From the IMG/VR virus record IMGVR_UViG_2565956721_000005: DNA of 43,002 nt, one strand, 5' to 3'. The number at the start of each line of letters is the position of its first letter. Positions within the stretch are counted from its first letter, which is position 1. Source of the stretch: a virus. Lineage: Duplodnaviria > Heunggongvirae > Uroviricota > Caudoviricetes. The notes below the pieces were generated by a model. The model was not told where the DNA came from. It worked only from the letters and a program-made list of their open reading frames with translations, and did no database searches. The position numbers were made by a program, and so were the translations under genes. Of this stretch, positions 1 to 43,002 are shown in pieces.

Positions 1-147
1 TCAATAAATCCCATCATTGCGATCAACCTCATCCTTAACCATTGATGCGAGCAGTTCTTCCAGTTTCTGCGCTGATAGCTTTACCTGGTGATCTTCAGCA
101 TCTTCCCGGGCTATTGTGGTTCGCGCAGTGGCTGATTTTGCTGACAT
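1..147 (-). CDS. small hypothetical ORF (about 48 aa from ATG at 147); no convincing RBS
   Basis: Minus-strand ORF ending at window edge; ATG at 145-147; GC-normal; no recognisable family. Confidence 0.2.
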   Translation of the reverse strand: MSAKSATARTTIAREDAEDHQVKLSAQKLEELLASMVKDEVDRNDGIY

Positions 148-235
148 CACCACAGGGGGCAGACGGACCATTGAACCATGGCCTCCGGAACAAATAAGGG
201 CAAAAATAACAACCACTATCGAAAGCTCACAAACT

Positions 236-460
236 AACCGCAGCACGTTCCTGCATACGACGTGTCTGCGGCATAATCCCAATGATTACTCCCTGACAGG
301 ATTTGCAGGCCACTCAATATCAGGTGCAGTTGATGTATCAACACGATTCAACAATACCCGATATTTATTCCATGCCTCCAGCAACGATCTTTCTTCCTCC
401 GTTGCGATTTCCAGATCTACAGCATCCTGCAGTGGCGCAATATACTCACTGAATTCCTGG
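236..460. repeat. direct repeat copy 1 (tfa 3' end plus downstream hairpin), paralogous to 1286-1510
   Basis: Near-identical run ccgcagcacgttc...ggcataatcccaatgattactccctgacagg and following coding sequence seen at both loci. Confidence 0.8.
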
Positions 461-555
461 ATGTAGAACTGTGTGGTGACGGTCTTCCAGCCATTCGGCT
501 CCTGCTGTATCGAAGCATACCAGGCTATTTCAATATCGCTATGCTGCGGCAGCAT
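286..555 (-). pseudogene. tail fibre assembly protein paralog/remnant (C-terminal about 50 aa near-identical to Tfa at 1335-1919, divergent N-terminus)
   Basis: 89-aa ORF; C-terminus ...[51 protein letters not shown] matches the Tfa C-terminus. Confidence 0.55.
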
Positions 556-614
556 TTAACCCCTTGTAATTCATCGCCATAATTGATTTAATTCACAAAT
601 AAAACTATAACATA

Positions 615-1280
615 GTGAAACTAATGAAAAAAAACACAGATGATGGGGCTAAAATTTACACACCACTTACCCTAAAGCTTTATGACTGGTGGGTTTTGGG
701 AGTATCAAATCGGCTTGCATGGGGATGTCCTACAAAGGAACACCTTCTTCCACACTTTCTGGAACATTTAGGTAACAACCATCTGGATATTGGTGTTGGA
801 ACTGGGTTTTACCTTACTCACGTACCTGAGAGTAGTCTGATATCTTTAATGGATTTGAACGAAGCTAGCCTGAACGCGGCATCGACAAGGGCTGGGGAAT
901 CAAAAATTAAACATAAAATTAGCCATGATGTTTTTGATCCTTATCCCGCGGCGTTACATGGTCAATTTGATTCCATTTCCATGTTTTACCTTCTTCACTG
1001 CCTGCCTGGAAATATATCTACAAAAAGCTGTGTAATACGCAATGCGGCGCAGGCCTTAACTGACGATGGAACTCTATACGGAGCCACAATTCTTGGTGAC
1101 GGCGTTGTGCACAATAGCTTCGGTCAAAAACTGATGCGCATTTACAATCAGAAAGGCATCTTTTCAAACACAAAAGATTCCGAAGAAGGCTTAACACATA
1201 TACTCTCAGAGCATTTCGAGAATGTTAAAACCAAGGTTCAAGGTACTGTAGTAATGTTTTCCGCTTCAGGGAAAAAATAG
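615..1280 (+). CDS. class I SAM-dependent methyltransferase (moron inserted between tfa copies, opposite strand to tail genes)
   Basis: 221-aa ORF with motif I LDIGVGTGFY; AT-rich relative to flanks; flanked by direct repeats. Confidence 0.6.
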   Translation: MKLMKKNTDDGAKIYTPLTLKLYDWWVLGVSNRLAWGCPTKEHLLPHFLEHLGNNHLDIGVGTGFYLTHVPESSLISLMDLNEASLNAASTRAGESKIKHKISHDVFDPYPAALHGQFDSISMFYLLHCLPGNISTKSCVIRNAAQALTDDGTLYGATILGDGVVHNSFGQKLMRIYNQKGIFSNTKDSEEGLTHILSEHFENVKTKVQGTVVMFSASGKK

Positions 1281-1285
1281 CATCC

Positions 1286-1510
1286 AACCGCAGCACGTTC
1301 TTGCTTAAGACGTGCTGCGGCATAATCCCAATGATTACTCCCTGACAGGGTTCGTAGGCCACTCAATATCAGGTGCAGTTGATGTATCAACACGGTTCAG
1401 CAACACCCGATACTTTTTCCAGGCTTCCAGCAATGAGGTTTCTTCCTCCGTTGCAATTTCCAGATCTGCAGCATCCTGAAGCGGCGCAATATGCTCACTG
1501 GCTACCTGCA
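1286..1510. repeat. direct repeat copy 2 (tfa 3' end plus hairpin ccgcagcacgt...acgtgctgcgg)
   Basis: Sequence identity with 236-460; perfect inverted repeat at 1288-1320. Confidence 0.8.
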
Positions 1511-1919
1511 TCAGGTTGTTTTTTGTTTCTTCCGCCTCCCGGATCCGGAACATTTTTTCTGCTTCCGTATCCTTCACCCAGGCTGTGCCGTTCCACTTCT
1601 GAAACTCCCCTTCCGGCGATAACCAGGTAACATTTTCCGGTAACGGACCGAGTTCAGAAATAAATAACTCGTCCCCTGACGCTACGTCATAAACCGTTTT
1701 ACCCCGATGGTCTTCAACGAGATGCCACGATGCCTCATCACTGTTGAAAACAGCCACAAAGCCAGCAGGAATATCTGGTGGTGCAATATCGGTACTGTTT
1801 GCTGGCAGACCTGTATGAGGCGGAATATATGCGTCACCTTCACCAATAAATTCATTAGTGCCGGCCAGCAGATTATAAATTTTTATGGTCCGTGCTTGTT
1901 CACTCATTCTGAATGCCAT
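1335..1919 (-). CDS. tfa: tail fibre assembly protein Tfa
   Basis: 194 aa, [24 protein letters not shown]... near-identical to recalled lambda Tfa; ATG overlaps stf stop (TAATG). Confidence 0.9.
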
Positions 1920-4894
1920 TATGCAAGCCTCACAATATAGTTAAATGCGATGTTTTTGACGGTGTTTTCCGCGTTACCAGCAGCGTTAACGGTGATGGTG
2001 TGTCCATGTGAACCAATCGCAACGGAGTGCGTATGCGCACCAATACCTACAGTATGTGCATGTGCGCCAGAACTTGCTGCAGTACCAGACAGCGAGTGGG
2101 TATGAGCACCTGCTGACTGTGTCTGAATACGTTGATAATACGATCTACGGGAAGAAGTCCCCGGGCTTACTTGATACTGTGAATCCTGGACATAAGTGAA
2201 CCCACCGCCATCATAAAATGCTAACGCAGAACCGCCGCCTCCTGGCCAACGAATACCATTACCATGAGTATGATCACCGGCAGACCCCGTAGAGCCACTC
2301 AGACTGTGCGTATGCGCCCCGGTGTTATTCGTGGATTTGGTTCCGTAATCAAACGACGATGTGTTTTTCGTCCCCAAATCCGTACTGGATGCGCTGGCGC
2401 TGTGGGTGTGCGATTTAATGCCGTCCTGTTCCTGAGACAATACGGCACGACCACTGGCGGGTTTGCCCTTAATCGTCCAGCCACGCATATCAGGGATCAC
2501 GCCTGACGGATAAGCGGCTGCAAGTTTCGGGTATGCAGATTTGTCAAAAGTCTGCCCCTGCATCAGGGCATAGCCAGACGGAACGGTATCTGATGGCCAC
2601 GGGATTGGTGCGCCAGGCGGATAAAACTGCTCTGATGGCGTATAGAGTGAATAAACTGTACCGTCCGTTAACCCTTCCGGCTTATTAGCAGAATATGCTG
2701 GTGACGTATGAATCGTCACGCTGGCATTACTGGTATAATCCCATTGAATATTTACACCAGTCGCATAATTTCCGATTGCAACGTAAATATCGTAAGTATC
2801 ACCAGATGTATTGACCCAGGCAAAATTTGTAAACCCTGTCGATGTGCGCTGCCATAAAGCACCAGTAATCCCCTTCGGATTACCATTACCTGCACGCAAA
2901 ACAAGTTCAGATATACCTGCCTGTTGAGGTGACCCCACGTTAAATCCCGCACCACCAATCAACGTAATTGAAACAACAGAACTCGCCTGTGGCATGGTTA
3001 CCGTTGCTAATTTGAACCAACCAGCACCACCGCTGAATGACATTGTTGTTGAGTTAAGCGTACCAATATCTTTCGGCGTCAGTGTTATATCCGCTGAAAG
3101 CGCCTTACCATTCACCTTACGGGCAGAAGGTACCCGACCATTCGCATTATTATTAGCTGCTTTCACTGCTTTCGGTGTCGCGGCAAGCGTTTCAGATGCG
3201 CTGTTGGTTGCACTACTGAGCTGGACAATTCCTTTTTGTGCTGTCGTAGCGTCCTGAGCAGTATATTTCCCGTTAGCAAGGTCATAGGCTGCCTTTACCG
3301 ACTTTGGCGTTGCCGCCAGCATTTCAGATGTGCTGTTGGTCGCGTTGCTAAGCTGAACTATCCCTTTCTGTGCTGTCGTTGCATCCTGTGCGGTGTATTT
3401 CCCGTTAGCCAGCTCATACGCGGCCTTAACGGCTTTTGGCGTTGCCGCCAGTGACTCGGAAGTGCTGTTAGTCGCACTGCTGAGCTGTACTATCCCCTTT
3501 TTCGTCGTGCTCGCATCCTCAAGCGCCACGGCGGATGCAATATCCTCTGCCCGTTTTGCCGCTGTCTCAGCGCGCGTTGCCGCGGATTCCGCCGTACTTT
3601 TGCTCTGAGCTGCCGCCGTCGCACTGCCAGCTGCCTCTGTCGCCTTCGTGGATGCCGTCGTGGCGCTGCCCTTTGCTGCTGACGCCTGTCTGGTCGCCTC
3701 ATCTTTTGAAGCAGACGCAGATGATGCCGATGACGCCGCCGAACTGGCGGACGATGCGGCAGCCGTTTTTGAGGATTCTGCGCTGGTTTCCGACGCTTTC
3801 GCGTTCGTCTTGGATGTCTTCGCTGCGGAAGCAGACCTCGCTGCTGCGCTGGCCTGTACAGCGGCTTCGCCAGCCTTCGTTGTGGCTGTTGAAGCAGACG
3901 ATGCAGCACTTTCTGCCGATTTTCCGGCGGCGGTGGCACTGGCTGAGGCCTGCCCGGCACTTGTTGACGCGGCACTGGCAGATAATGCAGCCGCTGTTTT
4001 TGAGTCTGCCGCAGCTGAGGCGCTCTGTCCCGCTGCCGTTTCAGAAGACCTGGCGTTCGTCTCGGACGTTTTTGCCGCCTTCGCAGAATTTGCTGCCGCC
4101 GTTGCCGAGGAAGCTGCGCTGCTGGCGCTCGAGGCTGCGTTCGTTTCTGATGATTTTGCCGCCTCTTTTGAAGCCGACGCATCCCGTGCTGAAGTGGCTG
4201 CTTCTGACGCTTTCGTGGTCGCGGTGGATGCAGAAGTGGCTGCTGATTGTTGTGACGCTGCGGCATTCGTTTCTGACGTTTTCGCGGCACTGGCGCTGGT
4301 AGCTGCCGCGCTTTTTGATGACTCTGCAGCAGCAGCACTTTTTGCTGCTTCACGGGCCTTTGTCGATGCCGCTCCTGCGCTGGAAGACGCTGACTGAGCC
4401 GACGACGCGGCCTGTCCGGCTGACGTGCTGGCGGCACGTGCTGAGGCTGCAGCATCGGTTGCATGAGTTGCCGCCTCGCTGGCTGATGCACTGGCATCGC
4501 TGGCTGATTTTTTCGCGGCTGCCGTATTCTGTGCAACCGCGGAGGCGTTACGTGACACCTCTTCCACCATCTGCTCAAAGCGGCGCAGTGCCTCCGGTCG
4601 GACATCATCCTCCGTCATGGCACCGAGAAAATCATTCAGCGTACCTGGTCTGGAACCTTCATAGACGGTAATGGTCCCGGCATGTGAAGGCGGAAAACCT
4701 TCAACCAGCAGGGTGACGCTGTACTGACCATGCTCAACATCCATGCTGTAACGCCCGGCTTCATCCGGATTTTCAGAGGCCACCGTGTTCACCACCACCG
4801 TGCTGCTGGTCCGTCTGGCCTTCAGCACAATGGTGCAGTTCTGTACTGGTTTTCCTGTGCCATCTTTAAGCACGCCAGAAATTTTTACTGTCAT
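1919..4894 (-). CDS. stf: side tail fibre protein Stf
   Basis: 991 aa; N-terminus [20 protein letters not shown]..., Ala/Ser-rich central repeats and C-terminus ...[31 protein letters not shown] match recalled lambda Stf. Confidence 0.9.
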
Positions 4895-4896
4895 AC

Positions 4897-4928
4897 TTTT
4901 CCACCAATAAAAAAAGCCCGCAGCAGTG
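4897..4928 (-). terminator. intrinsic terminator downstream of lom
   Basis: Minus-strand hairpin CCCGTGGCGTCACTGCTGCGGG followed by T7. Confidence 0.6.
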
Positions 4929-5045
4929 ACGCCACGGGCTTCAGGACAGTGTAACTTTACGTTTCCTCAAACGCAGTTCACCCCATAAGGCGGATGAACC
5001 TGCGTATCATAACAATATTTACAGAAGATAAATCGGCGTCTGTTG

Positions 5046-5645
5046 TCAGAAACGGTATCCGATACCAACAATAAATGCATCCGTTCGCCAGTCGCCACTA
5101 CCGGAACCTTCATAAGCAAGGTCAATGGTCACGGATTCGGTCGGGTTAAACTGCACGCCAGCCCCCCACGCCAGAGACGTGTTGCTGTGGCGACCGTCAT
5201 CACTTCCGGTCAGCACATCGTGCGTTTTCCCCTTGTTGTCAGTTACGCGGAGATAATCCCCGGAGAAAGTCGACACACGGCTGTAAGCCACACCCGCCAT
5301 CGAATACGCGCTGAACCATTCATTCACGCGTACAGACGGCCCCGCCATCACGCTGAACCAGCGGTTACGCACGGAATCTTCATGCCAGCGGGTATCGCTG
5401 TAGTGCGTTTTTTGCTCATCCTCAGCATTGGCATAACTGAAGGACGTAATCAGCCCCAGCGCGTCCGTAAACTCATAACGGTATTTCACGTTAATCCCGT
5501 TCAGATTATCGCTGCCGGGAGCGTTCGTACGGGCATGAAGATACCCCGCGCTCAGTGTGGACTGATGTTCAGACGCCCATGCAGGCGCACCGGATACGGA
5601 CAGACAGATGGCTGCGGACAAAATGACTGCACAAACTTTACGCAT
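5046..5645 (-). CDS. lom: outer membrane protein Lom (Ail/Lom family)
   Basis: 199 aa with signal peptide; near-identical to recalled lambda Lom (…GINVKYRYEFTD…GSGSGDWRTD…). Confidence 0.9.
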   Translation of the reverse strand: MRKVCAVILSAAICLSVSGAPAWASEHQSTLSAGYLHARTNAPGSDNLNGINVKYRYEFTDALGLITSFSYANAEDEQKTHYSDTRWHEDSVRNRWFSVMAGPSVRVNEWFSAYSMAGVAYSRVSTFSGDYLRVTDNKGKTHDVLTGSDDGRHSNTSLAWGAGVQFNPTESVTIDLAYEGSGSGDWRTDAFIVGIGYRF

Positions 5646-5665
5646 AATTACCTCTCGCTTTTCTG

Positions 5666-5693
5666 CAATAAAAAAGGCGCCATTTCTGGCGCC
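5666..5693 (-). terminator. intrinsic terminator between J and lom
   Basis: Minus-strand hairpin GGCGCC-AGAAAT-GGCGCC followed by TTTTTTATT. Confidence 0.6.
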
Positions 5694-5712
5694 CGTATAT
5701 GGGTTATAAAAT

Positions 5713-7524
5713 TCAGCTGATACTGATGCCTGCGGTGGCTTTCTTCATCACCACAACCAGCAAATCGCTGATACTTGCTGTGGGATACCAGTTATTCACC
5801 AGCCATGCTGACACCGAAAACTCCAGCGTCATGTGGCCGCGACCAGCTGGCATATCAATAACACCACTGTAAATCAGCGTATTATCCAGCGCGGTACGGT
5901 TATAAATTTCAGCACCGTTTTTCCGTACTATCAGGCGGCATGACGAATAAATATCGTTATTCTCCCGCTCATGTTTAGCGCCGCTGAATGCCACCGCCGG
6001 AATAACAATCTGCCGGTCAAACGGCTGATCGTCATAAACCCTGACGGTGATGGTCCCTGATGGCCACCGTTCCGGTGCACGGGAGTCCCGGGGGAAAGCT
6101 TTGCCCACTGTTTTAACGAGATCGCCTTCAATCTGGTTGGCGGACAATTTTCCCAGAACCCGACAGTTCTCGTTAATCGTGACGTTGTTGAGCGTCCCGG
6201 AGTTCGCATTCACGTTACCGCTGATATCGGCATTTTTCGCCGTCAGCCGCCCGTCCGGTGTCAGGGAAAATGCCGGAGGATTACCGCCGCTGGTAATGGT
6301 CGGAGCCGTCAGGCGTTTCAGGAACACGTCGTTCATGAATATCTGATCGCCCTGACCAACAAACATCGGCTTTGTGTTGCCATTCGCAGGATTAATCATC
6401 GCAATCCGGTCAGCAGCCAGAAGCACCTGACTCTGCATACCTGCTGGCGTATTCTCAATACCGGCTCCGATACCCGCAATATAAAGGCGTCCGTCCTTCA
6501 TCTGCTGCAGTTTCACGGCCCACATGCTGTTCAGGTTATTATTTGTATCAACCTGAACTTTCTGTATCTGCTGGATTGCCGCACTCTGGTCTTCCAGTTT
6601 TTTATTGACGGTCTGCGTGATTTCATTGCTGACATTCGTAATGGACGTCCTGATTTCAGCCAGGTCCGGCGCAAGCTGACCGTTATCAATCTGCGTCCAC
6701 AACTCCTGGGCCAGATGTGTTTTCCCGATTTCTCCTTTGAAAAAATCCAGGTAACCTTCCGCATCATCGCTCGCCCGACCGACAGCCTCCACGAATGCCG
6801 ATTTGCCAACGGTGTTCACACTGCGAACGTAAAAATAATAATCATGGCCCGGTTTGATATTGATACTGGCGGCTATCCAGTACAGCGCCGTACCAAGATA
6901 GCGGGCTGTGGTTTCAACCTGCCTGATATCGGTAATCCGCTTTTCCGAGAACCAGAACTCAAACTGTACCGTCGGGTCATAAACAGCAAGATGCGGCGTG
7001 GCGGTTATCTGAAAATAGCCCGGCGTCAGCTCAATCCTCGACGGTGCTGCCGGTGCGGCAATCCGGAACGATACCGACGCCGGATCGCCCTGCTGCCCCC
7101 GGGCATTTACCGCCCGGACTGTCAGCCTGTAGTTCCCCAGCGCCAGTTGCGTGAAGCGGTATGTGGTTTCCGTCGTCCGGGCCGTGCTGACCAGTCGCTC
7201 ACTGCCGTCGTCCGCTGTTACGGTCAGACGGAGCAGGAAGCTCACGCCCTTCACCACCTTCGGTGTGTCCCATCGCGCCAGCACCTGATATTCCCCGCTG
7301 TCTGCAGTGACTTCGGCGGTCAGGTGCTGCACTGCTGGCGGCGTGACACCATTCACCGTGCCGCTCTGGTCACCGTCAAAGTGCGCCCCGTTATCCACGA
7401 TGGCTTCTTTCTCCGGTACATGCTGCACGGCGGTGATGGCATACGTGCCGTCATCGTTCTCACGGATACTCACGCAGCGGAACAGGCGCTGGCGCAGGTT
7501 TGTTAATGGAAAGGAAGCCGCCAA
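5713..7524 (-). pseudogene. J: host specificity protein J, C-terminal about 600 aa only (5' half deleted)
   Basis: Frame matches lambda J from ...[28 protein letters not shown]... to the C-terminus; no native start; fused to the 3' end of L. Confidence 0.85.
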
Positions 7525-8185
7525 AGTTGCCGACGTTATTGCGAAACTTACAGCCGCTCAGGCATTTGCTGCATTTATCCTTCGTGATATCGGACGTCGG
7601 CTGGTCATATTCATCCGCGACTGCCGGACCGTGATAACCGCACTCATCACCGCGATAGGTCCAGGTGCAGGTGTTGGCCAGCATGATACGCCCCGGAAAA
7701 ACAGCGCCATCCGTTTCCGTCGGCGTGGACAGTACAAAGGAGGCACTCACCGCGCTCAGTTCGCTGCACTGCTCGATGCGCCAGCGGCTGATCACCTCCT
7801 GCTCCGGATCGGCGTCTCTGTTTCCGTTGACGAAGTTCACCGCATCCAGAAAACGGGCGTAAACCTTACGCCGGACCACCGTTCCGCCGACCAGACTCTG
7901 CATATCTTCCACCATACCGGTGACCATGCCGTACAGGTTAGAGACTGCCAGCGTGGGCCGCGTACTGGTGCCTTTGCCATTCAGTTCAAAACCGCTCCCC
8001 TGAATGGGATACGCCTGATACTGCCTCCCCTGCCAGGTGACCGGCTCACCTTTTTCGTTCTGCTCATTACAGAAAAAATAACGTTCTCCACCGACCTCTG
8101 TCAGATCGATTTCCCAGAGCACCACGCTGGCCGACTGCTCCGCACGGGTGCATTCATTCAGTGTTTCCTGCCGGATATCCTGCAT
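7460..8185 (-). CDS. L: tail tip assembly protein L with altered C-terminus (reads 12 codons into J-derived DNA)
   Basis: [38 protein letters not shown]... matches lambda L up to ...GGFLSINK, then diverges at the deletion junction. Confidence 0.85.
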
Positions 8186-8514
8186 CAGTTCACCACCTGT
8201 TTAAACTCTGCGCTGAACCCAACACGCAACATACTGACCTGCGACGACCATTTTGCGCAGGTCACCTTTATCTGCCTGTAACCATAAGGCGGCGTCCACA
8301 GAAAGGCCTTCCAGCCCCCGTGCTCAGCCAGAAACGACTCCAGCGCCGTGGCCTCCTCACGGGAGACAGACAGCGTCACGCTGTACGTTTTCAGGTCAGC
8401 GTTCAGCCCGGCAGGCGCACGCTGGGAATAGCCATCACCAAAGCGCACCTCCCTGACGGAAGGAGCCGATGTCACATCCATCCCGGGTTTCACTTTCCAG
8501 CGGAAGGTTTTCAT
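8185..8514 (-). CDS. M: tail protein M
   Basis: 109 aa MKTFRWKVKPGMDV... matches lambda M; ATGA overlap with L. Confidence 0.9.
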   Translation of the reverse strand: MKTFRWKVKPGMDVTSAPSVREVRFGDGYSQRAPAGLNADLKTYSVTLSVSREEATALESFLAEHGGWKAFLWTPPYGYRQIKVTCAKWSSQVSMLRVGFSAEFKQVVN

Positions 8515-11084
8515 CGTCCACCTCCGGAGAACAGTCCACCATCACGCATCTGTGTCTGAATTTCATCACGGGCACCCTTGCGGGCCATGTCATACACCGC
8601 CTTCAGAGCAGCCGGACCTATCTGCCCGTTCGTGCCGTCGTTGTTAATCACCACATGGTTATTCTGCTCAAACGTCCCGGACGCCTGCGACCGGCTGTCA
8701 GCCAGACTGCCCGGTGTACCGACATAACCACCGGTGGCATAGCCGCGCATCAGCCGATAGAGATTCCCCACGCCAATCCGGCTGGTTGCCTCCTTTGTGA
8801 AGACAAATTCACCACGGTGAACAATCCCCGCTGGCTCATATTTGCCGCCGGTTCCCGTAAATCCTCCGGTTGCAAAATGGAATTTCGCCGCAGCGGCCTG
8901 AATGGCTGTACCGCCTGACGCGGATGCGCCGCCACCAACAGCCCCGCCAATGGCGCTGCCGATACTCCCGACAATCCCCACCATTGCCTGCTTAAGCAGA
9001 ATTTCTGTCATCATGGACAGCACGGAACGGGTGAATCCCCGCCAGTTCTGTTCGCTGCCGGTCAGCATCGCCGCCATATTCTGTGCAATACCGTCAAAGG
9101 TCTGCGTGGCCACACTTTTAACCTGCGAAAAACTGTCCGTCGCACTTTCCGCCCACTCTCCCCAGCCGGACTTCATCCCGGCCATCCAGCTTCCACGAAG
9201 CTGCTCCTCCGCAGACCAGGTGTTCTTCAGTGCCGATGTGGCCTTCGCCAGCGCAGCCGGATTATCACCGTACACCTCACGAAGGCGCTGCTCTTCCGAC
9301 TCCCGCTGCGCCTGACGGTCGGTGAGGCCGCGGGCTTTTGCGCTGATTGCCGCCTGCTTCGCGCTTTGCTGCTGTTCAAACCGCGCCGCCTGCTGTGCCA
9401 GCTCATTCAGCCGCTTCTGGTGTTCAATCTTGTCTCCCAGCTCAGCCAGCTGGCGTTTGTACTCCAGCGTCTCTTTCTCATGAGCCAGCAGGGATTTTTC
9501 CTGCTCAGATAACTGCCGTTTCGTGGCGGCCTCTTTCAGGACCACATACTGACTTTCCGCTTCCCATAAATCCCGGCGCTGCTGGCTGATTTTCTCATTC
9601 ACACCGCTGTGTTTTTCCAGCGTCCTGAGCTCGGTTTCAAGCGCCAGCAGGGCTGCATGCGCCCGGTCTTCCTGGCGCTCACCGGCAGACACCTTCACAC
9701 CTGACGGCTTTTTCAGCGTCGATTCATAATCCTTTTTTGCCGACGCCATCAGCGTGTTGTAATCCGCCTGCAGGATTTTTCCGTCTTTCAGGGCCTTATT
9801 CAGCTCTTTCTGACGGGCGGTATATTTATCCAGCGGCGTCTGCAGGCGCTCATACGCCTTCTGCGCCTCTCCGGTATACTTCAGCTGTGACGACTCACGC
9901 TCAGCCCTGTCCCTTGCCGCCAGTTCACCGGCTTTTTCCATATCCGACTGCAGCGTGGCCGCTGCCAGACCCAGACGGGCATTTTCCCGGTCATCCCATG
10001 CCCCCTGAAGGTTCGCACGAAAAGAGGAGGTCTTTCCCCGGCGCTGGCTCCGGCTCTGGTACCACTGCCATTTTTTATCCGCCTCATCAAATGCCTTCTG
10101 CGCACTGGCGAGCATATCCGCTGAGGATTCCGGACGACCGATATCCAGAATGGCATCCCACATCGATTTGAATGCCTTCCCTGTTTTATCCGCCCAGGTC
10201 TCCAGTGTTCCCATGTTTTCTTTCAGGCGACGGGTCTGCTCATCAAAGCCTTTCGTGGCGATATCGTTCGCCGCCTGCAATGCCCCGGCCTCGTCTCCGG
10301 AACGCTGCAGCTGTGCAACATACGCAATCTGCTCTGCCGTCACGTTACGGAACTGGCGCGCCATCGCCATCAGTCCCGACGTCGGGTCAGTGGTCAGCTT
10401 CCCGAAGGCTTCAGCGACTTTATCCACCTCCACACCGGATGCAGACGCAAAACGCGCGACACTCTGGTTGATGGCATCAAACTGTTCACCACCACGCACA
10501 CCGGCATTCACCAGGGCTGCCAGTGACTCTCTCGCCTGGTTAAACGTCAGCCCTGCTGCCTGCCCGGCTCTTGAGAGCGTCAGCATACGATCGGCAGTCA
10601 GTCCGGCCTGATTGCCGGAAAGGACCAGCGTTTTATTAAATTCTGAAAGCGTGGCGTCGCCCTGGTACCAGGCGTACGCCAGCGCACCTGTCGCCACCGC
10701 CAGCGAGGTGACCCCGACCATCGGCAGGGTGATCGCACCGGCAAGCCCCCTGAACATGGGGATCATCCCGCCGAAGGAGTCCTTCACCTGACCGCCCTGT
10801 TGCAGCAGGATCAACCAGGGATTCTGACCACCGGCAAGCTGCGTGGCGATATCCGTAAACTGTGCGGGCAGGGTTCGCATGGCCGCTTTATACTGCCCGA
10901 CGGAAATCCCGGCTTTTTGTGCAGCCAGCGCCTGGCGGCTCAGGCCCTGTTCAACAGCACTGGCGGTTTTTCTGGCGTCGGTATCCAGACCTGAAAAATG
11001 ACGCCTTACCCGGCTCATCTGCTCATCGAAACGGACAGCATCCAGACTCAGGTCAATAACAAGATCACCAACCGGCTGGGACAT
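8511..11084 (-). CDS. H: tail tape measure protein H
   Basis: 857 aa; N- and C-termini match recalled lambda H (MxxPVGDLVIDLSLDA... ...QMRDGGLFSGGGR). Confidence 0.9.
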   Translation of the reverse strand: MSQPVGDLVIDLSLDAVRFDEQMSRVRRHFSGLDTDARKTASAVEQGLSRQALAAQKAGISVGQYKAAMRTLPAQFTDIATQLAGGQNPWLILLQQGGQVKDSFGGMIPMFRGLAGAITLPMVGVTSLAVATGALAYAWYQGDATLSEFNKTLVLSGNQAGLTADRMLTLSRAGQAAGLTFNQARESLAALVNAGVRGGEQFDAINQSVARFASASGVEVDKVAEAFGKLTTDPTSGLMAMARQFRNVTAEQIAYVAQLQRSGDEAGALQAANDIATKGFDEQTRRLKENMGTLETWADKTGKAFKSMWDAILDIGRPESSADMLASAQKAFDEADKKWQWYQSRSQRRGKTSSFRANLQGAWDDRENARLGLAAATLQSDMEKAGELAARDRAERESSQLKYTGEAQKAYERLQTPLDKYTARQKELNKALKDGKILQADYNTLMASAKKDYESTLKKPSGVKVSAGERQEDRAHAALLALETELRTLEKHSGVNEKISQQRRDLWEAESQYVVLKEAATKRQLSEQEKSLLAHEKETLEYKRQLAELGDKIEHQKRLNELAQQAARFEQQQSAKQAAISAKARGLTDRQAQRESEEQRLREVYGDNPAALAKATSALKNTWSAEEQLRGSWMAGMKSGWGEWAESATDSFSQVKSVATQTFDGIAQNMAAMLTGSEQNWRGFTRSVLSMMTEILLKQAMVGIVGSIGSAIGGAVGGGASASGGTAIQAAAAKFHFATGGFTGTGGKYEPAGIVHRGEFVFTKEATSRIGVGNLYRLMRGYATGGYVGTPGSLADSRSQASGTFEQNNHVVINNDGTNGQIGPAALKAVYDMARKGARDEIQTQMRDGGLFSGGGR

Positions 11085-11529
11085 ATCTCACACCTCCCGG
11101 AATCCCCGCTGAAGCCATCATTAATGCGGCATCATCCACCATGACATCCGCCACATCCGCAGACGATAAAATATCGCGCCCTCCGTCCCCACCGAACCGG
11201 ACGCCTCCGGCAAGTCCTGCCGCTTTCTGCATCAGCATTTTGTCCTCATCCGGCCTCTCCACCTGCTCTTCCTCATGCCGGGGGACAAGCAGACTGAAAT
11301 CAGAGGGATGCATATCCGGATCGCAAAAAAACAGGCTGAGTACAGCGTACGTCAGCCCGGAAAAATGCATATCCAGCTGGGTATCCTGAAAATAATGCGT
11401 GCGGTAAAAACGGTGCCAGTCGGCATATTCGGTGGATGTCATCCCGGCAAGCATGGCGCGCCAGTCGGGTCTCCCCATCTCACGCGCCAGTCTGAGGGCA
11501 AAGTTCAGCTCGCCGTCGAAGACTTTCCC
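11065..11529 (-). CDS. T: T portion of the G-T tail assembly chaperone (expressed by -1 frameshift from G)
   Basis: ORF in -1 frame relative to G begins at slippery heptamer GGGAAAG (plus 11523-11529); lambda-like arrangement. Confidence 0.8.
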   Translation of the reverse strand, partial: GKVFDGELNFALRLAREMGRPDWRAMLAGMTSTEYADWHRFYRTHYFQDTQLDMHFSGLTYAVLSLFFCDPDMHPSDFSLLVPRHEEEQVERPDEDKMLMQKAAGLAGGVRFGGDGGRDILSSADVADVMVDDAALMMASAGIPGGVRYVPAGW

Positions 11530-11936
11530 GCAGAAAAATCATCATCAGTCAGCGTGTTATTTTTCGCCACTTCAGTAATATCAGTATCCGGACGAACAGC
11601 TTCGATCATCCCGGACAGGCACAACACCACGTCTTCCGCCCGGGCAATGGCATCGGCAGGCCAAGTGGTGAGCACTTCCTGCTCTATCTTCATCACGGCC
11701 TCATTCATTGACGGTGACTGCGTTTTCTGTGGATGGTTATGCCACAGGGACATCGCCACCAGAAACGCGCCGGTTCTGACGAGATCTTCCACGCTTACCT
11801 GCAGGTTGCCGCAGGATTCTGCCTGTTCTGCACGCCGTTTCAGGAGGGCAAGATGCTCGATACGCTGCAGCGCAGACAATTCGGAAAGCGTGACAGACAC
11901 ACCGTTATATTCAAATTGTTCTGTTTTCAGAAACAT
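11505..11936 (-). CDS. G: tail assembly chaperone G
   Basis: 143 aa MFLKTEQFEYNGVSVTLSELSALQRIEHLAL... matches lambda G; ends just after the slippery site. Confidence 0.9.
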   Translation of the reverse strand: MFLKTEQFEYNGVSVTLSELSALQRIEHLALLKRRAEQAESCGNLQVSVEDLVRTGAFLVAMSLWHNHPQKTQSPSMNEAVMKIEQEVLTTWPADAIARAEDVVLCLSGMIEAVRPDTDITEVAKNNTLTDDDFSAGKSSTAS

Positions 11937-11949
11937 GTATTACCTCCGT

Positions 11950-12702
11950 TTACCCTGCAGCGCCCGCTTCAGTAACGGTGACTTCAGCCACTGCGGCGAA
12001 CTGACCATTTCCGCTCACCACAGGGATCTGCACCTTACCTGTCGCCACGCCGTTTACCGTAATTGTCATATCTTTCACACTAATGGTGGCTTTCGACGGA
12101 TCGGCGGAAACCGCTCTGAACGTCTTGTCGGTTGCACTTTCCGGCTCAAAAGAAACCGTCAGGGTGGTTGTTTTCCCTTTTGCCACCGTACCGGATGTCG
12201 GCGTCACCTTAATCGCACTGACCGGCGTAATTTTGCTGCGTTCTTCCGCTACAGAAGGTTTACCCACGTTAGTGACTTTCACCGTGCGGGTGATCACTTC
12301 TTTCGCCGTCACGGCCTTACCGATACTGCTGACCCAGCCACGAAACACATCCACCGTGCCATTCGGAAAACGGATTTTATAGGCCCGGACATCGCCGCTT
12401 TCAAACCAGCCTATAAGCCCTTTCTGGCCTTCCTCTCCCGGTTTCCAGGCCAGCGTAAAACTGGTATCACCTGCAGATTTCTGCCCCTGCCCGGTCGCGG
12501 TCCAGTCCGCGTCTTCATCATCCAGGTAGTTATCATCGTAGGATTCTGCCGTCATCTCGCCCGGCGTCAGATCCTTCACCTTAGCCAGTCGCTGCCAGTC
12601 ATCGTCTGACAACGGGTTTGCATAAGCATCACCCTTGCCGTTGTAAACCCACAGAGTGGTACCGGCACCTTTTACCGGCTCAAGGGGATTTGGTGTTGCC
12701 AT
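11950..12702 (-). CDS. V: major tail protein V
   Basis: 250 aa; ...[66 protein letters not shown]... matches lambda V. Confidence 0.9.
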
Positions 12703-12709
12703 ATCGTCC

Positions 12710-13105
12710 TCACATCTCGTATGTAATGGAATAAGTCAGATCTGCAGAACTCCATAACGCCATATCGTCATCACGACGATACTCATAGCCCTGCGTAACC
12801 ATCGTGGTAATCAGTCCTGCCAGTGCCGGGATCGCGGTCATCGCCGGGTAAATCCGGCTTTCCATCCACTGATCAAGCTCTGAATCCGGTACCTGTGCCG
12901 GTAAAAACACCTCAATATGCAGCGTGGCCCGCCAGGTATCTGCATCCAGCTCTTCACCGGTATACTCTGCATCCGTCAGATAAACCGCGATCGCAGGAAA
13001 ATCCTCTTCGTCAAAAACAACGGGGCGACCATCAAACAGCGTCGCCCCGTGTTCATGCTGCTCGAGTGCATCCAGCACTGCGGCACGAATGTCAGTGTGT
13101 TTCAT
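12710..13105 (-). CDS. U: tail terminator protein U
   Basis: 131 aa, lambda U position and length. Confidence 0.8.
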
Positions 13106-13635
13106 CGTTTTATTGCAATCCTCAGTTGTTGTTTCAGCGCGTATGCCAGTTCTTTAGGCAGGCGTTCACGCCGGATACGGTCAACATTCTCATCAAATGC
13201 CTGTTTCAGTGGGGCCGCCATCGGGATTTTCACCACATCAATGGGGTAACGGTTTTTCCCGGCCACACGCTGCATGACATGCCAGCGACCATTTTTTAAT
13301 CTCTGAATAAATGCCCGCTGATACCGATGCTGACCGGCTTTAAGTATGCTGTTCGGGCGACGCCCCAGCATCCTGATCCCCAGCTTAATCACAGGGAGAT
13401 CACCGCGGTTAACGATAATTCTGGCATTCGGATTTCTGACCGTCGCCCGTTTCAGTCTGGACCGTTCCTTAACCAGTTTCCGGCGAACCTTTGTCTCCCG
13501 GGCAACCTGTGATGAAGACTGATTAATCGCCGTTGTGGCCACGCGGTTAATGGCCATTGCTGAAGCCGCCGGAATGGCGTTTTTACGAACCCGGCTCAGA
13601 TTGTCAATCGCCTGATCAAGCCCTTTTATCGCCAT
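13102..13635 (-). CDS. Z: tail completion protein Z
   Basis: 177 aa MAIKGLDQAIDNLSRV... similar to lambda Z. Confidence 0.8.
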   Translation of the reverse strand: MAIKGLDQAIDNLSRVRKNAIPAASAMAINRVATTAINQSSSQVARETKVRRKLVKERSRLKRATVRNPNARIIVNRGDLPVIKLGIRMLGRRPNSILKAGQHRYQRAFIQRLKNGRWHVMQRVAGKNRYPIDVVKIPMAAPLKQAFDENVDRIRRERLPKELAYALKQQLRIAIKR

Positions 13636-13650
13636 AATTTCACCCTGCGT

Positions 13651-14004
13651 TTATCGTCGCCGGTTAACTGCGGGTGGTTGACCACGGTTGAGCCAGAGAT
13701 AACAGCTGCCCCCGTCATCCGGAGAAACACGATCCACCCAGAATATCTCACCATTAATGGTCAGCGTGTCACCACGCCGCACGGCACGAACCGTATCCGT
13801 CCGCACAAATAATGACGGGCTGCTTCCTTCAATACGGACCCCGCCACCGGCAAACCCCAGCGACTCCGGATCATCAAAAACCCCCTGAACTTCGCTGCCA
13901 CACTGTGCCCCCGAGGTGAACTGCGCACAGAGCCCCATCACTTCAACGATCGTACTGTCTACCCCGGCGAGGGCAGCATCAAAGGCATTCTGAAAATCAC
14001 GCAT
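13651..14004 (-). CDS. FII: head-tail joining protein FII
   Basis: 117 aa; ...GVFDDPE...GVR.EGSSPSLFVRTD.VR..RRGDTLTI....FWVDRVSPDDGGSC.LWL.RG.PPAVNRRR matches lambda FII. Confidence 0.9.
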   Translation of the reverse strand: MRDFQNAFDAALAGVDSTIVEVMGLCAQFTSGAQCGSEVQGVFDDPESLGFAGGGVRIEGSSPSLFVRTDTVRAVRRGDTLTINGEIFWVDRVSPDDGGSCYLWLNRGQPPAVNRRR

Positions 14005-14380
14005 ATTCAGCCGTTCCGTGCTGTATCATGGCCGTTGCCAGTGATGATGGCACCAGAACACGCATACCCCGTAACGCCAGCTCAACGGGACGACCTGTCT
14101 CCGGGCAATACCCCATTACTTGCAGGCACTTCCGTACCCGGACGGCTTTAACATCATCCGGAGCATCCGTGTTGTTCAACTGCTCACCATCGTCTGTGTG
14201 ATTTTGATCAGCCCCGCTCTCATCAGAGTGCATAATGCCCTCCGGGGAAACAGCAAGCTCCTCTTCCCACTCAGACACACGTTGAGCAATATCCGCAGCA
14301 CTCCCCGACATATCCGCCTCGCGCCCCAGCAGGTCAGCCAGTTGACGAAGACGATTCAGATTTTCTTCTTTTGTTGCCAT
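13997..14380 (-). CDS. FI: head assembly/DNA packaging protein FI (start placed at MATKEEN with AGGAGG RBS)
   Basis: Position between E and FII; strong RBS CACAGGAGGCTGAG before ATG at 14380; acidic protein as for FI. Confidence 0.65.
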   Translation of the reverse strand: MATKEENLNRLRQLADLLGREADMSGSAADIAQRVSEWEEELAVSPEGIMHSDESGADQNHTDDGEQLNNTDAPDDVKAVRVRKCLQVMGYCPETGRPVELALRGMRVLVPSSLATAMIQHGTAEYA

Positions 14381-14431
14381 CTCAGCCTCCTGTGAAAAAA
14401 GACACGGGGGCATTTCGCCCCCGCTCACGGA

Positions 14432-15460
14432 TTATTTCACCTGTACCACCACAAACTCATCCGGATCCGGCAGCACCATCAGCGGAGCGGACTGCGTCAT
14501 GGTGAATTCACAGGACGGATCGCCCACGGTCAGCCAGTGTTTCGGGTAACGGGAAGAAGCCACCACTCCTTCAGACAACGCCTGTGCATCCTTAATGGCA
14601 CCATAGCAACGAATCCCCTCTGCCGCCGTATTCCCCAACACCAGCATGCCCTCCGGCAGATAACGTTTTTCGGTACCGTCCTCTGCCACATAAGACGTTT
14701 TCGCCACCACAATGGCCAGATCGCCGTAATACCCCTTGAAGGACACCACTGCGCCCAGATCTTTCACTGCCGTTTCGAGTTGAGAATTTGAACCGCGACG
14801 GGTATCCAGTTTTTCGCGGAACAGCTTAAAACCATTCAGAAGACGCCAGACGGTACCGTCCATAATGGCAATATTCACAAGACCGCTGGCCAGGTCGCAG
14901 TAGAGGTCAATATCATGTGTAGGATCGAACGTGTCACGATCCTGTTTTGACCACTCCTTACCACTACCCTGAGTGATGTTATTCTTCGTCGACCTGCCAA
15001 AATCGACCTCAATTTTCTCGAACTGGTCTCCTTCCATGGTGTATTTGCCATACAGCACGGCATTCACCGCCTGCATTTCTTCCACCTGGACAATGGCGTG
15101 CTCTTCCTGTTTGAGGTTATCGGTAATGATACGCAGACGACGGTAGGCCGGGTCGTTCAGCTGAGCCGGATCTTCACCAGGAAGGCGCTCAACCGCCTGC
15201 TGGTAATTAAATTCGTGTTTCGGCTTGACGTAGCCCGGACGTAACACGCGGGTTTCACCACCGCGATGGCGAAGCACTTTTCCTTCAACGATCGGGGAGA
15301 CATAGGCCGCCACCGGCGTTTTTCCGGTAATTTTGTCCAGCATCACCTCTTCGGTGTGGAAATTCACCGTACGGCGGAAAAACAGCTCCAGAAACAGCGC
15401 ACGGAATTTCACTTTTTGTTCGGTATAACCGAGTAACTGGCGGGTCGTAAACAATCCCAT
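14432..15460 (-). CDS. E: major capsid protein E
   Basis: 342 aa; ...YVSPIV.G.V.R.RGG......PGYVKPKHE... ...KLDTRRGSNS.LETAVKDLG..VS.KG.YGD.AIVV... matches lambda E. Confidence 0.9.
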   Translation of the reverse strand: MGLFTTRQLLGYTEQKVKFRALFLELFFRRTVNFHTEEVMLDKITGKTPVAAYVSPIVEGKVLRHRGGETRVLRPGYVKPKHEFNYQQAVERLPGEDPAQLNDPAYRRLRIITDNLKQEEHAIVQVEEMQAVNAVLYGKYTMEGDQFEKIEVDFGRSTKNNITQGSGKEWSKQDRDTFDPTHDIDLYCDLASGLVNIAIMDGTVWRLLNGFKLFREKLDTRRGSNSQLETAVKDLGAVVSFKGYYGDLAIVVAKTSYVAEDGTEKRYLPEGMLVLGNTAAEGIRCYGAIKDAQALSEGVVASSRYPKHWLTVGDPSCEFTMTQSAPLMVLPDPDEFVVVQVK

Positions 15461-15517
15461 AAATCAGTTCCTTTCATTCAGAAATCAGTCAGGTCACCAT
15501 GGTGGCCTGATAACGTG

Positions 15518-15865
15518 TTACGGCAGAGCCGCGTGACTCAGGGCTGTGCCGGCAAAGGCATTTGCCTTTTTGTGTTCATCCACACTGTCAGGCCAGCGGA
15601 TTGCCTCCGTCGCAAAGGTCCCCGACTTGTAATAGGTCAGCACCGTCTCTGTGCCTTCAAGCGGCAGTACCAGTATGCCAACCGCACTACCGGCTTTCTG
15701 TCCATCCCAGACCACCAGTTTCCCGGTGGCTTCATCCAGCATCAGGGGCGTCAGAGCCGGTGTTGCAGAAGAAATCCCGCTGCTGCCTGTGGCGGTATGA
15801 GCCGGATCATTACCGGCAAAAATACGTACTTCCGCACGCTGTTCAGTGATGGTTTTCGTCACCAT
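15518..15865 (-). CDS. D: head decoration protein D
   Basis: 115 aa; ...DPAHTAT...PLMLD...KLV.WDG...AVGIL... matches lambda D. Confidence 0.85.
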   Translation of the reverse strand: MVTKTITEQRAEVRIFAGNDPAHTATGSSGISSATPALTPLMLDEATGKLVVWDGQKAGSAVGILVLPLEGTETVLTYYKSGTFATEAIRWPDSVDEHKKANAFAGTALSHAALP

Positions 15866-15901
15866 TTTGTTAAAACCTCATATTGATGGTCAGCACTGAC
15901 T

Positions 15902-17407
15902 TCATGGCATGGCCATGAGCATTTTCACGTCCGCATCACCGTCTGCTGACGTCTGTGACACGCCACCCCGCACCGCTGCCGGTGAATGATTCGCCATGAA
16001 ATGTTCAAACAGGGCGGTTGTGGATGCAGAGACCGGTTCGGCCTTACCTGATCCCGCAGCCAGCACAGCCCGGGCGTTCTCCACGGTCATTCCCGGGCAG
16101 GCCGCCAGTTTTTCAGCCTGCGCTTCTGCCCCTTTTGCCTCATCCAGGGCCATGATCTGATCACGAAGCGAGGGCCCGGCATCCGCCAGTGGTGCAGCCG
16201 CCAGGATCGGGCGGGCTTTTTCCACCGTCATCTCCGGCATCGCCGCCAGCGTTGCCGCCAGTTGTTCACGACCGTTCGCTTCTTCACACGCCATAATGCG
16301 ATCGGCTTCACTCTGCGCGGATGCCACCGGCTGCTGCGGTGCCGCCGCGGCCAGAATCGCCCGGGCCTGTTCAACGCTCATGCCCTGTTGCCCTGCCAGC
16401 ATCGTGGCAAGCTGTTCACGTCCTTTCGCTTCCTGGCATGTCAGGATCCCCATCACTCGCTGGTTCTCCTGCACGGCGGCTTCCGTTGCAGTTAATTGCG
16501 GCATAGTGCCTCCTCTGACATTACTGTTCAGCGCCGTGGCCATCACACTGATGGCATCCGACGCATTGATTAATTCATCCGCCAGCCCGGCCTCAATGCC
16601 GGACTGACCTTCAAAAACGGCAGCCTCTGTTCCCGTGACGGCATCAACAGACAGACCGGTATACATCGCCACTTTTTCGGCAAACATCCGGCGCGCCGCA
16701 TCAATCCGCTGCTGCATGTCCTGGCGAACCTCTGCCGGCAACGCTTCAAACTGATTGCCATCCACCTTGTGCGCCCCTGAGTAAATCAGCGTGATATCCA
16801 CACCGGCCTGCGCCAGATGACCGGCATAGCTGACATGGCTCATCATCACGCCAATGGAACCGATACGGGATGTCTGGGTAACCAGCCGTCGGGAGCAGGC
16901 CGACGCCAGCAGCATGGCCGCAGAACAGGCCGTGTCATTACACAGTGCCCAGACCGGCTTCTGCTGCCGGAGGCGGTAAATCATGTCAGCGCAGTCAAAC
17001 GCGCCGGCGGCCTGCCCGCCCGGACTGTCAATGTCCAGCAGTATGCCCCGCACCTGGCTATCTGCCATTGCCTGCTGAAGACAGGCGACAATGCCGTCAT
17101 AGCCAGTCATTCCGGAAAATGGCCGCATCCCCCCCAGCCGGTGCACCAGCGTGCCGGTCACCGGCAGTACCGCAATACCGTTCACCACCCGGTAAACACG
17201 GGCCGGTCGTTTACCTCCGGCCATGTACTCGTCCGTTTCAGCCAGCATCCCGGGAGCATCAAGCTGTACCTGCTGTTGCGGTACCGAAAGACTTGCTGCC
17301 CCCATCTCGCGCCCCAGCGCGCAAAAGAAAACCCGCGCATAGGCGGGCTCCAGAAGCAGCGGTTCATTGAATGCTGCTGCAATAATGTGTGAAAGATTAC
17401 GTCTCAC
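15902..17407 (-). CDS. C: prohead protease C (S49/ClpP-like) with nested scaffold Nu3 region
   Basis: 501 aa; lambda-C-like N-terminal protease region; C-terminal triplicated QEAKGREQLA...MTVE.AR.ILAA repeat. Confidence 0.85.
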   Translation of the reverse strand: MRRNLSHIIAAAFNEPLLLEPAYARVFFCALGREMGAASLSVPQQQVQLDAPGMLAETDEYMAGGKRPARVYRVVNGIAVLPVTGTLVHRLGGMRPFSGMTGYDGIVACLQQAMADSQVRGILLDIDSPGGQAAGAFDCADMIYRLRQQKPVWALCNDTACSAAMLLASACSRRLVTQTSRIGSIGVMMSHVSYAGHLAQAGVDITLIYSGAHKVDGNQFEALPAEVRQDMQQRIDAARRMFAEKVAMYTGLSVDAVTGTEAAVFEGQSGIEAGLADELINASDAISVMATALNSNVRGGTMPQLTATEAAVQENQRVMGILTCQEAKGREQLATMLAGQQGMSVEQARAILAAAAPQQPVASAQSEADRIMACEEANGREQLAATLAAMPEMTVEKARPILAAAPLADAGPSLRDQIMALDEAKGAEAQAEKLAACPGMTVENARAVLAAGSGKAEPVSASTTALFEHFMANHSPAAVRGGVSQTSADGDADVKMLMAMP

Positions 17408-18989
17408 GTGGTGTTGTCTCCTCTTCCGGCCTGCGACTCTCCGCTATCTGCTGCTGATACGCCTGCGCTATCCACACCGGACGTGAGAGTCCGGCTTTTT
17501 CCCGCTCTGCAGATTCCCTGACCTGCTGGCGGAAAATGTCCTGATAATCCTCGCCCATCAGCGCCAGCTCTTTCTCATACGTGCTCAGTCCGGCCTCAAT
17601 GCGCATCACTGATTCCTGAACCTCCTTGAGCCCGTCAATGGCCATTCTTCCGGCTCCAATCCACTCAGCCCGTGACCAGGCTGATCGCGCCTGATAAAAA
17701 TCAAACCGTGCCCGTGGCGGACGAATAATCCCCCGAAGAAGTGCCTCTTCCAGCCAGCAGGAAAACATCTGCGTGGCCAGCCGGGACGCAATAAATTTTC
17801 GCCGCCCCATAAAATAGCGCCACGACTCATTGGCGGATGCGCGGGCACTTGAGTAACTGACCTTCGAGTAATCACGGGACAACTGTTCGTAGGAAACGCC
17901 AAGACCGGCGGCGATATACCGCAGCAGCGCCTGTTCAAGCGCCGAAAATCCATTGTCTGAATCCTGCGCGGTCTGAAGTTTCAGATCATCACCGGGGAAA
18001 AGGTGCGGAATTTTGACACCGCCCAGCGTCACGCTATTCGTGTCATACCAGGTGGAGAACTTATCCAGAATATTAATAAGCGGATTATCCTTCTGCCCCT
18101 GCGGCGCACCGGCGATATATTCAAAGGCCTTTTCGGTATCAAGGTCACTTTCAATCGTCGCTGCATACATCGCCTTCACTATGGCCGACTGAAGCTGTGT
18201 TGCCTGCAGGGAATCCAGCATCTTCAGCCGTTCCATAACGCTGTAAAACTGATTGGCTCCACGGGTCTGCCCGTCCTCCACCGGCTCGAAAATATGCAGC
18301 ATGGCCGGACGCCCGGTGGGAAGTTCACGCGGGATCCGTTCCCATCGTCCACTCCCGGAGCGAGGAAAATCATCCTCACAGATATGGTACGCAACGGCAC
18401 GGCCATATCGATCAACCTCCACACCGGCCCGCAGAAAACGGTTCCCGATACCGTGTCCTGGCGTGTCCACCCGTTTCGGACTCACGGCTTTAAAACGCGT
18501 ACGAAACAGTTGCGTACTCTCCGTATCCCAGACCGGCTGCACAAAGATTTCGCCGTTAAACGCATGAACGCCCACACCTTCACGGATAAATTCCGTAAAC
18601 GTGCGTTTCCCTTCCACGTCGATCTCACCAAACATCCCTTCTGCGTATTCTGACCAGGCCGCCTCCACCTCATCGACAAAACTTTTTGCCGCGGTCTCCC
18701 GCATCCCCAGCCAGCGCCAGTTCGGACGGTAGCTAATCAGAAACATATGCCCGACAATGTGATCCTTATGCAGGGCCACCGCATTGGCCGCTATTCCGTT
18801 ATTGCGCACCAGATCATCTGCACGGGCATTCCCCAGACGCAACGCGGGCAGCAGGGCCGCATCGGCACTCTGCGAGGGTGGCAACCACTCTGCCATTTGC
18901 CCGCCAAATCCTGCACCGCCACCGGTGTAGCTGAGGCTCTCCCGAAGCGGAACGCCGTTCACATCAATCAGGACAGGCGTTCGTTTCAT
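17397..18989 (-). CDS. B: portal protein B
   Basis: 530 aa, lambda B position and length; overlaps C start. Confidence 0.85.
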   Translation of the reverse strand: MKRTPVLIDVNGVPLRESLSYTGGGAGFGGQMAEWLPPSQSADAALLPALRLGNARADDLVRNNGIAANAVALHKDHIVGHMFLISYRPNWRWLGMRETAAKSFVDEVEAAWSEYAEGMFGEIDVEGKRTFTEFIREGVGVHAFNGEIFVQPVWDTESTQLFRTRFKAVSPKRVDTPGHGIGNRFLRAGVEVDRYGRAVAYHICEDDFPRSGSGRWERIPRELPTGRPAMLHIFEPVEDGQTRGANQFYSVMERLKMLDSLQATQLQSAIVKAMYAATIESDLDTEKAFEYIAGAPQGQKDNPLINILDKFSTWYDTNSVTLGGVKIPHLFPGDDLKLQTAQDSDNGFSALEQALLRYIAAGLGVSYEQLSRDYSKVSYSSARASANESWRYFMGRRKFIASRLATQMFSCWLEEALLRGIIRPPRARFDFYQARSAWSRAEWIGAGRMAIDGLKEVQESVMRIEAGLSTYEKELALMGEDYQDIFRQQVRESAEREKAGLSRPVWIAQAYQQQIAESRRPEEETTPRET

Positions 18990-19192
18990 AACCTCACTCC
19001 CAGCGGACGACGGCGACGGCGGGTTGTCCCCAGTACCGACTCCGCATCATTGATCGCCCGGTTAAGCTCATCCAGAGAAGCTGCCGTATATTCAATTCTG
19101 CGACCATCTTTCTGGACAGACACCACCCGTTTACCGGTTAATAAATCAAGGCGCGCCTGACGCAGCGCCTGCAGTTCAGCGACTGTAACCAT
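18986..19192 (-). CDS. W: head-tail connector protein W
   Basis: 68 aa ...LLTGKRVVSVQKDGRRIEYTAASLDEL... matches lambda W. Confidence 0.85.
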   Translation of the reverse strand: MVTVAELQALRQARLDLLTGKRVVSVQKDGRRIEYTAASLDELNRAINDAESVLGTTRRRRRPLGVRL

Positions 19193-21104
19193 TCACTCCT
19201 CCGGACAGCTTCGCTGCCAGTTCTTTAAGGGTTGGCCGGGTCGTCTCTTCTTCCCGGGATTTTGCCAGTACAGCCAGATCAAGCTGCCAGCGTTGCACGG
19301 ACACACGTAATGCCGCGTAGGCATACACCAGGCAGTCCAGCGCTTCGTTACGCCGCTTTTTGTTATCCCACAGCAGACGCATCTTTCCTTTTTCCCACTT
19401 CTCCACAAGCTCTTCCGCCACCAGTTGCTGCGCCTCTGTCTGCGAAAAAATCTCCGGATCATCAGGAAAACGGATGGCATACGACGTGGCTTCATCCGCA
19501 GGCGTGGGATCGGCTTTCATACGGGCATAGAGAATTTCTTTTGCGGTGTCCGTCCCCACTTCGCACAGATACACGCCCCGCTGATTGCGGGTTTTTGGCA
19601 TGGTGATCACCGGCTTGCCATAAACAGATGCACCTTTTACCGGCAGCACCCGGAAAACACCGTGTTTTTTTGACCTCTGATAGACAATTTCGCCATCGAT
19701 CCCCCCGGTGTCCCAGCAGACACGGGAAATGGTCATTTCGGTTCCGTCTGCATGGCGGTATTTTTTGTTGATCGCCACATCCACACGTAACAGCGTCTCG
19801 TCCTCATCGGGACGCCCCATAATGATGATTTTATCCACCAGAAAGGCTTCCTCTCCCGGAGCCCATCCCCAGACATACATCTCAAAACGGTTTCGCTGCG
19901 AGTCAATGCCCGCCGTCAGATAAACCACCCGGGAAGGCACCGCAGCCGTGTAACGCACAACCTTATCCATCAGCACCTGGTGATCGAGTTTTTCGCCCAC
20001 GGCCTCTTCCCAGGTCTCGCCCAGCGTGGTGTTCACAAAGGTTTTCAGGCCGTTGGGATCTTTCAGTGCATCCAGCCAGTCATAGACAATCTGTACCCAG
20101 GTGGTGAACGGACTGTACGCCGTCCAGATATGGAATGTGATGGAGCGCGGCGGCGGAATTTCATTATCCGCGGCGCTGAAAAATGTCAGACCGTCACGAG
20201 TCCACATGCCCGTGTTTTCACAGATCCACCGCCCGTTACTCTGGTCAAGCTCAGACTGATGGATCACACAGCCATGATGCTCACAAAGGTAGAAAACACT
20301 TTCTGGCTTATTCTTCTCCCACTTAAGACCGAAAGGCGAGGCATCATCGCCAAATTTCAGATACTGCTCCTCCCCACAGTGCGGACAGGGCACATAAAAA
20401 CGCATGAAATGTGCCGACTCGTTAGCGGCTTTTTCGATCTGGCAGGAGCCTTTGATTTTAGGCGTCGAGCCGCGAATGGATTTTGGCCATACAGAGCCCT
20501 CAATACGTTTATCCCCCAGCAGGGTTGGCGAACCCTCTTTTTCAACATCCGGTTCGAACGAGGAAAGCTCGTCATAACAAACCACATCCACGGATTTTTC
20601 ACGGTAGTTTTTTGCTGCCGCTCCCCCCAGACACCAGAAACCCACACCGGAGGAAAAACGCTTCAGGGTGAGCGTATTATCGCGGTGTTTTCTTCCGAAC
20701 CATGGAGCCAGCTCCAGCAATGCAGGAACATCCCTTATCGTTGGCTCAACATGAGATTTCATAAAATCTTCAGCAGCTGAGTCCGTGGGCTGAAAAAGAA
20801 GGCTGTTGCGTGATTTATGCTCAATAAAATAAGCCTCCACTCCCAGCAACATCTTTGTATAACCAACACGGGCAGATTTAATCAGGTTAACAGTGCGAAT
20901 CAAATCGTTGCCCATACAGTTCATGATGCCAACCTGAAACGGCAGTGTTTCCCACCGCCCCGGGGTATAAGACGACTCTTTAGGAAGGTAATAATGTTTA
21001 TTGGCCCACTGAACTGTCGTCAGTGGAACAGGAATAATGAGAGATAAAAGCCCTGTAGCTATCGCACCGGCTGCATTAGCTGCCTTCTGTGCGTCTGAAA
21101 TCAT
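19176..21104 (-). CDS. A: terminase large subunit A (start placed at MISDAQK, overlapping Nu1 end)
   Basis: Extensive match to recalled lambda gpA (…[17 protein letters not shown]… …[14 protein letters not shown]… …[11 protein letters not shown]…). Confidence 0.9.
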
Positions 21105-21624
21105 CGATCCACCCGCCCACGTTTTCACCGGCCTTAGCTGCAACATTGGAGGCTTTCGCGATTTCAGTTTTCACCACATCAAGGTGTGATGGTGAAATGT
21201 CCGGATATTTACGCTGTAATGTCAACGGCACACGCACAAGTATCCCCGAAATCTCCTGTGCCACACGTTGCAGAATGAAGGTAAACAGTTCAGTTTCCAG
21301 CACCACTCCGTCTTCACGGGCATTTTTCAGTTCCTGCGCATCTGCCTGCGCTTTTGTGAGCCGGTAGCGTTCATAGTCAATGGTGCCGGGTTGTAAATCT
21401 GACTCCGCTGCCGCACGCAAATCGGCCAGTTCTTTGCGGAGCTTTTCGTTTTCGATATCAGTTTCCCTCTGCGCATACCACTGAATTGCCATGGCAGTAT
21501 CAAATACAGATTCAATGCCCTTACTGCCTTTGGAGACGCAAGGGAGCCCCTGAGACTGCCAGCGTTCAATCGTCCGCGGGTCCACGTTAAAAATTTCGGC
21601 AAGCCTCTTTTTATTAACCTTCAT
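21076..21624 (-). CDS. nu1: terminase small subunit Nu1 (start at [12 protein letters not shown])
   Basis: ...VNKK.LA.IF......TI..WQ.QG.P... ...[26 protein letters not shown]... matches lambda Nu1. Confidence 0.9.
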
Positions 21625-21699
21625 AGAACAACCCATTATCAAATACAAGGCCCGACATGAAAACGCCAGAAAAAGGCATTTTCGGACACTTTCATGTCG

Positions 21700-21840
21700 G
21701 ACATTTATGAATGCAATATTAAAAAAAACAAAAAGTTATATTCGAGAAGTACCGACACGATTTTCCCTGAAAAATTTTCATAAATAGTGAAAAACCGCGA
21801 GGTCGCCGCCCCGTAACCTGTCGGATCACCGGAAAGGACC
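21700..21840 (-). other. cos site: cosN 12-nt cohesive end (plus 21800-21811) with cosB on the Nu1 side and cosQ-like sequence on the other
   Basis: Minus strand reads ACGGGTCCTTTCCGGTGATCCGACAGGTTACG GGGCGGCGACCT CGCGGTTTTTCACTATTTATGAAAA, matching the recalled lambda cos. Confidence 0.9.
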
Positions 21841-22010
21841 CGTAAAGCGATAATGATTATCATCTACATATCACAACGTGCGTGGAGGCCATCAAACCAC
21901 GTCAAATAATCAATTATGACGCAGGTATCGTATTAATTGATCTGCATCAACCTAACGTAAAAACAACTTCAGACAATACAAATCAGCGACACTGAATACA
22001 GGGCAACCTC

Positions 22011-22244
22011 ATGTCAACGAAGAACAGAACCCGCAGAACAACAACCCGCAACATCCGCTTTCCTAACCAAATGATTGAACAAATTAACATCGCTCTTGTT
22101 CAAAAAGGGTCCGGGAATTTCTCAGCCTGGGTCATTGAAGCCTGCCGCCGGAGACTGTGCTCAGAAAAAAGAGTTTCGCCTGAAGCAAACAAAGAAAAGA
22201 GTGACATTACTGAATTGCTCAGAAAACAGGTCAGACCAGATTGA
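22011..22244 (+). CDS. small basic protein, possibly ribbon-helix-helix (YlcI/DUF3950-like, from memory)
   Basis: 77 aa MSTKNRTRRTTTRNIRFPNQMIEQINIALVQKGSGNFSAWVIEACRRRL; opposite strand to phage late genes. Confidence 0.5.
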   Translation: MSTKNRTRRTTTRNIRFPNQMIEQINIALVQKGSGNFSAWVIEACRRRLCSEKRVSPEANKEKSDITELLRKQVRPD

Positions 22245-22301
22245 AGCAATTTAGATAATCGTGCAGACTACCCCCCCTCATATCACATGGAAGGTACTAC
22301 A

Positions 22302-22712
22302 ATGGCTCAGATTGCCATTTTTAAACAAATATTCGATAAAGTGCGAAATAATTTAAACTATCACTGGTTTTATTCTGAACTAAAACGTCACAATGTCTCA
22401 CATTACATTTACTATTTAGCCACAGAGAATATTCATCTTGTTCTTGAAAACGATAATACGGTTTTAATAAAAGGACAGGGTAAGGTTGTAAATGTAAGAT
22501 TTTCAAAAAATAAATGCCTTATAGAAGCCACCTTAAAAGGATTCAAATCAGGAGAGTTATCATTTTACGAATACAGGAAAAATCTTGCTACAGCAGGGGT
22601 TTTCAGATGGATTACAAATATCCACGAAAACAAAAGGTATTACTATACCTTTGATAATTCATTACTCTTTACTGAGAACATTCAGAACACTACACAAATA
22701 TTTCCGCACTAA
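22302..22712 (+). CDS. hypothetical protein (YbcV/DUF1398-like, from memory); AT-rich moron
   Basis: ORF with GGAAGG RBS before MAQIAIFKQ; AT-rich; ORF track gives 22287 as an alternative start. Confidence 0.5.
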
Positions 22713-23019
22713 ATCATAACGTCCGGTTTCTTCCGTGCCAGAACCGGACTCGCTGGCATGATGAAATATGTGTACCCGGTAACCCCGGTGTGCATCGTTT
22801 TTGATTATTCCCCCACACTTGTGCAGAAGGAGTTCCCCGTCAGGCTACAGTCATAATTAATGCAAGAGTACAGCGACGATACAGCGCACAGAAATAAATC
22901 AGGTATCCATTGACTTCACAAAGACGGTACATAGCATCGACAGGAGTAATTGCGTAAATTGAACTCTTGGCACACTTTAGCCACCGGCGAATCTTCAGCG
23001 GATTATCCTTGGCCGGTTT

Positions 23020-23484
23020 TTATCTGAGGCATTGCTCTCGAATGTATAGCTGTGCCCCTTCAAGTTGTTTTTGCATTATTATCAGTCGCGCTCTGAGGGT
23101 GAAATAATCCCGTTCAGCGGTGTCTGCCAGTCGGGGGGAGGCTGCATTATCCACGCCGGAGGCGGTGGTGGCTTCACGCACTGACTGACAGACTGCTTTG
23201 ATGTGCAACCGACGACGACCAGCGGCAACATCATCACGCAGAGCATCATTTTCAGCTTTCGCATCAGCTAACTCCTTCGTGTATTTTGCATCGAGCGCAG
23301 CAACATCACGCTGACGCATCTGCATGTCAGTAATTGCCGCGTTCGCCAGCTTCAGTTCTCTGACATTTTTGTCGCGCTGGGCTTTGTAGGTAATGGCGTT
23401 ATCACGGTAATGATTCAGCCCCAGACTAAGCGCACCACAGGCCACCAGCAGGGCAATGATGACCACGCACAGTACGCGGTTCAT
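23020..23484 (-). CDS. Rz: i-spanin Rz
   Basis: 154 aa ...[78 protein letters not shown]... near-identical to lambda Rz. Confidence 0.95.
23082..23264 (-). CDS. Rz1: o-spanin Rz1 (lipoprotein embedded in Rz, +1 frame)
   Basis: 60 aa [58 protein letters not shown] matches lambda Rz1. Confidence 0.9.
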
Positions 23485-23485
23485 T

Positions 23486-23584
23486 TCACCACCAGCGTAT
23501 CTGACCGATGAAATAACCAGAGGCCATAATCACAAACACCAGCCAGATAAGAATGAACTTCCAGGTGGATAATTTTTCAGCCAT
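23486..23584 (-). CDS. candidate 32-aa hydrophobic peptide ORF immediately upstream of Rz (unannotated class)
   Basis: ATG preceded by GGGAGA RBS; [32 protein letters not shown]; stop 1 nt before the Rz ATG. Confidence 0.35.
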
Positions 23585-23664
23585 CACTCGAATCTCCCGA
23601 ATCAGTTTGCTAAAATCAAACACACTTTCTCCTTTGACTTTTCCGGAGTCAGGAAACACAAAAC

Positions 23665-23700
23665 CCCGCTTGGAGCCAACAAACGGGGTTTTTACTTTTA
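23665..23700. terminator. bidirectional hairpin terminator between endolysin and small ORF/Rz
   Basis: CCCCGCTTGGAGCCAACAAACGGGG with T-runs on both strands. Confidence 0.5.
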
Positions 23701-23782
23701 TTCACTTACGTTTCGCCACTTCGCAGGATTTCATGTTATCCGCCCGCGTGGCCATGCCTTATTTTTCAGCAAAATATTCTGC

Positions 23783-24316
23783 TTATCTGTCGATACCCCA
23801 GCACGCCAGCGCGCTCTCCTGGTCACGACGGGATACCTGACCGTAGCAGTTGTTTGAACGAATACGGCAGTCTCTGCCACCGTCCTTAATCCACCAGCGA
23901 ATCGCCTCACACGCTCCCCTGCGATCACCTGCATTAATTCGTTTATAAAACGTCGACGGGAAACACTTACCGGGACCAATGTTGTACGGACAGAATGACG
24001 CGATCCCCGCTTTCTGGGGTTCGCTCAATGGCACTTTGATGTTTTTCTCCACCCATGCCAGCGCCTTATCACGCTCAATGGCGTTGACCTGGTCGCATTT
24101 TTCCTTCGACAGTTTCATACCGGGAAAAACGGGTTTTCCATCCACCATCGTGGCCCCCCGACAGATGGTCCAGTTGCCGGAACCATCGCGGTATGCCGTA
24201 GTGTGGTTACCCTCTTTTTCATCCAGAAACTGGTCAAGTATCTGAGGAGCTGATGCGCCTGCTCCAATCAGCGCCAGAACTGCAGCTGACAGGCCGTATT
24301 TGATTTTTGCGTTCAT
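23783..24316 (-). CDS. R: SAR endolysin (T4-lysozyme-like, GH24) with N-terminal signal-anchor-release domain
   Basis: 177 aa; Gly/Ala-rich weakly hydrophobic N-terminus then E...D...T catalytic spacing; matches recalled RrrD/P21-type lysozymes. Confidence 0.9.
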   Translation of the reverse strand: MNAKIKYGLSAAVLALIGAGASAPQILDQFLDEKEGNHTTAYRDGSGNWTICRGATMVDGKPVFPGMKLSKEKCDQVNAIERDKALAWVEKNIKVPLSEPQKAGIASFCPYNIGPGKCFPSTFYKRINAGDRRGACEAIRWWIKDGGRDCRIRSNNCYGQVSRRDQESALACWGIDR

Positions 24317-24421
24317 GGATATTTATCAGGATTTATCGGTTTCTGAACCCTGGATATGTTTATCTGTCCCGGCCTGTTGAATCAGGCGGGGAAAAGGTAA
24401 AGACAATCAAGAGGATTATTT

Positions 24422-24694
24422 ATGGACAATAGCACCATTTCTCTACAGGAGTTGCTCGACTGCATTTCCAGGCTTCGGGATGATGTAAATGCCCTCACTG
24501 TTGCATTTTCACATCTGGCCTTATCAATTCCCAGGGAGCAAATGCTGCCAACGCTGGCATCCATTCATTTTGAATCACGCAACCCCAAATGGTCCCAGGA
24601 ACAACAAAATTCTTTCAAGTGGCTGGCGGCATTGCTGGAAGAAAATTATGCTGGCAAAACTACCATTTCGGCGGAGTCTTCAGGGAACCAGTAA
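24422..24694 (+). CDS. hypothetical 90-aa protein on the strand opposite the lysis genes
   Basis: AAGAGGA RBS 6 nt before ATG; plausible helical protein; overlaps 3' end of the ydfR-like gene by 35 nt. Confidence 0.4.
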   Translation: MDNSTISLQELLDCISRLRDDVNALTVAFSHLALSIPREQMLPTLASIHFESRNPKWSQEQQNSFKWLAALLEENYAGKTTISAESSGNQ

Positions 24695-25004
24695 TCCTTC
24701 CCGGTAGCTTTCCTTTGTAGGTTATCCATACATTCTGCGCCTCTAAAATTACGGGGCGCTTTTCCGGCGACTGCTCATCCCCTTCACATAACCCGGCAGC
24801 GACATCCAGGAAGACCTGTCTGATGCTCCTTCTGGCCGCTGCCTCATAAAACTCCAGCGCAGCACCTTCAACACGGTCCAGCGAGATGTCCAGGTCAAAA
24901 ATTTCACCGTCAAAGCGTTCTTTGTCCTGTAATGCTAAAGTTACCGTAACTTTATTCTCAAAATTGCGGATCCCTTTCACAATCAGTTCATAGTTTTGAG
25001 TCAT
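24660..25004 (-). CDS. lysis-cassette protein of unknown function (YdfR/DUF1327-like, from memory)
   Basis: 114 aa, start 4 nt after holin stop with RBS GGGGAGAG inside the holin 3' end. Confidence 0.55.
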   Translation of the reverse strand: MTQNYELIVKGIRNFENKVTVTLALQDKERFDGEIFDLDISLDRVEGAALEFYEAAARRSIRQVFLDVAAGLCEGDEQSPEKRPVILEAQNVWITYKGKLPGRITGSLKTPPKW

Positions 25005-25008
25005 TGAA

Positions 25009-25224
25009 TTACTCTCCCCGTGCCGCCTTACGACGGTCCTCTCTGATTTTGAAATACAGGTTAGTCAGATATGTCAGCAGCCCAAACAGCAGACTCCCCA
25101 GCACGCCTATTGCCGCCCACTGAGACGGGGAAACCCTGTCCAGCAACTGCAGGAACCAGTAGCCCGTTCCCACCGCTGACGTGGTGTATGACACACCTGT
25201 TGTGATTTTTTCCATCTGGTCCAT
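25009..25224 (-). CDS. S: pinholin (S21-like class II holin) with dual-start motif MDQM
   Basis: 71 aa ...[46 protein letters not shown] matches recalled phage 21 S; ORF track start at 25329 is an upstream extension. Confidence 0.9.
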
Positions 25225-25492
25225 ACCCCGTCTCCCGTTATCCGGAAGCTGAAAACAATAAAAAAGCCACCAGTTAACTACTGATGGCTCTGATAACTCA
25301 TGCAAGCGTCTCAGACGACCCACTGACACTACCGGTGAGTTTAACGATACCTTCCATTTGACTGGCTCACTTTTTATGATGATGCCGATGCATTTATCTC
25401 CAGCGCCAGACTTTCTATCTCAACGCCATACGTTACATTTTTGGTAATATCCATCAGCGTCAGTGCATTTAGTCCCACTGCCAGACTGTCTT

Positions 25493-25720
25493 TTATGGCC
25501 TGGAATGCCGGGCCAGTACGATGACGTAGTACCAATCCGGCTCAGTTGCACCACTGACCACCACATCACCTTCTGCTGCAATCGCCTGCATCAGGGTATA
25601 AGGGGTTATGGCCACCGGACTACCAAACGGCTGCCAGCCCTCCTTCAGTTTTTGTGTCAGTCGTTTCGCAAGGTCTGACGGCGATACCGCCCTGACCACG
25701 TCATAGTGTTTAAATGCCAT
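25493..25720 (-). CDS. hypothetical 75-aa protein upstream of holin
   Basis: Strong RBS GGGAGGA 6 nt before ATG; MAFKHYDVVRAVSPSDLAKRLTQKLKEGWQPFGSPVAITPYTLMQAIAAEGDVVVSGATEPDWYYVIVLARHSRP. Confidence 0.6.
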   Translation of the reverse strand: MAFKHYDVVRAVSPSDLAKRLTQKLKEGWQPFGSPVAITPYTLMQAIAAEGDVVVSGATEPDWYYVIVLARHSRP

Positions 25721-25907
25721 GAATCCTCCCGGCCGGGATAATATTGTGAGTAAAATAAGGAGCGGGCTGAAGTCCGGAAGTTACAGGACAATGGCAGAAG
25801 AGAGACGACAGCCCGCAATTCGAAAAAGACCGCGCAGTTGCGCAGAGTGATTACTATGGGGTATTATTCGCCAGCTGAAATATTACTTCACGTTTTATTG
25901 TTTATTC

Positions 25908-25942
25908 CTTGCCGCCCGCGTCTCCCAGCGCGGGCTTTTTTT
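25908..25942 (+). terminator. plus-strand intrinsic terminator (convergent with the minus-strand terminator at 25955-25978)
   Basis: GCCCGCG-TCTCCCAG-CGCGGGC followed by T7. Confidence 0.55.
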
Positions 25943-25954
25943 GCCCACAAGAAA

Positions 25955-26190
25955 ACCCCTCCGGAGAGGGGCTAAAGCCGCGTATCTGTATCATCATGCA
26001 CATGGTGCCGGGTGCCTCCCGGTGAGTTCAGCCCGGTGCCACTAAACCCGCGTCATTCTCGTTTTGATAATCAGAGATTATACCGTCACCAGTCGCCCCT
26101 CCGCTCAGGGGGATTCACCATGCGAAATTTTTTTAACAAATGCCCAGTCTGACAGGCAACTGTCAACTTACTGAATTGTGAGCAACATAG
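25955..26190 (-). repeat. direct repeat unit 1 (about 215 bp) with conserved GC hairpins, ending in a minus-strand intrinsic terminator (25955-25978)
   Basis: Shares long identical blocks with 26440-26655; terminal CCCCTC-TCCG-GAGGGG followed by TTTTCTT. Confidence 0.75.
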
Positions 26191-26227
26191 CATTTAACGG
26201 GGAACCTGTTTTCTGCAGTAAAAAGGC

Positions 26228-26255
26228 CCACCGGAGCGGATGGGCCTGGAAGGAT
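26228..26255 (-). terminator. intrinsic terminator between the two repeat units
   Basis: Minus strand GGCCCATCCGCTCCGGTGGGCC followed by TTTTTACTG. Confidence 0.5.
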
Positions 26256-26439
26256 AGCGGTCATGTGATGCCGGTTTCCCGGTAACTCAGCACCGGTATC
26301 TGAGTCAACGTTTTCTCTACTGGGTCATTTCCGATACGCCCTGCCTGCTGACAGGCTTTCATCACATCTGAAAATATAGCACCCTGACTGATACTGTAGT
26401 ACCTAAGGTTCCAGAAACTGTGATGTATCCGGCACAGAA

Positions 26440-26655
26440 AAGCCCCTCCGGAGAGGGGCTGGAGAGTGGCGCTATGTGCCATTGCATGGTGCCGGGTGCC
26501 TCCCGGTGAATTCAGTACCAGCACCTGAATCCGCGATTATCCCATATACCTACTCGCTGATTGCCCCTCCGCACAGGGGGATTCACCATGCCAGTTTCTT
26601 TTAACAAACTCCCCGCAAACCAGACAACAGTCAACCGCCTGAATTGTGAGACATT
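26440..26655 (-). repeat. direct repeat unit 2, paralog of 25955-26190, ending in a minus-strand intrinsic terminator (26443-26466)
   Basis: Conserved blocks GGTGCCGGGTGCCTCCCGGTGA, CCCCTCCGC.CAGGGGGATTCACCATG, CAGTCAAC..CTGAATTGTGAG; terminal CCCCTCTCCGGAGGGGCTTTTCT. Confidence 0.75.
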
Positions 26656-26695
26656 TAAAAAAAAGCCCGCAAAAGCGAGCCAGGGAAAATAAGTG

Positions 26696-26772
26696 TGGCG
26701 CGTTGTACTGGATTCGAACCAGTGACCGATTGCTTAGAAGGCAATTGCTCTGTCCGGCTGAGCTAACAACGC
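26696..26772 (-). tRNA. argO: tRNA-Arg, anticodon UCU (reads AGA/AGG); argO-like
   Basis: Cloverleaf read by hand: acceptor GCGTTGT, anticodon loop CTTCTAA, T-arm ACTGGTTCGAATCCAGT, 3' GCCA. Confidence 0.85.
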
Positions 26773-26785
26773 AGGATACAGATAA

Positions 26786-26862
26786 TGGACCGCCTTCGGG
26801 GACCCGAACTCCGCGCAACCAGCTTCGAAGGCTGGCGCTCTTTCCTGATGAGCTAATGGCGG
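26786..26862 (-). tRNA. argN: tRNA-Arg-like, anticodon UCG; non-canonical T-loop (TTCGGGT) and one acceptor-stem mismatch
   Basis: Cloverleaf read by hand: anticodon stem CCAGC/GCTGG, loop CTTCGAA, D-loop with GG, 3' ...GGTCCA. Confidence 0.6.
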
Positions 26863-26869
26863 TATGTGA

Positions 26870-26945
26870 TGGTGGCCCTTGCTGGATTTGAACCAGCGAC
26901 CTGGCGATTATGAGTCGCTCGCTCTCACCACTGAGCTAAAGGGCC
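26870..26945 (-). tRNA. ileZ: tRNA-Ile2, anticodon CAU (lysidine type, reads AUA); ileZ/ileX-like
   Basis: GGCCCTTTAGCTCAGTGGTGAGAGC...CTCATAA...GGTTCAAATCCAGCAAGGGCCACCA; near-identical to recalled E. coli ileX. Confidence 0.85.
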
Positions 26946-26954
26946 GGGAGCAGA

Positions 26955-26983
26955 ATAATAATGGTGCGTAATTAATTCTGCAA
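26955..26983 (-). promoter_or_regulatory. sigma70-type promoter for the tRNA operon (TTGCAG-17-TATTAT)
   Basis: Minus strand GATTGCAGAATTAATTACGCACCATTATTATTCTGCTCCC directly before the first tRNA. Confidence 0.6.
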
Positions 26984-26994
26984 TCTCATCCGTT

Positions 26995-28044
26995 TCAAAC
27001 GATTAAATCCTGAACTTCCCTGACTGTCTGCTCAAAACGTCCGGTCTCCAGCTCAACACCAATCGCACGACGCCCCAGTGCCATCGCCGCTTTTACCGTT
27101 GAACCCGACCCCATGAAAAAATCCGCAACCAGATCACCAGGACGGCTACTTGCGCTGATTATCTGCTGCAGCATTTCTGCCGGTTTTTCGCACGGATGTT
27201 TCCCGGGATAGAACTGCACCGGTTTATGCGTCCACACATCGGTATACGGCACCTGCACCGTCACGCCAAAATACCGCCGCAGATGTTTATATTCACTCAG
27301 CAGCTCCGCATACTGCCGGTTCAGTGAGGTATACGTATCCACCAGCTGGTGGTGGAGCTTTTCCAGTTCACCACGCCGATGCTTCTCTTCTGCCACCCGG
27401 GCAAACAGCGCCTGTAATTTCAGATAATCGCTTTCATTCGGTAGCTGCCACTGACTGGCACTGAACCAGTGCGACACCATGTTTTTCTTTCCTGTGGCAT
27501 CTGCAATCTGTTTTGCCGTTATCCCCAGGGCCGCGCGCGCATCACGAAAGTAAGAAATCAGCGGGGCCATCACATGCTGTTTCAGTGCACTGCCCTTCGC
27601 CGCATACCCGGCATCTTTCGGACGATACGGCCCCTGATAATGTTCCGCGAACAGAATGCGCTCTGTGGCGGGGAAATACGCCCGCAGCCTTTCCTTGTTG
27701 CATCCGTTCCAGCGTCCGGACGGCTTCGCCCAGATAATATGGTTCAGCACACTGAAGCGTTCACGCATCATGATTTCGATATCAGATGCCAGGCGATGAC
27801 CACAGAACAGGTAAAGACTTCCGGCAGGTTTCAGCACCCGCCAGAACTGCGCCAGACACTGGTCCAGCCACTTTAGGTAATCATCGTCGCCCTTCCACTG
27901 GTTATCCCAGCCCTCAGGCTTCACTTTAAAGTACGGCGGGTCCGTGACTATCAGGTCAACAGAATTTTCGGGTAACGACCGGATAAATTCCAGGCAGTCG
28001 GCGTTGATTAACTCACAACTGGATATTTTTACAGTATTAAGCAT
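26995..28044 (-). CDS. orphan DNA methyltransferase (beta-class amino-MTase, N6-adenine or N4-cytosine)
   Basis: 349 aa; motif IV TDPPY near the N-terminus and motif I DFFMGSGST near the C-terminus; no adjacent endonuclease. Confidence 0.8.
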   Translation of the reverse strand: MLNTVKISSCELINADCLEFIRSLPENSVDLIVTDPPYFKVKPEGWDNQWKGDDDYLKWLDQCLAQFWRVLKPAGSLYLFCGHRLASDIEIMMRERFSVLNHIIWAKPSGRWNGCNKERLRAYFPATERILFAEHYQGPYRPKDAGYAAKGSALKQHVMAPLISYFRDARAALGITAKQIADATGKKNMVSHWFSASQWQLPNESDYLKLQALFARVAEEKHRRGELEKLHHQLVDTYTSLNRQYAELLSEYKHLRRYFGVTVQVPYTDVWTHKPVQFYPGKHPCEKPAEMLQQIISASSRPGDLVADFFMGSGSTVKAAMALGRRAIGVELETGRFEQTVREVQDLIV

Positions 28045-28180
28045 GGATCATTAAGCCTGTCTCTGATAGGCTCATTCTGCTTTTGCGCAAAGCAGTGGGC
28101 CTGAGGTTTGCTTGTGATCCGGACGCATGAGCAGATGGCTGGTGGGTGCCCCTAACACCCACCAGCCGCCCATTTACCAC

Positions 28181-28208
28181 AAATAAAAAAGCCTTCACTG
28201 CGGAAGGC
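28181..28208 (-). terminator. intrinsic terminator after the 65-aa ORF
   Basis: Minus strand GCCTTCCGCAGTGAAGGC followed by TTTTTTATTTG. Confidence 0.6.
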
Positions 28209-28392
28209 GTCTGTAACAACCGAACTGATAGTCTGCCAGACCCGCCATAACCAGCTGAGTCAGTATTAACTGGCAGCGTTCGCGTGAAAGGTAAGTATTC
28301 TGCGCTATCTCCCCGACTGTCGCCGGGTCGGTAACGCTTAATTCATTAAACACCACTCTGGCGGTTTCTGTCATATCCTGCTGTTTTAGCAT
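28195..28392 (-). CDS. hypothetical 65-aa protein between two terminators downstream of pR'
   Basis: ATG with AAGGA RBS; MLKQQDMTETARVVFNELSVTDPATVGEIAQNTYLSRERCQLILTQLVMAGLADYQFGCYRRLPQ. Confidence 0.45.
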   Translation of the reverse strand: MLKQQDMTETARVVFNELSVTDPATVGEIAQNTYLSRERCQLILTQLVMAGLADYQFGCYRRLPQ

Positions 28393-28510
28393 GTCTTTTC
28401 CTTTTCCGGTTAACGTGACACACCAATAACTCTTGTCGAAAAAGCCAGCAAGCTGAAAGACAGGTATTCACCGCCACCAGCGCGTTTACTGTACTGACGC
28501 GATTTCAGTC

Positions 28511-28536
28511 ATAAAAAACCCGCCAGGCGGCGGGGT
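28511..28536 (-). terminator. tR'-like intrinsic terminator about 65 nt downstream of the late promoter
   Basis: Minus strand CCCGCC-GCCT-GGCGGG followed by TTTTTT. Confidence 0.6.
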
Positions 28537-28559
28537 GTAAAAAATCTTCTAACGTCAGG

Positions 28560-28611
28560 CATAAAACGCCCATCGTTAGAGCAAATTTACCACAGATTCG
28601 GGAAAAATCAA
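28560..28611 (-). promoter_or_regulatory. late promoter pR' with qut-like region (TTGATT-16-TAAATT)
   Basis: Minus strand TTGATTTTTCCCGAATCTGTGGTAAATTTGCTCTAACGATGGGCG resembles recalled lambda pR' (GGGTAAATTTGACTCAACGATGGG). Confidence 0.65.
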
Positions 28612-28616
28612 CAACA

Positions 28617-29438
28617 CTATCGCGTTACCCTCTTTAACTGCCGCTCCGCCCATGCCTCTTCAATGTCAAACCGAACCACCAACGTATCGTAAAAGCGTTT
28701 CACTGATTTTTTCCACGTATCAAGCGTGATAGCACTCGTCACTTTGCATATGGCATTAAATGCCTCCGTTGATGGCAGCCTTTCACAGCCACGACCACCA
28801 CAACGCTGGCAATCTCTGATAACAGGCATACCACGTTTTACCGACTCTTCACGATGAATGGCGACACCACGCCCACGGCAATCCTTACAGGCGGTGGAAA
28901 CCTCACCCTTTCCGCCACACTCCGGACAGGCAACTTTTACCACCTCCCTGACTTTTTTCCATTCTTCCCAGTAAGACGGATACACGCCTTTTGTGCACTT
29001 TGCCCACACTGGTGGCTTACCATCCGGATACTGGATCTTGTTTGTAAAAACCTCGCTTTCAATAAATTTTTTTCCGTGACAGCAAGGGCACTGTTTTTTG
29101 CTCGCCGCGCTACGGGCATAATCTTCAAACGCATACGAAGCCATAATGCGCATCACTACCGGTTTTATTTCTGCCGGAAGTTTTCTCAACGCCGCCACAC
29201 GATCGCACCGACTGAGTGCATAATCTGCCAGTAATTCTGTTGCCCGCGCCCTGTCATTCATACTGATGCCCATTTTCTCCAGGAACGCAGAAAACCCCAT
29301 CTCAGCCCGATTCTGTGTCATGCCCTGCGCGGCCATCACATCAGTGATACTCAGCGCATCTTTTGACGTTGAGGCCGATGCATCGGTCAGGCCAGGGGAT
29401 TTTGGGGAGTAGTATTTCGGTAAATCTTCCAGTTTCAT
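28617..29438 (-). CDS. antitermination protein Q (long Q family with CxxCxGxG zinc-finger repeats)
   Basis: 273 aa with CPCCHGKK, CPECGGKG, CKDCRGRG, CQRCGGRG; positioned immediately upstream of pR'. Confidence 0.75.
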   Translation of the reverse strand: MKLEDLPKYYSPKSPGLTDASASTSKDALSITDVMAAQGMTQNRAEMGFSAFLEKMGISMNDRARATELLADYALSRCDRVAALRKLPAEIKPVVMRIMASYAFEDYARSAASKKQCPCCHGKKFIESEVFTNKIQYPDGKPPVWAKCTKGVYPSYWEEWKKVREVVKVACPECGGKGEVSTACKDCRGRGVAIHREESVKRGMPVIRDCQRCGGRGCERLPSTEAFNAICKVTSAITLDTWKKSVKRFYDTLVVRFDIEEAWAERQLKRVTR

Positions 29439-29809
29439 TTTTTGACCTGCTCTTCATGCATTATGGGGTAAATCTTCACCCCCATACGTCCACCAGATAC
29501 TGGCTGACCACGAACGATATTGATTTCATCAAACTGCTCATCGTCCATTAACACTCCCGCATGCGTCAGCGCATCCAGCGGTGCTTTCAGGATATTGTCC
29601 AGGTCGCGACGACGCTTATCCGGTGGCTCTGCAATCACCTTTATCGCCAGCCTTCCGGACAGGCTTAATTTCAGCCGCTGCTGGCGAACAATAAGCGCCA
29701 CAGCCCGGCGATAACGCTTTCCCTCCTCCGAGATAAAATATGTGCTGCCACGGCGTCGCCAGTAAGTGTTCACCGTCGGCGGGTAAGGTAAAACCAAATC
29801 TATGAGCAT
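29435..29809 (-). CDS. rusA: Holliday junction resolvase RusA
   Basis: 124 aa ...PPDKRRRDLDNILKAPLDALTHAGVLMDDEQ... characteristic RusA motif. Confidence 0.85.
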   Translation of the reverse strand: MLIDLVLPYPPTVNTYWRRRGSTYFISEEGKRYRRAVALIVRQQRLKLSLSGRLAIKVIAEPPDKRRRDLDNILKAPLDALTHAGVLMDDEQFDEINIVRGQPVSGGRMGVKIYPIMHEEQVKK

Positions 29810-29821
29810 CAGTCACCTCTT

Positions 29822-30868
29822 TTACCCAAGCACGCCAGTTGCAAAGGCGTGATCAAGAAAACGAAAAATTAAATCAACCTGAGAACCATGCTTTTCTTCG
29901 AACGCCAGAGGATCCGCATGAAGCTCGTTGTGATGCTCCCGACACAGCGGTAGCGTGAAAATATCGTGAGATTTTGTCCCCATTCCGCCCTGACCATGAC
30001 CAATCAGGTGATGGGGATCGTCGGCTGGCTTACCACAACACGCACACGGCTGTGTCTTCACCCAGCGTGTGTATTTCTCGTTAACCCAGCGGCGACGTTT
30101 AGGTCGTTTCATGAAAGATTCCGGAGACTCAGGATCAACGGCAATGCTGACCACCGTCTCTTCCTGTGGCGGGTTTTGCTGGTGGGCGTGAGGCAGCGGC
30201 GCAAGATTTTTTGTGCGCTGCTTCAGTATGCTGGTGGCGGTCTGCTCTCCCGGTACGATGTCGCTTTCACGGTACATTGAGCGGATTTTTTCCGCACGCA
30301 ACCCCAGCGAACGACGTAATACCGCTTCCGGTAGCGCGTCCGCCACCTGATTGCGGACCGCCCACCAGGATAATTCAGCCAGAGATAATTCACGCTCCTG
30401 CGTACCGCTTATTGCGTGACCGATGACGTCAATCATCCATGCTGACAGGTTTTGATGAGCAAGTTGCTCGAGTGATTCGGATGTCTGGTCACGCAGCTGG
30501 TTGTCGCAGTGCCAGCACAACACCATTGCGCCGGTACCATAACGGTGAATGACGGTTTCGCTGTGATGATAATCGCCGTGTGGCCACTGGCAGGATTTAA
30601 TATGGCGCAACAGCCAGTCAGACAATGCACCAGCACCACCAGCAGCACGAATCACCCGTGCGTTACTGAAAAACGGCAGCAATGTTTTGTCTTCCACCAG
30701 CGGCTGGCGAACGGCAGGAACGACCCCGGACGGCAGATTACGCATGCTTTTCGGTTCCGGCTCCACCAATACCCGGGTATTGTGGAATACCGGCATGGAT
30801 TCACGGCCCGGCTTAACGATCACCAGCCCGAGTTCCGGTACCAGAACAGGTCGAAGTAATACCCGCAC
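29822..30868 (-). CDS. DUF968-family protein (YdfU-like, HNH-like C-terminus)
   Basis: 348 aa; C-terminal CACCGKPADDPHHLIGHGQGGMGTKSHDIFTLPLCREHHNELHA. Confidence 0.7.
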   Translation of the reverse strand: MRVLLRPVLVPELGLVIVKPGRESMPVFHNTRVLVEPEPKSMRNLPSGVVPAVRQPLVEDKTLLPFFSNARVIRAAGGAGALSDWLLRHIKSCQWPHGDYHHSETVIHRYGTGAMVLCWHCDNQLRDQTSESLEQLAHQNLSAWMIDVIGHAISGTQERELSLAELSWWAVRNQVADALPEAVLRRSLGLRAEKIRSMYRESDIVPGEQTATSILKQRTKNLAPLPHAHQQNPPQEETVVSIAVDPESPESFMKRPKRRRWVNEKYTRWVKTQPCACCGKPADDPHHLIGHGQGGMGTKSHDIFTLPLCREHHNELHADPLAFEEKHGSQVDLIFRFLDHAFATGVLG

Positions 30869-30869
30869 G

Positions 30870-31148
30870 TTACCTCCAGATGCGTTGCTGGAATGTGCGG
30901 GACGGACGCGGTGGGCGTTCAGAGTAAGGAAGCCTGACGGAGATTATCCAGTGACGATAATCGAGGCTGAGGGCTTTCTTAATCTCGTATCCGTGTCTGC
31001 GGTAGCACTGAATTAGCCACTCGGCCTGTTCTTCAGTGCATGGGGGATGCTGGAACCAGTCAGATTTGAAAGTGCGGGAACGCCGCCCGTGCCTGCTGGC
31101 AAAGACGGCAGAATCATCAGAATTGTGTAATTTGGTATCGTGCGCCAT
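30870..31148 (-). CDS. small protein, Rem-like by position (start uncertain; ORF track start at 31277 is GTG)
   Basis: ORF ending 1 nt before the DUF968 ATG; internal ATG MAHDTKLHNSDDSAVF...; weak RBS. Confidence 0.4.
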   Translation of the reverse strand: MAHDTKLHNSDDSAVFASRHGRRSRTFKSDWFQHPPCTEEQAEWLIQCYRRHGYEIKKALSLDYRHWIISVRLPYSERPPRPSRTFQQRIWR

Positions 31149-31315
31149 CGGTTGTCTCTGCTGGCGCAGCAGGTGCCAGTTGTTCAGGCTGGCGTGCGAA
31201 TTGTAAACCAGAATGCCAGGAAAAAACAAAACCCGCCGAAGCGGGTTACGTGCGGGTGCGTTGAGGATGCCTGACACATCAGAGGTGGCGAGGGATTTCT
31301 CCCTCGCCGGGTCTC

Positions 31316-31471
31316 TTACTCCTCAGGTTCGTAAACTGTGAAGACAGCGACCTCCGTCTGGCCGGTTCGGATTCGTACCTCGCAGAGGTCTTTCCTCGTT
31401 ACCAGTGCCGTCACTATGACGGTTAAACAGATGACGATCAGGGCGATTAACATCGCCTTTTGCTGCTTCAT
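31316..31471 (-). CDS. hokD: Hok-family type I toxin (HokD/RelF-like)
   Basis: 51 aa MKQQKAMLIALIVICLTVIVTALVTRKDLCEVRIRTGQTEVAVFTVYEPEE; hairpins at the mRNA 3' end and in the upstream leader as in hok loci. Confidence 0.9.
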   Translation of the reverse strand: MKQQKAMLIALIVICLTVIVTALVTRKDLCEVRIRTGQTEVAVFTVYEPEE

Positions 31472-31686
31472 AGCCTGCTTCTCCTTGCCTTTCGGCACGT
31501 AAGAGGCTAACCTAGATTTGCCGTTCATAGATTGAGCCTCAGATTAATGTTAAGCGTCTTGCAGGACGCGTAATATTAACTGGGGCTTTTCTCTATCTGC
31601 CTTTGGTGTTCATGCCTGAGGCAGATAGCCTCAAGCACCCGCAGCAATTCTACTTAACTCCCGTCACCTCGCCAATATAAAATCAA

Positions 31687-31977
31687 TCAGAAAGGCGATC
31701 CATAAGAACAACAGCAAGACAATAAATTGCCATTACAGCCGCAATAGCTAGCGCACATTTGAGAACCAGCACGACAACCTCCTGTATTGGACGTACACCA
31801 GTTCTGATAAATATGAGGCTGTCTCATCATTGATTCAATATAACTATTGGGTATAGTTTCTGTGATTTTGTTCTGTAGAAATGGAACACAACAACCAGTC
31901 ACCACCAGCACTTCTTTAAATACGCCAAGTCCGACGCAAGCTAACCTTCTAGTCCGCTTTGAGCGATCTGCAGACAT
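31687..31977 (-). CDS. hypothetical Cys-rich 96-aa ORF at the distal end of the AT-rich cargo (may be non-coding)
   Basis: ATG with GAAGG RBS; C-terminus ...WCTSNTGGCRAGSQMCASYCGCNGNLLSCCCSYGSPF. Confidence 0.3.
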   Translation of the reverse strand: MSADRSKRTRRLACVGLGVFKEVLVVTGCCVPFLQNKITETIPNSYIESMMRQPHIYQNWCTSNTGGCRAGSQMCASYCGCNGNLLSCCCSYGSPF

Positions 31978-32088
31978 TGCTAGCAGCCTTCTGTGTGAAT
32001 TCTCAGGGAGCAGGTCGGCATAGCATCACGTTGAGGCTCTTACCCTACTTGTTGACACCAACCCTAACTCCACAGACTGATTCATAAA

Positions 32089-33090
32089 TTAGTAATCTGC
32101 GTGTTTCGCACTTTTCAGAAATGCTTTCATATTTTCATTAGGTCGCTCAATTTCGAAGTTACTTCCATATAACTCTTGTAATTTTGGCCATAACTTACTT
32201 AATAACCCTCTCCTGCGATAAAATGGATGTATCCAAACGGTAGATAGGTACGGAGAATTTGCATTTGAATTGTTTATTGTGACCAGCCCAACTAAACATT
32301 GTCGATAACCACTATTATCCATTGATTGTATTTCTTCGACGAATGGATACGCGATTACATCAGTCCAACCATGATCGGTTGTATCCCATTGCATTCCGTC
32401 ATGACATTCCTTCGACTGATAGCGGCGTAAAGCTACACACGCGAGCTTTTGCCAATCTGGAGAATTAATTGTGATCTCTTCATCGTATGACGCGCCTATT
32501 GGAGCGGGTATTGGTCTGATTAATCCAGCATGGCATTCATCATAGAACTTCATGTTTCCCTCAGAAACGTTGTGTACGTTGGGTTGCTCCATGTGTGCGC
32601 CATTCAAAAATAGCTCTGATAGTAGTGTATCTACACTGTAATCTTTATTGATTATTGTCGGCTTAGAGTTTTTCTTATTAAGGCCGCGAGTAACGATTTT
32701 TTGATCAATGTTAACAACATGGAATAATCCGTCGGGGAGGCTAGCGAACCACGATGGGGCATCGGACCAGAATAGCATGCCTTTTGTACTTCTTAAGAGT
32801 TTAATTAAGTTAATACAAGCTTCTTCACTAGTCTTGCCGTTGATGCGAAGTATGTTAGGACTAAAGTAATATTCATCCATATCAGGGAATGCAGCTTCGC
32901 AAAACTCCTGTACATAATTTAGCACCTGGATTCTACAGAGATCATCATAGCTGGTAATAACTAAGGGGGTATCTTCATTACTATTATGATTATCAATAAT
33001 GCAATCTATAGCGAGACTTACTGCTTTGCGTATCACTTCAGTTGAATCTAACGACTCTAAAAATTTTGTCTTTCGTGTGCGAATATCCAT
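32089..33090 (-). CDS. cargo protein B (333 aa), unknown function; possible GNAT-like motif at the C-terminus
   Basis: AT-rich ORF 15 nt after gene A; C-terminal ...CLVGLVTIN...VWIHPFYRRRGLLSKLW... resembles a GNAT acetyl-CoA-binding core (weak). Confidence 0.75.
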   Translation of the reverse strand: MDIRTRKTKFLESLDSTEVIRKAVSLAIDCIIDNHNSNEDTPLVITSYDDLCRIQVLNYVQEFCEAAFPDMDEYYFSPNILRINGKTSEEACINLIKLLRSTKGMLFWSDAPSWFASLPDGLFHVVNIDQKIVTRGLNKKNSKPTIINKDYSVDTLLSELFLNGAHMEQPNVHNVSEGNMKFYDECHAGLIRPIPAPIGASYDEEITINSPDWQKLACVALRRYQSKECHDGMQWDTTDHGWTDVIAYPFVEEIQSMDNSGYRQCLVGLVTINNSNANSPYLSTVWIHPFYRRRGLLSKLWPKLQELYGSNFEIERPNENMKAFLKSAKHADY

Positions 33091-33105
33091 GTATGACCTG
33101 CGCTA

Positions 33106-34128
33106 TTAAAATTCATGAATGAACGGTTTGTCATCTGGTTGCAAAATGGTGGTTTTATTCGTTGCTACATTTAAACTGTTGTAGAGCATAATTGCCAGGT
33201 TCGATGCATTTTCAATCAGCGTTTCAAGATCCTGGTCTGTAATCACTACGAGGTTCCCTTCTTTATCCTTTCCACCACGATGCACTAAGTGATTTCGATT
33301 GAGGGTTGCCAATTCAATAGCTTCTATCGGACAGTCTTTTTGTACTTTTATATCGAATGTAGCTTCATAGCGGTCGATTACCTTTTTAGTGCTATGCCAG
33401 CTTGCACTGATCAAGTGTTCCTTGATTGACCTGATTAGCTCTCCCCTAATTTTCTCGATGGGTTCACCCTTGAAAGGCAACGCAGCAATATCTTTGCTTA
33501 CTTTAAATTCAGTCTTACCTTTTTCTATACAATTGGCTATGTAGACATCATCTTTCTCTATAGAATTAATGAATAGCTCAACATAAAGCGTTTCCAAAGC
33601 TGTAATAACATTCGTGTAGAGCAAACTAAGCAAGTGGTTTTTTTGCTGTTGTTCAGTTTTATCTTTTGCAAGTTTTTTTATTTTATCGATATTATCAATG
33701 AATTTTAAATACGGATTACCGGAAGACGTTACAGCGTCGTAGATATCATCATCGTACCAATCATCTATATTATTTGAGTTTCCAGACCAGTCAAAACATT
33801 GTGTTTGTAATTCATCTACTAATTCCTCAATATACTCAGATTTAACATATTGACCGAAGATGGATTGTAGTTCTTCGCTCGCATCATACGGCCCGCCATA
33901 TATGTAAGCATAGCCACCTTCTCTACTTTCATACGGACAAGCATTTGCCGGATCTTCAAAGTTTTCAAAGAACCAGTTTTTCATTACTTCGAGTTGATCT
34001 TTTTTGCTTATGTATTTTAAAGATTTTAGTGGAACTTTCTTTCCATTAACCTCGAAAACAATTTTCACGATGTAACGCTCCCTTGTATCAATTGCGCAAC
34101 TATTATACCACAGCGAAATACAGGGCAT
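33106..34128 (-). CDS. cargo protein A (340 aa from ATG at 34128), unknown function; single Rx4H motif (RNHLVH) near the C-terminus
   Basis: AT-rich ORF; strong RBS TTTAAGGAGGCAGGTT before the ATG; ORF track start 34218 is an upstream GTG extension. Confidence 0.75.
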   Translation of the reverse strand: MPCISLWYNSCAIDTRERYIVKIVFEVNGKKVPLKSLKYISKKDQLEVMKNWFFENFEDPANACPYESREGGYAYIYGGPYDASEELQSIFGQYVKSEYIEELVDELQTQCFDWSGNSNNIDDWYDDDIYDAVTSSGNPYLKFIDNIDKIKKLAKDKTEQQQKNHLLSLLYTNVITALETLYVELFINSIEKDDVYIANCIEKGKTEFKVSKDIAALPFKGEPIEKIRGELIRSIKEHLISASWHSTKKVIDRYEATFDIKVQKDCPIEAIELATLNRNHLVHRGGKDKEGNLVVITDQDLETLIENASNLAIMLYNSLNVATNKTTILQPDDKPFIHEF

Positions 34129-34167
34129 AACCTGCCTCCTTAAACTAACATACCATGAGCCAGCAAT

Positions 34168-34191
34168 GTCCGCTATTGGCACAAAGCGGAC
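34168..34191. promoter_or_regulatory. palindrome GTCCGCT-N10-AGCGGAC upstream of the cargo operon (candidate operator)
   Basis: Perfect 7-bp inverted repeat between the 140-aa gene stop and the cargo gene A RBS. Confidence 0.3.
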
Positions 34192-34259
34192 AACCACGCT
34201 AGCTCTACCCTGTGCCACAAAATGTCAATTTGCATCTGAACTAATGCACTTTAATCTCG

Positions 34260-34682
34260 TCACTTCAATAAATACCGAACATCACCCTGATAAAACGACA
34301 ATATGCGCTGCATAACTTCACTCTTCCGGCACTCGCGACAGATTATGTTCTGACGCCTGTCGTAGCGACGTATTTCTCCGTCAGGTAATGACCAGATAAG
34401 GTCCGGATCAACCGCAGATGGTTTCTTCAGCTTTGCCCTTGAGAGCTTTTTACGGGCATTTTGCCAGTCCTTACGCGCCTGTTCAGACGGGAATAACCCG
34501 TAACCAGAGTTGCATACATCGCCGCTGGCAACCAGCTCTCTTGCGAGAACGCTCATCAGATATCTTGTCGCACCTGTCTTGACTTCCAGTTGCCGTAACG
34601 TCTCACGCCCACTCTGGCGTACGAGTTCAACAACCTGTCCTTTAATTTTTTCCCGCTCTTCTTGTGTAAAAACTTTTGCCAC
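34260..34682 (-). CDS. hypothetical 140-aa protein with a possible HTH and CxxC pair
   Basis: GC-normal ORF between the replication gene and the cargo operon; ...RETLRQLEVKTGATRYLMSVLARELV... ...CRECRK... Confidence 0.5.
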   Translation of the reverse strand: MAKVFTQEEREKIKGQVVELVRQSGRETLRQLEVKTGATRYLMSVLARELVASGDVCNSGYGLFPSEQARKDWQNARKKLSRAKLKKPSAVDPDLIWSLPDGEIRRYDRRQNIICRECRKSEVMQRILSFYQGDVRYLLK

Positions 34683-34722
34683 AAGCCCTCCTGAAAATTA
34701 CCTCATGACCAGAAATTAACAC

Positions 34723-35799
34723 TTACCCCCTGAAGCCCGGCGGAATTTCGTTATCCGGTTCAGAAATATGATTCACACAACGCTGGTTGTTCGTGCCGCT
34801 TACCGGGAGCAACCAGGGGTTCTCAAAATTCCGGTCCGGTCCAAAAAACGTCGTCGCTCGCTGAACAAATTCCGTTCCCGTTTTCCCGGTAGCCGCCAAG
34901 TATCTTGCGTAACGCCTCACGCCATCCAGCATGGCCTCTGGTGGCACCCCCTCGCGTAATCTGGCCTTCCAGGCACTGAAAGCGGATTTCTTCGGGTTTG
35001 CCCCAGCACGCAACGGGTACTCCCGCCAGACCTGTTCGAACACATCCGGATAATCCACTCGTCCCACAGACTGCCCGGTGTTTTCCGGGACTACCCGATC
35101 GGCTTCCCGCTGAATGGCGGAATCGGCTTCGGGCTGCTGCAGTTGGTGTGATTGCTCCGGCCTTGCGGTCATCACCTGCTGCACAGCGCCCGAATCGGCT
35201 TTCAGCGCATACGCTGAATCGGCTTCCGGTGTCGTGCCTGCTGGCTGACCAAGATTGACGGTCTGAACATCCCCTGCCTGGTTCGTGGCGTTTTTTACGC
35301 CATGGACCATAGTGTTTTGATCTTCTTGATCTGTATCTTTATCTGTATCTTTATCTGTCGTGACTCGTCGTGACATGTGCGTGACATTTCGTGACGCGCC
35401 GTGACAATCGCCATTTTGTTCCCGCTTTCTTTCCCTCTCTCGCTGCGCCCTCTTGCGCTCTGCAGGAGATTTTGCGGTTTGCGAAATATTGCCGTTGTCC
35501 TCTTTAAGCACCTGGCGTTTTTCCCATCCAGTGATTAAATCACCATCAAGTACCCGCCCCTGCATCGTCTGCAAAATTGAATCAATTACCTCTTCTGTCA
35601 CGTCGAGCGCACTTGCCAAATCTTCTGTCGTGACATCAATGTGACCTCGCGTGACATTTCGTGACGCGCTCACCAGGAGGTGGATATACACTGCCATCAC
35701 TGTTGCAATTGGCTGCCCTGACACCCTGGCAATTGTTCGCCACTTAGGGTCATTTGGCATGTCATGCCATAATCTGAGCCAGGCGTTAGCCATACTCAC
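34723..35799 (-). CDS. replication initiation protein (O-like) with iteron-type repeats embedded in the coding region
   Basis: 358 aa; position after cro/cII analogues; internal CGTGACA-type repeats. Confidence 0.6.
   Translation of the reverse strand: MSMANAWLRLWHDMPNDPKWRTIARVSGQPIATVMAVYIHLLVSASRNVTRGHIDVTTEDLASALDVTEEVIDSILQTMQGRVLDGDLITGWEKRQVLKEDNGNISQTAKSPAERKRAQRERERKREQNGDCHGASRNVTHMSRRVTTDKDTDKDTDQEDQNTMVHGVKNATNQAGDVQTVNLGQPAGTTPEADSAYALKADSGAVQQVMTARPEQSHQLQQPEADSAIQREADRVVPENTGQSVGRVDYPDVFEQVWREYPLRAGANPKKSAFSAWKARLREGVPPEAMLDGVRRYARYLAATGKTGTEFVQRATTFFGPDRNFENPWLLPVSGTNNQRCVNHISEPDNEIPPGFRG
35280..35420. repeat. iteron-like repeats (CGTGAC core, at least 6 copies) inside the replication gene; second cluster at 35590-35660
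   Basis: tcgtgactcgtcgtgacatgtgcgtgacatttcgtgacgcgccgtgacaatcgcc; also tandem gatctgtatctttatctgtatctttatctg. Confidence 0.7.
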
Positions 35800-35864
35800 C
35801 TCTTCTGATACCGAATCTTTTTACTCACGAGTTGCCGGAAGCGATTCGATATGGCTATTGTCAG

Positions 35865-36290
35865 TCAATGTACTGCCACAGCATTTCCTGCCGGGCCACC
35901 ACGGTTCATCTGATTGAAACCGGCGATTGCCACTGCGACAAAATCATCAGCGTCTCTCACCAATCGCTCCCGCGTCTCCACCAGCTCCCGAAAATAAGCT
36001 GAACTGTGGCTGCGCATTCTGGCCACCAGCAAAGGTGGCATTGCCTTTTCGATCGCTGGTAACAACGCCTGAATTTTTTCAACTGCATCAGGGGTGTCTT
36101 TCTCTACCCAGCGGAAAATTTTCTGGGTATTGCGAGCCAGGGCTTCCGGATGGCTGTCGTCATACAGTTCAGGAAACGTCATACCCAACTCAAAATAAGC
36201 CTGGGTTATTCCAGCTGCCGGAACTTTTTCGCCATCAGGACGCGCCCAGGCATTCATCGCCATGCGGATGTGTTCATGCTTGATTTTCAT
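35865..36290 (-). CDS. CII-like regulatory protein (YdaT/CP76-type; start placed at MKIKHEH)
   Basis: Position directly downstream of the cro-like gene; about 141 aa. Confidence 0.5.
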   Translation of the reverse strand: MKIKHEHIRMAMNAWARPDGEKVPAAGITQAYFELGMTFPELYDDSHPEALARNTQKIFRWVEKDTPDAVEKIQALLPAIEKAMPPLLVARMRSHSSAYFRELVETRERLVRDADDFVAVAIAGFNQMNRGGPAGNAVAVH

Positions 36291-36516
36291 GAATCCCCCC
36301 TTGGTTAGAAGGCGGATTATGATCAGAACCGGGAATGACAACCGTCGGTATGTGTAACTCATATTTGAGCGCCCCGGCAGTGACTGCCTGAATTAGCAAC
36401 GCCCATTTCCACGGAACCTCTTCCCCCCACATGCTGACTGTGGTTTTTGACGTTCCTAGAGCTGCGGCTGTTTTAACAACTCCGCCAAAATAGCCTAATA
36501 CTTCTGATTTTTTCAT
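36274..36516 (-). CDS. Cro-like HTH regulator (YdaS/DicC-type)
   Basis: 80 aa MKKSEVLGYFGGVVKTAAALGTSKTTVSMWGE...; GGAG RBS; divergent from the repressor gene. Confidence 0.65.
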   Translation of the reverse strand: MKKSEVLGYFGGVVKTAAALGTSKTTVSMWGEEVPWKWALLIQAVTAGALKYELHIPTVVIPGSDHNPPSNQGGIHENQA

Positions 36517-36547
36517 GAGTCGCTCCATAAAACTGAACGCCAAAAGT

Positions 36548-36606
36548 TTAATAATCAAAACCAAAGAAAGTCAAGAAACAAAACCATCTGTGTTTTAAAA
36601 TCAAAA
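36548..36606. promoter_or_regulatory. immunity-region operators (two 16-bp palindromes GTTTAATAATCAAAAC and GTTTTAAAATCAAAAC) with divergent promoters
   Basis: Palindromes flank TTGACT (minus strand, cro side); the repressor ATG at 36608 has no SD and sits about 7 nt after TAAAAT, suggesting a leaderless transcript. Confidence 0.55.
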
Positions 36607-36607
36607 C

Positions 36608-37246
36608 ATGAACAAGCAAACAATATCTGAACGCATAACCCAACGTATGCATGCGCTAAACCTGAAAGGCAAAGACCTTGTCAATGCCACTGGCGCATCA
36701 AAAGGCTCCGTAAGTCAATGGATGAACGGTGGAGGAGCGCCGTCCTCGCGTTACATAAGTTCACTGGCAAAAATATTGAAAGTAAACGAAAATTGGCTTC
36801 TTAATGGAGGAGAGTTAAATACAGGTGATTCGCTTGATCTATCTTTACCGCCGATAAAAACGGTTCCGCTACTATCACTTCAGCAGGCAGCAAGCTGGAG
36901 TGATTATATGAAAAATTCCTCAATAACCTCTTGTGTGCAGCTTGTCGGAGAAATCCCGGCCAATACCTTTGCAGTTGTTCTAGAGAGTGACAGTATGTCA
37001 ACATCTGGTGGGGGAGTTTCCATCCCAAATGGTTCAACAGTTTTTGTTGATCCCGATCGAACCGTACAACCAGGAAATATTGTCCTTGCCTTACCCAAAG
37101 GGACCACAACACCTGTCATTCGTAAACTGGAGATAGAAGGGCCGGATATTCTTTTAGTCCCCACGAATCCTCGCTACCCTTCAATTATGCTGGATGATCT
37201 ATCTTGCATATTGGGCGTATGCTTTAAAATTCAACAAAATATTTAA
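36608..37246 (+). CDS. CI-like repressor (N-terminal HTH, C-terminal S24/LexA-like peptidase domain)
   Basis: 212 aa; HTH ...LKGKDLVNATGASKGSVSQWMNG...; C-terminal ...ESDSM... region typical of S24 autopeptidases. Confidence 0.8.
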   Translation: MNKQTISERITQRMHALNLKGKDLVNATGASKGSVSQWMNGGGAPSSRYISSLAKILKVNENWLLNGGELNTGDSLDLSLPPIKTVPLLSLQQAASWSDYMKNSSITSCVQLVGEIPANTFAVVLESDSMSTSGGGVSIPNGSTVFVDPDRTVQPGNIVLALPKGTTTPVIRKLEIEGPDILLVPTNPRYPSIMLDDLSCILGVCFKIQQNI

Positions 37247-37330
37247 CCGACCTCATCTATTTGATTAACTGTATGCCATCGTGGTGATGGCTTAACAGCT
37301 GCCTGCTTAAAATGTTTTGATAAAAAAACA

Positions 37331-37359
37331 TTGACCTGAAAAGTTCATTTTTCTAAACT
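37331..37359 (+). promoter_or_regulatory. sigma70 promoter candidate for the ydfABC-dicF-dicB operon (TTGACC-17-TAAACT)
   Basis: aacaTTGACCtgaaaagttcatttttcTAAACTtaa upstream of the ydfA-like gene. Confidence 0.5.
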
Positions 37360-37538
37360 TAATTCATTCCCTCTCCCCACCCCACAGAATGCAGGGCAAT
37401 ACTTCTAGTTACCAGGCAGTGGTCAGGGGTTAAGTAGCCAGCCCGAGGCGTAAGAACATGACGGCAGGGTTCAACTTTAATAACTATGCAGCAGGTTTTT
37501 GTTCCGCTACCCCGGCGTTAAGGGGAAATGAGGTCAAC

Positions 37539-37694
37539 ATGGATACTATCGATCTTGGCAACAACGAATCTCTGGTGTACGGCGTGTTTCCCAACCAGGA
37601 CGGCACATTCACCGCGATGACGTATACCAAAAGCAAAACGTTTAAAACCGAAAATGGTGCCCGTCGCTGGCTGAAAAGAAACTCAGGTGAGTGA
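37539..37694 (+). CDS. ydfA: YdfA-like small protein
   Basis: 51 aa MDTIDLGNNESLVYGVFPNQDGTFTAMTYTKSKTFKTENGARRWLKRNSGE; GAGG RBS. Confidence 0.7.
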   Translation: MDTIDLGNNESLVYGVFPNQDGTFTAMTYTKSKTFKTENGARRWLKRNSGE

Positions 37695-37695
37695 T

Positions 37696-37824
37696 ATGGA
37701 TTTCGACACAATCATGGAAAAGGCTTACGAAGAATACTTCGAAGGCCTTGCCGAAGGCGAAGAAGCTCTCAGCTTCAGTGAGTTTAAACAGGCGCTTTCC
37801 AGCTCGGCAAAATCTAACGGCTGA
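37696..37824 (+). CDS. ydfB: YdfB-like small protein (42 aa)
   Basis: MDFDTIMEKAYEEYFEGLAEGEEALSFSEFKQALSSSAKSNG; below the ORF-track size cutoff. Confidence 0.6.
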   Translation: MDFDTIMEKAYEEYFEGLAEGEEALSFSEFKQALSSSAKSNG

Positions 37825-37853
37825 TAAGCGAAGCAGCACCGCGAGGAATCAGT

Positions 37854-38072
37854 ATGCAGAAACGAGAACCCGTCATCATCGCGCCAGACTATACCGATGA
37901 TGAACTTTATGAGTGGATGCGCCAGAAAATTAATGCAGCGCAGGATCTGAAATGGGCCAATGAAGCCAGGGCTAAGCAGGCTGAAAATCTGTCCGCTCTG
38001 GAGCAGGATATCACCAATCTGGAAAAAGCAGCGGCATTAAGCATTGCCAGAATGATTACATACCCACGTTAA
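37854..38072 (+). CDS. ydfC: YdfC-like protein
   Basis: 72 aa; position in Qin-like operon order. Confidence 0.65.
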   Translation: MQKREPVIIAPDYTDDELYEWMRQKINAAQDLKWANEARAKQAENLSALEQDITNLEKAAALSIARMITYPR

Positions 38073-38413
38073 TAGCTAACCAACGAAGCTAAGGTTGGTA
38101 ATTAAGGAGTTCTCCACGGGTGAGGTGGAGTGCGTGCGCCGGACACGGGTGAGCATCCGGCACTGACAGTTTACTGAAAGGATATTTCCCTGAAAAGTCA
38201 GACCATAACGCGAAAGCGCACGGCGAGGTAGCTGGTTCACAGATAGCCTGTCGTTAAATTTTCGTCGACCGTGCGCTTCCGGTTGTGGCAATCCGCGAAA
38301 TGGCGCGGCGGTAAGTATGGCGGGGTTATTCCTTCCACCGTTGAGGACACCGGGTTGTCAGGTTGACCATACGCTTAAGTGACAACCCCGCTGCAACGCC
38401 CTCTGTTATCAAT

Positions 38414-38469
38414 TTTCTGGTGACGTTTGGCGGTATCAGTTTTACTCCGTGACTGCTCTGCCGCCCTTT
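38414..38469 (+). ncRNA. dicF: DicF small RNA (ftsZ-targeting sRNA of the dicB operon)
   Basis: TTTCTGGTGACGTTTGGCGGTATCAGTTTTACTCCGTGACTGCTCTGCCGCCC followed by TTTTT; matches recalled E. coli DicF. Confidence 0.85.
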
Positions 38470-38640
38470 TTAAAGTGAATTTTGTGATGCGGTGAATGCG
38501 GCTAAGCGCACGCGGAACAGTTAAAACCAAAAACAGTGTTATGGGTGGATTCTCTGTATCCGGCGTTAATTGTTAACTGGTTAACGTCACCTGGAAGCAC
38601 CAGGCACCGCATCACAAAATTCATTGTTGAGGACGCGATA

Positions 38641-38829
38641 ATGGAAACGTTATTACCAAACGTTAATACGTCTGAAGGTTGTTTTGAAATTGGTGTCACT
38701 ATCAGTAACCCTGTATTTACTGAAGATGCTATTAACAAGAGAAAACACGAACGGGAGCTATTAAATAAAATATGCATTCTTTCAATGTTGGCCCGTTTAC
38801 GTCCGATACAAAAAGGATGCTGGCAATGA
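38641..38829 (+). CDS. dicB: cell division inhibitor DicB
   Basis: 62 aa METLLPNVNTSEGCFEIGVTISNPVFTEDAINKRK.ERELLNKICI.SMLARL...KGC.Q. Confidence 0.9.
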   Translation: METLLPNVNTSEGCFEIGVTISNPVFTEDAINKRKHERELLNKICILSMLARLRPIQKGCWQ

Positions 38830-39017
38830 ATACAGCATTTGCACTTGTTCTGACAGTTTTTCTTGTTTCCGGAGAGCCAGTTGATATTGCAGTCAGTGTT
38901 CACAGGACAATGCAGGAGTGTGTGACTGCAGCAACCGAACAGAAAATTCCCGGTAACTGTTACCCGGTCGATAAAGTTATTCACCAGGATAATAACGAAA
39001 TCCCGGCAGGTCTTTAA
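38826..39017 (+). CDS. ydfD: YdfD-like lysis-associated small protein
   Basis: 63 aa MNTAFALVLTVFLVSGEPVDIAVSVHRTMQEC.TAATEQKIPGNCYPVDKVIHQDN.EIPAGL; ATGA overlap with dicB. Confidence 0.8.
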   Translation: MNTAFALVLTVFLVSGEPVDIAVSVHRTMQECVTAATEQKIPGNCYPVDKVIHQDNNEIPAGL

Positions 39018-39109
39018 AACAGTTCCGTAATAAACATCCGATTTCATTCTTATATGCCAGCAATGGCAGGGATTTGTTCACCCTTAAATCTGTAATGAGG
39101 TAAAACAAA

Positions 39110-41581
39110 ATGAGTAAAGTCTTTATTTGCGCCGCCATTCCGGACGAACAGGCAATAAAGGAAGAAGGTGCCGTCGCTGTAGCCACTGCCATTGAAGCCG
39201 GTGATGAACGTCGCGCCCGCGCAAAATTTCACTGGCAATTCCTGGAACATTATCCGGCTGCTCAGGACTGCGCTTATAAATTTCTTGTTTGCGAGGATAA
39301 ACCCGGTATACCCCGCCCTGCCCTCGATTCCTGGGATGCTGAATATATGCAGGAAAACCGCTGGGATGAGGCGTCTGCTTCCTTTGTTCCGGTCGAGACT
39401 GAATCCGATCCGATGAACGTCACTTTTGACAAGCTGGCCCCTGAAGTACAGAACGCTGTCATGGTTAAGTTCGACACATGTGAAAACATCACCGTTGATA
39501 TGGTTATTAGCGCACAGGAATTGTTGCAGGAAGACATGGCAACATTCGACGGACATATCGTTGAAGCGTTGATGAAAATGCCAGAAGTTAACGCCATGTA
39601 TCCGGAGCTTAAGTTGCACGCCATTGGGTGGGTTAAGCATAAATGTATTCCTGGTGCTAAATGGCCCGAAATTCAGGCAGAGATGCGCATCTGGAAAAAA
39701 CGTCGCGAAGGTGAACGCAAGGAAACCGGAAAATACACGTCTGTTGTTGATCTCGCCCGCGCCAGAGCCAATCAACAGTACACTGAAAATTCAACAGGAA
39801 AAATCAGCCCGGTCATTGCTGCCATTCATCGCGAATACAAGCAGACATGGAAAACACTGGATGACGAACTGGCCTACGCTCTCTGGCCTGGTGATGTGGA
39901 TGCCGGAAACATTGACGGCAGCATCCATCGCTGGGCAAAAAAAGAAGTTATCGACAACGACCGCGAAGACTGGAAGCGTATCTCGGCATCAATGCGCAAA
40001 CAGCCTGATGCCCTTCGCTACGACCGCCAAACTATTTTTGGCCTTGTCCGTGAGCGTCCGATCGACATTCACAAAGATCCCGTAGCACTGAACAAATATA
40101 TCTGCGAATACCTGACGACAAAGGGCGTGTTTGAGAATGAAGAAACAGACCTGGGCACTGTTGATGTTCTCCAGTCATCAGAAACACAAACTGATGCAGT
40201 GGAAACTGAGGTATCTGATATCCCAAAAAATGAAACCGCGCCGGAAGCTGAACCATCTGTAGAGCGTGAGGGGCCGTTCTATTTCCTCTTCGCAGATAAG
40301 GACGGAGAAAAATACGGTCGCGCAAACAAACTTTCTGGTCTGGATAAGGCACTGGCTGCTGGCGCCACTGAAATCACAAAAGAAGAATATTTTGCCCGAA
40401 AAAATGGCACATACACGGGCTTACCGCAAAATGTAGATACCGCTGAAGATTCAGAACAACCAGAGCCGATAAAAGTTACCGCTGACGAAGTAAACAAAAT
40501 TATGCAGGCAGCCAATATCAGCCAGCCTGACGCCGATAAGTTGCTTGCTGCATCACGTGGTGAATTTGTTGAAGGGATTAGTGACCCGAATGATCCGAAA
40601 TGGATTAAGGGGATCCAGACCCGCGATTCTGTGAGCCAGAACCAGCATGAATCGGAACGGAACTACCAAAAAGCGGAACAAAACAGTCCAAATGCGTTAC
40701 AAAACGAGCCAGAAACGAAACAGCCTGAACCAGTGGCGCACCAGGAAGTGGAAAAAGCCTGCACCGCCTGCGGTCAGACCGGCGGCGGCAACTGTCCTGA
40801 TTGTGGCGCGGTGATGGGCGACGCAACATACCAAGAAACATTCGATGAAGAGTATCAGGTTGAAGTTCAGGAAGATGATCCGGAGGAAATGGAAGGCGCT
40901 GAACATCCACACAAGGAGAACACTGGCGGCAATCAGCATCACAATAGCGATAATGAAACTGGCGAGACGGCAGATCACCCAATTAAGGTGAACGGTCATC
41001 ACGAAATCACATCCACCAGCAGGACGTGTGACCATCTAATGATCGACCTTGAAACCATGGGAAAAAATCCTGATGCCCCGATCATCTCAATAGGTGCAAT
41101 ATTTTTCGATCCGCAAACCGGAGATATGGGACCGGAATTTAGTAAGACTATCGATCTGGAAACTGCTGGCGGAGTCATTGATCGGGACACCATTAAATGG
41201 TGGCTTAAGCAATCACGCGAAGCGCAATCTGCCATTATGACCGATGAAATCCCGTTAGATGATGCACTGTTACAATTGCGGGAATTTATCGACGAAAACT
41301 CCGGTGAATTTTTTGTTCAGGTTTGGGGAAATGGAGCCAACTTCGACAACACGATTTTGCGCCGTTCATACGAACGGCAGGGGATCCCCTGCCCGTGGCG
41401 TTACTACAACGATCGCGATGTACGCACAATCGTTGAGCTGGGGAAAGCCATAGACTTCGATGCCAGAACGGCTATTCCATTCGAAGGTGAGCGCCATAAT
41501 GCACTTGATGACGCCCGTTACCAGGCAAAATACGTTTCAGCTATCTGGCAAAAACTGATCCCAAATCAGGCTGATTTTTAA
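39110..41581 (+). CDS. YdfE-like protein fused to a C-terminal DEDDh-type 3'-5' exonuclease domain
   Basis: 823 aa; acidic linker; CTACGQTGGGNCPDCG zinc ribbon; C-terminal MIDLETMG ... NGANFDNTIL ... HNALDDARY (Exo I/II/III motifs). Confidence 0.7.
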   Translation: MSKVFICAAIPDEQAIKEEGAVAVATAIEAGDERRARAKFHWQFLEHYPAAQDCAYKFLVCEDKPGIPRPALDSWDAEYMQENRWDEASASFVPVETESDPMNVTFDKLAPEVQNAVMVKFDTCENITVDMVISAQELLQEDMATFDGHIVEALMKMPEVNAMYPELKLHAIGWVKHKCIPGAKWPEIQAEMRIWKKRREGERKETGKYTSVVDLARARANQQYTENSTGKISPVIAAIHREYKQTWKTLDDELAYALWPGDVDAGNIDGSIHRWAKKEVIDNDREDWKRISASMRKQPDALRYDRQTIFGLVRERPIDIHKDPVALNKYICEYLTTKGVFENEETDLGTVDVLQSSETQTDAVETEVSDIPKNETAPEAEPSVEREGPFYFLFADKDGEKYGRANKLSGLDKALAAGATEITKEEYFARKNGTYTGLPQNVDTAEDSEQPEPIKVTADEVNKIMQAANISQPDADKLLAASRGEFVEGISDPNDPKWIKGIQTRDSVSQNQHESERNYQKAEQNSPNALQNEPETKQPEPVAHQEVEKACTACGQTGGGNCPDCGAVMGDATYQETFDEEYQVEVQEDDPEEMEGAEHPHKENTGGNQHHNSDNETGETADHPIKVNGHHEITSTSRTCDHLMIDLETMGKNPDAPIISIGAIFFDPQTGDMGPEFSKTIDLETAGGVIDRDTIKWWLKQSREAQSAIMTDEIPLDDALLQLREFIDENSGEFFVQVWGNGANFDNTILRRSYERQGIPCPWRYYNDRDVRTIVELGKAIDFDARTAIPFEGERHNALDDARYQAKYVSAIWQKLIPNQADF

Positions 41582-41645
41582 TGTTCAACCCCGGTCGTTG
41601 CCCACCAGCTATAGTGGCGGCGACCATGATTAGCGAACGACGCTC

Positions 41646-41894
41646 ATGGCAAGACTTATTCTGCTCACTGAGTGGACAAAGGAGGAATTCAGTGAACCGG
41701 TCCCTACTCCGAGTACGTTAAGTAAATACGCTAAAGCCGGAATGATATTTCCTCTCCCCAAAAAAGTTGGAAGACGCTGGCGAGTGGATCCGCAAGCTCG
41801 CTTTGTCGGAATGGTAAACAAGCCGGAGGTGATCGCCACAGATCACCCTGCTTTGAAGAGGATACTGGAAGATGGCGCGCCCGCGAAAATATAA
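41646..41894 (+). CDS. xis: excisionase-like protein
   Basis: 82 aa immediately upstream of and overlapping int. Confidence 0.6.
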   Translation: MARLILLTEWTKEEFSEPVPTPSTLSKYAKAGMIFPLPKKVGRRWRVDPQARFVGMVNKPEVIATDHPALKRILEDGAPAKI

Positions 41895-43002
41895 AACCGA
41901 TGTTCCGGGATTATCTCCGTATTTTGACAAAAGAAATAACAAAGTTTACTGGCGTTACAGGCATCCCATAACAGGCAAAAATCACGGTCTCGGCAGTATT
42001 GACCAGAAACTGGCAGAAACTATTGCAGCAGAAGCGAACAGCCGTCTTGCCCGGCAGCAAATGGAACAAATGCTCAGTCTGCAGGAGAAAATTATTAGTG
42101 ACACCGGCGGTTCATCAACCGTTACCATTTTTCTGAATAATTACAGAAAAATTCAACAGGAAAGATATGAAAACGGCGAGATCAAACTCAACACGCTGAA
42201 ACAGAAAGCGGCCCCTCTCAGGGTATTTGATGAACGTTTTGGCACCAGACCGTTAGATGCCATAACCGTAAAAGATGTGGTATCAGTACTGGAAGAGTAC
42301 AAGGCCAGAGGACATAACAGAATGGGACAAATTTTCAGGAAAGTACTGATCGATGTTTTCCGGGAAGCTCAGCAAACGGGCGATGTCCCGCCAGGCTTTA
42401 ACCCTGCAGAATCGGCAAAAAAACCGCAGGTGCGGATATCAAGACAGCGACTGACTTTTGATGAGTGGATGATGATTTATAACGCAGCGGAAAAGGATGG
42501 TTACTTTTTACAGCGCGGTATGCTGCTGGCACTGATGACAGGCCAGCGCCTTTCAGATATTTGCAAAATGCAATTTTCGGATATCCGGGATGGTTATCTT
42601 CATGTCGAACAGCAAAAAACAGGAACCCGGATTGCCATCCCTCTGGCTCTGCGTTGCGATAAATTAAATCTCACCCTAGATGATGTGGTGTCATCCTGCC
42701 GCGATTGCGTTCTTAGTCCGTGGCTATTGCACCACCATCACGCGAAAGGGACAGCTAAGCGCGGCGGGATGGTTAAGCCAGCAACATTAACCGTTGCATT
42801 TAAAAAAGCCCGGGATTCTGTGGATTACAACTGGCGTGCTAATGGCACCCCACCCTCTTTCCATGAGCAGAGATCTTTATCAGAGCGATTGTTCAGAGAG
42901 CAGGGGGTTGATACCAAAATTTTGCTGGGCCATTCGAATCAAAAAATGACCGATATTTACAACGACGCACGCGGTAAGGAATGGAAAAAACTGGTCATTT
43001 GA
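41872..43002 (+). CDS. int: tyrosine integrase (phage integrase family); stop at window edge
   Basis: 376 aa; C-terminal ...LLGHSNQKMTDIYNDARGKEW... typical of tyrosine recombinases. Confidence 0.85.
   Translation: MARPRKYKTDVPGLSPYFDKRNNKVYWRYRHPITGKNHGLGSIDQKLAETIAAEANSRLARQQMEQMLSLQEKIISDTGGSSTVTIFLNNYRKIQQERYENGEIKLNTLKQKAAPLRVFDERFGTRPLDAITVKDVVSVLEEYKARGHNRMGQIFRKVLIDVFREAQQTGDVPPGFNPAESAKKPQVRISRQRLTFDEWMMIYNAAEKDGYFLQRGMLLALMTGQRLSDICKMQFSDIRDGYLHVEQQKTGTRIAIPLALRCDKLNLTLDDVVSSCRDCVLSPWLLHHHHAKGTAKRGGMVKPATLTVAFKKARDSVDYNWRANGTPPSFHEQRSLSERLFREQGVDTKILLGHSNQKMTDIYNDARGKEWKKLVI

Follow-up and report, generated by a model that had tools for sequence, protein, structure and literature searches.

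The locus at positions 236–1511 of the window—the whole 43,002-nucleotide stretch of viral DNA analysed here—raises the question of how a gene for a methyltransferase has come to lie between two direct copies of the end of a tail-fibre assembly gene, tfa, and what it may be doing there. With good probability, the locus is a moron cassette of the ybcY type, as carried by lambdoid prophages of E. coli, and it lies distally in the tail operon, adjoining the attachment site. The arrangement is not new, being already catalogued as tfaD–ybcY–tfaX of the K-12 prophage DLP12 (for the names ybcY and tfaX, see PMC3946193 and bioRxiv 10.1101/594564), and the cassette is an ordinary known moron of low novelty, with nothing in the locus that alters current understanding. 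It represents a clean and very common, textbook-style case of cargo trading among lambdoid phages, the conserved 3′ end of tfa together with its terminator hairpin forming a portable homology arm.

Anatomy of the locus and its repeats

The element carrying the cassette is an intact lambdoid prophage at the ompW site, the cassette being located at the far end of the prophage, and the RefSeq-annotated locus of UTI89 is identical to that of the window. Followed in the direction of tail transcription, the order is stf, tfa, a hairpin (hp2), the methyltransferase gene—convergent with tfa—a 68-bp spacer with divergent promoters, a chimeric ORF of 89 residues, another hairpin (hp1) and the remnant of a tail-fibre gene. 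The side tail fibre gene stf (1919–4894, minus strand, 991 aa), present in the ORF list and annotated in RefSeq as 'prophage tail fiber N-terminal domain-containing protein', is the upstream partner of tfa (1335–1919, minus strand, 194 aa), the last gene of the late tail operon. The latter gene, to which the downstream repeat had been ascribed by the first-pass annotation, is indeed intact, as seen from the matches to Pfam Caudo_TAP (E = 1.3e-44) and phrog_105 (E = 1e-100) as well as from RefSeq. The methyltransferase ORF, the orthologue of ybcY, lies on the plus strand, i.e. opposite to both tail genes, as had been stated. At the other end of the locus, a DUF4376-type pseudogene (1–189, minus strand; RefSeq annotation of UTI89), which runs off the start of the window, is a remnant of a tail-fibre module; its 48-aa translation matches phrog_7703 and phrog_1141 ('tail fiber protein'), and it constitutes the final phage DNA ahead of the ompW attachment site.

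Direct repeats of about 225 bp, each composed of a C-terminal coding segment of tfa and a hairpin, had been described as bracketing the methyltransferase gene, and on formal comparison they do align. The repeat search yielded two pairs with a one-base offset between them, 266–462 with 1315–1511 (197 nt, 89%) and 236–264 with 1286–1314 (90%), which are joined in the MAFFT alignment into a single repeat of ~226 bp, 236–462 (R1) versus 1286–1511 (R2), with about 89–90% identity and one 1-nt indel. The longest perfect blocks cover 35 nt (266–300 and 1315–1349) and 39 nt (307–345 and 1356–1394). For the equivalent repeat pair of UTI89, BLASTN gave 216 nt with 89.8% identity at E = 1e-75, which excludes a chance origin of the repeats. 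Read on the minus strand, each copy consists of the last ~58 codons of a tfa-type gene—in R2 those of the intact tfa—and of a GC-rich hairpin, hp1 at 238–271 and hp2 at 1288–1320, both of them real according to the fold z-scores on the tfa-sense strand (−4.0 and −6.95, respectively). Both copies are also matched by the Rfam entry IS009; a known RNA within the repeats was rejected, the match corresponding to the sense strand of the tfa coding sequence, and it is treated here as a by-product of tfa pseudogenes formerly called intergenic.

The ORF that contains most of the upstream copy (286–555, minus strand), equivalent to tfaX, had been taken for an 89-aa tfa-like remnant, a description that holds for residues ~38–89, but not for residues 1–37. 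Pfam Caudo_TAP covers only residues 31–86 (profile positions 75–130), whereas residues 3–37 are matched by phrog_3893 and residues 2–37 correspond in BLASTP to a 79-aa ORF of a Klebsiella phage (E = 4e-12); phrog_2341 matches the full length. Judged from these sequence matches, the ORF is a chimera of an unrelated small phage gene of the phrog_3893 type (residues 1–37) and the C-terminus of tfa (residues ~38–89) rather than a simple 5′-truncated tfa. It might be argued that this ORF forms, together with the methyltransferase, a functional two-gene unit, for example with a mini-Tfa that disturbs the tail-fibre assembly of competitor phages, given that the ORF is intact both here and in phage records and that phrog_2341 is a PHROG family of its own. 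Such a unit is, however, extremely improbable: RefSeq calls the ORF a pseudogene in UTI89, its K-12 counterpart has an internal stop, in DLP12, O157 and ev243 its 3′ end is truncated at 309 or 331, with other sequence in its place, and its ATG is overlapped by the −10 hexamer of the published promoter, which would therefore not take in the start codon.

The spacer between the two divergent reading frames (556–623) carries, towards the methyltransferase, TTGATT (583–588) and TATAAC (606–611) at a distance of 17 nt, and, on the other strand, ATGGCG and TTAAAT at a distance of 15 nt. The same hexamers are listed for the ybcY/tfaX spacer in PMC3946193, where they are marked as H-NS bound; those of the window are identical to the in vitro RpoD promoter reported for K-12 ybcY, the K-12 gene itself being frameshifted. 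By analogy with K-12, where it is bound by H-NS, the cargo would have its own sigma-70 promoter and would presumably be expressed from it in this strain. It should be noted that the listed −10 leaves a leader of only about 6 nt ahead of the ATG at 624, and that a promoter scan pointed to a weaker alternative at 556–583, the scan scores being no better than those of shuffles. The stop codon of the methyltransferase is followed by a strong hairpin, which has no U-tract on that strand in the window and has one in the O157 variant. The GC content over 501–1300 amounts to 0.375–0.45, versus 0.47–0.55 in the tfa/stf flank.

Filled and empty alleles and the exchange of the cassette

The methyltransferase segment is present in 3836 of the 5426 complete E. 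coli genomes (~70%), with up to four copies per genome, and in 14 isolated phages; the filled allele, defined as at least 80% of the 2-kb query, was found in 1113 genomes. In at least 19 complete genomes, the same ompW site is occupied by an empty allele, in which the junction reads DUF4376 remnant–hairpin–tfa without the methyltransferase, the number being that of the records covering 100% of the junction probe in one piece. The methyltransferase is therefore not a conserved core gene of this phage group; as a moron, it is present or absent at the same position in close relatives, and its base composition deviates, too. Apart from the ompW-site prophage, the cassette was found in no fewer than four phage backgrounds: DLP12 at argU, an O157 prophage that holds additional cargo, the phage ev243, whose tail fibre is a different one, and a Nissle remnant, so that filled, empty, decayed and extended versions are all present among sequenced genomes. 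In ev243 (window 331–1455), the cassette keeps both tfa ends though there is no intact lambda-type tfa. Concerning the 'yciGFE' genes of the O157 prophage, a chromosomal rearrangement was rejected, as they share just 74% identity with their chromosomal counterparts; they thus represent extra cargo and not an inversion junction.

Six of the seven aligned empty alleles have hp1 followed by GGATTT(G/A)CAGG and then by R2-like or third-type sequence. The R1 of the window has hp1 followed by GGATTTGCAGG and, from about 346, by tfaX-type sequence, and in EFF60 hp1 leads into GGGTTCGTAGG, the sequence linked with hp2. In both the window and EFF60, native sequence gives way to cassette sequence within 266–345 of the repeat, and none of the switch points of the empty and filled alleles lies outside the repeat, an observation in favour of the cassette being gained and lost through homologous recombination within the conserved tfa 3′ end. 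The empty alleles, the position of the switch points and the recurrence of the cassette thus speak for the original suggestion that the cargo was inserted by recombination between tail-fibre assembly cassettes.

In such an exchange, the two tfa 3′ ends would act as homology arms. A gain would involve one crossover in the left arm—mapped to the identical 39-nt block at 307–345—and another one in or beyond the right arm, by which a donor segment consisting of a part of tfaX, the promoter, the methyltransferase and hp2 would have entered a phage reading 'tfa–hp1–remnant'. A donor in which R1 is complete was not found; the copies of the DLP12 type break off at 309 or 331. A loss would proceed by recombination between the direct repeats, removing a unit of 1049 bp. 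The likely catalysts would be phage Rad52-type recombinases or RecA; in experiments, lambda recombines with the stf-tfa of the defective prophages Rac and Qin, and Red-beta tolerates 12% divergence and a homology of about 30 bp (PMC3945230). As to the individual events, we infer their direction, gain or loss. The EFF60 chimera, the Tfa protein accession of which is that of the yecD-site prophage, could have arisen by crossing over with a tfa of the hp2 type in which the methyltransferase had never been present, and the patchy mosaic structure of other empty alleles could reflect standing polymorphism instead of separate events. Measurements of repeat-mediated moron gain and loss could use the locus as a convenient natural system.

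The fit between the repeats and the insert boundaries is exact, and one repeat together with the insert makes up the clean unit of 1049 bp, which would also be compatible with an illegitimate insertion of the methyltransferase into or after tfa that duplicated a target of about 226 bp, the copies having diverged afterwards. A duplication in situ is, however, very unlikely, since the copies differ by about 11%, compared with at most 1% among whole-locus alleles, and since the types of sequence they are made of occur independently: hp1 in the empty alleles of the ompW site, hp2/R2 at the yecD site after a tfa without methyltransferase, and the right part of R1 in DLP12, O157 and ev243; moreover, the segment 463–555 beside R1 comes from an unrelated gene. 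The left part of R1, from hp1 to about 306, corresponds to the tfa end that is native to the phage lineage at the ompW site, and from about 346 onwards R1 belongs to the tfaX lineage, being identical to the O157 copy and near-identical to that of K-12. The hp2 type is linked to the 3′ end of the methyltransferase in K-12, ev243 and Ayreon, with a variant form in O157, and hp2 with R2 is native after tfa in the yecD-site prophage lacking the methyltransferase, ~300 further genomes giving the same 81%-coverage match. On this comparison of sequences, the two copies represent native tfa ends from two distinct phage lineages and not the products of a duplication in place. At least as improbable is a vestige of an alternative or invertible host-range module of tail fibres (of the Mu, P1, e14 or Rac type), with fibre and chaperone leftovers and the methyltransferase as an incidental passenger. 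There are, admittedly, three fragments of tail-fibre modules in a row downstream of stf, and such modules are shuffled among phages (PMC3945230, discussion), but the repeats are direct, not inverted, and the methyltransferase and tfaX move together as a unit across many backgrounds. In addition, a search allowing up to 3 mismatches detected no cix/gix-like crossover site, and no invertase is annotated anywhere in the prophage; on the basis of the direct repeats and these two results, an invertible segment of the Gin/Cin/Pin type was rejected.

Cargo exchange by homologous recombination between tfa ends can be compared with several known systems. The DLP12 locus of K-12 (tfaD′–ybcY′–tfaX′), located between appY/ompT and nohD, is orthologous, with window positions 309–1773 aligning at 96.6%, and it shares with the window the gene order, the divergent promoter hexamers and the hp2 hairpin. 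All three of its genes are, however, decayed—the methyltransferase being frameshifted, both tfa pieces truncated and R1 devoid of its last codons and hairpin—whereas the window has an intact methyltransferase, an intact tfa and a complete R1, in an element that is a full-length prophage at ompW instead of a remnant at the argU site. The SopE cassette of Salmonella, found in the P2-like SopE-phi and in Gifsy-type lambdoid prophages, resembles the window in its single cargo, its constant flanks and its sporadic occurrence in unrelated prophages, and its transfer is thought to take place by homologous recombination (PMC7380047). In both cases, the same cargo with constant flanks is found in different backbones, and in the cassette studied here the crossovers lie inside the flanks. 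SopE is a secreted type III effector of known function, whereas the cargo of the window is a putative cytoplasmic methyltransferase flanked by two tfa 3′ ends as direct repeats. With regard to P2-like phages, the consulted part of PMC3573123 describes a moron site after the tail-fibre genes, with the cargo in the opposite orientation; at its position 2 (neaT, CFT073 prophage b0847), the cargo is placed right after the tail-fibre genes and opposed to the tail operon, as in the window. The same part presents the morons of P2-like and lambdoid phages as variable among related phages and unneeded for lytic growth, features in which the cargo of the window would resemble them. The neaT gene belongs to another phage family, the window being lambda-like, and encodes another class of enzyme; flanking direct repeats permitting precise gain and loss are found in the window and are not described for neaT in that part of the paper.

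The methyltransferase and its possible role

A well-folded conserved methyltransferase is encoded in most E. coli and, as a stand-alone gene, in many other Enterobacterales, its biochemical role being the main question. The ORF extends over 615–1280 and contains LDIGVGTGFY. The length of 221 aa given in the first-pass annotation is counted from the GTG at 615 and should probably be revised, the ATG at 624 (624–1280, 218 aa) being the likelier start because the homologues have mostly 218 residues and the PHROG 2132 alignment begins at residue 4. The assignment to class I is, by contrast, well founded: LDIGVGTG is invariant across 31 homologues, the Pfam cut-offs are exceeded by both Methyltransf_12 (37.5 bits versus 30) and Methyltransf_23 (28.7 versus 27), and motif I is accompanied by a seven-strand beta-sheet flanked by helices. 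The family carries, moreover, its own invariant N-terminal motif, YDWWVL...N..AW.C, and the gene exhibits a signal of purifying selection.

In line with the original description, the homology and structure searches do not assign a specific substrate to the enzyme. Sequence and profile searches against the PDB gave generic methyltransferase matches only, and no family cut-off of NCBIfam was reached (PmtA, NF045882, 17.7 bits versus 390; RquA, 16.8 versus 175). The structural neighbours are overwhelmingly small-molecule enzymes. The phosphatidylethanolamine N-methyltransferase from Rubellimicrobium (8ys9), the juvenile-hormone acid methyltransferase (7ec0) and UbiG (4kdr) share with the window enzyme the Rossmann-like seven-strand fold and the GxGxG SAM motif, as well as a similar size (about 210–290 aa) and an N-terminal helical cap, at an identity of just 12–21%. 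It can thus be stated with confidence that the enzyme has the fold of a small-molecule or lipid-modifying class I SAM methyltransferase; it is taken to be cytoplasmic. Its being an envelope-modifying enzyme, i.e. an N-methyltransferase of phosphatidylethanolamine or another lipid head group, is highly doubtful; PmtA is both the best Foldseek neighbour and the best sub-threshold match in NCBIfam, but the structural likeness to it is no better than that to dozens of other small-molecule methyltransferases. If it were true, a cargo present in ~70% of E. coli genomes would alter membrane chemistry, with lysogenic conversion or superinfection exclusion as the context. A DNA methyltransferase was rejected, the sequence having no (D/N/S)PP(Y/F/W) or PC motif (the nearest being DPYP); DNA-methylase matches were found neither in Pfam or NCBIfam nor among the top structural neighbours listed, and the prophage has a separate annotated DNA methyltransferase gene.

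Phage growth would not require the methyltransferase, the retention of which is most likely explained by a conditional advantage for the lysogen. The enzyme might alternatively serve the phage itself, by modifying a macromolecule of the host or the phage (RNA, protein or an envelope component) against defence or superinfection, as the gene is kept intact in plaque-forming isolated phages, is under purifying selection and adjoins host-range genes. This is unlikely in view of its presumed transcription from a host-type promoter in opposition to the late operon, its absence from otherwise near-identical prophages, the prevalence of small-molecule enzymes among its structural neighbours, and the distant homologues from Salmonella, Yersinia, Aeromonas, Enterobacter and Erwinia, which are stand-alone chromosomal genes outside prophages. 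PADLOC, too, detected only a match of the generic methyltransferase domain to mad2 (13.9 bits, E = 0.004), and a role as a defence system was rejected on this negative result. The K-12 ybcY mutant had no effect in the one assay found, and literature searches on tfaX/tfaD and on methyltransferase morons beside tail fibre assembly genes yielded nothing relevant.

The gene neighbourhoods of the distant homologues from the five genera have no common neighbour. Hydrolase genes occur near the methyltransferase in ev243/O157, Enterobacter, Erwinia and Yersinia. A conserved esterase/hydrolase partner was rejected, and since the proteins from ev243 and Erwinia are unrelated (BLASTP E = 0.87), the nearby hydrolases are regarded as a coincidence.

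Direct repeats and gene layout at the tail-fibre end

At positions 1-5000 of the window, a lambdoid tail operon on the minus strand comes to its distal end with stf (1919-4894; 991 aa) and tfa (1335-1919; 194 aa), followed by a methyltransferase ORF on the plus strand (615-1280) and an 89-aa ORF again on the minus strand (286-555). The first-pass annotation had described the methyltransferase as lying opposite the tail genes between direct repeats of the tfa 3' end, a layout confirmed by repeat finder, alignment and BLASTN. The repeat finder gave two pairs, 266-462/1315-1511 (89%) and 236-264/1286-1314 (90%), one base out of register with each other, which formal alignment unites as one repeat of 226/227 nt containing one indel of 1 nt; the longest perfect blocks between the upstream copy (R1, 236-462) and the downstream one (R2, 1286-1511) are 35 nt (266-300) and 39 nt (307-345). 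The equivalent pair in UTI89 covers 216 nt (89.8%, E = 1e-75 in BLASTN). Each copy starts with a GC-rich hairpin—hp1 at 238-271 in R1 and hp2 at 1288-1320 in R2—adjoined by the last ~58 codons of a tfa reading frame. This composition, also part of the original description, is borne out by folding on the tfa-sense strand, which for both hairpins is far better than for shuffled sequences (z = -4.0 and -6.95, respectively), and the downstream copy does belong to an intact tfa (Pfam Caudo_TAP, E = 1.3e-44).

Concerning the 89-aa ORF, regarded previously as a tfa-like remnant, only its tfa part stands. The Pfam tfa profile covers just residues 31-86, while residues 2-37 are similar (53% identity, E = 4e-12) to the N-terminal part of an ORF of 79 aa from Klebsiella phage Kp4882-3, a full-length phrog_3893 member. 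On these two grounds, the ORF is not a simple truncated tfa; its first ~37 codons come from an unrelated small gene of phage origin and are fused to a tfa C-terminus. This points to an original cargo of two divergent genes—the small gene plus the methyltransferase—whose far side, as we infer, acquired a tfa end later. The methyltransferase ORF was correctly located, its length of 221 aa being less well founded: since nearly all homologues have 218 aa and the PHROG 2132 alignment begins at residue 4, the ATG at 624 is the likely start.

Both repeat copies are also matched on the minus strand (1378-1576 and 329-532) by the Rfam family RF02111 'IS009', classed as an RNA gene, with 223.8 bits (gathering score 117) and 112.5 bits. 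Since the matched strand is the one in which tfa is encoded, IS009 probably represents pieces of tfa pseudogenes and not a separate sRNA. A 45-aa ORF at 1225-1362 (minus strand; labelled by RefSeq 'hypothetical protein' for UTI89 and 'nucleocapsid protein' for K-12) shares sequence, in a different frame, with the 3' ends of both the methyltransferase gene and tfa as well as with the hairpin, and looks like a spurious call. The Ala/Ser-rich part of stf contains three tandem 132-nt units (3138-3533); the UTI89 allele is exactly 132 nt longer (3108 vs 2976 nt), and the unit copy number therefore differs among strains.

Relation to the K-12 locus and polymorphism at ompW

For the first 2 kb of the window, 1113 complete E. 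coli genomes give matches covering 80% or more of the length, with 99.5-99.8% identity in UTI89, APEC O1, S88 and other B2 strains. The UTI89 element is a full-length lambdoid prophage in ompW, adjoining yciE-yciF-yciG and the trp operon, with the methyltransferase at its very end, separated from the ompW fragment by nothing but the other tfa piece and a pseudogene of DUF4376 type. The methyltransferase segment (556-1285) is present in 3836 of the 5426 complete genomes, in up to four copies per genome, as well as in 14 deposited phage genomes, e.g. ev243, 2G7b and the PhiR series. The match in K-12 MG1655, 96.6% over window 309-1773, is the DLP12 prophage remnant between appY/ompT and nohD, in which a frameshifted methyltransferase gene (ybcY) stands between two truncated tfa pieces, tfaX and tfaD. 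The window locus is thus orthologous to one long annotated in K-12, real but of an ordinary, well-understood kind, that of morons located where the tail-fibre genes of a lambdoid prophage end and exchanged via the conserved ends of tfa. The additions made here are modest: the explicit empty-site alleles, the breakpoints mapped to the repeat, the chimeric 89-aa ORF and the fold-level exclusion of a DNA methylase. For K-12, a divergent pair of H-NS-bound RpoD promoters is listed between ybcY and tfaX, the equivalent of the 89-aa ORF (PMC3946193); the ybcY hexamers given there, TTGATT-17-TATAAC, are unchanged at window 583-588/606-611. In UTI89, CFT073 and 536, ybcY is located 272 bp from ompT (bioRxiv 10.1101/594564).

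The query for the empty allele, i.e. the ompW-site junction without the methyltransferase, was window 1-300 joined to 1350-2000, a 1049-bp unit being absent. Four genomes carry this join contiguously (98.1-99.5%), and a shorter junction probe, unable to bridge the filled allele, was covered by 100% in one piece in 19 records. All seven empty loci inspected occupy the same ompW site in the order yciE, ompW fragment, DUF4376 remnant, hairpin, tfa and stf; the methyltransferase is therefore dispensable cargo. The comparison with prophages lacking the insert, proposed in the first-pass annotation, thus revealed a genuine insertion polymorphism, the lack of which had been named there as refuting the proposal.

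The allele switch points were read from an alignment of both window copies, the seven empty alleles, the K-12, O157 and ev243 copies, and the tfa of a yecD-site prophage. The hairpin hp1 with GGATTT(G/A)CAGG, present in six of the seven empty alleles, is the native tfa end of the ompW-site phage lineage. The hairpin hp2 with GGGTTCGTAGG goes with the methyltransferase 3' end in K-12 and ev243 and, in phage Ayreon, with the remnant of the hp2 side; the hp2 type is also the ordinary end of a methyltransferase-free tfa in SF-088 (neighbours DinI-like and yecD), whose type of match, with 81% coverage, is shared by ~300 other genomes. R1 in the window is of the native hp1 type up to ~306 and from ~346 of the tfaX lineage, identical to the O157 copy, which places one crossover within the identical 39 nt of 307-345. 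The second lies in or beyond R2, donor and recipient being too alike there for finer placement. In the empty-allele genome EFF60, hp1 is joined to the hp2-linked motif with the junction in the 35-nt block 266-300, exactly the product expected from recombination between R1 and R2. An alternative origin is an exchange with a methyltransferase-free tfa, because the EFF60 Tfa protein has the accession of that from the yecD-site prophage. Whichever origin applies, all the inferred breakpoints fall within the conserved tfa 3' segment. With these and the empty alleles, the proposal of cargo insertion by recombination between tail-fibre assembly cassettes holds, refined as above.

As a precedent, infecting lambda recombines with the defective Rac/Qin stf-tfa regions at ~2e-6, depending on Red-beta or RecA; a divergence of 12% lowers the yield only ~100-fold and ~30 bp of homology is enough (PMC3945230). 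R1 and R2, diverged by 11% and sharing their 35- and 39-nt perfect blocks, are within that range. The other end of the prophage carries a gene for an 824-aa 'exonuclease'.

The cassette in other backgrounds

Phage ev243 contains window 331-1455 with both tfa pieces as remnants, adjoining tail-fibre genes of a different type and then a hydrolase, ompT and integrase. In O157:H7 F6667, the similarity ends at window 1320, directly after the hairpin, and a 2.8-kb block (5767-8560 of the F6667 segment) of yciG/yciF/yciE/Mn-catalase paralogues is positioned between the cassette hairpin and tfa; being only ~74% identical to the UTI89 chromosomal yciGFE, it is extra prophage cargo. Nissle 1917 retains only 526-1451 and 1556-1826, adjoining ompT. 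Ayreon has kept the promoter/tfaX side (window 469-585) and the hairpin/tfa side (1245-1466) and lost 586-1244, an internal methyltransferase deletion with a 4-nt overlap at the joint (3471-3474 of the Ayreon segment). Cargo is thus built up, swapped and eroded at this site. The arrangement is paralleled by the SopE cassette of Salmonella, which is described as moving between prophages by homologous recombination (PMC7380047), and by the moron site of P2-like phages, which directly follows the tail-fibre genes and holds cargo oriented the opposite way (PMC3573123).

In F6667, the hairpin is followed on the methyltransferase strand by TTTAATTTTT, making a better terminator than that of the window. 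The ompT gene shares the cargo region with the methyltransferase cassette in ev243 (887-3511 of the ev243 segment) and DLP12 (2242-4194 of the K-12 segment). Its companion there is appY in K-12, and an alpha/beta hydrolase in ev243 and O157; the surroundings of chromosomal ompT are therefore the b-region of this phage family.

The encoded methyltransferase

The AlphaFold model (31 homologues; mean pLDDT 91.2) exhibits a seven-strand class I fold, and sequence and profile searches of the PDB gave only juvenile-hormone acid methyltransferase and UbiG-type matches, with E = 4e-6 or weaker; all NCBIfam matches were far below the cut-off. The family counts 1611 detectable relatives (E <= 0.001) from Enterobacterales, Aeromonas, Shewanella and Pasteurellaceae, with the invariant N-terminal motif YDWWVL...N..AW.C in common. 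Beyond the prophages of E. coli, the gene stands alone in the chromosome, with no conserved neighbour among the non-prophage loci inspected. The pN/pS between the E. coli copies is 0.06-0.29, on few substitutions, and the GC content is 0.39-0.45 vs ~0.5 in the flanks. PADLOC yielded no meaningful match for the methyltransferase. The sole phenotype statement found in the literature is negative—the K-12 ybcY mutant was like wild type in an Hha-toxicity assay—and that K-12 ybcY is itself a pseudogene. We consider the protein a small-molecule or lipid methyltransferase, with predicted expression in the lysogen from its own H-NS-controlled promoter.

A DNA methylase is excluded at the fold level, with no DNA-methylase motif or family match found in the sequence or in Pfam. 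A separate DNA methyltransferase gene is present elsewhere in the prophage. The prophage also carries three tRNA genes at window 26696-26945 (minus strand), Arg-tct, Arg-tcg and one with a CAT anticodon, assigned to Met by ARAGORN and to Ile by RefSeq; in UTI89, all three adjoin a DNA methyltransferase gene, downstream of the antiterminator.

Follow-up and report, generated by a model that had tools for sequence, protein, structure and literature searches.

Gene layout around the L–J junction

The window, by which we mean the whole stretch of 43,002 nucleotides that was analysed, comes from a tailed-virus record (IMGVR_UViG_2565956721_000005) and extends from int at its 3' end to past tfa at its 5' end. 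In megablast searches of complete E. coli genomes it matched a lambdoid prophage of the MS8345/UTI89 type with 99.6–99.8% identity over its whole 43-kb length, and from int through tfa it is collinear with the prophage of MS8345, the closest intact one (Table 1). The minus strand carries all genes around the L–J junction. In order and orientation the retained genes follow the L-K-I-J-lom-stf-tfa region of lambda (NC_001416, 13429-22557), and the Pfam families of the retained tail genes are common to both elements; a difference from lambda is that stf is uninterrupted in the window.

Table 1. Features of the window and of the segment that it lacks relative to the MS8345 prophage (window positions unless another numbering is named)
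Feature	Position	Strand	Remarks
H (tape measure gene)	11084..8511	-	intact, 100% identical to MS8345
M	8514..8185	-	upstream tail gene, intact, 100% identical to MS8345
L' (truncated L)	8185..7460	-	minor tail protein L (tail-tip hub HDI and Fe-S domain); 241 aa, 229 native and 12 foreign codons, then stop
12 novel codons of L'	7498..7463	-	J sequence read in the L frame; TGA stop at 7462..7460
Deletion junction	7498/7497	-	7498, last L base; 7497, first base of J codon 566
J' (3' part of J)	7497..5713	-	tail tip/central fibre gene J, 3' 1785 nt; 594 aa, residues 566-1159 of 1159
lom	5645..5046	-	Ail/Lom outer-membrane protein; full length, 100% identical to MS8345 gene
stf	4894..1919	-	side tail fibre, 991 aa; full length versus MS8345
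tfa	1919..1335	-	tail fibre assembly protein, 194 aa; full length versus MS8345
Direct repeat	266-462 and 1315-1511		197 nt, 89% identity; duplicated tfa 3' end
Methyltransferase gene	612-1280	+	class I SAM-dependent methyltransferase (phrog_2132)
Major capsid gene	14432-15460	-	342 aa, same length as in MS8345
Three tRNA genes	26696-26945	-	Arg(tct), Arg(tcg), CAT-anticodon tRNA
DUF968 gene	29822-30868	-	348 aa, same length as in MS8345
Repressor-like gene	36908-37246	+	'LexA family protein', just 112 aa
Qin-like region	37539-39017		ydfA, ydfB, ydfC, dicB, ydfD
Closest intact prophage	NZ_CP025401.1, 1325193-1371665		E. coli MS8345
Segment missing from the window	NZ_CP025401.1, 1360698-1364168		3471 bp
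Lost: L 3' end			last 11 nt of L (last 3 codons)
Lost: K			247 aa; Prok-JAB and NlpC/P60 tail assembly protein; whole gene
Lost: I			PF06805, tail-tip plug; whole gene
Lost: 112-aa ORF	9259-9597 in MS8345 extract numbering, where 7498-10968 = NZ_CP025401.1 1360698-1364168		lipoprotein-like; between I and J in MS8345; whole ORF
Lost: J codons 1-565			hub domains, HDII to most of HDIV

An earlier note, made from the letters of the window, had described an L protein that follows its lambda counterpart as far as ...GGFLSINK and then reads 12 unrelated codons. The alignments bear this out: residues 1–229 of the truncated protein, here called L', are identical to lambda L at 223 of 229 positions (97%) up to exactly that motif, and to MS8345 L at all 229. 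Since native L has 232 codons, of which 229 are kept, only the last three residues, LSQ, are gone; lambda L ends in INKLSQ, in keeping with the note, whereas L' carries the 12 foreign residues in place of LSQ. The protein remains recognizable as a gpL homologue, with a Pfam match to PF05100 that spans profile positions 1–205 of 206 (E=6e-100), and it keeps all four Fe-S ligands (Cys173/182/205/212), the cysteines that are named for gpL in the structural study of the lambda tail (PMC10721106).

The next frame downstream, J', opens with the codons CTG CGC CAG at 7497 and is offset by +1 relative to L', in agreement with the note's reading of about 600 C-terminal residues of J in a different frame. 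Its DNA is 100% identical to codons 566–1159 of MS8345 J, and its product shares 70% identity with residues 563–1131 of lambda gpJ, from which it diverges in the C-terminal receptor-binding part. J' retains two Ig/FNIII domains, the central fibre and the C-terminal receptor-binding domain, and the Pfam families Ig_J, Ig_J_second, Phage_Tail_Tip and Ig_GpJ_C all score above their curated cut-offs; FNIII-A_GpJ (86–207) and Phage-tail_3 (330–498) are found in intact J only. The retention of the J receptor-binding end, detected as Ig_GpJ_C, and of full-length lom, stf and tfa had likewise been anticipated.

The same note took the J fragment to be without a start codon, which is correct for the native start but leaves aside an in-frame GTG (7473) and an in-frame TTG (7524). 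Gene callers in public assemblies begin J' at the GTG, which overlaps the L' stop by 14 nt, and so arrive at a 586-aa protein. No Shine–Dalgarno motif precedes either the GTG or the TTG, and a search for an internal promoter of J' gave three promoter-like sites against 2.4 expected in shuffled sequence, which is no excess. Given the missing native start and the lack of both kinds of signal, expression of J' seems unlikely. A programmed frameshift that would fuse L' to J' was also considered and rejected: the +1 shift would have to occur at AAA-CCT-G, where inspection showed no known slippery signal.

At the 5' end of the window, the direct repeat formed by the duplicated 3' end of tfa brackets the gene for a SAM-dependent methyltransferase, which looks like a moron inserted along with the duplication, and a DUF4376 pseudogene fragment stands at the window start. 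The tRNA genes lie downstream of the Q antiterminator and DNA methyltransferase genes; the one with the CAT anticodon is assigned to Met by ARAGORN and to Ile by RefSeq.

A 3471-bp deletion joins L to the middle of J

Compared base by base, the MS8345 prophage carries exactly 3471 bp that are missing from the window; correspondingly, the first 20 kb of the window equals 23,471 bp in UTI89/MS8345-type genomes, in two pieces. Against lambda, window positions 8614–7492 align with 13000–14122 and positions 7497–6696 with 17200–18002, so that 3083 bp (lambda 14117–17199) are absent in lambda coordinates. The loss from the actual parent is larger because the parent has an additional ORF of 112 aa between I and J. 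The earlier estimate of about 3 kb accordingly holds in lambda coordinates and falls short of the 3471 bp lost from the true parent. Although 3471 is divisible by three, no in-frame fusion results, since L and J are read in different frames in the parent.

The L side ends after codon 229 plus one nucleotide and is followed directly by the first base of a J codon. In the alignments with both lambda and MS8345 the two parts meet flush: no bases have been inserted, and perfect microhomology, which had been proposed as a point to check, amounts to 0 bp. The break between 7498 and 7497 falls where the earlier note had placed it (near 7497–7500), and its central claim, that a single deletion fuses L to mid-J with K, I and the 5' part of J gone, is upheld by both comparisons; the lambda order L-K-I-J that it had given is that of NC_001416. 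A tblastn search of the entire window (E<=1e-3) found no match to K, I, J residues 1–565 or the 112-aa ORF. Of the lambda-type tail-tip module L-K-I-J, a gpL homologue and the distal part of gpJ are present, and gpK, gpI and full-length gpJ are absent. At the level of sequence the element is a defective prophage: 3471 bp have been lost relative to an intact relative of 99.6–99.8% identity, and the remainder from int to tfa is present.

The 112-aa ORF has a lipoprotein-type signal peptide (MNKTILFCTIIALTGC), belongs to phrog_914 (function unknown), gives no Pfam match and does not occur in lambda; it is possibly a moron that was lost along with the deletion.

Two ways of generating the join find no support. 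A microhomology-mediated deletion is at odds with the 0 bp of perfect overlap in the comparison with the true parent; the only candidate is an imperfect T.CGC match (four of six bases) beside the junction, which is roughly at chance level (P about 0.04). An insertion-sequence or site-specific mechanism is likewise unsupported, there being neither inserted bases nor repeats at the junction.

Carriers of the allele and state of the remaining prophage

A 33-mer spanning the junction was used as a probe in exact scans of genome, viral and metagenome contig collections, and it had no exact match in three large contig collections; megablast of the junction region likewise returned no contiguous match among 5,426 complete RefSeq E. 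coli genomes. The allele is rare, as its absence from these genomes and collections indicates, and it was located only via an exact-protein index. There, the exact 241-aa L' occurs on at least 24 contigs; a cluster look-up placed it on 23, the longest of 5.0 Mb, and its accessions include ESP35550.1 from E. coli HVH 178 (4-3189163). The 586-aa J' protein is recorded on 17 contigs. Ten carrier contigs, each from a separate public assembly and one from a Logan read-set assembly, were compared with the window: all ten have the identical 33-mer junction and an identical J' sequence, with 0–51 substitutions elsewhere. K and I are restored in none of these alternative assemblies. With the same junction on ten contigs and L' on 23, the lesion is a chromosomal allele that is stably inherited.

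These data also decide whether the junction could have been created by an assembler that misjoined the near-identical L and J genes of several lambdoid prophages. Multicopy, near-identical genes are a classic source of misassembly, and an E. coli genome holds a median of three to four copies of these tail genes. Against this, the flush join offers no shared sequence by which an assembler could have bridged the two genes, and the same junction recurs in ten contigs from assemblies of different origin and years, among them multi-Mb scaffolds and the independent Logan assembly, which differ from one another by 0–51 substitutions elsewhere. The identical junction in separate assemblies, together with the flush join, leads us to reject an artefact, to which we assign next to no probability.

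In one of the carriers, GCA_018862985.1, lom is called in two parts, of 43 aa and 193 aa, on account of a 111-bp overlap or duplication inside the gene (2595–2733 of the extract); either an assembly error or further decay may be responsible.

Apart from the deletion, the prophage is well preserved. Of 54 annotated MS8345 genes checked, 49 are covered end to end in the window, and the five affected are K, I and the 112-aa ORF, which are absent, and L and J, which are truncated. M, H, T, V, U, Z, FII, FI, J' and lom are 100% identical to their MS8345 counterparts, the genes for integration, regulation, lysis, head and packaging (int and xis included) are intact, and the gene comparison with MS8345 revealed no further inactivating mutation; ydfC is one codon shorter. 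With every other gene of the intact relative at full length, flanks that are 100% identical to that same relative and a J' that is identical among carriers, the deletion is recent, and it probably arose once.

Two genes stand out from this near-identity. The major capsid gene has 42 mismatches and 2 gaps relative to MS8345, while its neighbours FI and D are 100% identical; its ORF is intact, and the patch looks like a localized mosaic acquired through recombination with another prophage. The DUF968 gene, also with an intact ORF, has 15 mismatches and 2 gaps amid near-identical surroundings. The Qin-like region adjoins the short repressor-like gene; as both also occur in the intact relatives, the inducibility of those relatives is itself uncertain.

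Origin, consequence and relation to other defective prophages

We consider it very likely that the locus records a recent, single deletion between L and J in a lambda-like prophage of the UTI89/MS8345 type, inherited in a few isolates, and that the prophage, newly defective, would make no tails of its own. The data show the deletion itself, its endpoints and its inheritance in a small number of E. coli isolates, HVH 178 among them: the 3471 bp are gone, and the 3' end of L runs straight into J codon 566 at its first base. For the single joining event behind this we infer an illegitimate, homology-independent mechanism, with end joining or a replication error as its source.

The expected consequence follows from the genes lost. 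K, I and J are classically required for lambda tail assembly. In the cryo-EM structure of the lambda tail, the hub domains of gpJ form the last tail ring together with gpL, while gpI plugs the lumen, and the hub domains HDII to HDIV of gpJ extend to about residue 578 (PMC10721106). By this measure the deletion has taken away essentially all of the J hub, together with its partner I. Nucleation of the lambda tail tip depends on K, I and the J hub, which makes it probable that the prophage cannot build its own tail, as the note had expected; excision, replication, cell lysis and the filling of heads would presumably still be possible.

Whether such a prophage is still transmitted is a separate matter. 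Lambda heads and tails are assembled separately and joined afterwards, and the head, packaging, lysis, int and xis genes of the prophage are all intact, so that co-resident lambdoid prophages might provide tails, or K, I and J themselves, in trans, or might restore the missing genes by recombination, which would render the deletion real but harmless. An intact L-K-I-J stretch is the norm in E. coli genomes, being present in 4167 of the 5426 complete genomes at a median of three places per genome; close relatives have several such loci, MS8345 itself at four places, and isolated phages among the matches listed have a longer, undeleted stretch across the junction region. Defective lambdoid prophages of O157 are, moreover, packaged and transferred through prophage–prophage interactions (PMC2669165). 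These two circumstances, the number of L-K-I-J places per genome and the transferability of defective prophages, make rescue plausible, but the fit of a foreign tail to this head is uncertain, and we regard harmlessness as possible rather than likely. Such rescue would in any case bear on what the deletion entails and not on what the feature is.

A different origin would be a crossover between two prophages of one chromosome, which would join the L of one to the J of the other and whose reciprocal product might survive elsewhere. There is good precedent for recombination between prophages, as in O157 Sakai (PMC2669165), and the capsid and DUF968 genes show that mosaic patches occur elsewhere in the window. 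Yet one and the same MS8345 prophage matches the sequence on either side of the junction at 100% identity, in collinear order and orientation, and the junction offers no homology that would support a homologous exchange, which makes this origin very unlikely. Even less probable, in our estimation, is that the deletion was selected because J' was co-opted as a 586-aa protein, such as a receptor-binding decoy or an exclusion factor. No stop interrupts the frame over 594 codons, its sequence does not differ among carriers, and the overlap between the GTG and the L' stop makes a coupled re-initiation conceivable; but the GTG and the TTG are without upstream Shine–Dalgarno motifs, promoter-like sites are at their level in shuffled sequence, a trimeric fibre without a hub has no known role, and the identity among carriers points to recency and not to selection, given that the J of the intact relative has the same sequence in this part. 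A related proposal, in which J' with lom, stf and tfa is maintained as a reservoir of host-range modules for capture by phages, or in which the 586-aa product is a receptor-binding protein that interferes with superinfection, is highly doubtful; if the reservoir did exist, infecting or co-resident lambdoid phages would acquire host-range modules from it by recombination.

Under the preferred reading, a recent and single deletion, the locus is an instance of ordinary prophage decay by internal deletion, a well-known process that is seen here at its first step. Its practical weight lies mainly in annotation: the database records for a 241-aa 'minor tail protein L' and a 586-aa 'host specificity protein' are two stumps of one deletion rather than true variants, and the prophage ought to be classed as defective in tail formation; beyond that, it is of little importance. 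It does offer a clean and datable example of first-step decay, with a single lesion and the rest intact. The deletion could also serve to trace the lineage of its E. coli carriers, and the prophage provides a natural test case for whether co-resident lambdoid prophages rescue a tail-less neighbour.

A separate deletion in the K-I-J region is present in the UCPROB-001/002 prophage (NZ_CM142927.1), a different element that is 92–93% identical: there, K is cut after about 100 codons, J lacks about 439 codons and about 2.8 kb have been lost; what remains is an intact L and, beside it, a J fragment that lacks the N-terminus. At its junction in UCPROB-002 (about 4556–4575 of the extract) the two alignments overlap by 8 bp. 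As this deletion has other endpoints and lies in another prophage, the K-I-J region has been deleted more than once. Among the prophages of K-12, Rac, Qin, DLP12 and e14 are cryptic or defective lambdoid elements. In these relics, as in the Sp prophages of O157 Sakai (PMC2669165), morphogenesis genes have been lost through internal deletions, and distal tail-fibre, lom-like and accessory genes remain, which is the pattern of the window as well. The likeness to Qin includes a similar dicB/ydfABCD region; in contrast to the K-12 relics, however, the window has one lesion only and stands at a much earlier stage of decay.

What the first reader, a model, noticed from the sequence alone, without database searches (positions are those of the whole stretch)
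23486..23700. Unannotated 32-codon membrane-peptide ORF between endolysin and Rz, next to a bidirectional terminator
A minus-strand ORF ([32 protein letters not shown]) has a GGGAGA RBS and ends 1 nt before the Rz start codon. It lies in a 300-bp spacer that also holds a hairpin with T-runs on both strands. The single hydrophobic helix with a C-terminal aromatic/basic end resembles type I toxins (Ldr/Ibs-like) or small lysis regulators, and the plus-strand terminator could end an antisense RNA.
Basis: seen in the sequence. Interest (0 to 1): 0.6.

Follow-up and report, generated by a model that had tools for sequence, protein, structure and literature searches.

The report
Mobile small membrane-protein cassette in phage late operons
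The small ORF between the endolysin and Rz genes is a real, conserved, uncharacterised 45-residue membrane protein that moves between phages as a fixed unit with an upstream two-way terminator, a hidden ribosome site and probably its own antisense RNA, much like a type I toxin-antitoxin locus.

Summary
The ORF, its GGGAG ribosome site, the 1-nt gap to Rz and the 13-bp hairpin with T-runs on both strands are all present.

The conserved frame starts at GTG 23623 and gives 45 aa. This is PHROG 6632, and RefSeq sometimes annotates it as a hypothetical protein.

Homologues occur in phages and prophages of Enterobacterales, Pseudomonas and an Azoarcus MAG. All sit in late operons: five unrelated endolysin-to-spanin junctions, plus baseplate, tail, head and pre-terminase sites. 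The same unit nearly always travels together: terminator hairpin, 32-39 nt leader whose U-tract pairs with the ribosome site, a weak start codon, then the ORF.

Codons 15-45 evolve as protein (dN/dS 0.07-0.3). Codons 3-6 are frozen at the nucleotide level. On the opposite strand they read TGnTAnnnT, an extended -10 promoter, in 33 of 35 lineages, even where the amino acids change. A transcript from it would cover the start site and end at the hairpin, about 80 nt.

An internal GGAG before Met14 is also kept at the nucleotide level, which suggests two isoforms.

The architecture is type I TA-like, but the peptide belongs to no known toxin, holin or releasin family. Transcription, toxicity and function are untested.

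The parts
23486..23623 (-). Small membrane-protein gene, long form: GTG start, 45 codons plus TGA ([45 protein letters not shown]).
   Evidence: ORF read. RefSeq CDS of the same extent, WP_000459345.1. PHROG 6632 matched 1-45 of 45 at E 1e-29. Protein homologues over all 45 residues in Salmonella and Pseudomonas phages. dN/dS 0.07-0.3 for codons 15-45. AlphaFold helices at 4-17 and 20-43, pLDDT 81.
23486..23584 (-). Short form from the internal ATG (Met14), 32 codons.
   Evidence: Met14 is ATG in 33 of 33 representative lineages. It is preceded by a conserved GGAG or GAGG. Inferred second start; not shown experimentally.
23594..23598 (-). Internal Shine-Dalgarno-like GGGAG, 9 nt before ATG14.
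   Evidence: Codon 10 is GAG in 32 of 33 lineages, whereas Glu16 is mostly GAA. In the six commonest codons at position 9, 24 of 33 lineages end in G although the residue varies (R, K, M).
23628..23656 (-). Leader stem in which UUUCCU (23656-23651) pairs with the ribosome site AGGAGA (23633-23628) of the GTG start, closed by a small hairpin.
   Evidence: RNAfold gives this structure in the window and its equivalents in most lineages. The inner hairpin arms differ between lineages but stay complementary: CCTTG/CAAGG, CATG/CATG, CCTG/CAGG, GGCAG/CTGCC, CGTTA/TAACG, CCTTCTG/CAGAAGG.
23660..23692 (.). Two-way intrinsic terminator hairpin (AAAACCCCGTTTG-ttggctc-CAAGCGGGGTTTT) with T-tracts on both strands. 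Minus-strand tail 23659-23651; plus-strand tail 23693-23702.
   Evidence: Present 32-39 nt before the ORF in nearly all homologous cassettes. 7 of 11 pairs show compensatory changes. Both strands fold about equally well.
23608..23616 (+). Predicted extended -10 promoter TGCTAAAAT (TG at 23608-23609, hexamer at 23611-23616), embedded antisense in codons 3-6.
   Evidence: TGnTAnnnT is present in 33 of 35 lineages and ends 4-10 nt from the start codon in all but one lineage (18 nt in L186). Codons 3-6 have synonymous identity 0.99, 0.99, 1.0 and 0.87, against a mean of 0.47 for codons 15-43, p = 3e-4. The bases equivalent to TG, -12T, -11A and -7T stay fixed where the amino acids change. Not picked up by the two-hexamer promoter scan. 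Transcription not shown.
23623..23702 (+). Predicted cis-antisense RNA of about 80 nt: start near the GTG, complementary to the start codon, ribosome site and leader, ended by the plus-strand side of the hairpin.
   Evidence: Inferred from the promoter motif and the terminator. No Rfam family matches. No expression data were found.
23783..24316 (-). Upstream neighbour: phage lysozyme-family endolysin whose N-terminus looks like a signal-anchor-release (SAR) domain on reading the sequence.
   Evidence: PF00959 at E 4e-24 and phrog_7.
23020..23484 (-). Downstream neighbour: Rz i-spanin, with Rz1 embedded at 23082-23264. Its ATG lies 1 nt after the small ORF's stop, and the TGGTGGTGA end of the small ORF supplies a ribosome-site-like GGTGG.
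   Evidence: PF03245 and PF06085. Sequence read. Downstream genes start within a few bases of the stop in several other lineages.

Best explanation
The locus is a self-contained mobile cassette that rides inside the late operons of temperate phages.

The protein. The cassette encodes a 45-residue inner-membrane protein. It has a short amphipathic N-terminal helix, placed in the cytoplasm by the positive-inside rule, then one transmembrane helix and an aromatic/basic C-terminal end (IRWW).

Expression. The gene has no conserved promoter of its own, so it can only be transcribed by read-through from the late promoter. In this window that means Q-antiterminated transcription through the upstream hairpin.

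Three conserved devices hold expression down:
- an intrinsic terminator placed 32-39 nt upstream of the ORF;
- a leader stem in which the terminator's U-tract pairs with the ribosome site;
- a weak GTG or TTG start codon.

A fourth layer is inferred. An extended -10 promoter is embedded antisense in codons 3-6. It would drive an RNA of about 80 nt that is complementary to the start region and ends at the other face of the same hairpin. This is the layout of a type I toxin-antitoxin locus such as symE/symR or hok/sok.

A conserved internal ribosome site and Met14 suggest a second, 32-residue isoform that would escape both the leader stem and the antisense RNA.

Function (inferred). The most likely role is a membrane-active late protein that assists or times lysis, kept silent in the lysogen.

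Shown: the gene, the conservation of the cassette, purifying selection on the protein, and nucleotide-level constraint at the promoter and internal ribosome-site positions.

Inferred: that the antisense RNA is made, that both starts are used, that the protein is toxic, and that it acts in lysis.
For: Gene and family:
- Full-length PHROG 6632 match and a RefSeq CDS.
- Homologues at 48-98% identity in phages of Salmonella and Pseudomonas and in genomes of 12 genera.
- 73 representatives at the 50%-identity level in 1.84 billion proteins.

Coding signal:
- dN/dS is 0.07-0.3 with saturated dS over codons 15-45.
- The only length difference at the N-terminus, one codon in Pseudomonas, is in frame.
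- The AlphaFold model has two helices.

Cassette:
- The hairpin, leader and start travel together in lysis, baseplate, tail, head and pre-terminase contexts.
- The hairpin shows covariation at 7 of 11 pairs.
- The anti-ribosome-site stem is predicted in most lineages.

Antisense promoter:
- TGnTAnnnT is present in 33 of 35 lineages at a fixed distance from the start codon.
- Codon 3 is xAT for Asp, Asn, His and Tyr. Codon 4 ends in T for Phe, Ile, Leu and Ser. Codon 5 is AGC in 29 lineages and ATC in 3, never TCN or AGT. These keep TG, -12T, -11A and -7T and vary only the free positions.
- P. aeruginosa phage keeps GAT TTT here but uses GAC and TTC elsewhere in the same gene.

Internal start:
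- GAG10 in 32 of 33 lineages, and G at the end of codon 9 in at least 24 of 33 across R, K and M.

Late-operon setting:
- Q antiterminator at 28620-29438, on the same strand and upstream.

Precedents:
- The prophage type I TA hokW-sokW assists lysis by Sp5 (PMC8621323).
- Convergent short sRNAs lie in lambdoid late operons (PMC4104026).
Against: - No transcript, 5' end or ribosome footprint was found. The Hfq-CRAC sRNA list for E. coli O157 Sakai has no entry that I could place at an endolysin-Rz spacer. I did not establish whether Sakai carries the cassette at all.
- The Sakai ribosome-profiling supplements do not contain the peptide.
- There is no convincing -35 hexamer.
- Two of 35 lineages lack the motif.
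- A/U-rich codons just after a start codon can be selected for open mRNA structure. That would explain GAT, TTT and AAA, though not AGC.
- Type I toxins normally have their own promoter, and none is conserved here.
- The downstream late gene often starts 1-4 nt after the stop. That implies the ORF is translated at useful levels late in infection, not merely silenced.
- Met14 is replaced by Ile, Phe or Leu in some distant members.
- The cassette sits in many non-lysis positions, which weakens a lysis-specific role.
Confidence: 0.55

Rival explanations
1. It is an ordinary accessory lysis protein with no antisense RNA: an antiholin-like, releasin-like or spanin-associated small membrane protein. 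It is co-translated with Rz from the late transcript. The hairpin is only an insulating terminator that Q-modified polymerase ignores. Codons 3-6 are frozen because A/U-rich codons near the start keep the initiation region open.
For: - The cassette sits between the endolysin and an Rz-type spanin in at least four unrelated cassette types, with a fifth upstream lysin in Providencia: phrog_7/13, phrog_873, phrog_315/312, phrog_181/1026, phrog_1259.
- Its stop abuts the Rz start.
- Sakai Sp10 has a different 48-aa membrane ORF in the same slot.
- From my own knowledge, P2 LysA occupies the same position. Mu gp25 is a membrane-tethered endolysin regulator (PMC9239132).
Against: - About half of the contexts are not lysis cassettes.
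- There is no similarity to DUF2730 or any holin family.
- AGC at codon 5, and the retention of single bases while residues change, are not explained by A/U-richness.
- The partner endolysins include types without a SAR domain, from reading the N-termini.
Confidence: 0.2
2. It is a lysogenic-conversion moron, for example a superinfection-exclusion or host-modifying inner-membrane protein. It is expressed in the lysogen from context-dependent upstream promoters, and its position in late operons is only a tolerated insertion slot.
For: - It is found in classic moron slots: between tail genes K and I next to other small membrane ORFs in Pseudomonas phages, before the terminase among ParE/RelB, HicAB and BrnA modules, and after a tail fibre gene.
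- It shows mobile, mosaic distribution across hosts.
Against: - No sense promoter is conserved. Cassette homology begins 10-20 nt before the hairpin.
- A terminator sits immediately upstream of the ORF, the opposite of the promoter-gene-terminator layout of morons.
- The ribosome site is sequestered and the start codon is weak.
Confidence: 0.15
3. The functional product is the RNA alone, either a trans-acting prophage sRNA or a transcriptional insulator, and the ORF is incidental.
For: - The only complete promoter-to-terminator unit in the cassette is on the antisense strand.
- Prophage late operons are known to carry convergent short sRNAs such as AgvB and AsxR (PMC4104026).
Against: - Codons 15-45 lie outside the predicted RNA yet are under strong purifying selection, with abundant synonymous change.
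- The protein is recognisable at 35-50% identity where the DNA has diverged.
- The transmembrane helix and the RWW or PWD end are conserved.
Confidence: 0.05

Closest known systems
Type I toxin-antitoxin loci with a cis-antisense RNA over the translation start (symE/symR; hok/sok, of which a copy lies in this window at 31466-31640)
   Same: - A small hydrophobic single-helix peptide of fewer than 50 aa.
- A ribosome site buried in mRNA structure.
- A predicted antisense RNA of about 80 nt whose promoter lies just inside the ORF and which covers the start region. From my own knowledge this is the symR layout.
- The antisense RNA ends at an intrinsic terminator.
- A prophage type I TA can assist lysis (hokW-sokW, PMC8621323).
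   Different: - No sequence relation to Hok, Ldr, Ibs, TisB or any other curated family.
- No conserved promoter for the peptide mRNA; a terminator stands in its place.
- The gene is embedded in, and co-oriented with, phage late operons and abuts the next late gene.
- Toxicity and the RNA itself are unproven.
Dual-start holin/antiholin genes (lambda S107/S105 with the sdi stem; phage 21 S71/S68)
   Same: - Two in-frame starts, each with its own ribosome site.
- A small RNA stem at the upstream start.
- A membrane protein in a lysis cassette.
- An N-terminal extension carrying charged residues.
   Different: - One transmembrane helix and no charged cytoplasmic C-terminal tail.
- The starts are 13 codons apart rather than 2-3.
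- No holin family match.
- The window already has an S21-type holin at 25009-25329.
- The cassette also occurs outside lysis cassettes.
Accessory membrane regulators next to endolysins (Mu gp25 releasin, DUF2730; P2 LysA)
   Same: - A small membrane-anchored protein encoded beside an endolysin, here one whose N-terminus looks SAR-type, and before the spanins.
- gp25 has an N-terminal transmembrane domain and acts on endolysin release (PMC9239132).
   Different: - No DUF2730 match.
- Opposite topology: here the transmembrane helix is C-terminal.
- The cassette is also paired with endolysins that lack a SAR domain, and with non-lysis genes.
Convergent short sRNAs of lambdoid late operons (AgvB, AsxR; EcOnc series)
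   Same: - Short RNAs transcribed against the late operon at insertion-tolerant sites and ended by intrinsic terminators (PMC4104026).
   Different: - Different sequence. The Rfam models for AgvB and AsxR do not match this region.
- Those lie after Q or stx, act in trans on other sRNAs, and do not overlap a peptide start.

Membership tests
PHROG 6632 (phage protein family of unknown function) | Significant full-length match to the family profile | tested here: met
   E 1.2e-29, residues 1-45 on profile positions 1-45 of 45.
Type I toxin-antitoxin system | Small hydrophobic membrane peptide (typically under 60 aa with one transmembrane helix) | tested here: met
   45 aa. AlphaFold helix at 20-43 made of [20 protein letters not shown]. 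Conserved across the family.
Type I toxin-antitoxin system | Antisense RNA gene with its own promoter and terminator, complementary to the toxin mRNA | tested here: inconclusive
   A conserved extended -10 is present in 33 of 35 lineages, with nucleotide-level constraint, and there is a plus-strand terminator. No expression data could be obtained.
Type I toxin-antitoxin system | Toxin gene has its own promoter | tested here: not met
   Cassette homology starts 10-20 nt before the hairpin and leaves only 32-39 nt between hairpin and start. No promoter-like site was found there in the window.
Type I toxin-antitoxin system | Peptide is toxic when expressed and is neutralised by the RNA | not testable with these tools
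   Needs inducible expression with and without the antisense RNA.
Hok/Gef, Ldr, Ibs, TisB, ShoB and other curated type I toxin families | Match to the family profile | tested here: not met
   No family at E up to 1 except chance transmembrane matches, for 30 members in Pfam and NCBIfam. Rfam ohsC scored only 16.6 bits against a gathering score of 50.
Holins (any class) | Match to a holin family, or one or more transmembrane helices plus a charged C-terminal domain | tested here: not met
   No holin PHROG or Pfam hit. The C-terminus is only QIRWW.
Releasin (Mu gp25, DUF2730) | DUF2730 profile match; N-terminal transmembrane helix with a cytoplasmic domain | tested here: not met
   No Pfam hit. 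The transmembrane helix is C-terminal.
Dual-start lysis gene | Two in-frame start codons, each preceded by a ribosome site and both used | tested here: inconclusive
   GTG1 follows AAGGAG and ATG14 follows GGGAG. Both are conserved, and the internal GGAG is kept at synonymous positions. Use of both starts cannot be tested here. Met14 is lost in some distant members.

The most novel reading that the evidence does not exclude
This would be a previously undescribed class of phage cassette: a late-operon-embedded, promoterless membrane peptide with two isoforms. Its long form is gated by a terminator, an anti-ribosome-site stem and a cis-antisense RNA made in the lysogen. Its short form escapes all three. 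The ratio of the two forms would set lysis timing or membrane collapse, in effect a portable holin/antiholin-like timer built on type I toxin-antitoxin logic. On this reading it has been acquired independently by many unrelated lysis cassettes and structural operons across Proteobacteria, including Shiga-toxin phages and prophages of uropathogenic E. coli.
Probability: 0.25. Interest if true: 0.75.

Novelty: new variant of a known kind. Interest (0 to 1): 0.62.

Why it matters
The endolysin-to-Rz interval of lambdoid and Shiga-toxin phages is one of the most studied stretches of phage DNA. Even so, this gene is blank in H-19B and in many Stx phage records, and no paper in the searched library mentions it.

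The region occurs in about one in six complete E. coli genomes. Relatives sit in Salmonella, Yersinia, Pantoea, Edwardsiella and Pseudomonas phages.

If the antisense RNA and the two isoforms are real, the cassette would be a new regulatory design for a late phage membrane protein. It would also be a new candidate modifier of lysis, and hence of toxin release, in Stx phages. It would add a clear case of a promoter written into synonymous and tolerated non-synonymous positions of a coding sequence.

Even on the most conservative reading, it defines a small-protein family with fixed regulatory anatomy that annotation pipelines call inconsistently, as 32, 45 or 57-76 aa, or not at all.

Tried and rejected
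- Rfam, whole window at gathering thresholds and the locus at E up to 10: nothing relevant.
- Pfam, NCBIfam and PHROGs for a named function: only the unknown-function PHROG 6632.
- Literature by accession and by peptide strings: no paper.
- Pas sRNAs (bioRxiv 2026.05.13.724894): different loci.
- Hfq-CRAC sRNA table of Tree et al. I checked EcOnc11 and EcOnc52 in Sakai. EcOnc11 lies downstream of Rz. EcOnc52 lies at the end of ECs_1088, next to IS629. Neither is this element.
- Sakai ribosome-profiling supplements: peptide absent.
- A conserved mRNA structure inside codons 3-13: RNAalifold predicts none, and my hand-found arms were not in register between lineages.
- Strand preference of the hairpin from folding energies: none. 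Means were -22.6 and -21.6 kcal/mol, p = 0.06.
- A second copy of the cassette in the window: none.
- K-12 Qin as a reference: it lacks the spacer, and rrrQ overlaps rzpQ.
- Plus-strand read-through from the ynfO/ydfO genes as the reason for the plus-strand terminator: unlikely as a general explanation, because the hairpin is conserved in contexts without such genes.
Full report
**Setting.** The window is a lambdoid E. coli prophage with its late genes on the minus strand. It is 99.8% identical over this locus to prophages of UTI89, APEC O1, S88 and ATCC 11775. The order along the minus strand is:
- Q antiterminator, 28620-29438;
- a DNA methylase, three tRNAs and two STnc100 copies;
- an S21-type holin, 25009-25329;
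- a DUF1327/YdfR protein, 24660-25004;
- a phage lysozyme-family endolysin, 23783-24316, whose N-terminus looks SAR-type on reading;
- a 298-bp spacer;
- Rz, 23020-23484, with Rz1 embedded at 23082-23264.

**Check of the observation.**
- The ATG at 23584 opens a 32-codon frame that ends at TGA 23488-23486.
- One base separates that stop from the Rz ATG.
- GGGAG lies 9 nt upstream of the ATG.
- The hairpin at 23692-23660 has 13 pairs and a 7-nt loop, with T-runs after it on both strands.
- It folds at -21.5 kcal/mol on the minus strand and -19.4 on the plus strand, against shuffle means of about -13.5.

The frame is open further upstream. The start that other evidence supports is GTG 23623, five bases after AAAGGAG, which gives 45 residues.

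**Is it annotated or known?** Partly.
- RefSeq calls the 45-aa form a hypothetical protein (WP_000459345.1) in some genomes and omits it in near-identical ones.
- CP-1639 lists it as a putative bacteriophage protein.
- One Stx2a phage record extends it to 72 aa.
- H-19B and most Stx phage records have nothing there.
- It matches PHROG 6632, of unknown function, end to end at E 1e-29.
- It has no Pfam or NCBIfam family.
- No paper in the searched library contains its accession or its sequence.
- K-12 Qin lacks the spacer altogether.

**It is a real protein-coding gene.**
- tblastn finds full-length relatives at 60-67% identity in Salmonella phages SPN3UB, FSL SP-016 and SEN34, and at 50% in P. 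aeruginosa phages YMC11/02/R656 and D14H.
- A scan of one genome per species adds Citrobacter, Edwardsiella, Yersinia, Sodalis, Brenneria, Pantoea, Providencia, Trabulsiella, Dryocola, Pseudomonas reactans and an Azoarcus MAG.
- The large protein collections give 108 clusters. An exhaustive profile search gives 73 representatives at the 50%-identity level. All are unnamed.
- Over codons 15-45, pairs of lineages differ by many synonymous and few non-synonymous changes. The window type against L120 shows 11 synonymous and 5 non-synonymous changes. dN/dS is 0.07-0.30 with dS at or near saturation.
- The one N-terminal length difference, in Pseudomonas, is a single codon.
- AlphaFold with the family alignment gives a helix at 4-17, a break at the conserved Ser/Pro, and a helix at 20-43, with mean pLDDT 81.
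- Most charged residues lie N-terminal of the hydrophobic helix. By the positive-inside rule the N-terminus is therefore cytoplasmic. This is an inference.

**The gene travels as a fixed cassette.** In nearly all lineages the ORF is preceded by the same unit:
- an A-tract;
- a G+C-rich hairpin;
- a U-tract reading (U)UUUCU or UUUCC;
- a small second hairpin;
- a purine-rich ribosome site;
- a GTG or TTG start, with ATG in a few lineages.

The distance from the hairpin to the start is 32-39 nt. Similarity to the surrounding phage stops 10-20 nt before the hairpin. Exceptions are rare: L134 lacks the hairpin next to a transposase, the low-G+C L188 has only a weak hairpin, and L101 has a different N-terminus.

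In a 26-sequence alignment, 7 of the 11 hairpin pairs show compensatory changes.

RNAfold pairs the U-tract with the ribosome site in most lineages. In the window UUUCCU 23656-23651 pairs with AGGAGA 23633-23628. The inner hairpin keeps complementarity with at least six different arm sequences.

The start of the long form is therefore structurally masked, weak, and placed directly behind a terminator.

**Genomic contexts.** The cassette is always co-oriented with late genes.

It lies between an endolysin and an Rz-type spanin in four unrelated cassette types:
- phrog_7 endolysin with phrog_13 spanin, in this window;
- phrog_873 endolysin with a lambda-like Rz, in Citrobacter braakii;
- phrog_315 endolysin with phrog_312 spanin, in Edwardsiella;
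- phrog_181 endolysin with phrog_1026 spanin, in Citrobacter Cu233.

A fifth case is Providencia. There a phrog_1259-type lysin lies upstream and the contig ends before a spanin could be seen.

It also lies in non-lysis positions:
- between baseplate genes in SEN34 and Pantoea;
- between tail genes K and I, next to other small membrane ORFs, in Pseudomonas phages;
- between gpT and the next tail gene;
- among head genes;
- between internal virion proteins in the Azoarcus MAG;
- before the terminase among ParE/RelB, HicAB and BrnA modules.

Tandem copies occur. Repeated capture at the endolysin-spanin junction points to a link with lysis. The other sites show that the link is not obligatory.

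**A second layer of constraint in the 5' end of the ORF.** I measured how often two lineages with the same residue also use the same codon, across 33 lineages.
- Codons 15-43: mean 0.47.
- Codons 3, 4, 5 and 6: 0.99, 0.99, 1.00 and 0.87.
- Codon 10: 0.94.
- Codons 7-9: at background, 0.43-0.60.
- Codons 3-12 against codons 15-43: Mann-Whitney p = 3e-4.

The same shows as a three-fold drop in synonymous divergence for codons 2-13, pS 0.23 against 0.63.

**Reading of codons 3-6: an antisense promoter.** The reverse complement of GAT TTT AGC A is TGCTAAAAT. This is an extended -10 element, consensus TGnTATAAT. In the window it lies on the plus strand at 23608-23616. The motif TGnTAnnnT is present in 33 of 35 lineages. 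It ends 4-10 nt from the first base of the start codon in all but one of them (18 nt in L186).

The pattern of change is the telling part.
- Codon 3 is GAT, AAT, CAT or TAT. The residue changes (Asp, Asn, His, Tyr) but the AT that gives -8A and -7T stays.
- Codon 4 is TTT, ATT, CTT or TCT. The residue changes (Phe, Ile, Leu, Ser) but the final T that gives -11A stays.
- Codon 5 is AGC in 29 lineages and ATC in 3, never TCN or AGT. The A and C that give -12T and the G of TG stay, and only the free 'n' base changes.
- The P. aeruginosa phage gene keeps GAT TTT here but uses GAC and TTC further on.

Selection for A/U-rich codons after a start codon could explain GAT, TTT and AAA. It cannot explain AGC. 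It also cannot explain why single bases are held while residues change.

A start about 7 nt downstream of the hexamer falls at the GTG. From there the plus strand runs through the complement of the ribosome site and leader, into the hairpin and its TTTTTACTTTTATT tail. The predicted RNA spans about 23623-23702, roughly 80 nt.

There is no good -35 hexamer, which extended -10 promoters tolerate (established knowledge). The simple two-hexamer scan did not list the site.

I could not obtain any expression evidence. The RNA is in no Rfam family. The EcOnc entries I could place on the Sakai genome are elsewhere. I did not establish whether Sakai carries the cassette.

**Reading of codons 9-10: an internal start.**
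- Glu10 is GAG in 32 of 33 lineages, whereas Glu16 is mostly GAA.
- In the six commonest codons at position 9, 24 of 33 lineages end in G although the residue varies (Arg, Lys, Met).
- Where codon 9 ends otherwise, the codon after GAG begins with G.

A GGAG or GAGG is therefore kept 8-10 nt before the invariant ATG14. It suggests a 32-residue isoform that lacks the amphipathic N-terminal helix. That isoform would escape both the leader stem and the antisense RNA. Some distant members have Ile, Phe or Leu in place of Met14, so the feature is not universal.

**No sense promoter.** Nothing promoter-like is conserved between the cassette boundary and the ORF. The peptide mRNA must therefore come from late-operon read-through. 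In this window the polymerase is Q-modified and should ignore the hairpin (established lambdoid biology). How phages without antitermination cope with the sense-strand terminator is unexplained.

The downstream late gene often starts 1-4 nt after the stop, and the TGG TGG TGA ending supplies a GGTGG. Translation of the small ORF may therefore be coupled to that of the next gene.

**Mechanism proposed.**

In the lysogen, the terminator blocks stray late transcription. The antisense RNA, made from its own promoter, pairs with any leader that escapes. The peptide stays off.

After induction, read-through floods the locus and the peptide is made with the lysis or structural proteins. The short form could come from the open internal start. 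The long form would be made only to the extent that the leader stem and the antisense RNA allow.

What the peptide does in the membrane is unknown. Its size, single helix and aromatic/basic end fit a membrane-perturbing late protein. Its preferred slot beside endolysins and spanins fits a helper or timer of lysis. A prophage type I toxin has been shown to assist lysis (hokW-sokW, PMC8621323).

Rough probabilities:
- real gene, 0.9;
- membrane protein, 0.85;
- functional antisense promoter, about 0.6-0.7;
- two isoforms, about 0.5;
- toxic or lysis-related role, about 0.35.

**Comparison with what is known.**
- The architecture is closest to type I toxin-antitoxin loci with a cis-antisense RNA over the start site: symE/symR (from my own knowledge) and hok/sok. 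It fails one defining feature, a promoter for the toxin gene, and it belongs to none of the curated toxin families.
- It recalls dual-start holins (lambda S with its sdi stem), but it lacks holin features and holin family matches.
- It shares position, but not sequence or topology, with Mu releasin gp25 (DUF2730, PMC9239132) and with P2 LysA.
- Its putative RNA resembles the convergent prophage sRNAs AgvB and AsxR only in orientation and setting (PMC4104026).

I therefore file it as a member of PHROG 6632 and, functionally, as a new variant of antisense-controlled small membrane peptide systems.

**Verdict.** It is an uncharacterised, widespread, mobile cassette with conserved multi-layer control, and a promoter is apparently encoded within the coding sequence. 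Every functional claim beyond 'conserved membrane protein gene with a conserved terminator and leader' is inference and can be tested directly with standard experiments. Interest is 0.62.

Noticed in passing
window 22770-22830 (between ydfO-like gene end 22712 and Rz end 23020): This stretch is homologous to the Hfq-bound site EcOnc10/11/12 of E. coli O157 Sakai. In Sp10 that site lies about 75 nt downstream of Rz, on the strand opposite the late operon. Here it would be the 3' end of the plus-strand ynfO/ydfO-like genes, and a small hairpin and a T-run follow it on the plus strand.
   Followed up: partly
L179 825-971 (Sakai Sp10, ECs_1966): A different 48-aa membrane ORF (MGWLMISDKLITLVKSLCVLVGISFLVMLVAIFFSTAWRVLTLSGLVG) sits directly before Rz, after an antirepressor gene. 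The position just upstream of Rz seems to be a recurrent slot for small membrane proteins.
   Followed up: no
L005 2236-2346 (Salmonella phage SPN3UB): An unannotated 36-codon hydrophobic ORF (MSKRDVSALCFLMAAAVAISGNDGWGWLIFAGIIIL) overlaps the endolysin stop, upstream of the cassette. The window has no equivalent.
   Followed up: no
L189 2001-2141 and 2223-2360; L007 2671-2787; L101 about 2897-3001: L189 carries a tandem second copy of the whole cassette, with a divergent paralogue (MDFRPLVDFMKDGLERYGLWRF...AAIRWW). In Pseudomonas phages and Dryocola, unrelated 34-38 aa membrane ORFs lie next to the cassette.
   Followed up: partly
window 25943-26152 and 26430-26620 (-); 26699-26945 (-): Two STnc100 sRNA copies (161 and 136 bits) and three tRNA genes lie between the late promoter region and the holin gene.
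   Followed up: no
window 31466-31640 (-): The Rfam sok antitoxin model matches at 113 bits, so a hok/sok type I toxin-antitoxin locus is present in the same prophage.
   Followed up: no
window 38415-38466 (+) and 1378-1576 (-): DicF sRNA (77 bits) and the IS009 RNA element (224 bits) are present.
   Followed up: no
window 25009-25329 (-): The mechanical holin ORF is 106 codons from a GTG, whereas RefSeq annotates a 71-aa class II holin in the near-identical locus (L001 1126-1341). The true start or starts, including the usual S21-type dual start, were not examined.
   Followed up: no
window 24422-24694 (+): A 90-codon ORF runs antisense to the junction of the DUF1327 and endolysin genes. It corresponds to a RefSeq 'hypothetical protein' (WP_001351274.1, L001 1656-1928) and may be an annotation artefact.
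   Followed up: no
window 23020-23484 (-): The Rz protein is lambda-like from about residue 24 onward but has a different N-terminal membrane segment. This comparison is from my memory of lambda Rz. It suggests that the right-hand recombination junction of the insertion lies inside Rz.
   Followed up: no

What the first reader, a model, noticed from the sequence alone, without database searches (positions are those of the whole stretch)
24317..24694. Plus-strand 90-aa ORF with strong RBS embedded in the minus-strand lysis cassette
Between the ydfR-like gene and the endolysin start there is a 340-bp gap containing a plus-strand ORF with an AAGAGGA RBS at correct spacing. It is antisense to the lysis transcript and overlaps the ydfR-like 3' end, so it could be a lysogeny-expressed moron or an antisense element modulating lysis.
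Basis: seen in the sequence. Interest (0 to 1): 0.45.

Follow-up and report, generated by a model that had tools for sequence, protein, structure and literature searches.

The report
Antisense accessory gene inside prophage lysis cassette
The 90-codon reverse-oriented reading frame between the prophage's ydfR gene and its lysozyme gene is a real, conserved accessory gene (a "moron") of unknown function, and its upstream region is a worn-down copy of a control element that many unrelated small prophage genes in enteric bacteria share.

Summary
Window 24422-24694 (+) is a 90-aa ORF with an AAGAGGA ribosome-binding site 6 nt upstream. It lies in the 343-bp gap between ydfR (DUF1327) and a lysozyme whose N-terminus looks SAR-type, and it overlaps the ydfR 3' end by 35 nt.

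It is a real gene:
- RefSeq already calls it (WP_001351274.1, "hypothetical protein"; UniRef "Ybl58"; PHROG 2411).
- About 19% of complete E. coli genomes carry it.
- It is intact in 72 of 73 related loci.
- It is under purifying selection (pN/pS 0.32, against 1.1-1.7 in three of the five other frames).
- It is absent from K-12 Qin, where ydfR abuts the lysozyme gene.
- In phage 2H10 an unrelated ORF sits at the same site.

The protein is an acidic 10-kDa three-helix protein. It belongs to an unnamed Enterobacterales family with phage-borne and chromosomal members.

Its upstream 48 nt match a conserved "head" element. That element precedes at least 21 unrelated small-ORF families in Enterobacterales prophages. 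None of 93 cassettes has same-strand genes predominating on either flank. The window copy keeps the promoter-like part and a hairpin but has lost the distal hairpin/pseudoknot.

Best reading: an autonomous, probably lysogen-expressed moron. Its function is unknown, and a lysis-specific antisense role is not supported.

The parts
24317..24363 (+). Promoter-like 'head' block, the 5' half of the conserved cassette head. It starts directly after the R start codon on the opposite strand.
   Evidence: An nhmmer profile built from 98 head elements gives a single hit in the whole 43-kb window, at 24316-24363 (+), E = 0.0039, model positions 32-79. The same block heads a different ORF at the same junction in phage 2H10.
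24324..24332 (+). TATCAGGAT, the window's copy of the most conserved upstream motif of the head (consensus TATCAGGaTGTTg). The consensus equals the IHF consensus WATCAR-N4-TTR; the window copy matches it only imperfectly.
   Evidence: Exact WATCARNNNNTTR occurs at a fixed position in 45 of 98 elements, against a chance expectation of 0.002 per sequence. IHF binding itself is an inference from the published consensus and was not tested.
24355..24360 (+). TATGTT, a -10-like hexamer (TAnnnT).
   Evidence: A TAnnnT hexamer lies exactly 6 nt upstream of the conserved UCAGCC in 73 of 98 elements. The window hexamer aligns to it. The generic sigma-70 scan found no strong + strand promoter, so any promoter here is weak or activator-dependent.
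24368..24391 (+). Leader hairpin CCCGGCCUG-UUGAAU-CAGGCGGGG. It is the positional equivalent of the covarying hairpin P2 of the head element and probably sits at the 5' end of the ORF90 mRNA.
   Evidence: The fold is (z = -2.0 for 24317-24440). Covariance model R1 aligns P2 to 24369-24390, but the score is only 11.8 bits, E = 0.35. The lower stem is broken in the second major haplotype. P2 in the full elements has 6 of 8 pairs with compensatory changes.
24409..24415 (+). Shine-Dalgarno sequence AAGAGGA, 6 nt before the ATG.
   Evidence: Read from the sequence. It is invariant in all haplotypes, although neighbouring bases vary.
24422..24694 (+). ORF90 coding sequence (Ybl58 / WP_001351274.1 / PHROG 2411): 90 aa, 10.1 kDa, pI 4.95, three helices with a disordered tail.
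24660..24694 (.). 35-nt convergent overlap of the ORF90 and ydfR 3' ends.
   Evidence: The alignment with 2H10 shows homology resuming at about 24668, so the junction of the cargo-specific segment lies inside this overlap.
24737..24763 (+). Terminator-like hairpin GCGCCUC-UAAAAUUAC-GGGGCGC followed by UUUU, 42 nt after the ORF90 stop and inside the ydfR coding sequence. There is no counterpart on the - strand.
   Evidence: 7 of 73 loci carry a C-to-A change that breaks one pair. The generic scan missed it because of the 9-nt loop and the 4-T tail.
24660..25004 (-). ydfR-like gene (DUF1327, 114 aa). This is context. Its C-terminal third differs from K-12 YdfR.
23783..24316 (-). Lysozyme R (rrrQ-like; N-terminus looks SAR-type). 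This is context.
   Evidence: 'SAR-type' is my reading of the N-terminal sequence, not a tool result.

Best explanation
ORF90 is a genuine protein-coding 'moron': a small autonomous transcription unit inserted head-on into the late (lysis) operon of a lambdoid prophage.

What is shown:
- It encodes a conserved, purifying-selected, 10-kDa acidic protein predicted to form three helices.
- It is an insertion/replacement polymorphism at the R/ydfR junction.
- The 48 nt upstream are homologous to the promoter-like part of a portable 'head' that precedes many unrelated small ORFs in Enterobacterales prophages. In none of the 93 cassettes surveyed do same-strand genes predominate on either flank.

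What is inferred:
- Transcription starts at about 24365-24369, from a weak or activator-dependent promoter (TATGTT -10; upstream TATCAGGAT motif, possibly an IHF site).
- The mRNA begins with a stabilising hairpin, is translated from the strong AAGAGGA site, and ends at the hairpin-UUUU at 24737-24763.
- The gene faces the late operon. It would therefore be expressed in the lysogen, and possibly early after infection. Converging Q-antiterminated late transcription would then shut it off.
- The product has no membrane segment, signal peptide, enzyme motif or DNA-binding motif. It most likely acts by binding a host or phage protein, as a lysogenic-conversion or regulatory factor rather than a lysis component.

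The actual target and phenotype are unknown.
For: Real gene:
- PGAP calls it.
- PHROG 2411, E = 5.5e-55.
- 61 close homologues at 71-97% identity, mostly 90 aa.
- Internally intact in 72 of 73 loci; variable sites by codon position 11:11:24; pN/pS 0.32.
- Distant homologues at 25-38% identity keep the same length and helix pattern.
- AlphaFold pLDDT 80, three helices.

Moron features:
- Absent from K-12 Qin and from several phages with the same flanks.
- A different cargo at the same site in 2H10.
- Still linked to the ydfR side when the downstream lysis genes are replaced, in phage phiSTEC1575-Stx2k.
- GC 0.47 against 0.53.
- Present in at least 1052 of 5426 complete E. coli genomes and in the isolated or induced phages Chlobot and phiSTEC1575-Stx2k.

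Own regulatory head:
- A single nhmmer hit in the window, exactly upstream.
- The Citrobacter homologue has a significant leader hit, 30 bits, E = 9e-6.
- Distant homologues have the full head.
- TAnnnT lies at a fixed 6 nt before the conserved leader start.

Orientation rule: of 93 cassettes, 51 have both flanks on the opposite strand and none has a same-strand majority on either flank.

Terminator-like hairpin on the + strand only.

Not lysis-specific: homologues lie between tail genes M and L, beside a terminase module, next to an autotransporter gene, and in Serratia-type chromosomes between dinI and bssS.
Against: - No transcription, translation or phenotype data were available, so expression in the lysogen is inferred.
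- The generic sigma-70 scan finds no good + strand promoter.
- The nhmmer hit to the head is weak (E = 0.004), and the covariance-model hit to the leader is not significant on its own (E = 0.35).
- The window copy lacks the distal hairpin/pseudoknot of the full head.
- The terminator-like hairpin lies in ydfR coding sequence, so its conservation cannot be attributed to termination. It is also weakened in 7 of 73 loci.
- Only 26 of 86 full cassettes show a terminator by the same simple criterion.
- pN/pS of 0.32 is a moderate constraint.
- Sequence and fold searches give no functional lead.
Confidence: 0.75

Rival explanations
1. The functional product is an antisense RNA, or the act of convergent transcription, rather than the protein. 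A + strand transcript complementary to the ydfR-R intercistronic part of the late mRNA would trigger RNase III cleavage or transcriptional interference. That would lower or delay endolysin/spanin expression, acting as a safety catch or a lysis timer.
For: - The unit is fully antisense to 24367-24660 of the late transcript and to the ydfR 3' end.
- Cassettes of this class are never co-oriented with the surrounding operon, which could reflect selection for interference.
- The closest subfamily (E. coli and Citrobacter) sits next to lysis genes in both genera.
Against: - The substitution pattern is that of a protein, and the protein family is conserved down to 25% identity, where no DNA similarity remains.
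- Family members occur in a tail operon and at chromosomal loci without lysis genes.
- The predicted transcript does not cover the R ribosome-binding region (24317-24335).
- Lysis cassettes without the insert are common (K-12 Qin and several phages), so the insert is not part of the core lysis mechanism.
Confidence: 0.1
2. ORF90 encodes a lysis-cassette accessory protein. For example, it could be a cytoplasmic inhibitor or chaperone of the endolysin, the holin or YdfR that prevents accidental lysis in lysogens.
For: - It lies between ydfR and R, is co-inherited with the 114-aa ydfR variant, and overlaps its 3' end.
- The Citrobacter homologue lies directly upstream of a holin gene.
Against: - More distant homologues are not near lysis genes.
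- The Q-to-terminase region is a general hot spot for cassettes carrying unrelated cargo.
- The convergent partner genes of different family members are unrelated to each other.
- There is no transmembrane segment of the kind seen in the antiholins I know of; I judged this from the sequence by eye and from the all-helical model, with no TM-prediction tool.
Confidence: 0.1
3. The frame is a decaying or non-functional remnant: an ORF that stays open only because the cassette is young and spreads with the prophage.
For: - The head is degenerate. The distal hairpin/pseudoknot is lost, and the lower stem of the remaining hairpin is broken in one haplotype group.
- The family has a narrow host range at high identity.
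- Some truncated or frameshifted copies exist in databases (entries of 46-62 aa and 94 aa).
Against: - 19 distinct coding haplotypes have about 11% synonymous divergence but only 3.5% non-synonymous.
- 72 of 73 loci are internally intact.
- The SD is invariant while its surroundings vary.
- The gene is present in viable phages and in 19% of complete E. coli genomes.
Confidence: 0.05

Closest known systems
Morons of lambdoid phages as defined for HK97/HK022 (Juhala, Hendrix and colleagues, from memory), with lambda bor as the nearest example
   Same: - It is an extra gene that is present in some related phages and absent from others.
- It is embedded in the late region and has a lower GC content.
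- It has its own promoter-like and terminator-like signals.
- Like bor, it sits next to the lysis genes and is oriented against them.
   Different: - The product is not a lipoprotein or membrane protein like Bor or Lom.
- It belongs to a different, uncharacterised family.
- Its upstream region is a recognisable copy of a head shared by many unrelated cassettes. To my knowledge this has not been described for the classic morons.
PHROG 2411 / UniRef 'Ybl58' / RefSeq WP_001351274.1
   Same: Full-length match to the PHROG profile (E = 5.5e-55). The exact sequence was found in the protein collection (seen on at least 1000 contigs) under these names.
   Different: These are labels without function. 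The wider family found here (Citrobacter, Serratia, Sodalis, Chania, Gibbsiella and related genera; 81-106 aa) has no Pfam, NCBIfam or PADLOC model.
Small prophage-encoded proteins of E. coli cryptic prophages, such as YnfU (ECs_2282-type zinc ribbon) and Lar
   Same: They are small and are encoded against the direction of the neighbouring late or lysis genes. K-12 ynfU lies on the + strand just upstream of essQ. An ECs_2282/Lar-like zinc-ribbon protein is one of the cargo families behind the same head element.
   Different: There is no sequence relationship to ORF90. The K-12 ynfU region gave no head-element hit.
Integron gene cassettes (analogy only)
   Same: Many unrelated short ORFs are each attached to one conserved non-coding module and exchanged at fixed sites. 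Here the R/ydfR junction holds ORF90, the 2H10 ORF, or nothing.
   Different: - No integrase, attC-like recombination site or array was found.
- The conserved module lies upstream of the ORF and looks like a promoter plus a leader RNA, not a recombination site.
- Cassettes occur singly.

Membership tests
Moron (autonomous accessory transcription unit in a phage late operon) | Present in some and absent from other closely related phage genomes at the same position | tested here: met
   K-12 Qin has ydfR overlapping rrrQ with no insert. Several vB_Eco phages match only the two flanks, 222 bp apart. 2H10 has a different insert.
Moron (autonomous accessory transcription unit in a phage late operon) | Own promoter | tested here: inconclusive
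   There is no strong sigma-70 consensus. However, 24316-24363 matches the promoter-like block of the head profile (E = 0.004, the only hit in the window), with TATGTT aligned to the conserved TAnnnT. No transcript data were available.
Moron (autonomous accessory transcription unit in a phage late operon) | Own terminator | tested here: inconclusive
   A 7-bp GC-rich hairpin plus UUUU lies at 24737-24763 on the + strand only. It lies within ydfR coding sequence, has a long loop and a short tail, and is weakened in 7 of 73 loci.
Moron (autonomous accessory transcription unit in a phage late operon) | Base composition different from the surrounding genes | tested here: met
   GC is 0.46-0.47 for the cargo against 0.53 (R), 0.55 (holin) and 0.55 (late region).
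Moron (autonomous accessory transcription unit in a phage late operon) | Expressed from the repressed prophage | not testable with these tools
   This needs strand-specific RNA-seq, TSS mapping or a reporter fusion in a lysogen.
PHROG 2411 / Ybl58 protein family | Full-length profile match | tested here: met
   E = 5.5e-55, residues 1-90 against profile positions 1-90 of 90. The exact sequence was found in the protein collection, on at least 1000 contigs.
Conserved cassette 'head' element (defined here) | Upstream block TATCAGG...CCTGG-TAnnnT | tested here: met
   nhmmer hit at 24316-24363, model positions 32-79, E = 0.0039, single hit in 86 kb searched.
Conserved cassette 'head' element (defined here) | Leader start UCAGCC followed by the covarying hairpin P2 | tested here: inconclusive
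   The window has UCUGUC followed by a 7-of-8-pair hairpin at the expected place, but the covariance-model score is 11.8 bits, E = 0.35.
Conserved cassette 'head' element (defined here) | Distal hairpin P3 with loop GGGAUGGCUGAUUA, complementary to the 5' UCAGCC | tested here: not met
   The motif is absent from 24392-24421. It is degenerate in the Citrobacter homologue and complete upstream of the distant homologues P0063, P0066 and P0073.
cis-antisense regulatory RNA of a lysis gene | Non-coding: conservation explained by RNA sequence or structure, not by a reading frame | tested here: not met
   There is codon-position bias and in-frame purifying selection. Protein-level homologues exist without DNA similarity. 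No Rfam family matches.
Known anti-phage defence proteins (PADLOC) and anti-silencing protein Mip (NCBIfam NF041858) | Profile match above threshold | tested here: not met
   PADLOC gave no hit at E <= 1. Mip scored 12.6 bits against a cut-off of 50, E = 0.08.

The most novel reading that the evidence does not exclude
ORF90 may be one worn-down member of an undescribed system of portable mini-cassettes in Enterobacterales prophages. A conserved head of about 130 nt is attached to interchangeable small ORFs. It precedes at least 21 unrelated families (median 79 aa), including DUF1883, an ECs_2282/Lar-like zinc ribbon and the ORF90 family. The cassettes are never co-oriented with the host phage operon.

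The head consists of:
- an outward-facing terminator;
- an IHF-consensus motif;
- a TAnnnT -10-like hexamer;
- a structured leader.

The leader has a covarying 5' hairpin. It also has a GGAGG/CCUCU hairpin that resembles an SD/anti-SD duplex, whose loop GGCUGA can pair with the 5' UCAGCC to form a pseudoknot.

The leader would be a new cis-regulatory RNA class (it is not in Rfam 15), and the cargos would be a pool of lysogen-expressed small effectors.
Probability: 0.35. Interest if true: 0.7.

Novelty: new member of a known kind. Interest (0 to 1): 0.45.

Why it matters
About one complete E. coli genome in five carries this gene, including UPEC, APEC and STEC strains and Stx-converting phages, yet nothing is known about it. 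Showing that it is a real, autonomous, selected gene makes it a concrete target for studies of lysogenic conversion or phage defence. It also corrects the idea that the ydfR-R gap is 'intergenic'.

The finding exposes two further points. The R/ydfR junction is a cassette-exchange site. The gene's upstream region also belongs to a widespread, unannotated head element with a covarying leader RNA, shared by many unrelated small prophage ORFs. If that element proves to be a common regulatory switch, it would give one handle on the expression of a whole class of 'dark' small prophage proteins. It would also give a search key for finding them, since several are not annotated, such as the 2H10 ORF.

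Tried and rejected
- **Function by sequence.** Pfam, NCBIfam and PADLOC gave nothing for ORF90 or for eight distant homologues. The weak hits (Mip, L29, TBC1D14) are below every threshold and were rejected.
- **Two-gene module.** I tested whether ORF90 and its convergent overlapping partner form a conserved toxin-antitoxin-like pair. The partners (ydfR, and the 63-aa, 71-aa and 85-aa ORFs) are unrelated apart from 12 residues encoded by the overlap itself. Rejected.
- **LexA/SOS control.** This was suggested by the dinI neighbour in Serratia and a CTG...CAG motif. The spacing is wrong (CTG-N9/N5-CAG), and the only exact CTG-N10-CAG is the stem of hairpin P2 in L090. Rejected.
- **One superfamily of cargos.** I tested whether all cargo families behind the head are distant relatives of ORF90. 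hhalign probabilities were at most 14%, and the 2H10 ORF scored 0.2%. Not supported.
- **Known RNA family.** There was no Rfam hit at gathering threshold on ten element-bearing loci, and only noise at E <= 10.
- **Alignment-based locus search.** The search with alignment A3 failed for lack of a conserved peptide stretch. P0063 gave no viral loci.
- **Literature.** Searches for ydfR plus lysis terms, DUF1327, WP_001351274, ybl58, the motif string, and morons in opposite orientation gave nothing relevant.
- **A chance hit.** The covariance-model hit at window 9439-9529 lies inside an 857-aa gene and is taken as chance.

Full report
**1. The observation**

The sequence shows an ATG at 24422 and a stop ending at 24694 on the + strand (90 codons). 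AAGAGGA lies at 24409-24415, six bases before the ATG.

The surrounding genes are all on the - strand:
- a P21-type holin (25009-25224);
- a DUF1327/ydfR-like gene (24660-25004, 114 aa);
- a phage lysozyme whose N-terminus looks SAR-type by eye (23783-24316);
- Rz (23020-23484) and an embedded Rz1-like ORF (23082-23264; assigned by position, not searched).

The gap between the ydfR stop and the R start codon is 343 bp. ORF90 overlaps the ydfR 3' end by 35 nt.

**2. Is it a gene?**

- RefSeq's pipeline already annotates the frame (WP_001351274.1, UTI89_RS07155, 'hypothetical protein'). UniRef carries the name 'Ybl58'.
- A 511-bp query spanning the ORF and both junctions is at least 80% covered in 1052 of 5426 complete E. 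coli genomes.
- The ORF also occurs in the isolated phage Chlobot and in the Stx2k-converting phage phiSTEC1575.
- The protein matches PHROG 2411 (unknown function) over its full length, E = 5.5e-55. It has no Pfam, NCBIfam or PADLOC match.
- I took 80 IMG/VR loci and aligned the 73 that are collinear over 811 bp; they form 38 haplotypes. Of these, 70 keep all 90 codons, 2 have lost only the last codon, and 1 has an internal stop.
- Variable sites fall 11:11:24 on codon positions 1, 2 and 3.
- pN/pS is 0.32 in the ORF90 frame, comparable with ydfR at 0.38. It is 1.1-1.7 in three other frames. The antisense frame that shares wobble positions gives 0.27, but it is open for only 60 codons and has no SD.
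- The SD is invariant while adjacent bases vary.

I conclude that this is a protein-coding gene under moderate purifying selection.

**3. It is an insertion/replacement polymorphism**

In K-12 Qin, ydfR (103 aa) overlaps the rrrQ start directly. Homology with the window breaks exactly at the R start codon and resumes inside ydfR. Several vB_Eco phages match only the two flanks.

Phage 2H10 has, at the same junction, the same first ~46 nt after the R start codon. These are followed by a different leader and an unannotated, unrelated 86-88-aa + strand ORF. Homology with the window resumes at about 24668.

The cargo-specific segment in the window is therefore about 24363-24667. The junction is a site where cassettes are exchanged.

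In phiSTEC1575-Stx2k the holin-ydfR-ORF90 block is followed by a different lysis cassette, so ORF90 travels with the ydfR side. The cargo GC content is 0.46-0.47, against 0.53-0.55 for its neighbours.

**4. The protein and its family**

An exhaustive profile search found distant relatives at 25-38% identity and 81-106 aa. They share the motif pattern ELL..I..LR..VN.L..AFSYLAF....E.....I..L.(F/Y)ES.N. A second profile search widened the family to Citrobacter, Serratia, Sodalis, Chania, Gibbsiella, Chimaeribacter and Acerihabitans.

The genomic contexts are varied:
- antisense between tail genes M and L of a prophage;
- beside a terminase module;
- upstream of a holin gene in a Citrobacter prophage;
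- next to an AIDA-type autotransporter gene in E. coli;
- chromosomal in Sodalis ligni;
- in a contig with the Serratia-type gene order, between dinI and bssS;
- downstream of a DUF1883 gene in a stress-gene neighbourhood.

The family is therefore not tied to lysis. The convergent partners that overlap the 3' ends of different members are unrelated to each other, so there is no conserved two-gene module.

**5. The upstream region belongs to a shared 'head'**

Three distant homologues from different contexts share a hairpin with loop (G)AUGGCUGAUUA(A) and different stems just before the start codon.

Almost all hits are embedded in a conserved element of about 130 nt. The element is followed by 83 different small ORFs (median 79 aa) that fall into 21 unrelated clusters. 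Only one cluster is the ORF90 family. The others include DUF1883 and an ECs_2282/Lar-like zinc ribbon, and most have no Pfam or NCBIfam match.

The consensus of the element reads as follows:
- a hairpin preceded by an A-run, which on the opposite strand is a terminator;
- TATCAGGaTGTTg, which is an exact match to the IHF consensus WATCAR-N4-TTR in 45 of 98 copies at a fixed position;
- CCTGG-TAnnnT;
- exactly 6 nt later (73 of 98 copies), UCAGCCC;
- hairpin P2;
- a linker;
- hairpin P3 (GGAGG / loop GGGAUGGCUGAUUA / CCUCU);
- AAGGA and the start codon.

P2 covaries strongly. Six of its 8 pairs show changes on both sides. Over all 19 pairs of the tested structure, 96% of cells are paired, against 29-50% when the 3' partners are slid by 1-3 columns. 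The loop GGCUGA is complementary to the 5' UCAGCC. Both were fixed by my selection of sequences, so that pairing is untested.

The element has no Rfam match. In species-representative genomes, about 35 of 120 17-mer hits are true elements. Every one whose record title was shown is from Enterobacterales: Xenorhabdus, Photorhabdus, Pantoea, Enterobacter, Yersinia, Serratia, Providencia and others. The complete element occurs in only 47 of 5426 E. coli genomes and is never annotated.

Of 93 distinct cassettes, 51 have both 2.5-kb flanks coding on the opposite strand. None has a same-strand majority on either side. Two annotated E. coli examples show the same arrangement near lysis and terminase genes.

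**6. How the window relates to the head**

A profile of 98 elements gives a single hit in the whole window, at 24316-24363 (+), E = 0.0039. It covers the TATCAGG...CCTGG-TATGTT block directly upstream of ORF90. The same profile hits the 2H10 junction and the Citrobacter homologue.

A covariance model of the leader aligns P2 to the hairpin at 24368-24391, but it scores only 11.8 bits (E = 0.35). The P3/pseudoknot part is absent from the window. The Citrobacter homologue has an intact P2 and a degenerate P3 (30 bits, E = 9e-6).

The series runs from the full head (distant homologues) to the half-decayed head (Citrobacter) to the reduced head (E. coli). This supports common descent of head plus cargo. 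It also means the window copy probably keeps the promoter and a 5' hairpin but not whatever regulation P3 provides.

**7. Mechanism**

Shown:
- a coding, selected, mobile unit;
- in antisense orientation;
- with a promoter-like head, a strong SD, and a + strand hairpin-UUUU at 24737-24763.

Inferred:
- transcription starts at about 24365-24369;
- the gene is expressed in the lysogen, perhaps IHF-assisted;
- converging late transcription silences it;
- the product acts as a soluble protein that binds a partner.

A specific role in lysis, whether as an antisense RNA or as an accessory protein, is not supported by the family's distribution. It has not been excluded for this subfamily.

**8. Comparison and novelty**

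The unit meets the comparative criteria of a moron (call numbers are in the membership table). It most resembles lambda bor in position and orientation, but it encodes a different, uncharacterised cytoplasmic protein.

The gene itself is already annotated as hypothetical, so the finding is a new member of a known kind.

Three things appear to be new:
- the wider protein family;
- the cassette-exchange site at R/ydfR;
- the shared head with its covarying leader. This is the most interesting of the three, and I found it neither in Rfam 15 nor in the literature searched.

For the window copy the head evidence is weak (E = 0.004 and 0.35), and all statements about expression remain untested.

Noticed in passing
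L086 4840-5000; L090 4840-5000; L093 660-820; L099-L218 (IMG/VR); L228 5001-5130; L229 5001-5127: A conserved 'head' element of about 130 nt lies upstream of at least 21 unrelated small-ORF families in Enterobacterales prophages. None of 93 cassettes has same-strand genes predominating on either flank. Its parts are an outward-facing terminator, an IHF-consensus motif, TAnnnT, a UCAGCC leader start, a covarying hairpin P2, and a GGAGG/CCUCU hairpin with loop GGGAUGGCUGAUUA. It is not in Rfam 15 and is not annotated in RefSeq.
   Followed up: partly
L083 (phage 2H10, LR595862.1) 1552-1926: An unannotated 86-88-aa + strand ORF (MDYTNLPKQTFADLIALRQ...) has the same head start as the window. It occupies the R/ydfR junction in place of ORF90 and overlaps the 3' end of a 183-aa ydfR variant. 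It is unrelated to ORF90 (hhalign probability 0.2%).
   Followed up: partly
window 24695-24805 and L002 (K-12 Qin) 4055-4366: YdfR/DUF1327 proteins are mosaic. The N-terminal ~67 residues are shared, but the C-terminal parts differ (103 aa in K-12, 114 aa here, 183 aa in 2H10; PHROG profiles of 105-296 aa). The differences are at least partly because the reading frame runs into whatever cassette lies downstream.
   Followed up: partly
window 24317-24335 (- strand view): The lysozyme gene has no obvious Shine-Dalgarno sequence upstream of its ATG, and its translation-initiation region coincides with the conserved TATCAGGAT motif of the head on the other strand. In K-12 Qin, R is translationally coupled to ydfR (ATGA overlap). 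Here that coupling is lost.
   Followed up: no
L095 5001-5279 and L096 1463-1741: A chromosomal member of the ORF90 family (92 aa) lies between dinI and bssS, 123 nt downstream of dinI, with no head element. Close relatives are named from many Serratia species, which suggests a core-genome origin for the phage-borne genes.
   Followed up: partly
L225 3043-4321: In a metagenomic Enterobacterales-like chromosome, one head element precedes three tandem small genes: DUF1883, a 57-aa ORF and a 106-aa ORF90-family member. They lie next to a DUF892 (yciE/F-like) stress gene.
   Followed up: no
window 1378-1576, 25943-26152, 26430-26620, 26699-26945, 31466-31640, 38415-38466: Rfam hits elsewhere in the window are IS009, two STnc100 copies, three tRNA genes just upstream of the lysis region (RefSeq names the UTI89 copies tRNA-Arg, tRNA-Arg and tRNA-Ile), a sok antitoxin RNA (hok/sok-type) and DicF. 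This is a Qin-like lambdoid prophage layout.
   Followed up: no
window 22287-22712 and about 22011-22244: ynfO-like and DUF1398 (ydfO-like) genes are also on the + strand, against the late operon, between the terminase genes and Rz. They are further antisense accessory genes in the same prophage, and no head element was detected there.
   Followed up: no
L264, L272, L279 (Xenorhabdus ehlersii NZ_RAQI01000001.1); L263 (Photorhabdus temperata); L116, L192: Some genomes or contigs carry two or three head elements, so cassettes can accumulate in one replicon.
   Followed up: no

Follow-up and report, generated by a model that had tools for sequence, protein, structure and literature searches.

The window, by which we mean the whole 43,002-nucleotide stretch of tailed-phage DNA analysed here (IMG/VR record IMGVR_UViG_2565956721_000005), is identical to a prophage of ExPEC strains, UTI89 being one example. 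One strand carries, in this order, the genes for a Q antiterminator, a methylase and three tRNAs, an array of repeated units, a DUF1737 remnant, and the holin and lysozyme genes. The minus strand is the late strand, because it carries the genes for the Q antiterminator, the DNA methylase, the tRNAs, the holin and the lysozyme. The repeated units (Table 1) sit in the slot between the tRNA and the lysis genes, which a previous reading made from the letters alone (the sequence-only reading) had likened to the place where Stx phages carry stx. The likeness holds: in Stx2 phages a copy of the sRNA gene family STnc100, to which these units are related, lies 75 nt downstream of stx2B (PMC12370729, PMC4104026).

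Table 1. Features of the repeat locus and its surroundings (positions in the window)
Feature	Position	Strand	Evidence
Phage tRNA cluster (CAT-anticodon tRNA, Arg-TCG, Arg-TCT), directly upstream of the array	26696..26945	-	ARAGORN, Rfam, RefSeq UTI89
Terminator after the tRNA cluster	26681-26664	-	Terminator scan
Repeat unit 2, STnc100-family sRNA gene and promoter region	26433..26650	-	Rfam RF02076 match 26620-26430; alignment
Intrinsic terminator stem of unit 2, AGCCCCUCUCCGGAGGGGCU, then UUUU (26440-26437)	26441..26460	-	Terminator scan
Middle unit, diverged STnc100-like sRNA gene	26218..26391	-	Rfam below threshold, fold, extended -10, own terminator
Intrinsic terminator stem of the middle unit, then UUUUU	26247-26224	-	Terminator scan
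Repeat unit 1, STnc100-family sRNA gene and promoter region	25946..26182	-	Rfam RF02076 match 26152-25943; alignment
Intrinsic terminator stem of unit 1, AGCCCCUCUCCGGAGGGGUU, then U-tract	25954..25973	-	Terminator scan
Convergent partner sRNA	25761..25942	+	97% identity to EPEC RIL-seq sRNA; promoter-like site, terminator
DUF1737 remnant, N-terminal part of a nanS-p-type esterase gene, downstream of the array	25493..25720	-	Pfam; RefSeq pseudogene
Holin gene, then DUF1327 and lysozyme genes, past the DUF1737 remnant	holin 25224-25009	-	RefSeq, Pfam

Units 1 and 2 are members of the STnc100 family

A repeat search found direct repeats in the window (repeat families D1, D3 and D4), and pairwise alignment of units 1 and 2, a check that the sequence-only reading had proposed, gave a mean column identity of 81% with a single 15-nt indel. 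On the minus strand the homology runs from CTCACAATTCAG to UUUUCUNGUG and covers 237 nt in unit 1 and 218 nt in unit 2, so the two repeats are real and slightly wider than the extents first given for them (25955-26190 and 26440-26655). The Rfam scan, also proposed there, matched both units to RF02076, 'Gammaproteobacterial sRNA STnc100', over model positions 1-206, that is, the whole model. Unit 1 scored 161.0 bits (E 2.2e-36) and unit 2 scored 136.3 bits (E 4.8e-30), the cut-off for membership being the curated gathering score of 47 bits. With these E-values the repeats are far beyond chance.

Units 1 and 2 are full-length members of the STnc100 family. They lie in the late region of a lambdoid prophage, as is characteristic of this multicopy family, and they keep its closing helix, internal hairpins and 3' terminator, as judged from MFE folds and from covariation among 30 members. 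In support of the earlier idea of paralogous structured small-RNA genes with intrinsic terminators, homologues have been detected by experiment as sRNAs associated with Hfq. That reading had proposed sRNA genes but had missed that their family is known, that a third unit is present and that a convergent sRNA faces the array.

A third, diverged unit lies between them

The 250-nt "spacer" between units 1 and 2 is a diverged third unit. It aligned to RF02076 over its full length with 30.1 bits (E 2.6e-4 in a 1.5-kb search), and its phage homologues scored 30.0 bits. Because the score is under the gathering threshold, we call the middle unit an STnc100-like diverged relative and do not file it as an RF02076 member. 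The phage records PhiR5_2 and vB_EcoS-640R1 have kept the triple array, and there the counterpart of the middle unit, flanked by two STnc100 copies, is 85% identical to it; the changes between them preserve the hairpins. Since the middle unit has its own extended -10, the same helices (its P1 is AUGUGAUG/CAUCACAU) and its own terminator, the locus is probably a head-to-tail array of three paralogous STnc100/PasD-family sRNA genes, two canonical and one diverged.

The units share one fold with a probable pseudoknot

Folded independently, the MFE structures of all three units had one layout, P1/P2/variable/P3/P4/tail/terminator, with modest z-scores (-1.3 for unit 1, -2.1 for unit 2 and -2.7 for the middle unit). 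The covariation analysis that the sequence-only reading had recommended upheld this common architecture. In an alignment of 30 diverse family members, 97.8% of the cells pair, and sliding the partner columns lowered this to 38-49%. Both-sided changes occurred in 7 pairs, against 2.1 in shuffled alignments, and none of 500 shuffles reached the observed value. The covarying pairs are located in P1 and P3, several of the P1 double changes stemming from the middle unit alone; P2 and P4 are invariant in the 30-member set, and covariation is uninformative there.

The linker between P2 and P3 and the loop of P3 vary together, in the classes AUCAGC/GCUGAU, AUCAGU/ACUGAU, CUGGUG/CACCGG, AAUGAC/GUCAUU and AAUGAUC/GAUCAUU, which represent perhaps 3-5 independent events. 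Helices of 6-8 bp can form in 22 of the 24 distinct linker-loop combinations, and none of 5000 permutations reached the observed mean; the pairing was tested with an anchor-based Python script that allowed G-U pairs, which blurs the class matrix. Modelled in this way, the P2-P3 linker and the P3 loop probably form a pseudoknot. A nested alternative, in which the linker pairs with the P3 region, appears in the MFE fold of the phage homologue of the middle unit. Since RNAalifold and covariance models handle nested structures, the linker-loop pairing is invisible to them, and it is absent from the consensus structure line of RF02076 in the cmscan output. Note that the MAFFT alignment sets the linker classes one column out of register, so that no single bracket string fits. 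The 3' arm of P2 in units 1 and 2 (GGAGGGGC) has the same sequence as the 3' arm of the terminator, and an alternative pairing is possible; this identity is absent with the other terminator types, those of PasD, of the middle unit and of the GGCUCCUC type.

Predicted promoters and transcripts, and terminators

The predicted promoter of unit 1 consists of TTGCCT (26159-54), an 18-nt spacer and TGT-TAAAAA (26138-26130), and that of unit 2 of TTGTCT (26627-22), again an 18-nt spacer, and TGT-TAAAAG (26606-26598), each lying within its unit; the middle unit has the extended -10 TGC-TATATT at 26381-26373. A promoter scan did not call the promoters of the units, because their -35 and -10 hexamers are weak. 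In support of the assignment, the unit promoter region aligns with that of PasD, an sRNA of EPEC. Placing the 5' ends by homology only, from the mapped 5' end of PasD1 (the G of GCAUGGUG / GCAUGG), predicts minus-strand transcripts from ~26123 to ~25950 for unit 1 and from ~26591 to ~26437 for unit 2. Note that, judged by this PasD 5' end, the first ~29 positions of the RF02076 model are predicted promoter DNA here. A CRP site in the conserved upstream box CTCACAATTCAG (TGTGA centred at ~-61.5) was also considered and set aside: the box holds a single good half-site, and a role for CRP is speculation only.

All three units end in a GC-rich hairpin directly followed by 4-5 T. In units 1 and 2 the hairpin is CCCCUCUCCGGAGGGG (AGCCCCTCTCCGGAGGGG plus a T-run on the minus strand), and the terminator scan found both where the sequence-only reading had placed a hairpin and U-tract on the late strand. 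The units contain the sequence prerequisites of an Hfq-type sRNA, namely a predicted promoter, a single-stranded tail rich in C/U and a terminator with 4 or more U.

A convergent sRNA faces unit 1

On the plus strand lies a sequence 97% identical to the EPEC E2348/69 RIL-seq sRNA E2348C_1409.E2348C_1408.IGR, whose homologues are EcOnc08/21/42. It has a promoter-like site (25714-25742), a terminator (25914-25935, then T7) and a seed-like CCUUGCC. Its 3' end and that of unit 1 are ~6-10 bp apart, an sRNA 'dyad' arrangement, and the EPEC counterpart locus also adjoins a convergent STnc100 match (75.5 bits). We asked whether this RNA could be AgvB or AsxR, which are anti-sRNAs of 51-60 nt with a conserved 3' part of ~42 nt and are recognised by their Rfam models. 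RF02702 and RF02703 gave no match at the gathering threshold in the whole window and none at E<=10 in 25200-26700; the RNA is of the EcOnc08/21/42 type instead.

Distribution and genomic context

An 801-bp segment of the locus is near-complete in 352 of 5,426 complete E. coli genomes, and the STnc100 family occurs in more than half of them (2,906); E. coli genomes have 2 matching places in the median and 13 at most. In RefSeq (for example in UTI89) the array is unannotated and a spurious pseudogene is called over unit 2. Genome contigs were also searched with a 16-mer from the 5' block; because its reverse complement resembles a ribosome-binding site plus ATG, nearly all matches were due to chance, and true family members were found at 2 of 120 loci.

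Two further candidates were rejected. For a PasA-like sRNA in the stretch from the DUF1737 remnant to the holin gene, the PasA probe gave no match at up to 3 mismatches, and alignment to the EPEC esterase-holin spacer revealed as the only common feature a terminator upstream of the holin gene. Likewise, a pair of STnc100 copies was considered as enclosing a cargo 'moron', but this was abandoned, as the insert between two copies 2.1 kb apart in L037 is only an IS3-type transposase pair.

Known relatives of the array

Lambdoid and Stx prophages carry STnc100 as a multicopy family of sRNAs. In strain EDL933, 11 copies are transcribed according to RNA-seq and one was confirmed by Northern blot; some copies carry ribosome footprints, with a ribosomal coverage value (footprint-to-transcript ratio) of 1.5-3.2 (PMC5331693). 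EcOnc27/sRNA103 is an Hfq-binding RNA that overlaps the STnc100 copy lying 3' of stx2B (PMC12711010, PMC4104026, PMC7873438). PasD1 and PasD2 are abundant, Northern-confirmed RNAs with Hfq-dependent RIL-seq target interactions and a seed in the 3' tail (PMC8550237), and PasD and STnc100 have been reported as structural homologues (bioRxiv 10.64898/2026.05.13.724894). No STnc100 copy is known to have a validated direct target.

Compared with the Rfam family, the locus agrees in the full 206-position match, the multicopy prophage location and the terminator, but differs in having three tandem copies, the middle one under the threshold. PasD1 and PasD2 of EPEC E2348/69 (Pearl Mizrahi et al. 2021; Zhu, Shabalina and Storz 2026 preprint) share with the units an aligned promoter and 5' domain (TTTRTTAAAAAA...GCAUGGUGAAUCCYCCU), P1, P2 and P3, the pseudoknot class AAUGAUC/GAUCAUU, and the slot, which follows Q and precedes the esterase and holin genes; hybrids of an STnc100 5' domain and a PasD-type tail also exist. 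However, PasD lacks P4 through a 7-nt deletion, has another tail (seed UGUGAG) and another terminator (GGCUGCGCAUGGCGCGGCC), scores under the Rfam STnc100 threshold, and its copies are reported to be dispersed, not tandem. The units align with PasD in the promoter and 5' domain only, not over its whole ~172-nt RNA, so they are not PasD copies.

A similar arrangement is known from the EcOnc27/sRNA103-AsxR and EcOnc06-AgvB dyads (Tree et al. 2014; Sy and Tree 2021), Hfq-binding convergent sRNAs between PR' and the lysis genes of EHEC prophages. There too a late-strand STnc100-type sRNA in the moron slot faces a convergent sRNA with its 3' end, but here the partner is of the EcOnc08/21/42 type, no stx cargo is present and three late-strand units replace one. 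OmrA/OmrB and PrrF1/PrrF2 are likewise adjacent, partly diverged paralogous sRNA genes with their own promoters and terminators. In those pairs the seed is conserved, whereas here the 5' domain is conserved, the putative seed tails differ and the array is phage-borne.

Discussion

The repeats are a known kind of element: STnc100 is modelled in Rfam, reports of 2014 and 2021 described the slot and the Hfq-binding relatives of the family, and its kinship with PasD was described in 2026. Our preferred reading, to which we assign a probability of roughly 0.7, is that the locus is an array of three such genes in the moron slot, with the Q-dependent late promoter and the tRNA genes on one side and the nanS-p remnant and the lysis genes on the other, acting as Hfq-assisted trans sRNAs with their own promoters and terminators. 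The membership of units 1 and 2, the three-unit architecture, the terminators and the synteny can be read directly from the window; transcription of each unit is extrapolated from the homologues. In the lysogen, transcription of each unit would be driven by a sigma-70 promoter belonging to that unit, with a weak -35 and a TGn-extended -10. Transcription would start at the G of GCAUGGUG (GAUGUGAUG in the middle unit) and stop at the unit's own terminator, giving discrete RNAs of ~150-180 nt if the homologues are a guide. The 5' part of each RNA would be a compact conserved domain with the closing helix P1, hairpins P2-P4 and the probable pseudoknot, and the 3' part a short single-stranded tail, variable and rich in C/U, ahead of the terminator and its U-tract. 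Most probably the RNAs act in trans, base-pairing through the variable 3' tail with the help of Hfq, as mapped for PasD. Three units with three tails may then provide three target specificities, with the 5' domain as a common scaffold that stabilises the RNA or binds a protein. The three terminators and the others on this strand might also have the side effect of halting promoter-proximal transcription before the lysis genes, unless the RNA polymerase is Q-modified.

The sequence-only reading had raised the possibility of stacked terminators that make lysis expression Q-dependent. On such a view this last effect is the main one: the units act mainly in cis as intrinsic terminators or insulators, which shield the lysis genes from transcripts of tRNA and moron promoters and from PR' transcripts lacking antitermination, lysis is strictly Q-dependent, and any RNAs are by-products. 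Terminators are indeed enriched, since between 25200 and 28700 we counted 15 terminator-like sites against 3.4 +/- 1.7 expected, nearly all on the late strand (those at 26681, 26460, 26247, 25973, 25845 and 25291 among them). In lambda, Q-modified RNA polymerase reads through the terminators of the late operon, and intrinsic terminators (tR', 6S RNA) likewise lie on the late strand between Q and the holin genes; here, however, they are part of separately promoted sRNA genes ~2 kb downstream of Q, not of a PR'-proximal tR' transcript. Moreover, ~30 nt suffices for a terminator, which leaves a covarying 5' domain of 100-130 nt and conserved promoters unexplained, candidate tR'-type terminators are already present after the Q gene (28583 and 28534), and the homologues accumulate as discrete RNAs, Hfq-bound or with Hfq-dependent target interactions. 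We consider a primarily terminating role unlikely, and premature termination at most a side effect.

It is less likely still that the 5' domain and terminator form a cis leader, a riboswitch-like or protein-dependent attenuator for nanS-p or the late genes, of which the sRNA is the 'off' product. A DUF1737/nanS-p start follows downstream on the same strand in 109 of 136 family units, 72 of them within 257-412 nt, PasD2 ends ~87 nt before the esterase start codon, and the domain is compact, highly conserved, invariant in its loops and likely pseudoknotted, as RNAs that bind a ligand or a protein typically are. Against this, no antiterminator pairing conserved across the terminator types connects domain and terminator, terminators and tails are freely swapped between copies, the convergent sRNA gene often intervenes between unit and DUF1737, the esterase gene in the window is just a remnant, PasD has many trans partners in RIL-seq, and no candidate ligand or protein is known.

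Another reading is that the repeats do little themselves and are conserved module boundaries, which homologous recombination between lambdoid phages at the moron slot has left behind and which promote it in turn. The family is indeed a mosaic, with promoter types, central regions and tails in differing combinations from copy to copy, some copies flank insertions (such as the IS element between the two in L037), and Zhu et al. invoke recombination around this region. Three diverged paralogues that all retain promoters, terminators and four helices with compensatory changes are, however, not what recombination scars would look like, and the homologues are abundant regulated RNAs, which makes this explanation very improbable.

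Least probable of all is that the units are coding or degraded coding sequence (peptides from the AUG of GCAUGGUG, a 33-aa middle ORF or an opposite-strand remnant): the predicted transcript has an AUG at +3, the opposite strand of the conserved block reads AGGGGGATTCACCATG (Shine-Dalgarno-like plus ATG), RefSeq and phage annotators call 'hypothetical protein' ORFs here and the EDL933 footprints would fit, but ORF lengths vary (PasD has 8 aa, unit 1 has 11 aa, unit 2 has 25 aa, and the middle unit, with another start, has 33 aa), the unit ORFs have no Pfam match, the helices covary, and the middle ORF differs from its phage homologue by 5 nonsynonymous and 2 synonymous codons, with 7 of the 8 changed bases in P2, whose hairpin is kept.

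Returning to the array of trans-acting sRNAs, our analysis adds to what was known of these elements an array missing from the RefSeq annotation of ExPEC genomes such as UTI89, its three-member tandem form (the related Pas sRNAs being reported as dispersed), a fixed 5' domain with swappable tails across the family, and a covarying linker-loop pairing that points to a pseudoknot. These additions could guide work on the role of the conserved 5' domain.

Across the family, at least five types of tail and terminator follow one and the same 5' domain, the PasD-type tail of the hybrids among them, so that an invariant structured domain of 100-130 nt is followed by a variable tail. Since most sRNA families with a conserved seed show the reverse of this pattern, the main function could reside in the 5' domain and be other than base-pairing. 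Specifically, the invariant, probably pseudoknotted 5' domain of STnc100, PasD and the middle unit might be a dedicated binding module for a protein or small molecule, with interchangeable 3' tails, a speculative proposal that we regard as rather doubtful. If it were true, the domain could belong to a programmable 'scaffold plus guide' RNA or, as another possibility, to a leader gating read-through into the nanS-p esterase and lysis genes, and tandem arrays such as this one would supply several guides on one scaffold.

Two direct repeats are STnc100 genes

The sequence-only reading proposed two direct repeats of about 215 bp as candidate paralogous sRNAs, or else as stacked terminators that could make lysis Q-dependent. 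The repeats are real: the repeat finder returned direct repeats of 88, 31 and 28 nt, spaced 468-487 nt apart, which are the blocks seen originally, and pairwise alignment of the reverse complements gave 81% column identity between units 1 and 2, with a single 15-nt indel. Homology starts at the box CTCACAATTCAG and extends to the run beyond the terminator. Both units end in AGCCCCUCUCCGGAGGGG and a U-run, and the terminator scan confirmed these terminal intrinsic terminators on the late strand. This is the minus strand, as shown by the orientation of the Q antiterminator (PF03589), DNA methylase, tRNA (three), P21-type holin and lysozyme genes; the DUF1737 remnant and the DUF1327 protein gene also lie on it. 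A Rfam scan of the whole window assigned both units to STnc100 (RF02076), with all 206 model positions matched and scores (161.0 bits, E 2e-36, for unit 1; 136.3 bits, E 5e-30, for unit 2) far above the gathering score of 47 bits. The sRNA-gene interpretation was thus correct, and the family is an already known, catalogued one at a known position.

Positions of the array, its elements and neighbouring features
Feature	Position	Strand	Basis or detail
Unit 1	26182-25946	minus	pairwise homology limits
Unit 1 terminator stem	25973-25954	minus	terminator scan
Unit 2	26650-26433	minus	pairwise homology limits
Unit 2 terminator stem	26460-26441	minus	terminator scan
Box CTCACAATTCAG	26171-26182; 26639-26650	minus	
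ORFs from GCAUGGUG AUG	26086-26125; 26512-26593	minus	
Antisense block AGGGGGATTCACCATG	26110-26125; 26578-26593	plus	
Middle unit	26391-26218	minus	permissive Rfam scan, 25200-26700
Middle-unit extended -10	26381-26373	minus	TGC-TATATT
Middle-unit ORF, 33 aa	26261-26362	minus	start differs from GCAUGGUG AUG
Middle-unit terminator	26247-26224	minus	terminator scan; then five U
Convergent sRNA, unannotated	25761-25942	plus	mapped from EPEC RIL-seq sRNA
Convergent-sRNA promoter-like site	25714-25742	plus	
Convergent-sRNA terminator	25914-25935	plus	then T7
Esterase gene remnant	25720-25493	minus	75 codons
Pre-holin hairpin	25263-25291	minus	then T6
CAT-anticodon tRNA	26870-26945	minus	ARAGORN
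IS009	1378-1576	minus	Rfam, 224 bits
sok antitoxin RNA	31466-31640	minus	Rfam, 113 bits
DicF	38415-38466	plus	Rfam, 77 bits

STnc100 has 11 transcribed copies in EDL933, one Northern-confirmed and some with ribosome footprints (PMC5331693). One copy in Stx2 phages follows stx2B at a distance of 75 nt (PMC12370729) and overlaps the Hfq-binding sRNA EcOnc27/sRNA103 (PMC12711010). PasD1 and PasD2 of EPEC E2348/69, discovered via Hfq RIL-seq and Northern-confirmed, are reported to be structural homologues of STnc100 (2026 Storz-laboratory preprint, bioRxiv 10.64898/2026.05.13.724894). Neither PasD locus reached the Rfam STnc100 threshold; despite this, their promoter and 5' domain align with those of the window units.

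The mapped 5' end of PasD1 is the G of GCAUGGUG, and by homology unit 1 would start near 26123 and unit 2 near 26591. Since the consensus promoter scan did not call the putative promoters (TTGCCT, 18-nt spacer, TGT-TAAAAA for unit 1; TTGTCT, 18-nt spacer, TGT-TAAAAG for unit 2), we infer these 5' ends. Two promoter types occur across the family. The box CTCACAATTCAG sits about 48-59 nt before the predicted starts and recurs in 31 of the 58 distinct sequences upstream of family members; its TGTGA half-site has its centre near -61.5, where a class I CRP site would lie, but the second half-site is poor.

The spacer holds a third, diverged unit

Judged by sequence and fold, the 'spacer' between units 1 and 2 is a third, diverged STnc100-like unit. 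This middle unit matches the STnc100 model over its full length and scores 30.1 bits (E 2.6e-4), below the gathering score of 47. It has an extended -10, a predicted closing helix (AUGUGAUG/CAUCACAU), hairpins at the positions of P2, P3 and P4, a C/U-rich tail and a terminator. Folded separately, all three units are predicted to adopt a common structured layout, as had been proposed for the repeats (modest z-scores of -1.3, -2.1 and -2.7 for unit 1, unit 2 and the middle unit).

The triple array also occurs in phages PhiR5_2 and vB_EcoS-640R1, whose middle unit is 85% identical to ours. Its P2 is GCCUG-UCAG-CAGGC in the window and CUGCC-GGAA-GGCGG in the phages, and the terminator has been rebuilt too. 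The 33-codon ORF, which has no Pfam match, differs from its phage homologue by 5 nonsynonymous and 2 synonymous codons, a pattern that argues for selection on the RNA rather than on a peptide.

Over the short ORFs the substitution pattern favours RNA constraint. The AUG within GCAUGGUG opens ORFs that differ in length (11 and 25 aa in the window units, 8 aa in PasD). Note that the antisense of this conserved 5' block resembles a Shine-Dalgarno sequence plus ATG, and may be a source of spurious public ORF calls over the units; the same 16-mer matches true ribosome-binding sites of unrelated genomes, and a collection scan with it returned almost only chance hits.

A conserved 5' domain is joined to interchangeable tails

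A pattern scan of viral contigs yielded 120 loci, from which 49 different 5' domains and a wide range of tail types were extracted. The conserved 5' domain spans 99-129 nt, from GCAUGGUG to CACCAUGC, and is joined to at least five tail/terminator types, including hybrids with a PasD-type tail; by these comparisons the family is modular. No terminator was found within about 230 nt of the unit 5' end in L013, L020, L053, L075 and L222, which keep the conserved 5' domain and may be truncated copies or leaders of a downstream gene. One sub-type among such copies has P3 swapped for another hairpin, GUGAUACC...GGUAUCAC.

Covariation across homologues supported helices P1 and P3. In a 30-sequence MAFFT alignment, 97.8% of cells in the nested helices pair, falling to 38-49% once the partner columns are shifted by 1-3 positions. 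Two-sided changes affect 7 pairs, against 2.1 in shuffles (0/500 reach 7), and lie in the closing helix P1 and in P3; P2 and P4 hardly vary and so carry no information.

The P3 loop is complementary in sequence to the linker that follows P2, and both covary by class: AUCAGC with GCUGAU or GCUGGU; AUCAGU with ACUGAU; CUGGUG with CACCGG, CACCAG or UACCAG; AAUGAC with GUCAUU; AAUGAUC with GAUCAUU in PasD; and AUCGG with CCGGU in the middle unit (CCGAU in its phage homologue). Helices of 6-8 bp form in 22 of 24 distinct linker-loop combinations (shuffled-loop mean, 4.1 bp), and permuting loops among sequences reached the observed mean in 0/5000 trials, although probably just 3-5 independent events underlie the classes and tolerated G-U pairs blur the class matrix. 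A competing nested pairing of the linker exists. A pseudoknot between linker and P3 loop is likely on this comparative evidence; it is not shown in the cmscan consensus line for STnc100 or mentioned in the Storz preprint.

Genomic setting and the convergent sRNA

A prophage found in ExPEC strains and in the E. coli type strain, among them UTI89, S88, IHE3034 and ATCC 11775, carries the 801-bp array segment at 100% identity. Of 5,426 complete E. coli genomes, 352 have it nearly whole and 2,906 have some part of it, with a median of 2 and a maximum of 13 matching places per genome. RefSeq annotates no RNA gene at the array; its only call there, antisense to unit 2, is a partial 'hypothetical protein' pseudogene.

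The tRNA set upstream of the array resembles ileZ-argN-argO of Stx phages. ARAGORN calls the CAT-anticodon tRNA tRNA-Met, and RefSeq calls the identical UTI89 gene tRNA-Ile (lysidine type). Further prophage matches at the Rfam gathering threshold are IS009, DicF and sok antitoxin RNA, the last implying a hok/sok-type module.

Facing the 3' end of unit 1, positions 25740-25950 (plus) match an EPEC sRNA known from RIL-seq, E2348C_1409.E2348C_1408.IGR, at 97% identity; that RNA has EHEC homologues EcOnc08/21/42 and the cfa 5' UTR as a main partner. The convergent sRNA carries a seed-like CCUUGCC, and its EPEC counterpart likewise adjoins a convergent STnc100 match (75.5 bits). For eight Sakai prophages, Tree et al. 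described convergent Hfq-binding sRNA pairs at the 'moron' site that lies downstream of PR' (PMC4104026), an arrangement whose reason a later review calls unclear (PMC7873438). The window shows this dyad layout, with a late-strand STnc100 unit facing a convergent sRNA, but has three late-strand units, not one.

Discussion

The comparisons show that units 1 and 2 belong to STnc100 and that all three units have one architecture; the terminators and the synteny are shown too. The best-supported reading is that the array comprises three sRNA genes, each promoted and terminated separately. With Hfq, their products would work in trans, using C/U-rich 3' tails that differ between the units, the mode mapped for PasD; the common 5' domain would be a scaffold that stabilises the RNA or binds protein. 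Start sites, Hfq dependence, seed location and the role of the 5' domain are inferred.

That stacked terminators make lysis Q-dependent is plausible as a side effect, since 25200-28700 carries 15 terminator-like sites, almost all on the late strand, against 3.4 expected, and Q-modified polymerase, which in lambda bypasses such terminators, should pass them; it leaves the promoters and conserved domain unexplained. The strong terminator-like hairpin some 40 nt before the holin start codon, comparable to one that precedes holin in E2348/69 prophage PP2, may mark where another small transcript ends or be a further terminator for Q to override.

A cis-leader of the downstream DUF1737/nanS-p gene is kept alive by that gene's start lying downstream on the same strand of 109 of 136 STnc100/PasD units (72 within 257-412 nt; L004-L126 plus the window, where the esterase gene is a mere remnant), but has low probability given the free swapping of terminators between copies and the absence of a conserved antiterminator pairing: an alternative pairing is possible in units 1 and 2, where the P2 3' arm equals the terminator 3' arm, and is missing with the other terminator types.

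What is new is modest: a tandem triple array, the Pas relatives being reported as dispersed (Storz preprint); a diverged member scoring below the Rfam threshold; a modular design of 5' domain and tails; and a candidate pseudoknot.

Follow-up and report, generated by a model that had tools for sequence, protein, structure and literature searches.

A probable ileZ-argN-argO tRNA operon in a toxin-free lambdoid prophage of Escherichia coli, with a middle gene that is most likely impaired

Three closely packed tRNA genes in a phage late region laid out like that of the Stx phages raise the questions of what these genes are, how they are expressed and which codons they would serve, and whether the absence of stx beside them is of any significance. 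The stretch of DNA analysed here (the window; 43,002 nucleotides, IMG/VR record IMGVR_UViG_2565956721_000005) had been read from its letters as carrying a tRNA trio (Ile-CAU, Arg-UCG-like and Arg-UCU) behind a promoter of its own, downstream of Q and a DNA methyltransferase gene, with a middle tRNA that might be decaying (the original prediction).

When applied to the whole 43-kb window, ARAGORN called exactly three tRNA genes, all on the minus strand, as are all the features described below. In the direction of transcription these are ileZ, with the anticodon CAU (CAT in the DNA; 26870-26945; Rfam RF00005, 72.5 bits; tRNA-Ile according to PGAP), the tRNA-Arg(UCG) gene argN (26786-26862; RF00005, 43.4 bits) and a canonical tRNA-Arg(UCU) gene, argO (26696-26772; RF00005, 70.1 bits). 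Their Rfam scores are above the RF00005 gathering score of 29 bits, so that both predictors accept all three genes and recover the trio as originally proposed. The co-oriented genes, in the order CAU, UCG, UCU, are separated by only 7 and 13 nt, and the CCA ends are encoded in each. At the nucleotide level the trio is 91.9-95.2% identical to phage records annotated argN, argO and ileZ, and the supposed likeness to the ileZ-argN-argO genes of Stx phages is borne out at ~92-95% identity. These gene names have been in use for Stx phages since the first Stx phage genomes were sequenced; our literature searches on ileZ, argN and argO found nothing relevant. The trio is very probably the ileZ-argN-argO tRNA operon of a toxin-free lambdoid prophage adjoining ompW in a B2/ExPEC-type E. 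coli.

The window itself is a complete lambdoid prophage adjoining ompW. Over 9 kb around the trio, the window shares 99.7% identity with the chromosomes of extraintestinal E. coli, including NU14, APEC O2:K1:H4 strains and others, and over the 301-nt cassette it shares 100% with the E. coli type strain ATCC 11775; in the ompW-adjacent prophages of NU14 and ATCC 11775 the locus as a whole is 99.7-100% identical to the window and is annotated by PGAP. The NU14 prophage extends from int, which adjoins ompW, to the tail fibre. Its early part consists of int-xis-exo, the dicB/ydf region, cro, replication genes, hokD, DUF968, rusA and Q, and its late part continues from Q with a 65-aa ORF, the DNA methylase, the three tRNAs, holin, YdfR, lysozyme, Rz and lambda-like head and tail genes. 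PGAP lists the NU14 tRNAs as tRNA-Ile, tRNA-Arg and tRNA-Arg, none of them flagged as a pseudogene. The cassette region is present in 3061 of 5426 complete E. coli genomes, in up to 13 places per genome and with roughly 7600 copies altogether, and its annotation is found in hundreds of RefSeq genomes, the type strain among them. The trio is a long-known, very common and already annotated prophage feature.

Pfam, PGAP and the sequence place the trio in the late region, 3′ of Q and of pR′- and tR′-like elements and 5′ of the lysis genes. The Q gene (28617-29438) encodes a quuQ-like antiterminator of 273 aa (Pfam PF03589 Antiterm, E 4.9e-49; 'antitermination protein' in the PGAP annotation of NU14). 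Next to it, a pR′-like late promoter with a pause-like element (28572-28611) can be read from the sequence as TTGATT (28611-28606), a 16-nt spacer, TAAATT (28589-28584) and, 6 nt further on, AACGAT (28577-28572). This site matches the consensus at 8 of 12 positions and was missed by a generic promoter scan; we take the succession TTGATT-TAAATT-AACGAT after Q to resemble lambda pR′ with its sigma-dependent pause element. A strong tR′-like intrinsic terminator follows (CCCGCCGCCTGGCGGG and then a T run, 28513-28534, also delimited as 28534-28519; terminator scan and sequence), and then a 65-aa ORF annotated as a hypothetical protein (28195-28392; 96.8% amino acid identity to its counterpart in phage Stx2a_1447) and a DNA methyltransferase gene of 349 aa (26995-28044; Pfam PF01555 N6_N4_Mtase, E 3.6e-43; 94% amino acid identity to the Stx2a_1447 methylase). 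The two Pfam assignments confirm the upstream neighbours that the original prediction had named. Beyond the trio lie two diverged STnc100 sRNA copies (26430-26620 and 25943-26152; Rfam RF02076, 136 and 161 bits), which form direct repeats and, judging from the homology breakpoints relative to an Stx2a phage, occupy the stxAB slot of Stx phages. They are followed by a remnant of a nanS-p esterase gene that retains the N-terminal DUF1737 only (25499-25720; tblastn, 88 aa at 68% identity; Pfam PF08410; a PGAP pseudogene) and by a class II holin gene at the start of the lysis cassette (25009-25224; Pfam PF04971; a 71-aa product in PGAP NU14; the mechanical ORF runs to 25329). If the reading of pR′ and tR′ is right, everything from the 65-aa ORF through the lysis genes, tRNAs included, would belong to the Q-dependent late transcript.

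The trio also has a predicted promoter of its own. The motif (26955-26983) comprises TTGCAG (26983-26978), a 17-nt spacer and TATTAT (26960-26955); its -35 element begins 12 nt past the methylase stop codon, and the motif ends 9 nt before ileZ. As it matches the sigma-70 consensus at only 8 of 12 positions, it was missed by the generic promoter scan, in place of which a comparative motif test across loci was used. The 21 distinct upstream sequences with homology to the window all contain a TTGnnn-16/17-TAnnnT motif ending 8-10 nt before ileZ. The motif also occurs in 8 of the 15 upstream sequences that are unrelated to it, where shuffling predicts 0.29 (at most 3 were obtained in 500 shuffles). 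In 6 of the other 7 unrelated contexts, a TGGAnn -35-like element with TATAAT occupies the same position before host-like GGCCCC tRNAs; the -35 element TTGCAG of ileZ thus differs from the TGGATT found before host-like copies. A study of O157:H7 clades names a 'pS tRNA promoter' that precedes tRNA-Ile in Stx2 phages (PMC2858043). The motif proposed for the trio is present in the sequence and conserved in related and unrelated contexts, and with its 8/12 match it is a predicted promoter. At the other end, a terminator scan identified an intrinsic terminator after argO (26656-26681), GGCTCGC-TTTT-GCGGGCT followed by T8; many related loci have kept this GC-rich hairpin (26681-26664), with variation in its loop.

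Taken together, a sigma-70-type promoter, three tRNAs with encoded CCA and an intrinsic terminator would make up a stable-RNA unit, placed inside the putative Q-dependent late operon between the DNA methylase gene and the lysis cassette. Its own promoter would allow the unit to yield tRNAs both in the lysogen and soon after induction, and once Q acts at pR′, terminator-resistant polymerase would transcribe through the tRNA unit as well. We infer from this arrangement a self-contained tRNA operon that is additionally traversed by Q-modified polymerase.

The identity of ileZ is not obvious from its anticodon, since ARAGORN labels it 'Met' because the anticodon is read literally, as if unmodified. 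However, ileZ is identical to host ileX/ileY at 68 of 76 positions, including the whole anticodon arm, and it has C4-G69 and C5-G68, the pairs used by TilS. The core ileX/ileY sequence used for this comparison matches annotated tRNA-Ile at 100% and has matches in 5424 of 5426 genomes. The prophage-borne gene differs from its host counterparts by one compensatory pair change (C6-G67 to U6-A67) and has, despite its strong conservation, an A27·C43 mismatch where the host genes have G27·U43. By these features ileZ is of the tRNA-Ile2 type, a predicted decoder of AUA, and not a Met tRNA; after lysidine modification it would decode AUA. The argO gene has no stem mismatches, is represented here by its commonest allele (29 of 65 segments, see below) and carries A20, C35, U36 and G73. 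ArgRS recognises A20, C35, U or G at position 36 and a purine discriminator at position 73, and argN likewise has A20, C35 and G36, but U73 in every allele. With its UCU anticodon, argO would be expected to decode AGA and AGG, and the UCG anticodon of argN would read CGA and CGG directly; we know of no Arg isoacceptor with UCG in E. coli.

Which genes might benefit from this supply was assessed by counting codons (per 1000) in the prophage as found in NU14 and in 44 core host CDS. In the host core, the frequencies are 2.8 for ATA, 1.4 for AGA, 1.1 for AGG, 3.3 for CGA and 5.2 for CGG. The corresponding values, in the same order, are 12.9, 7.8, 6.4, 6.7 and 9.9 in the early genes, 12.3, 21.9, 8.2, 6.9 and 6.9 in the lysis and accessory genes, and 4.1, 3.3, 4.0, 3.5 and 16.6 in the head and tail genes. 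AUA, AGA and AGG are hence enriched 4-16 fold in the early and the lysis/accessory genes (P 1e-13 to 5e-4), whereas in the head and tail genes ATA and CGA are near host level and CGG is the sole enriched codon. A role of the trio as supplier for the rare codons of the late genes, which the original prediction had proposed to check, is consequently only partly right, given the host-like use of ATA and CGA in the structural late genes. The tRNA supply matches the codon demand of int, xis, the early and the small accessory genes more than that of the structural late genes, which fits a promoter that works before Q acts. ileZ and argO may accordingly provide for AUA, AGA and AGG, codons that are rare in the host and enriched in the early (int, xis and others) and lysis/accessory genes of the prophage.

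The resemblance to Stx phages extends well beyond the tRNAs. The region is matched by 311 phage records, most of them Stx-converting, several of which annotate ileZ, argN and argO. In Stx2a_1447 (AP012536) the order is Q ... 65-aa ORF, methylase, ileZ, argN, argO, stxA, stxB, nanS-p, small ORFs, holin and endolysin, with an STnc100 match between stxB and nanS-p, and the cassette is 95% identical to that of the window over 298 nt. Stx phages of the 933W/Sakai type, Stx2a_1447 among them, thus share with the window the anticodons, order and strand of the trio, the upstream Q, 65-aa ORF and DNA methylase, the terminator after argO, and the downstream STnc100 and holin-YdfR-lysozyme genes, so that the Stx-phage-like architecture first noticed from the letters is upheld. 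In contrast to Stx2a_1447, the window has no stxAB between the argO terminator and STnc100, its nanS-p is a DUF1737 remnant, its STnc100 is duplicated, its Q is of the 273-aa quuQ type instead of 113 aa, and its argN has three damaging substitutions where that phage has a canonical allele. DNA homology to Stx2a_1447 runs 38 nt past argO (window position 26658) and resumes at STnc100 (26653), and the ~1.3 kb carrying stxAB is therefore exactly the missing piece. Similarly, the stx-free Escherichia phage PhiR49_2 (PV340570), at 93.4% identity, combines Q, methylase, the trio and holin and is devoid of toxin genes, but its methylase gene is truncated and its Q gene is of a different type.

Consistent with these breakpoints, tblastn with StxA and StxB of an Stx2a phage gave no match better than E ~1 anywhere in the window, in agreement with the original prediction; stxA and stxB do not lie 3′ of the tRNAs, as they do in an Stx-converting phage. 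That this absence was noteworthy, however, did not hold up. Among the 48 related IMG/VR loci with enough downstream sequence to judge, stxA is present in only 6, and the other 42 are without stx, so that most prophages with the trio lack the toxin genes. The stxAB genes of Stx phages are probably an optional insert directly after the argO terminator, of which the window prophage has no trace. Descent from an Stx phage that lost stx was considered and rejected for want of evidence: no remnant of stx is left, and the adjoining STnc100 copy shares only 69% identity with its Stx2a-phage counterpart.

The middle gene is the exception to this orderly picture. Its sequence, CCGCCAU/UA/GCUC-AUCAGGAAA-GAGC/G/CCAGC-CUUCGAA-GCUGG/UUGCG/CGGAG-UUCGGGU-CCCCG/AAGGCGG/U/CCA, shows the G at position 58 (T-loop TTCGGGT) and the acceptor-stem mismatch (A6·A67) that had been noticed before, in addition to the U73 common to all alleles. 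A T-stem mismatch, A52·C62, is a second stem mismatch that the original prediction did not contain. Comparative material was drawn from 120 IMG/VR loci retrieved with a 25-base exact ileZ pattern, 65 of which have argO at the expected place. Pairwise diversity (pi) in these segments is 0.004 in ileZ, a value biased downward by the exact ileZ retrieval pattern, 0.06 in the first spacer, 0.167 in argN, 0.20 in the second spacer and 0.056 in argO. The 65 segments contain 37 argN variants. Twelve distinct alleles (22 segments) are intact, with a perfect cloverleaf, T54-T55-C56, A58 and the UCG anticodon; they have the paired 7-bp acceptor and 5-bp T stem, T54-Psi55-C56 and A58 of a canonical elongator tRNA, a set that is incomplete in the window argN. 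Among the intact alleles, 8 of 35 unpaired but only 2 of 42 paired positions are variable, and both paired changes keep the pairing (Fisher P = 0.04). Since variation of intact alleles avoids the stems, argN is under structural constraint in those phages, or was so until recently.

Four changes separate the window argN from the nearest intact allele. G52 to A disrupts a pair of the T stem and U67 to A one of the acceptor stem; the other two are A58 to G and a change at position 57 that is tolerated. Its cloverleaf is ~5 kcal/mol less stable, and its Rfam score of 43.4 bits compares with 55.9-56 bits for the intact alleles. Forms on either side of this state can be found. One allele (L048) has G58 alone, and derivatives of the window allele are more damaged, with a third mismatch (L073 and L080) or a C32 to U change (L030). 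Further argN remnants with a scrambled or deleted anticodon arm are undetected by ARAGORN and Rfam (L015, L006, L025, L017 and L004). In complete E. coli genomes, argN recognisable by megablast occurs in 1231 genomes, against 2579 genomes in which the full cassette region is at least 80% covered. From this comparison of alleles, the window argN is most likely impaired, part-way along a decay series toward fully degenerate forms. The earlier suspicion of decay hence gains from the contrast between degraded and intact alleles, although the predictors still accept the gene and decay would be the interpretation of that contrast. As a separate observation, all three window-specific substitutions favour a UUCGG/CCGAA hairpin; selection for such a non-tRNA hairpin was considered and set aside, as the hairpin improves on the cloverleaf by only 0.6 kcal/mol and the derived alleles are too few.

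A different reading of the same allele is that it is a fully functional tRNA-Arg(UCG) whose mismatches and G58 are tolerated idiosyncrasies. It is classed as tRNA-Arg by ARAGORN, by Rfam (43.4 bits, threshold 29) and by PGAP, its D arm with A20, its anticodon arm and its encoded CCA end are intact, its cloverleaf lies within 0.6 kcal/mol of its own minimum free energy, and a mismatch, A27·C43, is present even in the strongly conserved ileZ. The exact allele is moreover unchanged in 246 complete genomes, but such sharing can reflect recent common descent of one prophage and not selection. It also weighs against full function that intact alleles elsewhere are free of stem mismatches, keep A58 and vary outside stems or with pairing preserved, whereas the window allele departs at three structurally critical sites together and loses 12.5 bits. 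A58 is, to our knowledge, invariant among E. coli elongator tRNAs, and the derivatives L073, L080 and L030 have gone on to accumulate extra damage. On balance, we consider full function of the window argN unlikely.

Doubts of a more general kind could be raised about the trio as a whole. Integration into tRNA genes is frequent among prophages, tRNA hits close to prophage sRNAs were interpreted as integration hot spots in a 2026 preprint on Pas sRNAs, and the adjacent nanS-p gene is reduced to a remnant; the three tRNAs might thus be leftovers of att-site duplications, or of a former Stx phage without its toxin genes, and not a functional operon. This is extremely unlikely, given that the genes are full length with encoded CCA, stand mid-prophage, at a distance of ~17 kb from int and ompW, are flanked by a conserved promoter motif and terminator, and show strong purifying selection on ileZ and argO. 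Sequenced genomes of free phages, the stx-free PhiR49_2 among them, have this cassette as well, a stx remnant is absent at the protein level, and the divergence of the first STnc100 copy from that of the Stx2a phage (69% identity) argues against a recent deletion derivative. If the operon is functional, its main benefit could conceivably be the replacement or shielding of host tRNAs hit by anticodon nucleases or tRNA-targeting toxins, for example against tRNA-Arg, and not codon supply. Other phages are documented to carry tRNAs that counter defences aimed at tRNAs. In the trio, Arg isoacceptors account for two of the three genes, Lys, Thr and Gly tRNAs have been swapped into related arrays, and ATA and CGA are little enriched in the structural late genes. 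Yet the anticodons of the trio match exactly those codons whose excess is greatest in the early and lysis/accessory genes, the anticodon arm of ileZ is that of host ileX with no evident anticodon-loop escape changes, and no tRNA-targeting system was identified at the locus. We therefore regard a primarily protective role as very unlikely and retain codon supply as the preferred reading.

The comparison of loci also suggests a wider pattern, which we offer tentatively and with considerable doubt. Across lambdoid prophages, the middle tRNA slot may be unstable and repeatedly degraded or re-tooled while ileZ and argO stay frozen, with selection keeping decoders of AUA and of AGA/AGG but not one of CGA/CGG, and with arrays evolving by in-place remodelling of anticodons. 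Degraded argN slots are represented by the window allele, the L015 and L025 types and L004, and the argN scaffold is found with other anticodons, namely UCU (in L039) and, in ileZ-Lys-Thr-Gly arrays, Lys-UUU with compensatory stem changes. A shallow literature search found no description of this pattern.

For the biology of these phages, the locus means that an Stx-phage-like late region without stx is the common state, and that the architecture alone is no signature of a toxin phage. The tRNA supply of the prophage follows the codon demand of its early genes, integration genes and lysis/accessory genes, and not of its structural genes. Finally, a mildly interesting point is the difference between the near-invariant ileZ and argO and an argN that, between them, appears to be decaying or remodelled.

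Homology between the window and the compared Stx2a phage (Stx2a_1447, AP012536; locus L002) stops 38 nt past argO and restarts at the small RNA STnc100 (window 26653-26658 versus L002 4665-6001), and no stx remnant was found. By this pattern, the window looks like an empty site for the ~1.3-kb stxAB cassette. Whereas this slot holds stxAB and a single STnc100 in Stx phages, the window carries two tandem minus-strand STnc100 copies (26430-26620 and 25943-26152; Rfam RF02076, 136 and 161 bits, respectively). The pair has diverged, with repeat blocks ~80-97% identical at a spacing of ~470-487 nt, and each copy ends in a terminator-like hairpin of its own. The nanS-p-type esterase, 645 amino acids long in Stx2a_1447, is reduced in the window to an 88-amino-acid DUF1737 N-terminal remnant (25499-25720, minus strand; a pseudogene according to PGAP) and a weak C-terminal trace (25386-25481).

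A minus-strand stretch at 28572-28611 resembles the late promoter of lambda: 16 nt separate TTGATT from TAAATT, and a pause-like AACGAT element follows after a further 6 nt, an arrangement that we take to be comparable to lambda pR′ with its pause element. As a strong terminator (28513-28534, minus strand) follows ~40 nt beyond the AACGAT element, a short pR′-tR′ transcript is predicted, akin to lambda 6S RNA or StxS. Other RNAs reaching the Rfam gathering score are the sok antitoxin adjoining hokD (31466-31640, minus strand), DicF adjoining dicB (38415-38466, plus strand) and IS009 (1378-1576, minus strand), which are typical content of a Qin-like early region.

Among the IMG/VR loci retrieved, ileZ-Lys-Thr-Gly arrays (L007, 7270-7346; L017; L003) contain a tRNA with a UUU (Lys) anticodon on an argN scaffold, identical to argN at 64/77 positions and with three compensatory stem-pair changes; the argN allele of L039 has a UCU anticodon. 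Together, these two cases suggest that anticodons may be remodelled inside prophage tRNA arrays.

Rare Arg and Ile codons reach extreme levels in some small prophage genes. In the copy of strain NU14 (L123), ynfO (22623-22856; predicted at ~22011-22244 in the window, plus strand, by the window-to-NU14 offset) has six AGA in 77 codons, int (1865-2995) has nine AGA, three AGG and three ATA, and xis (2973-3221) has three ATA, two AGA and one AGG in 82 codons; by the same offset, int/xis would correspond to ~41646-43002 in the window. These three genes are the likeliest to benefit from ileZ and argO.
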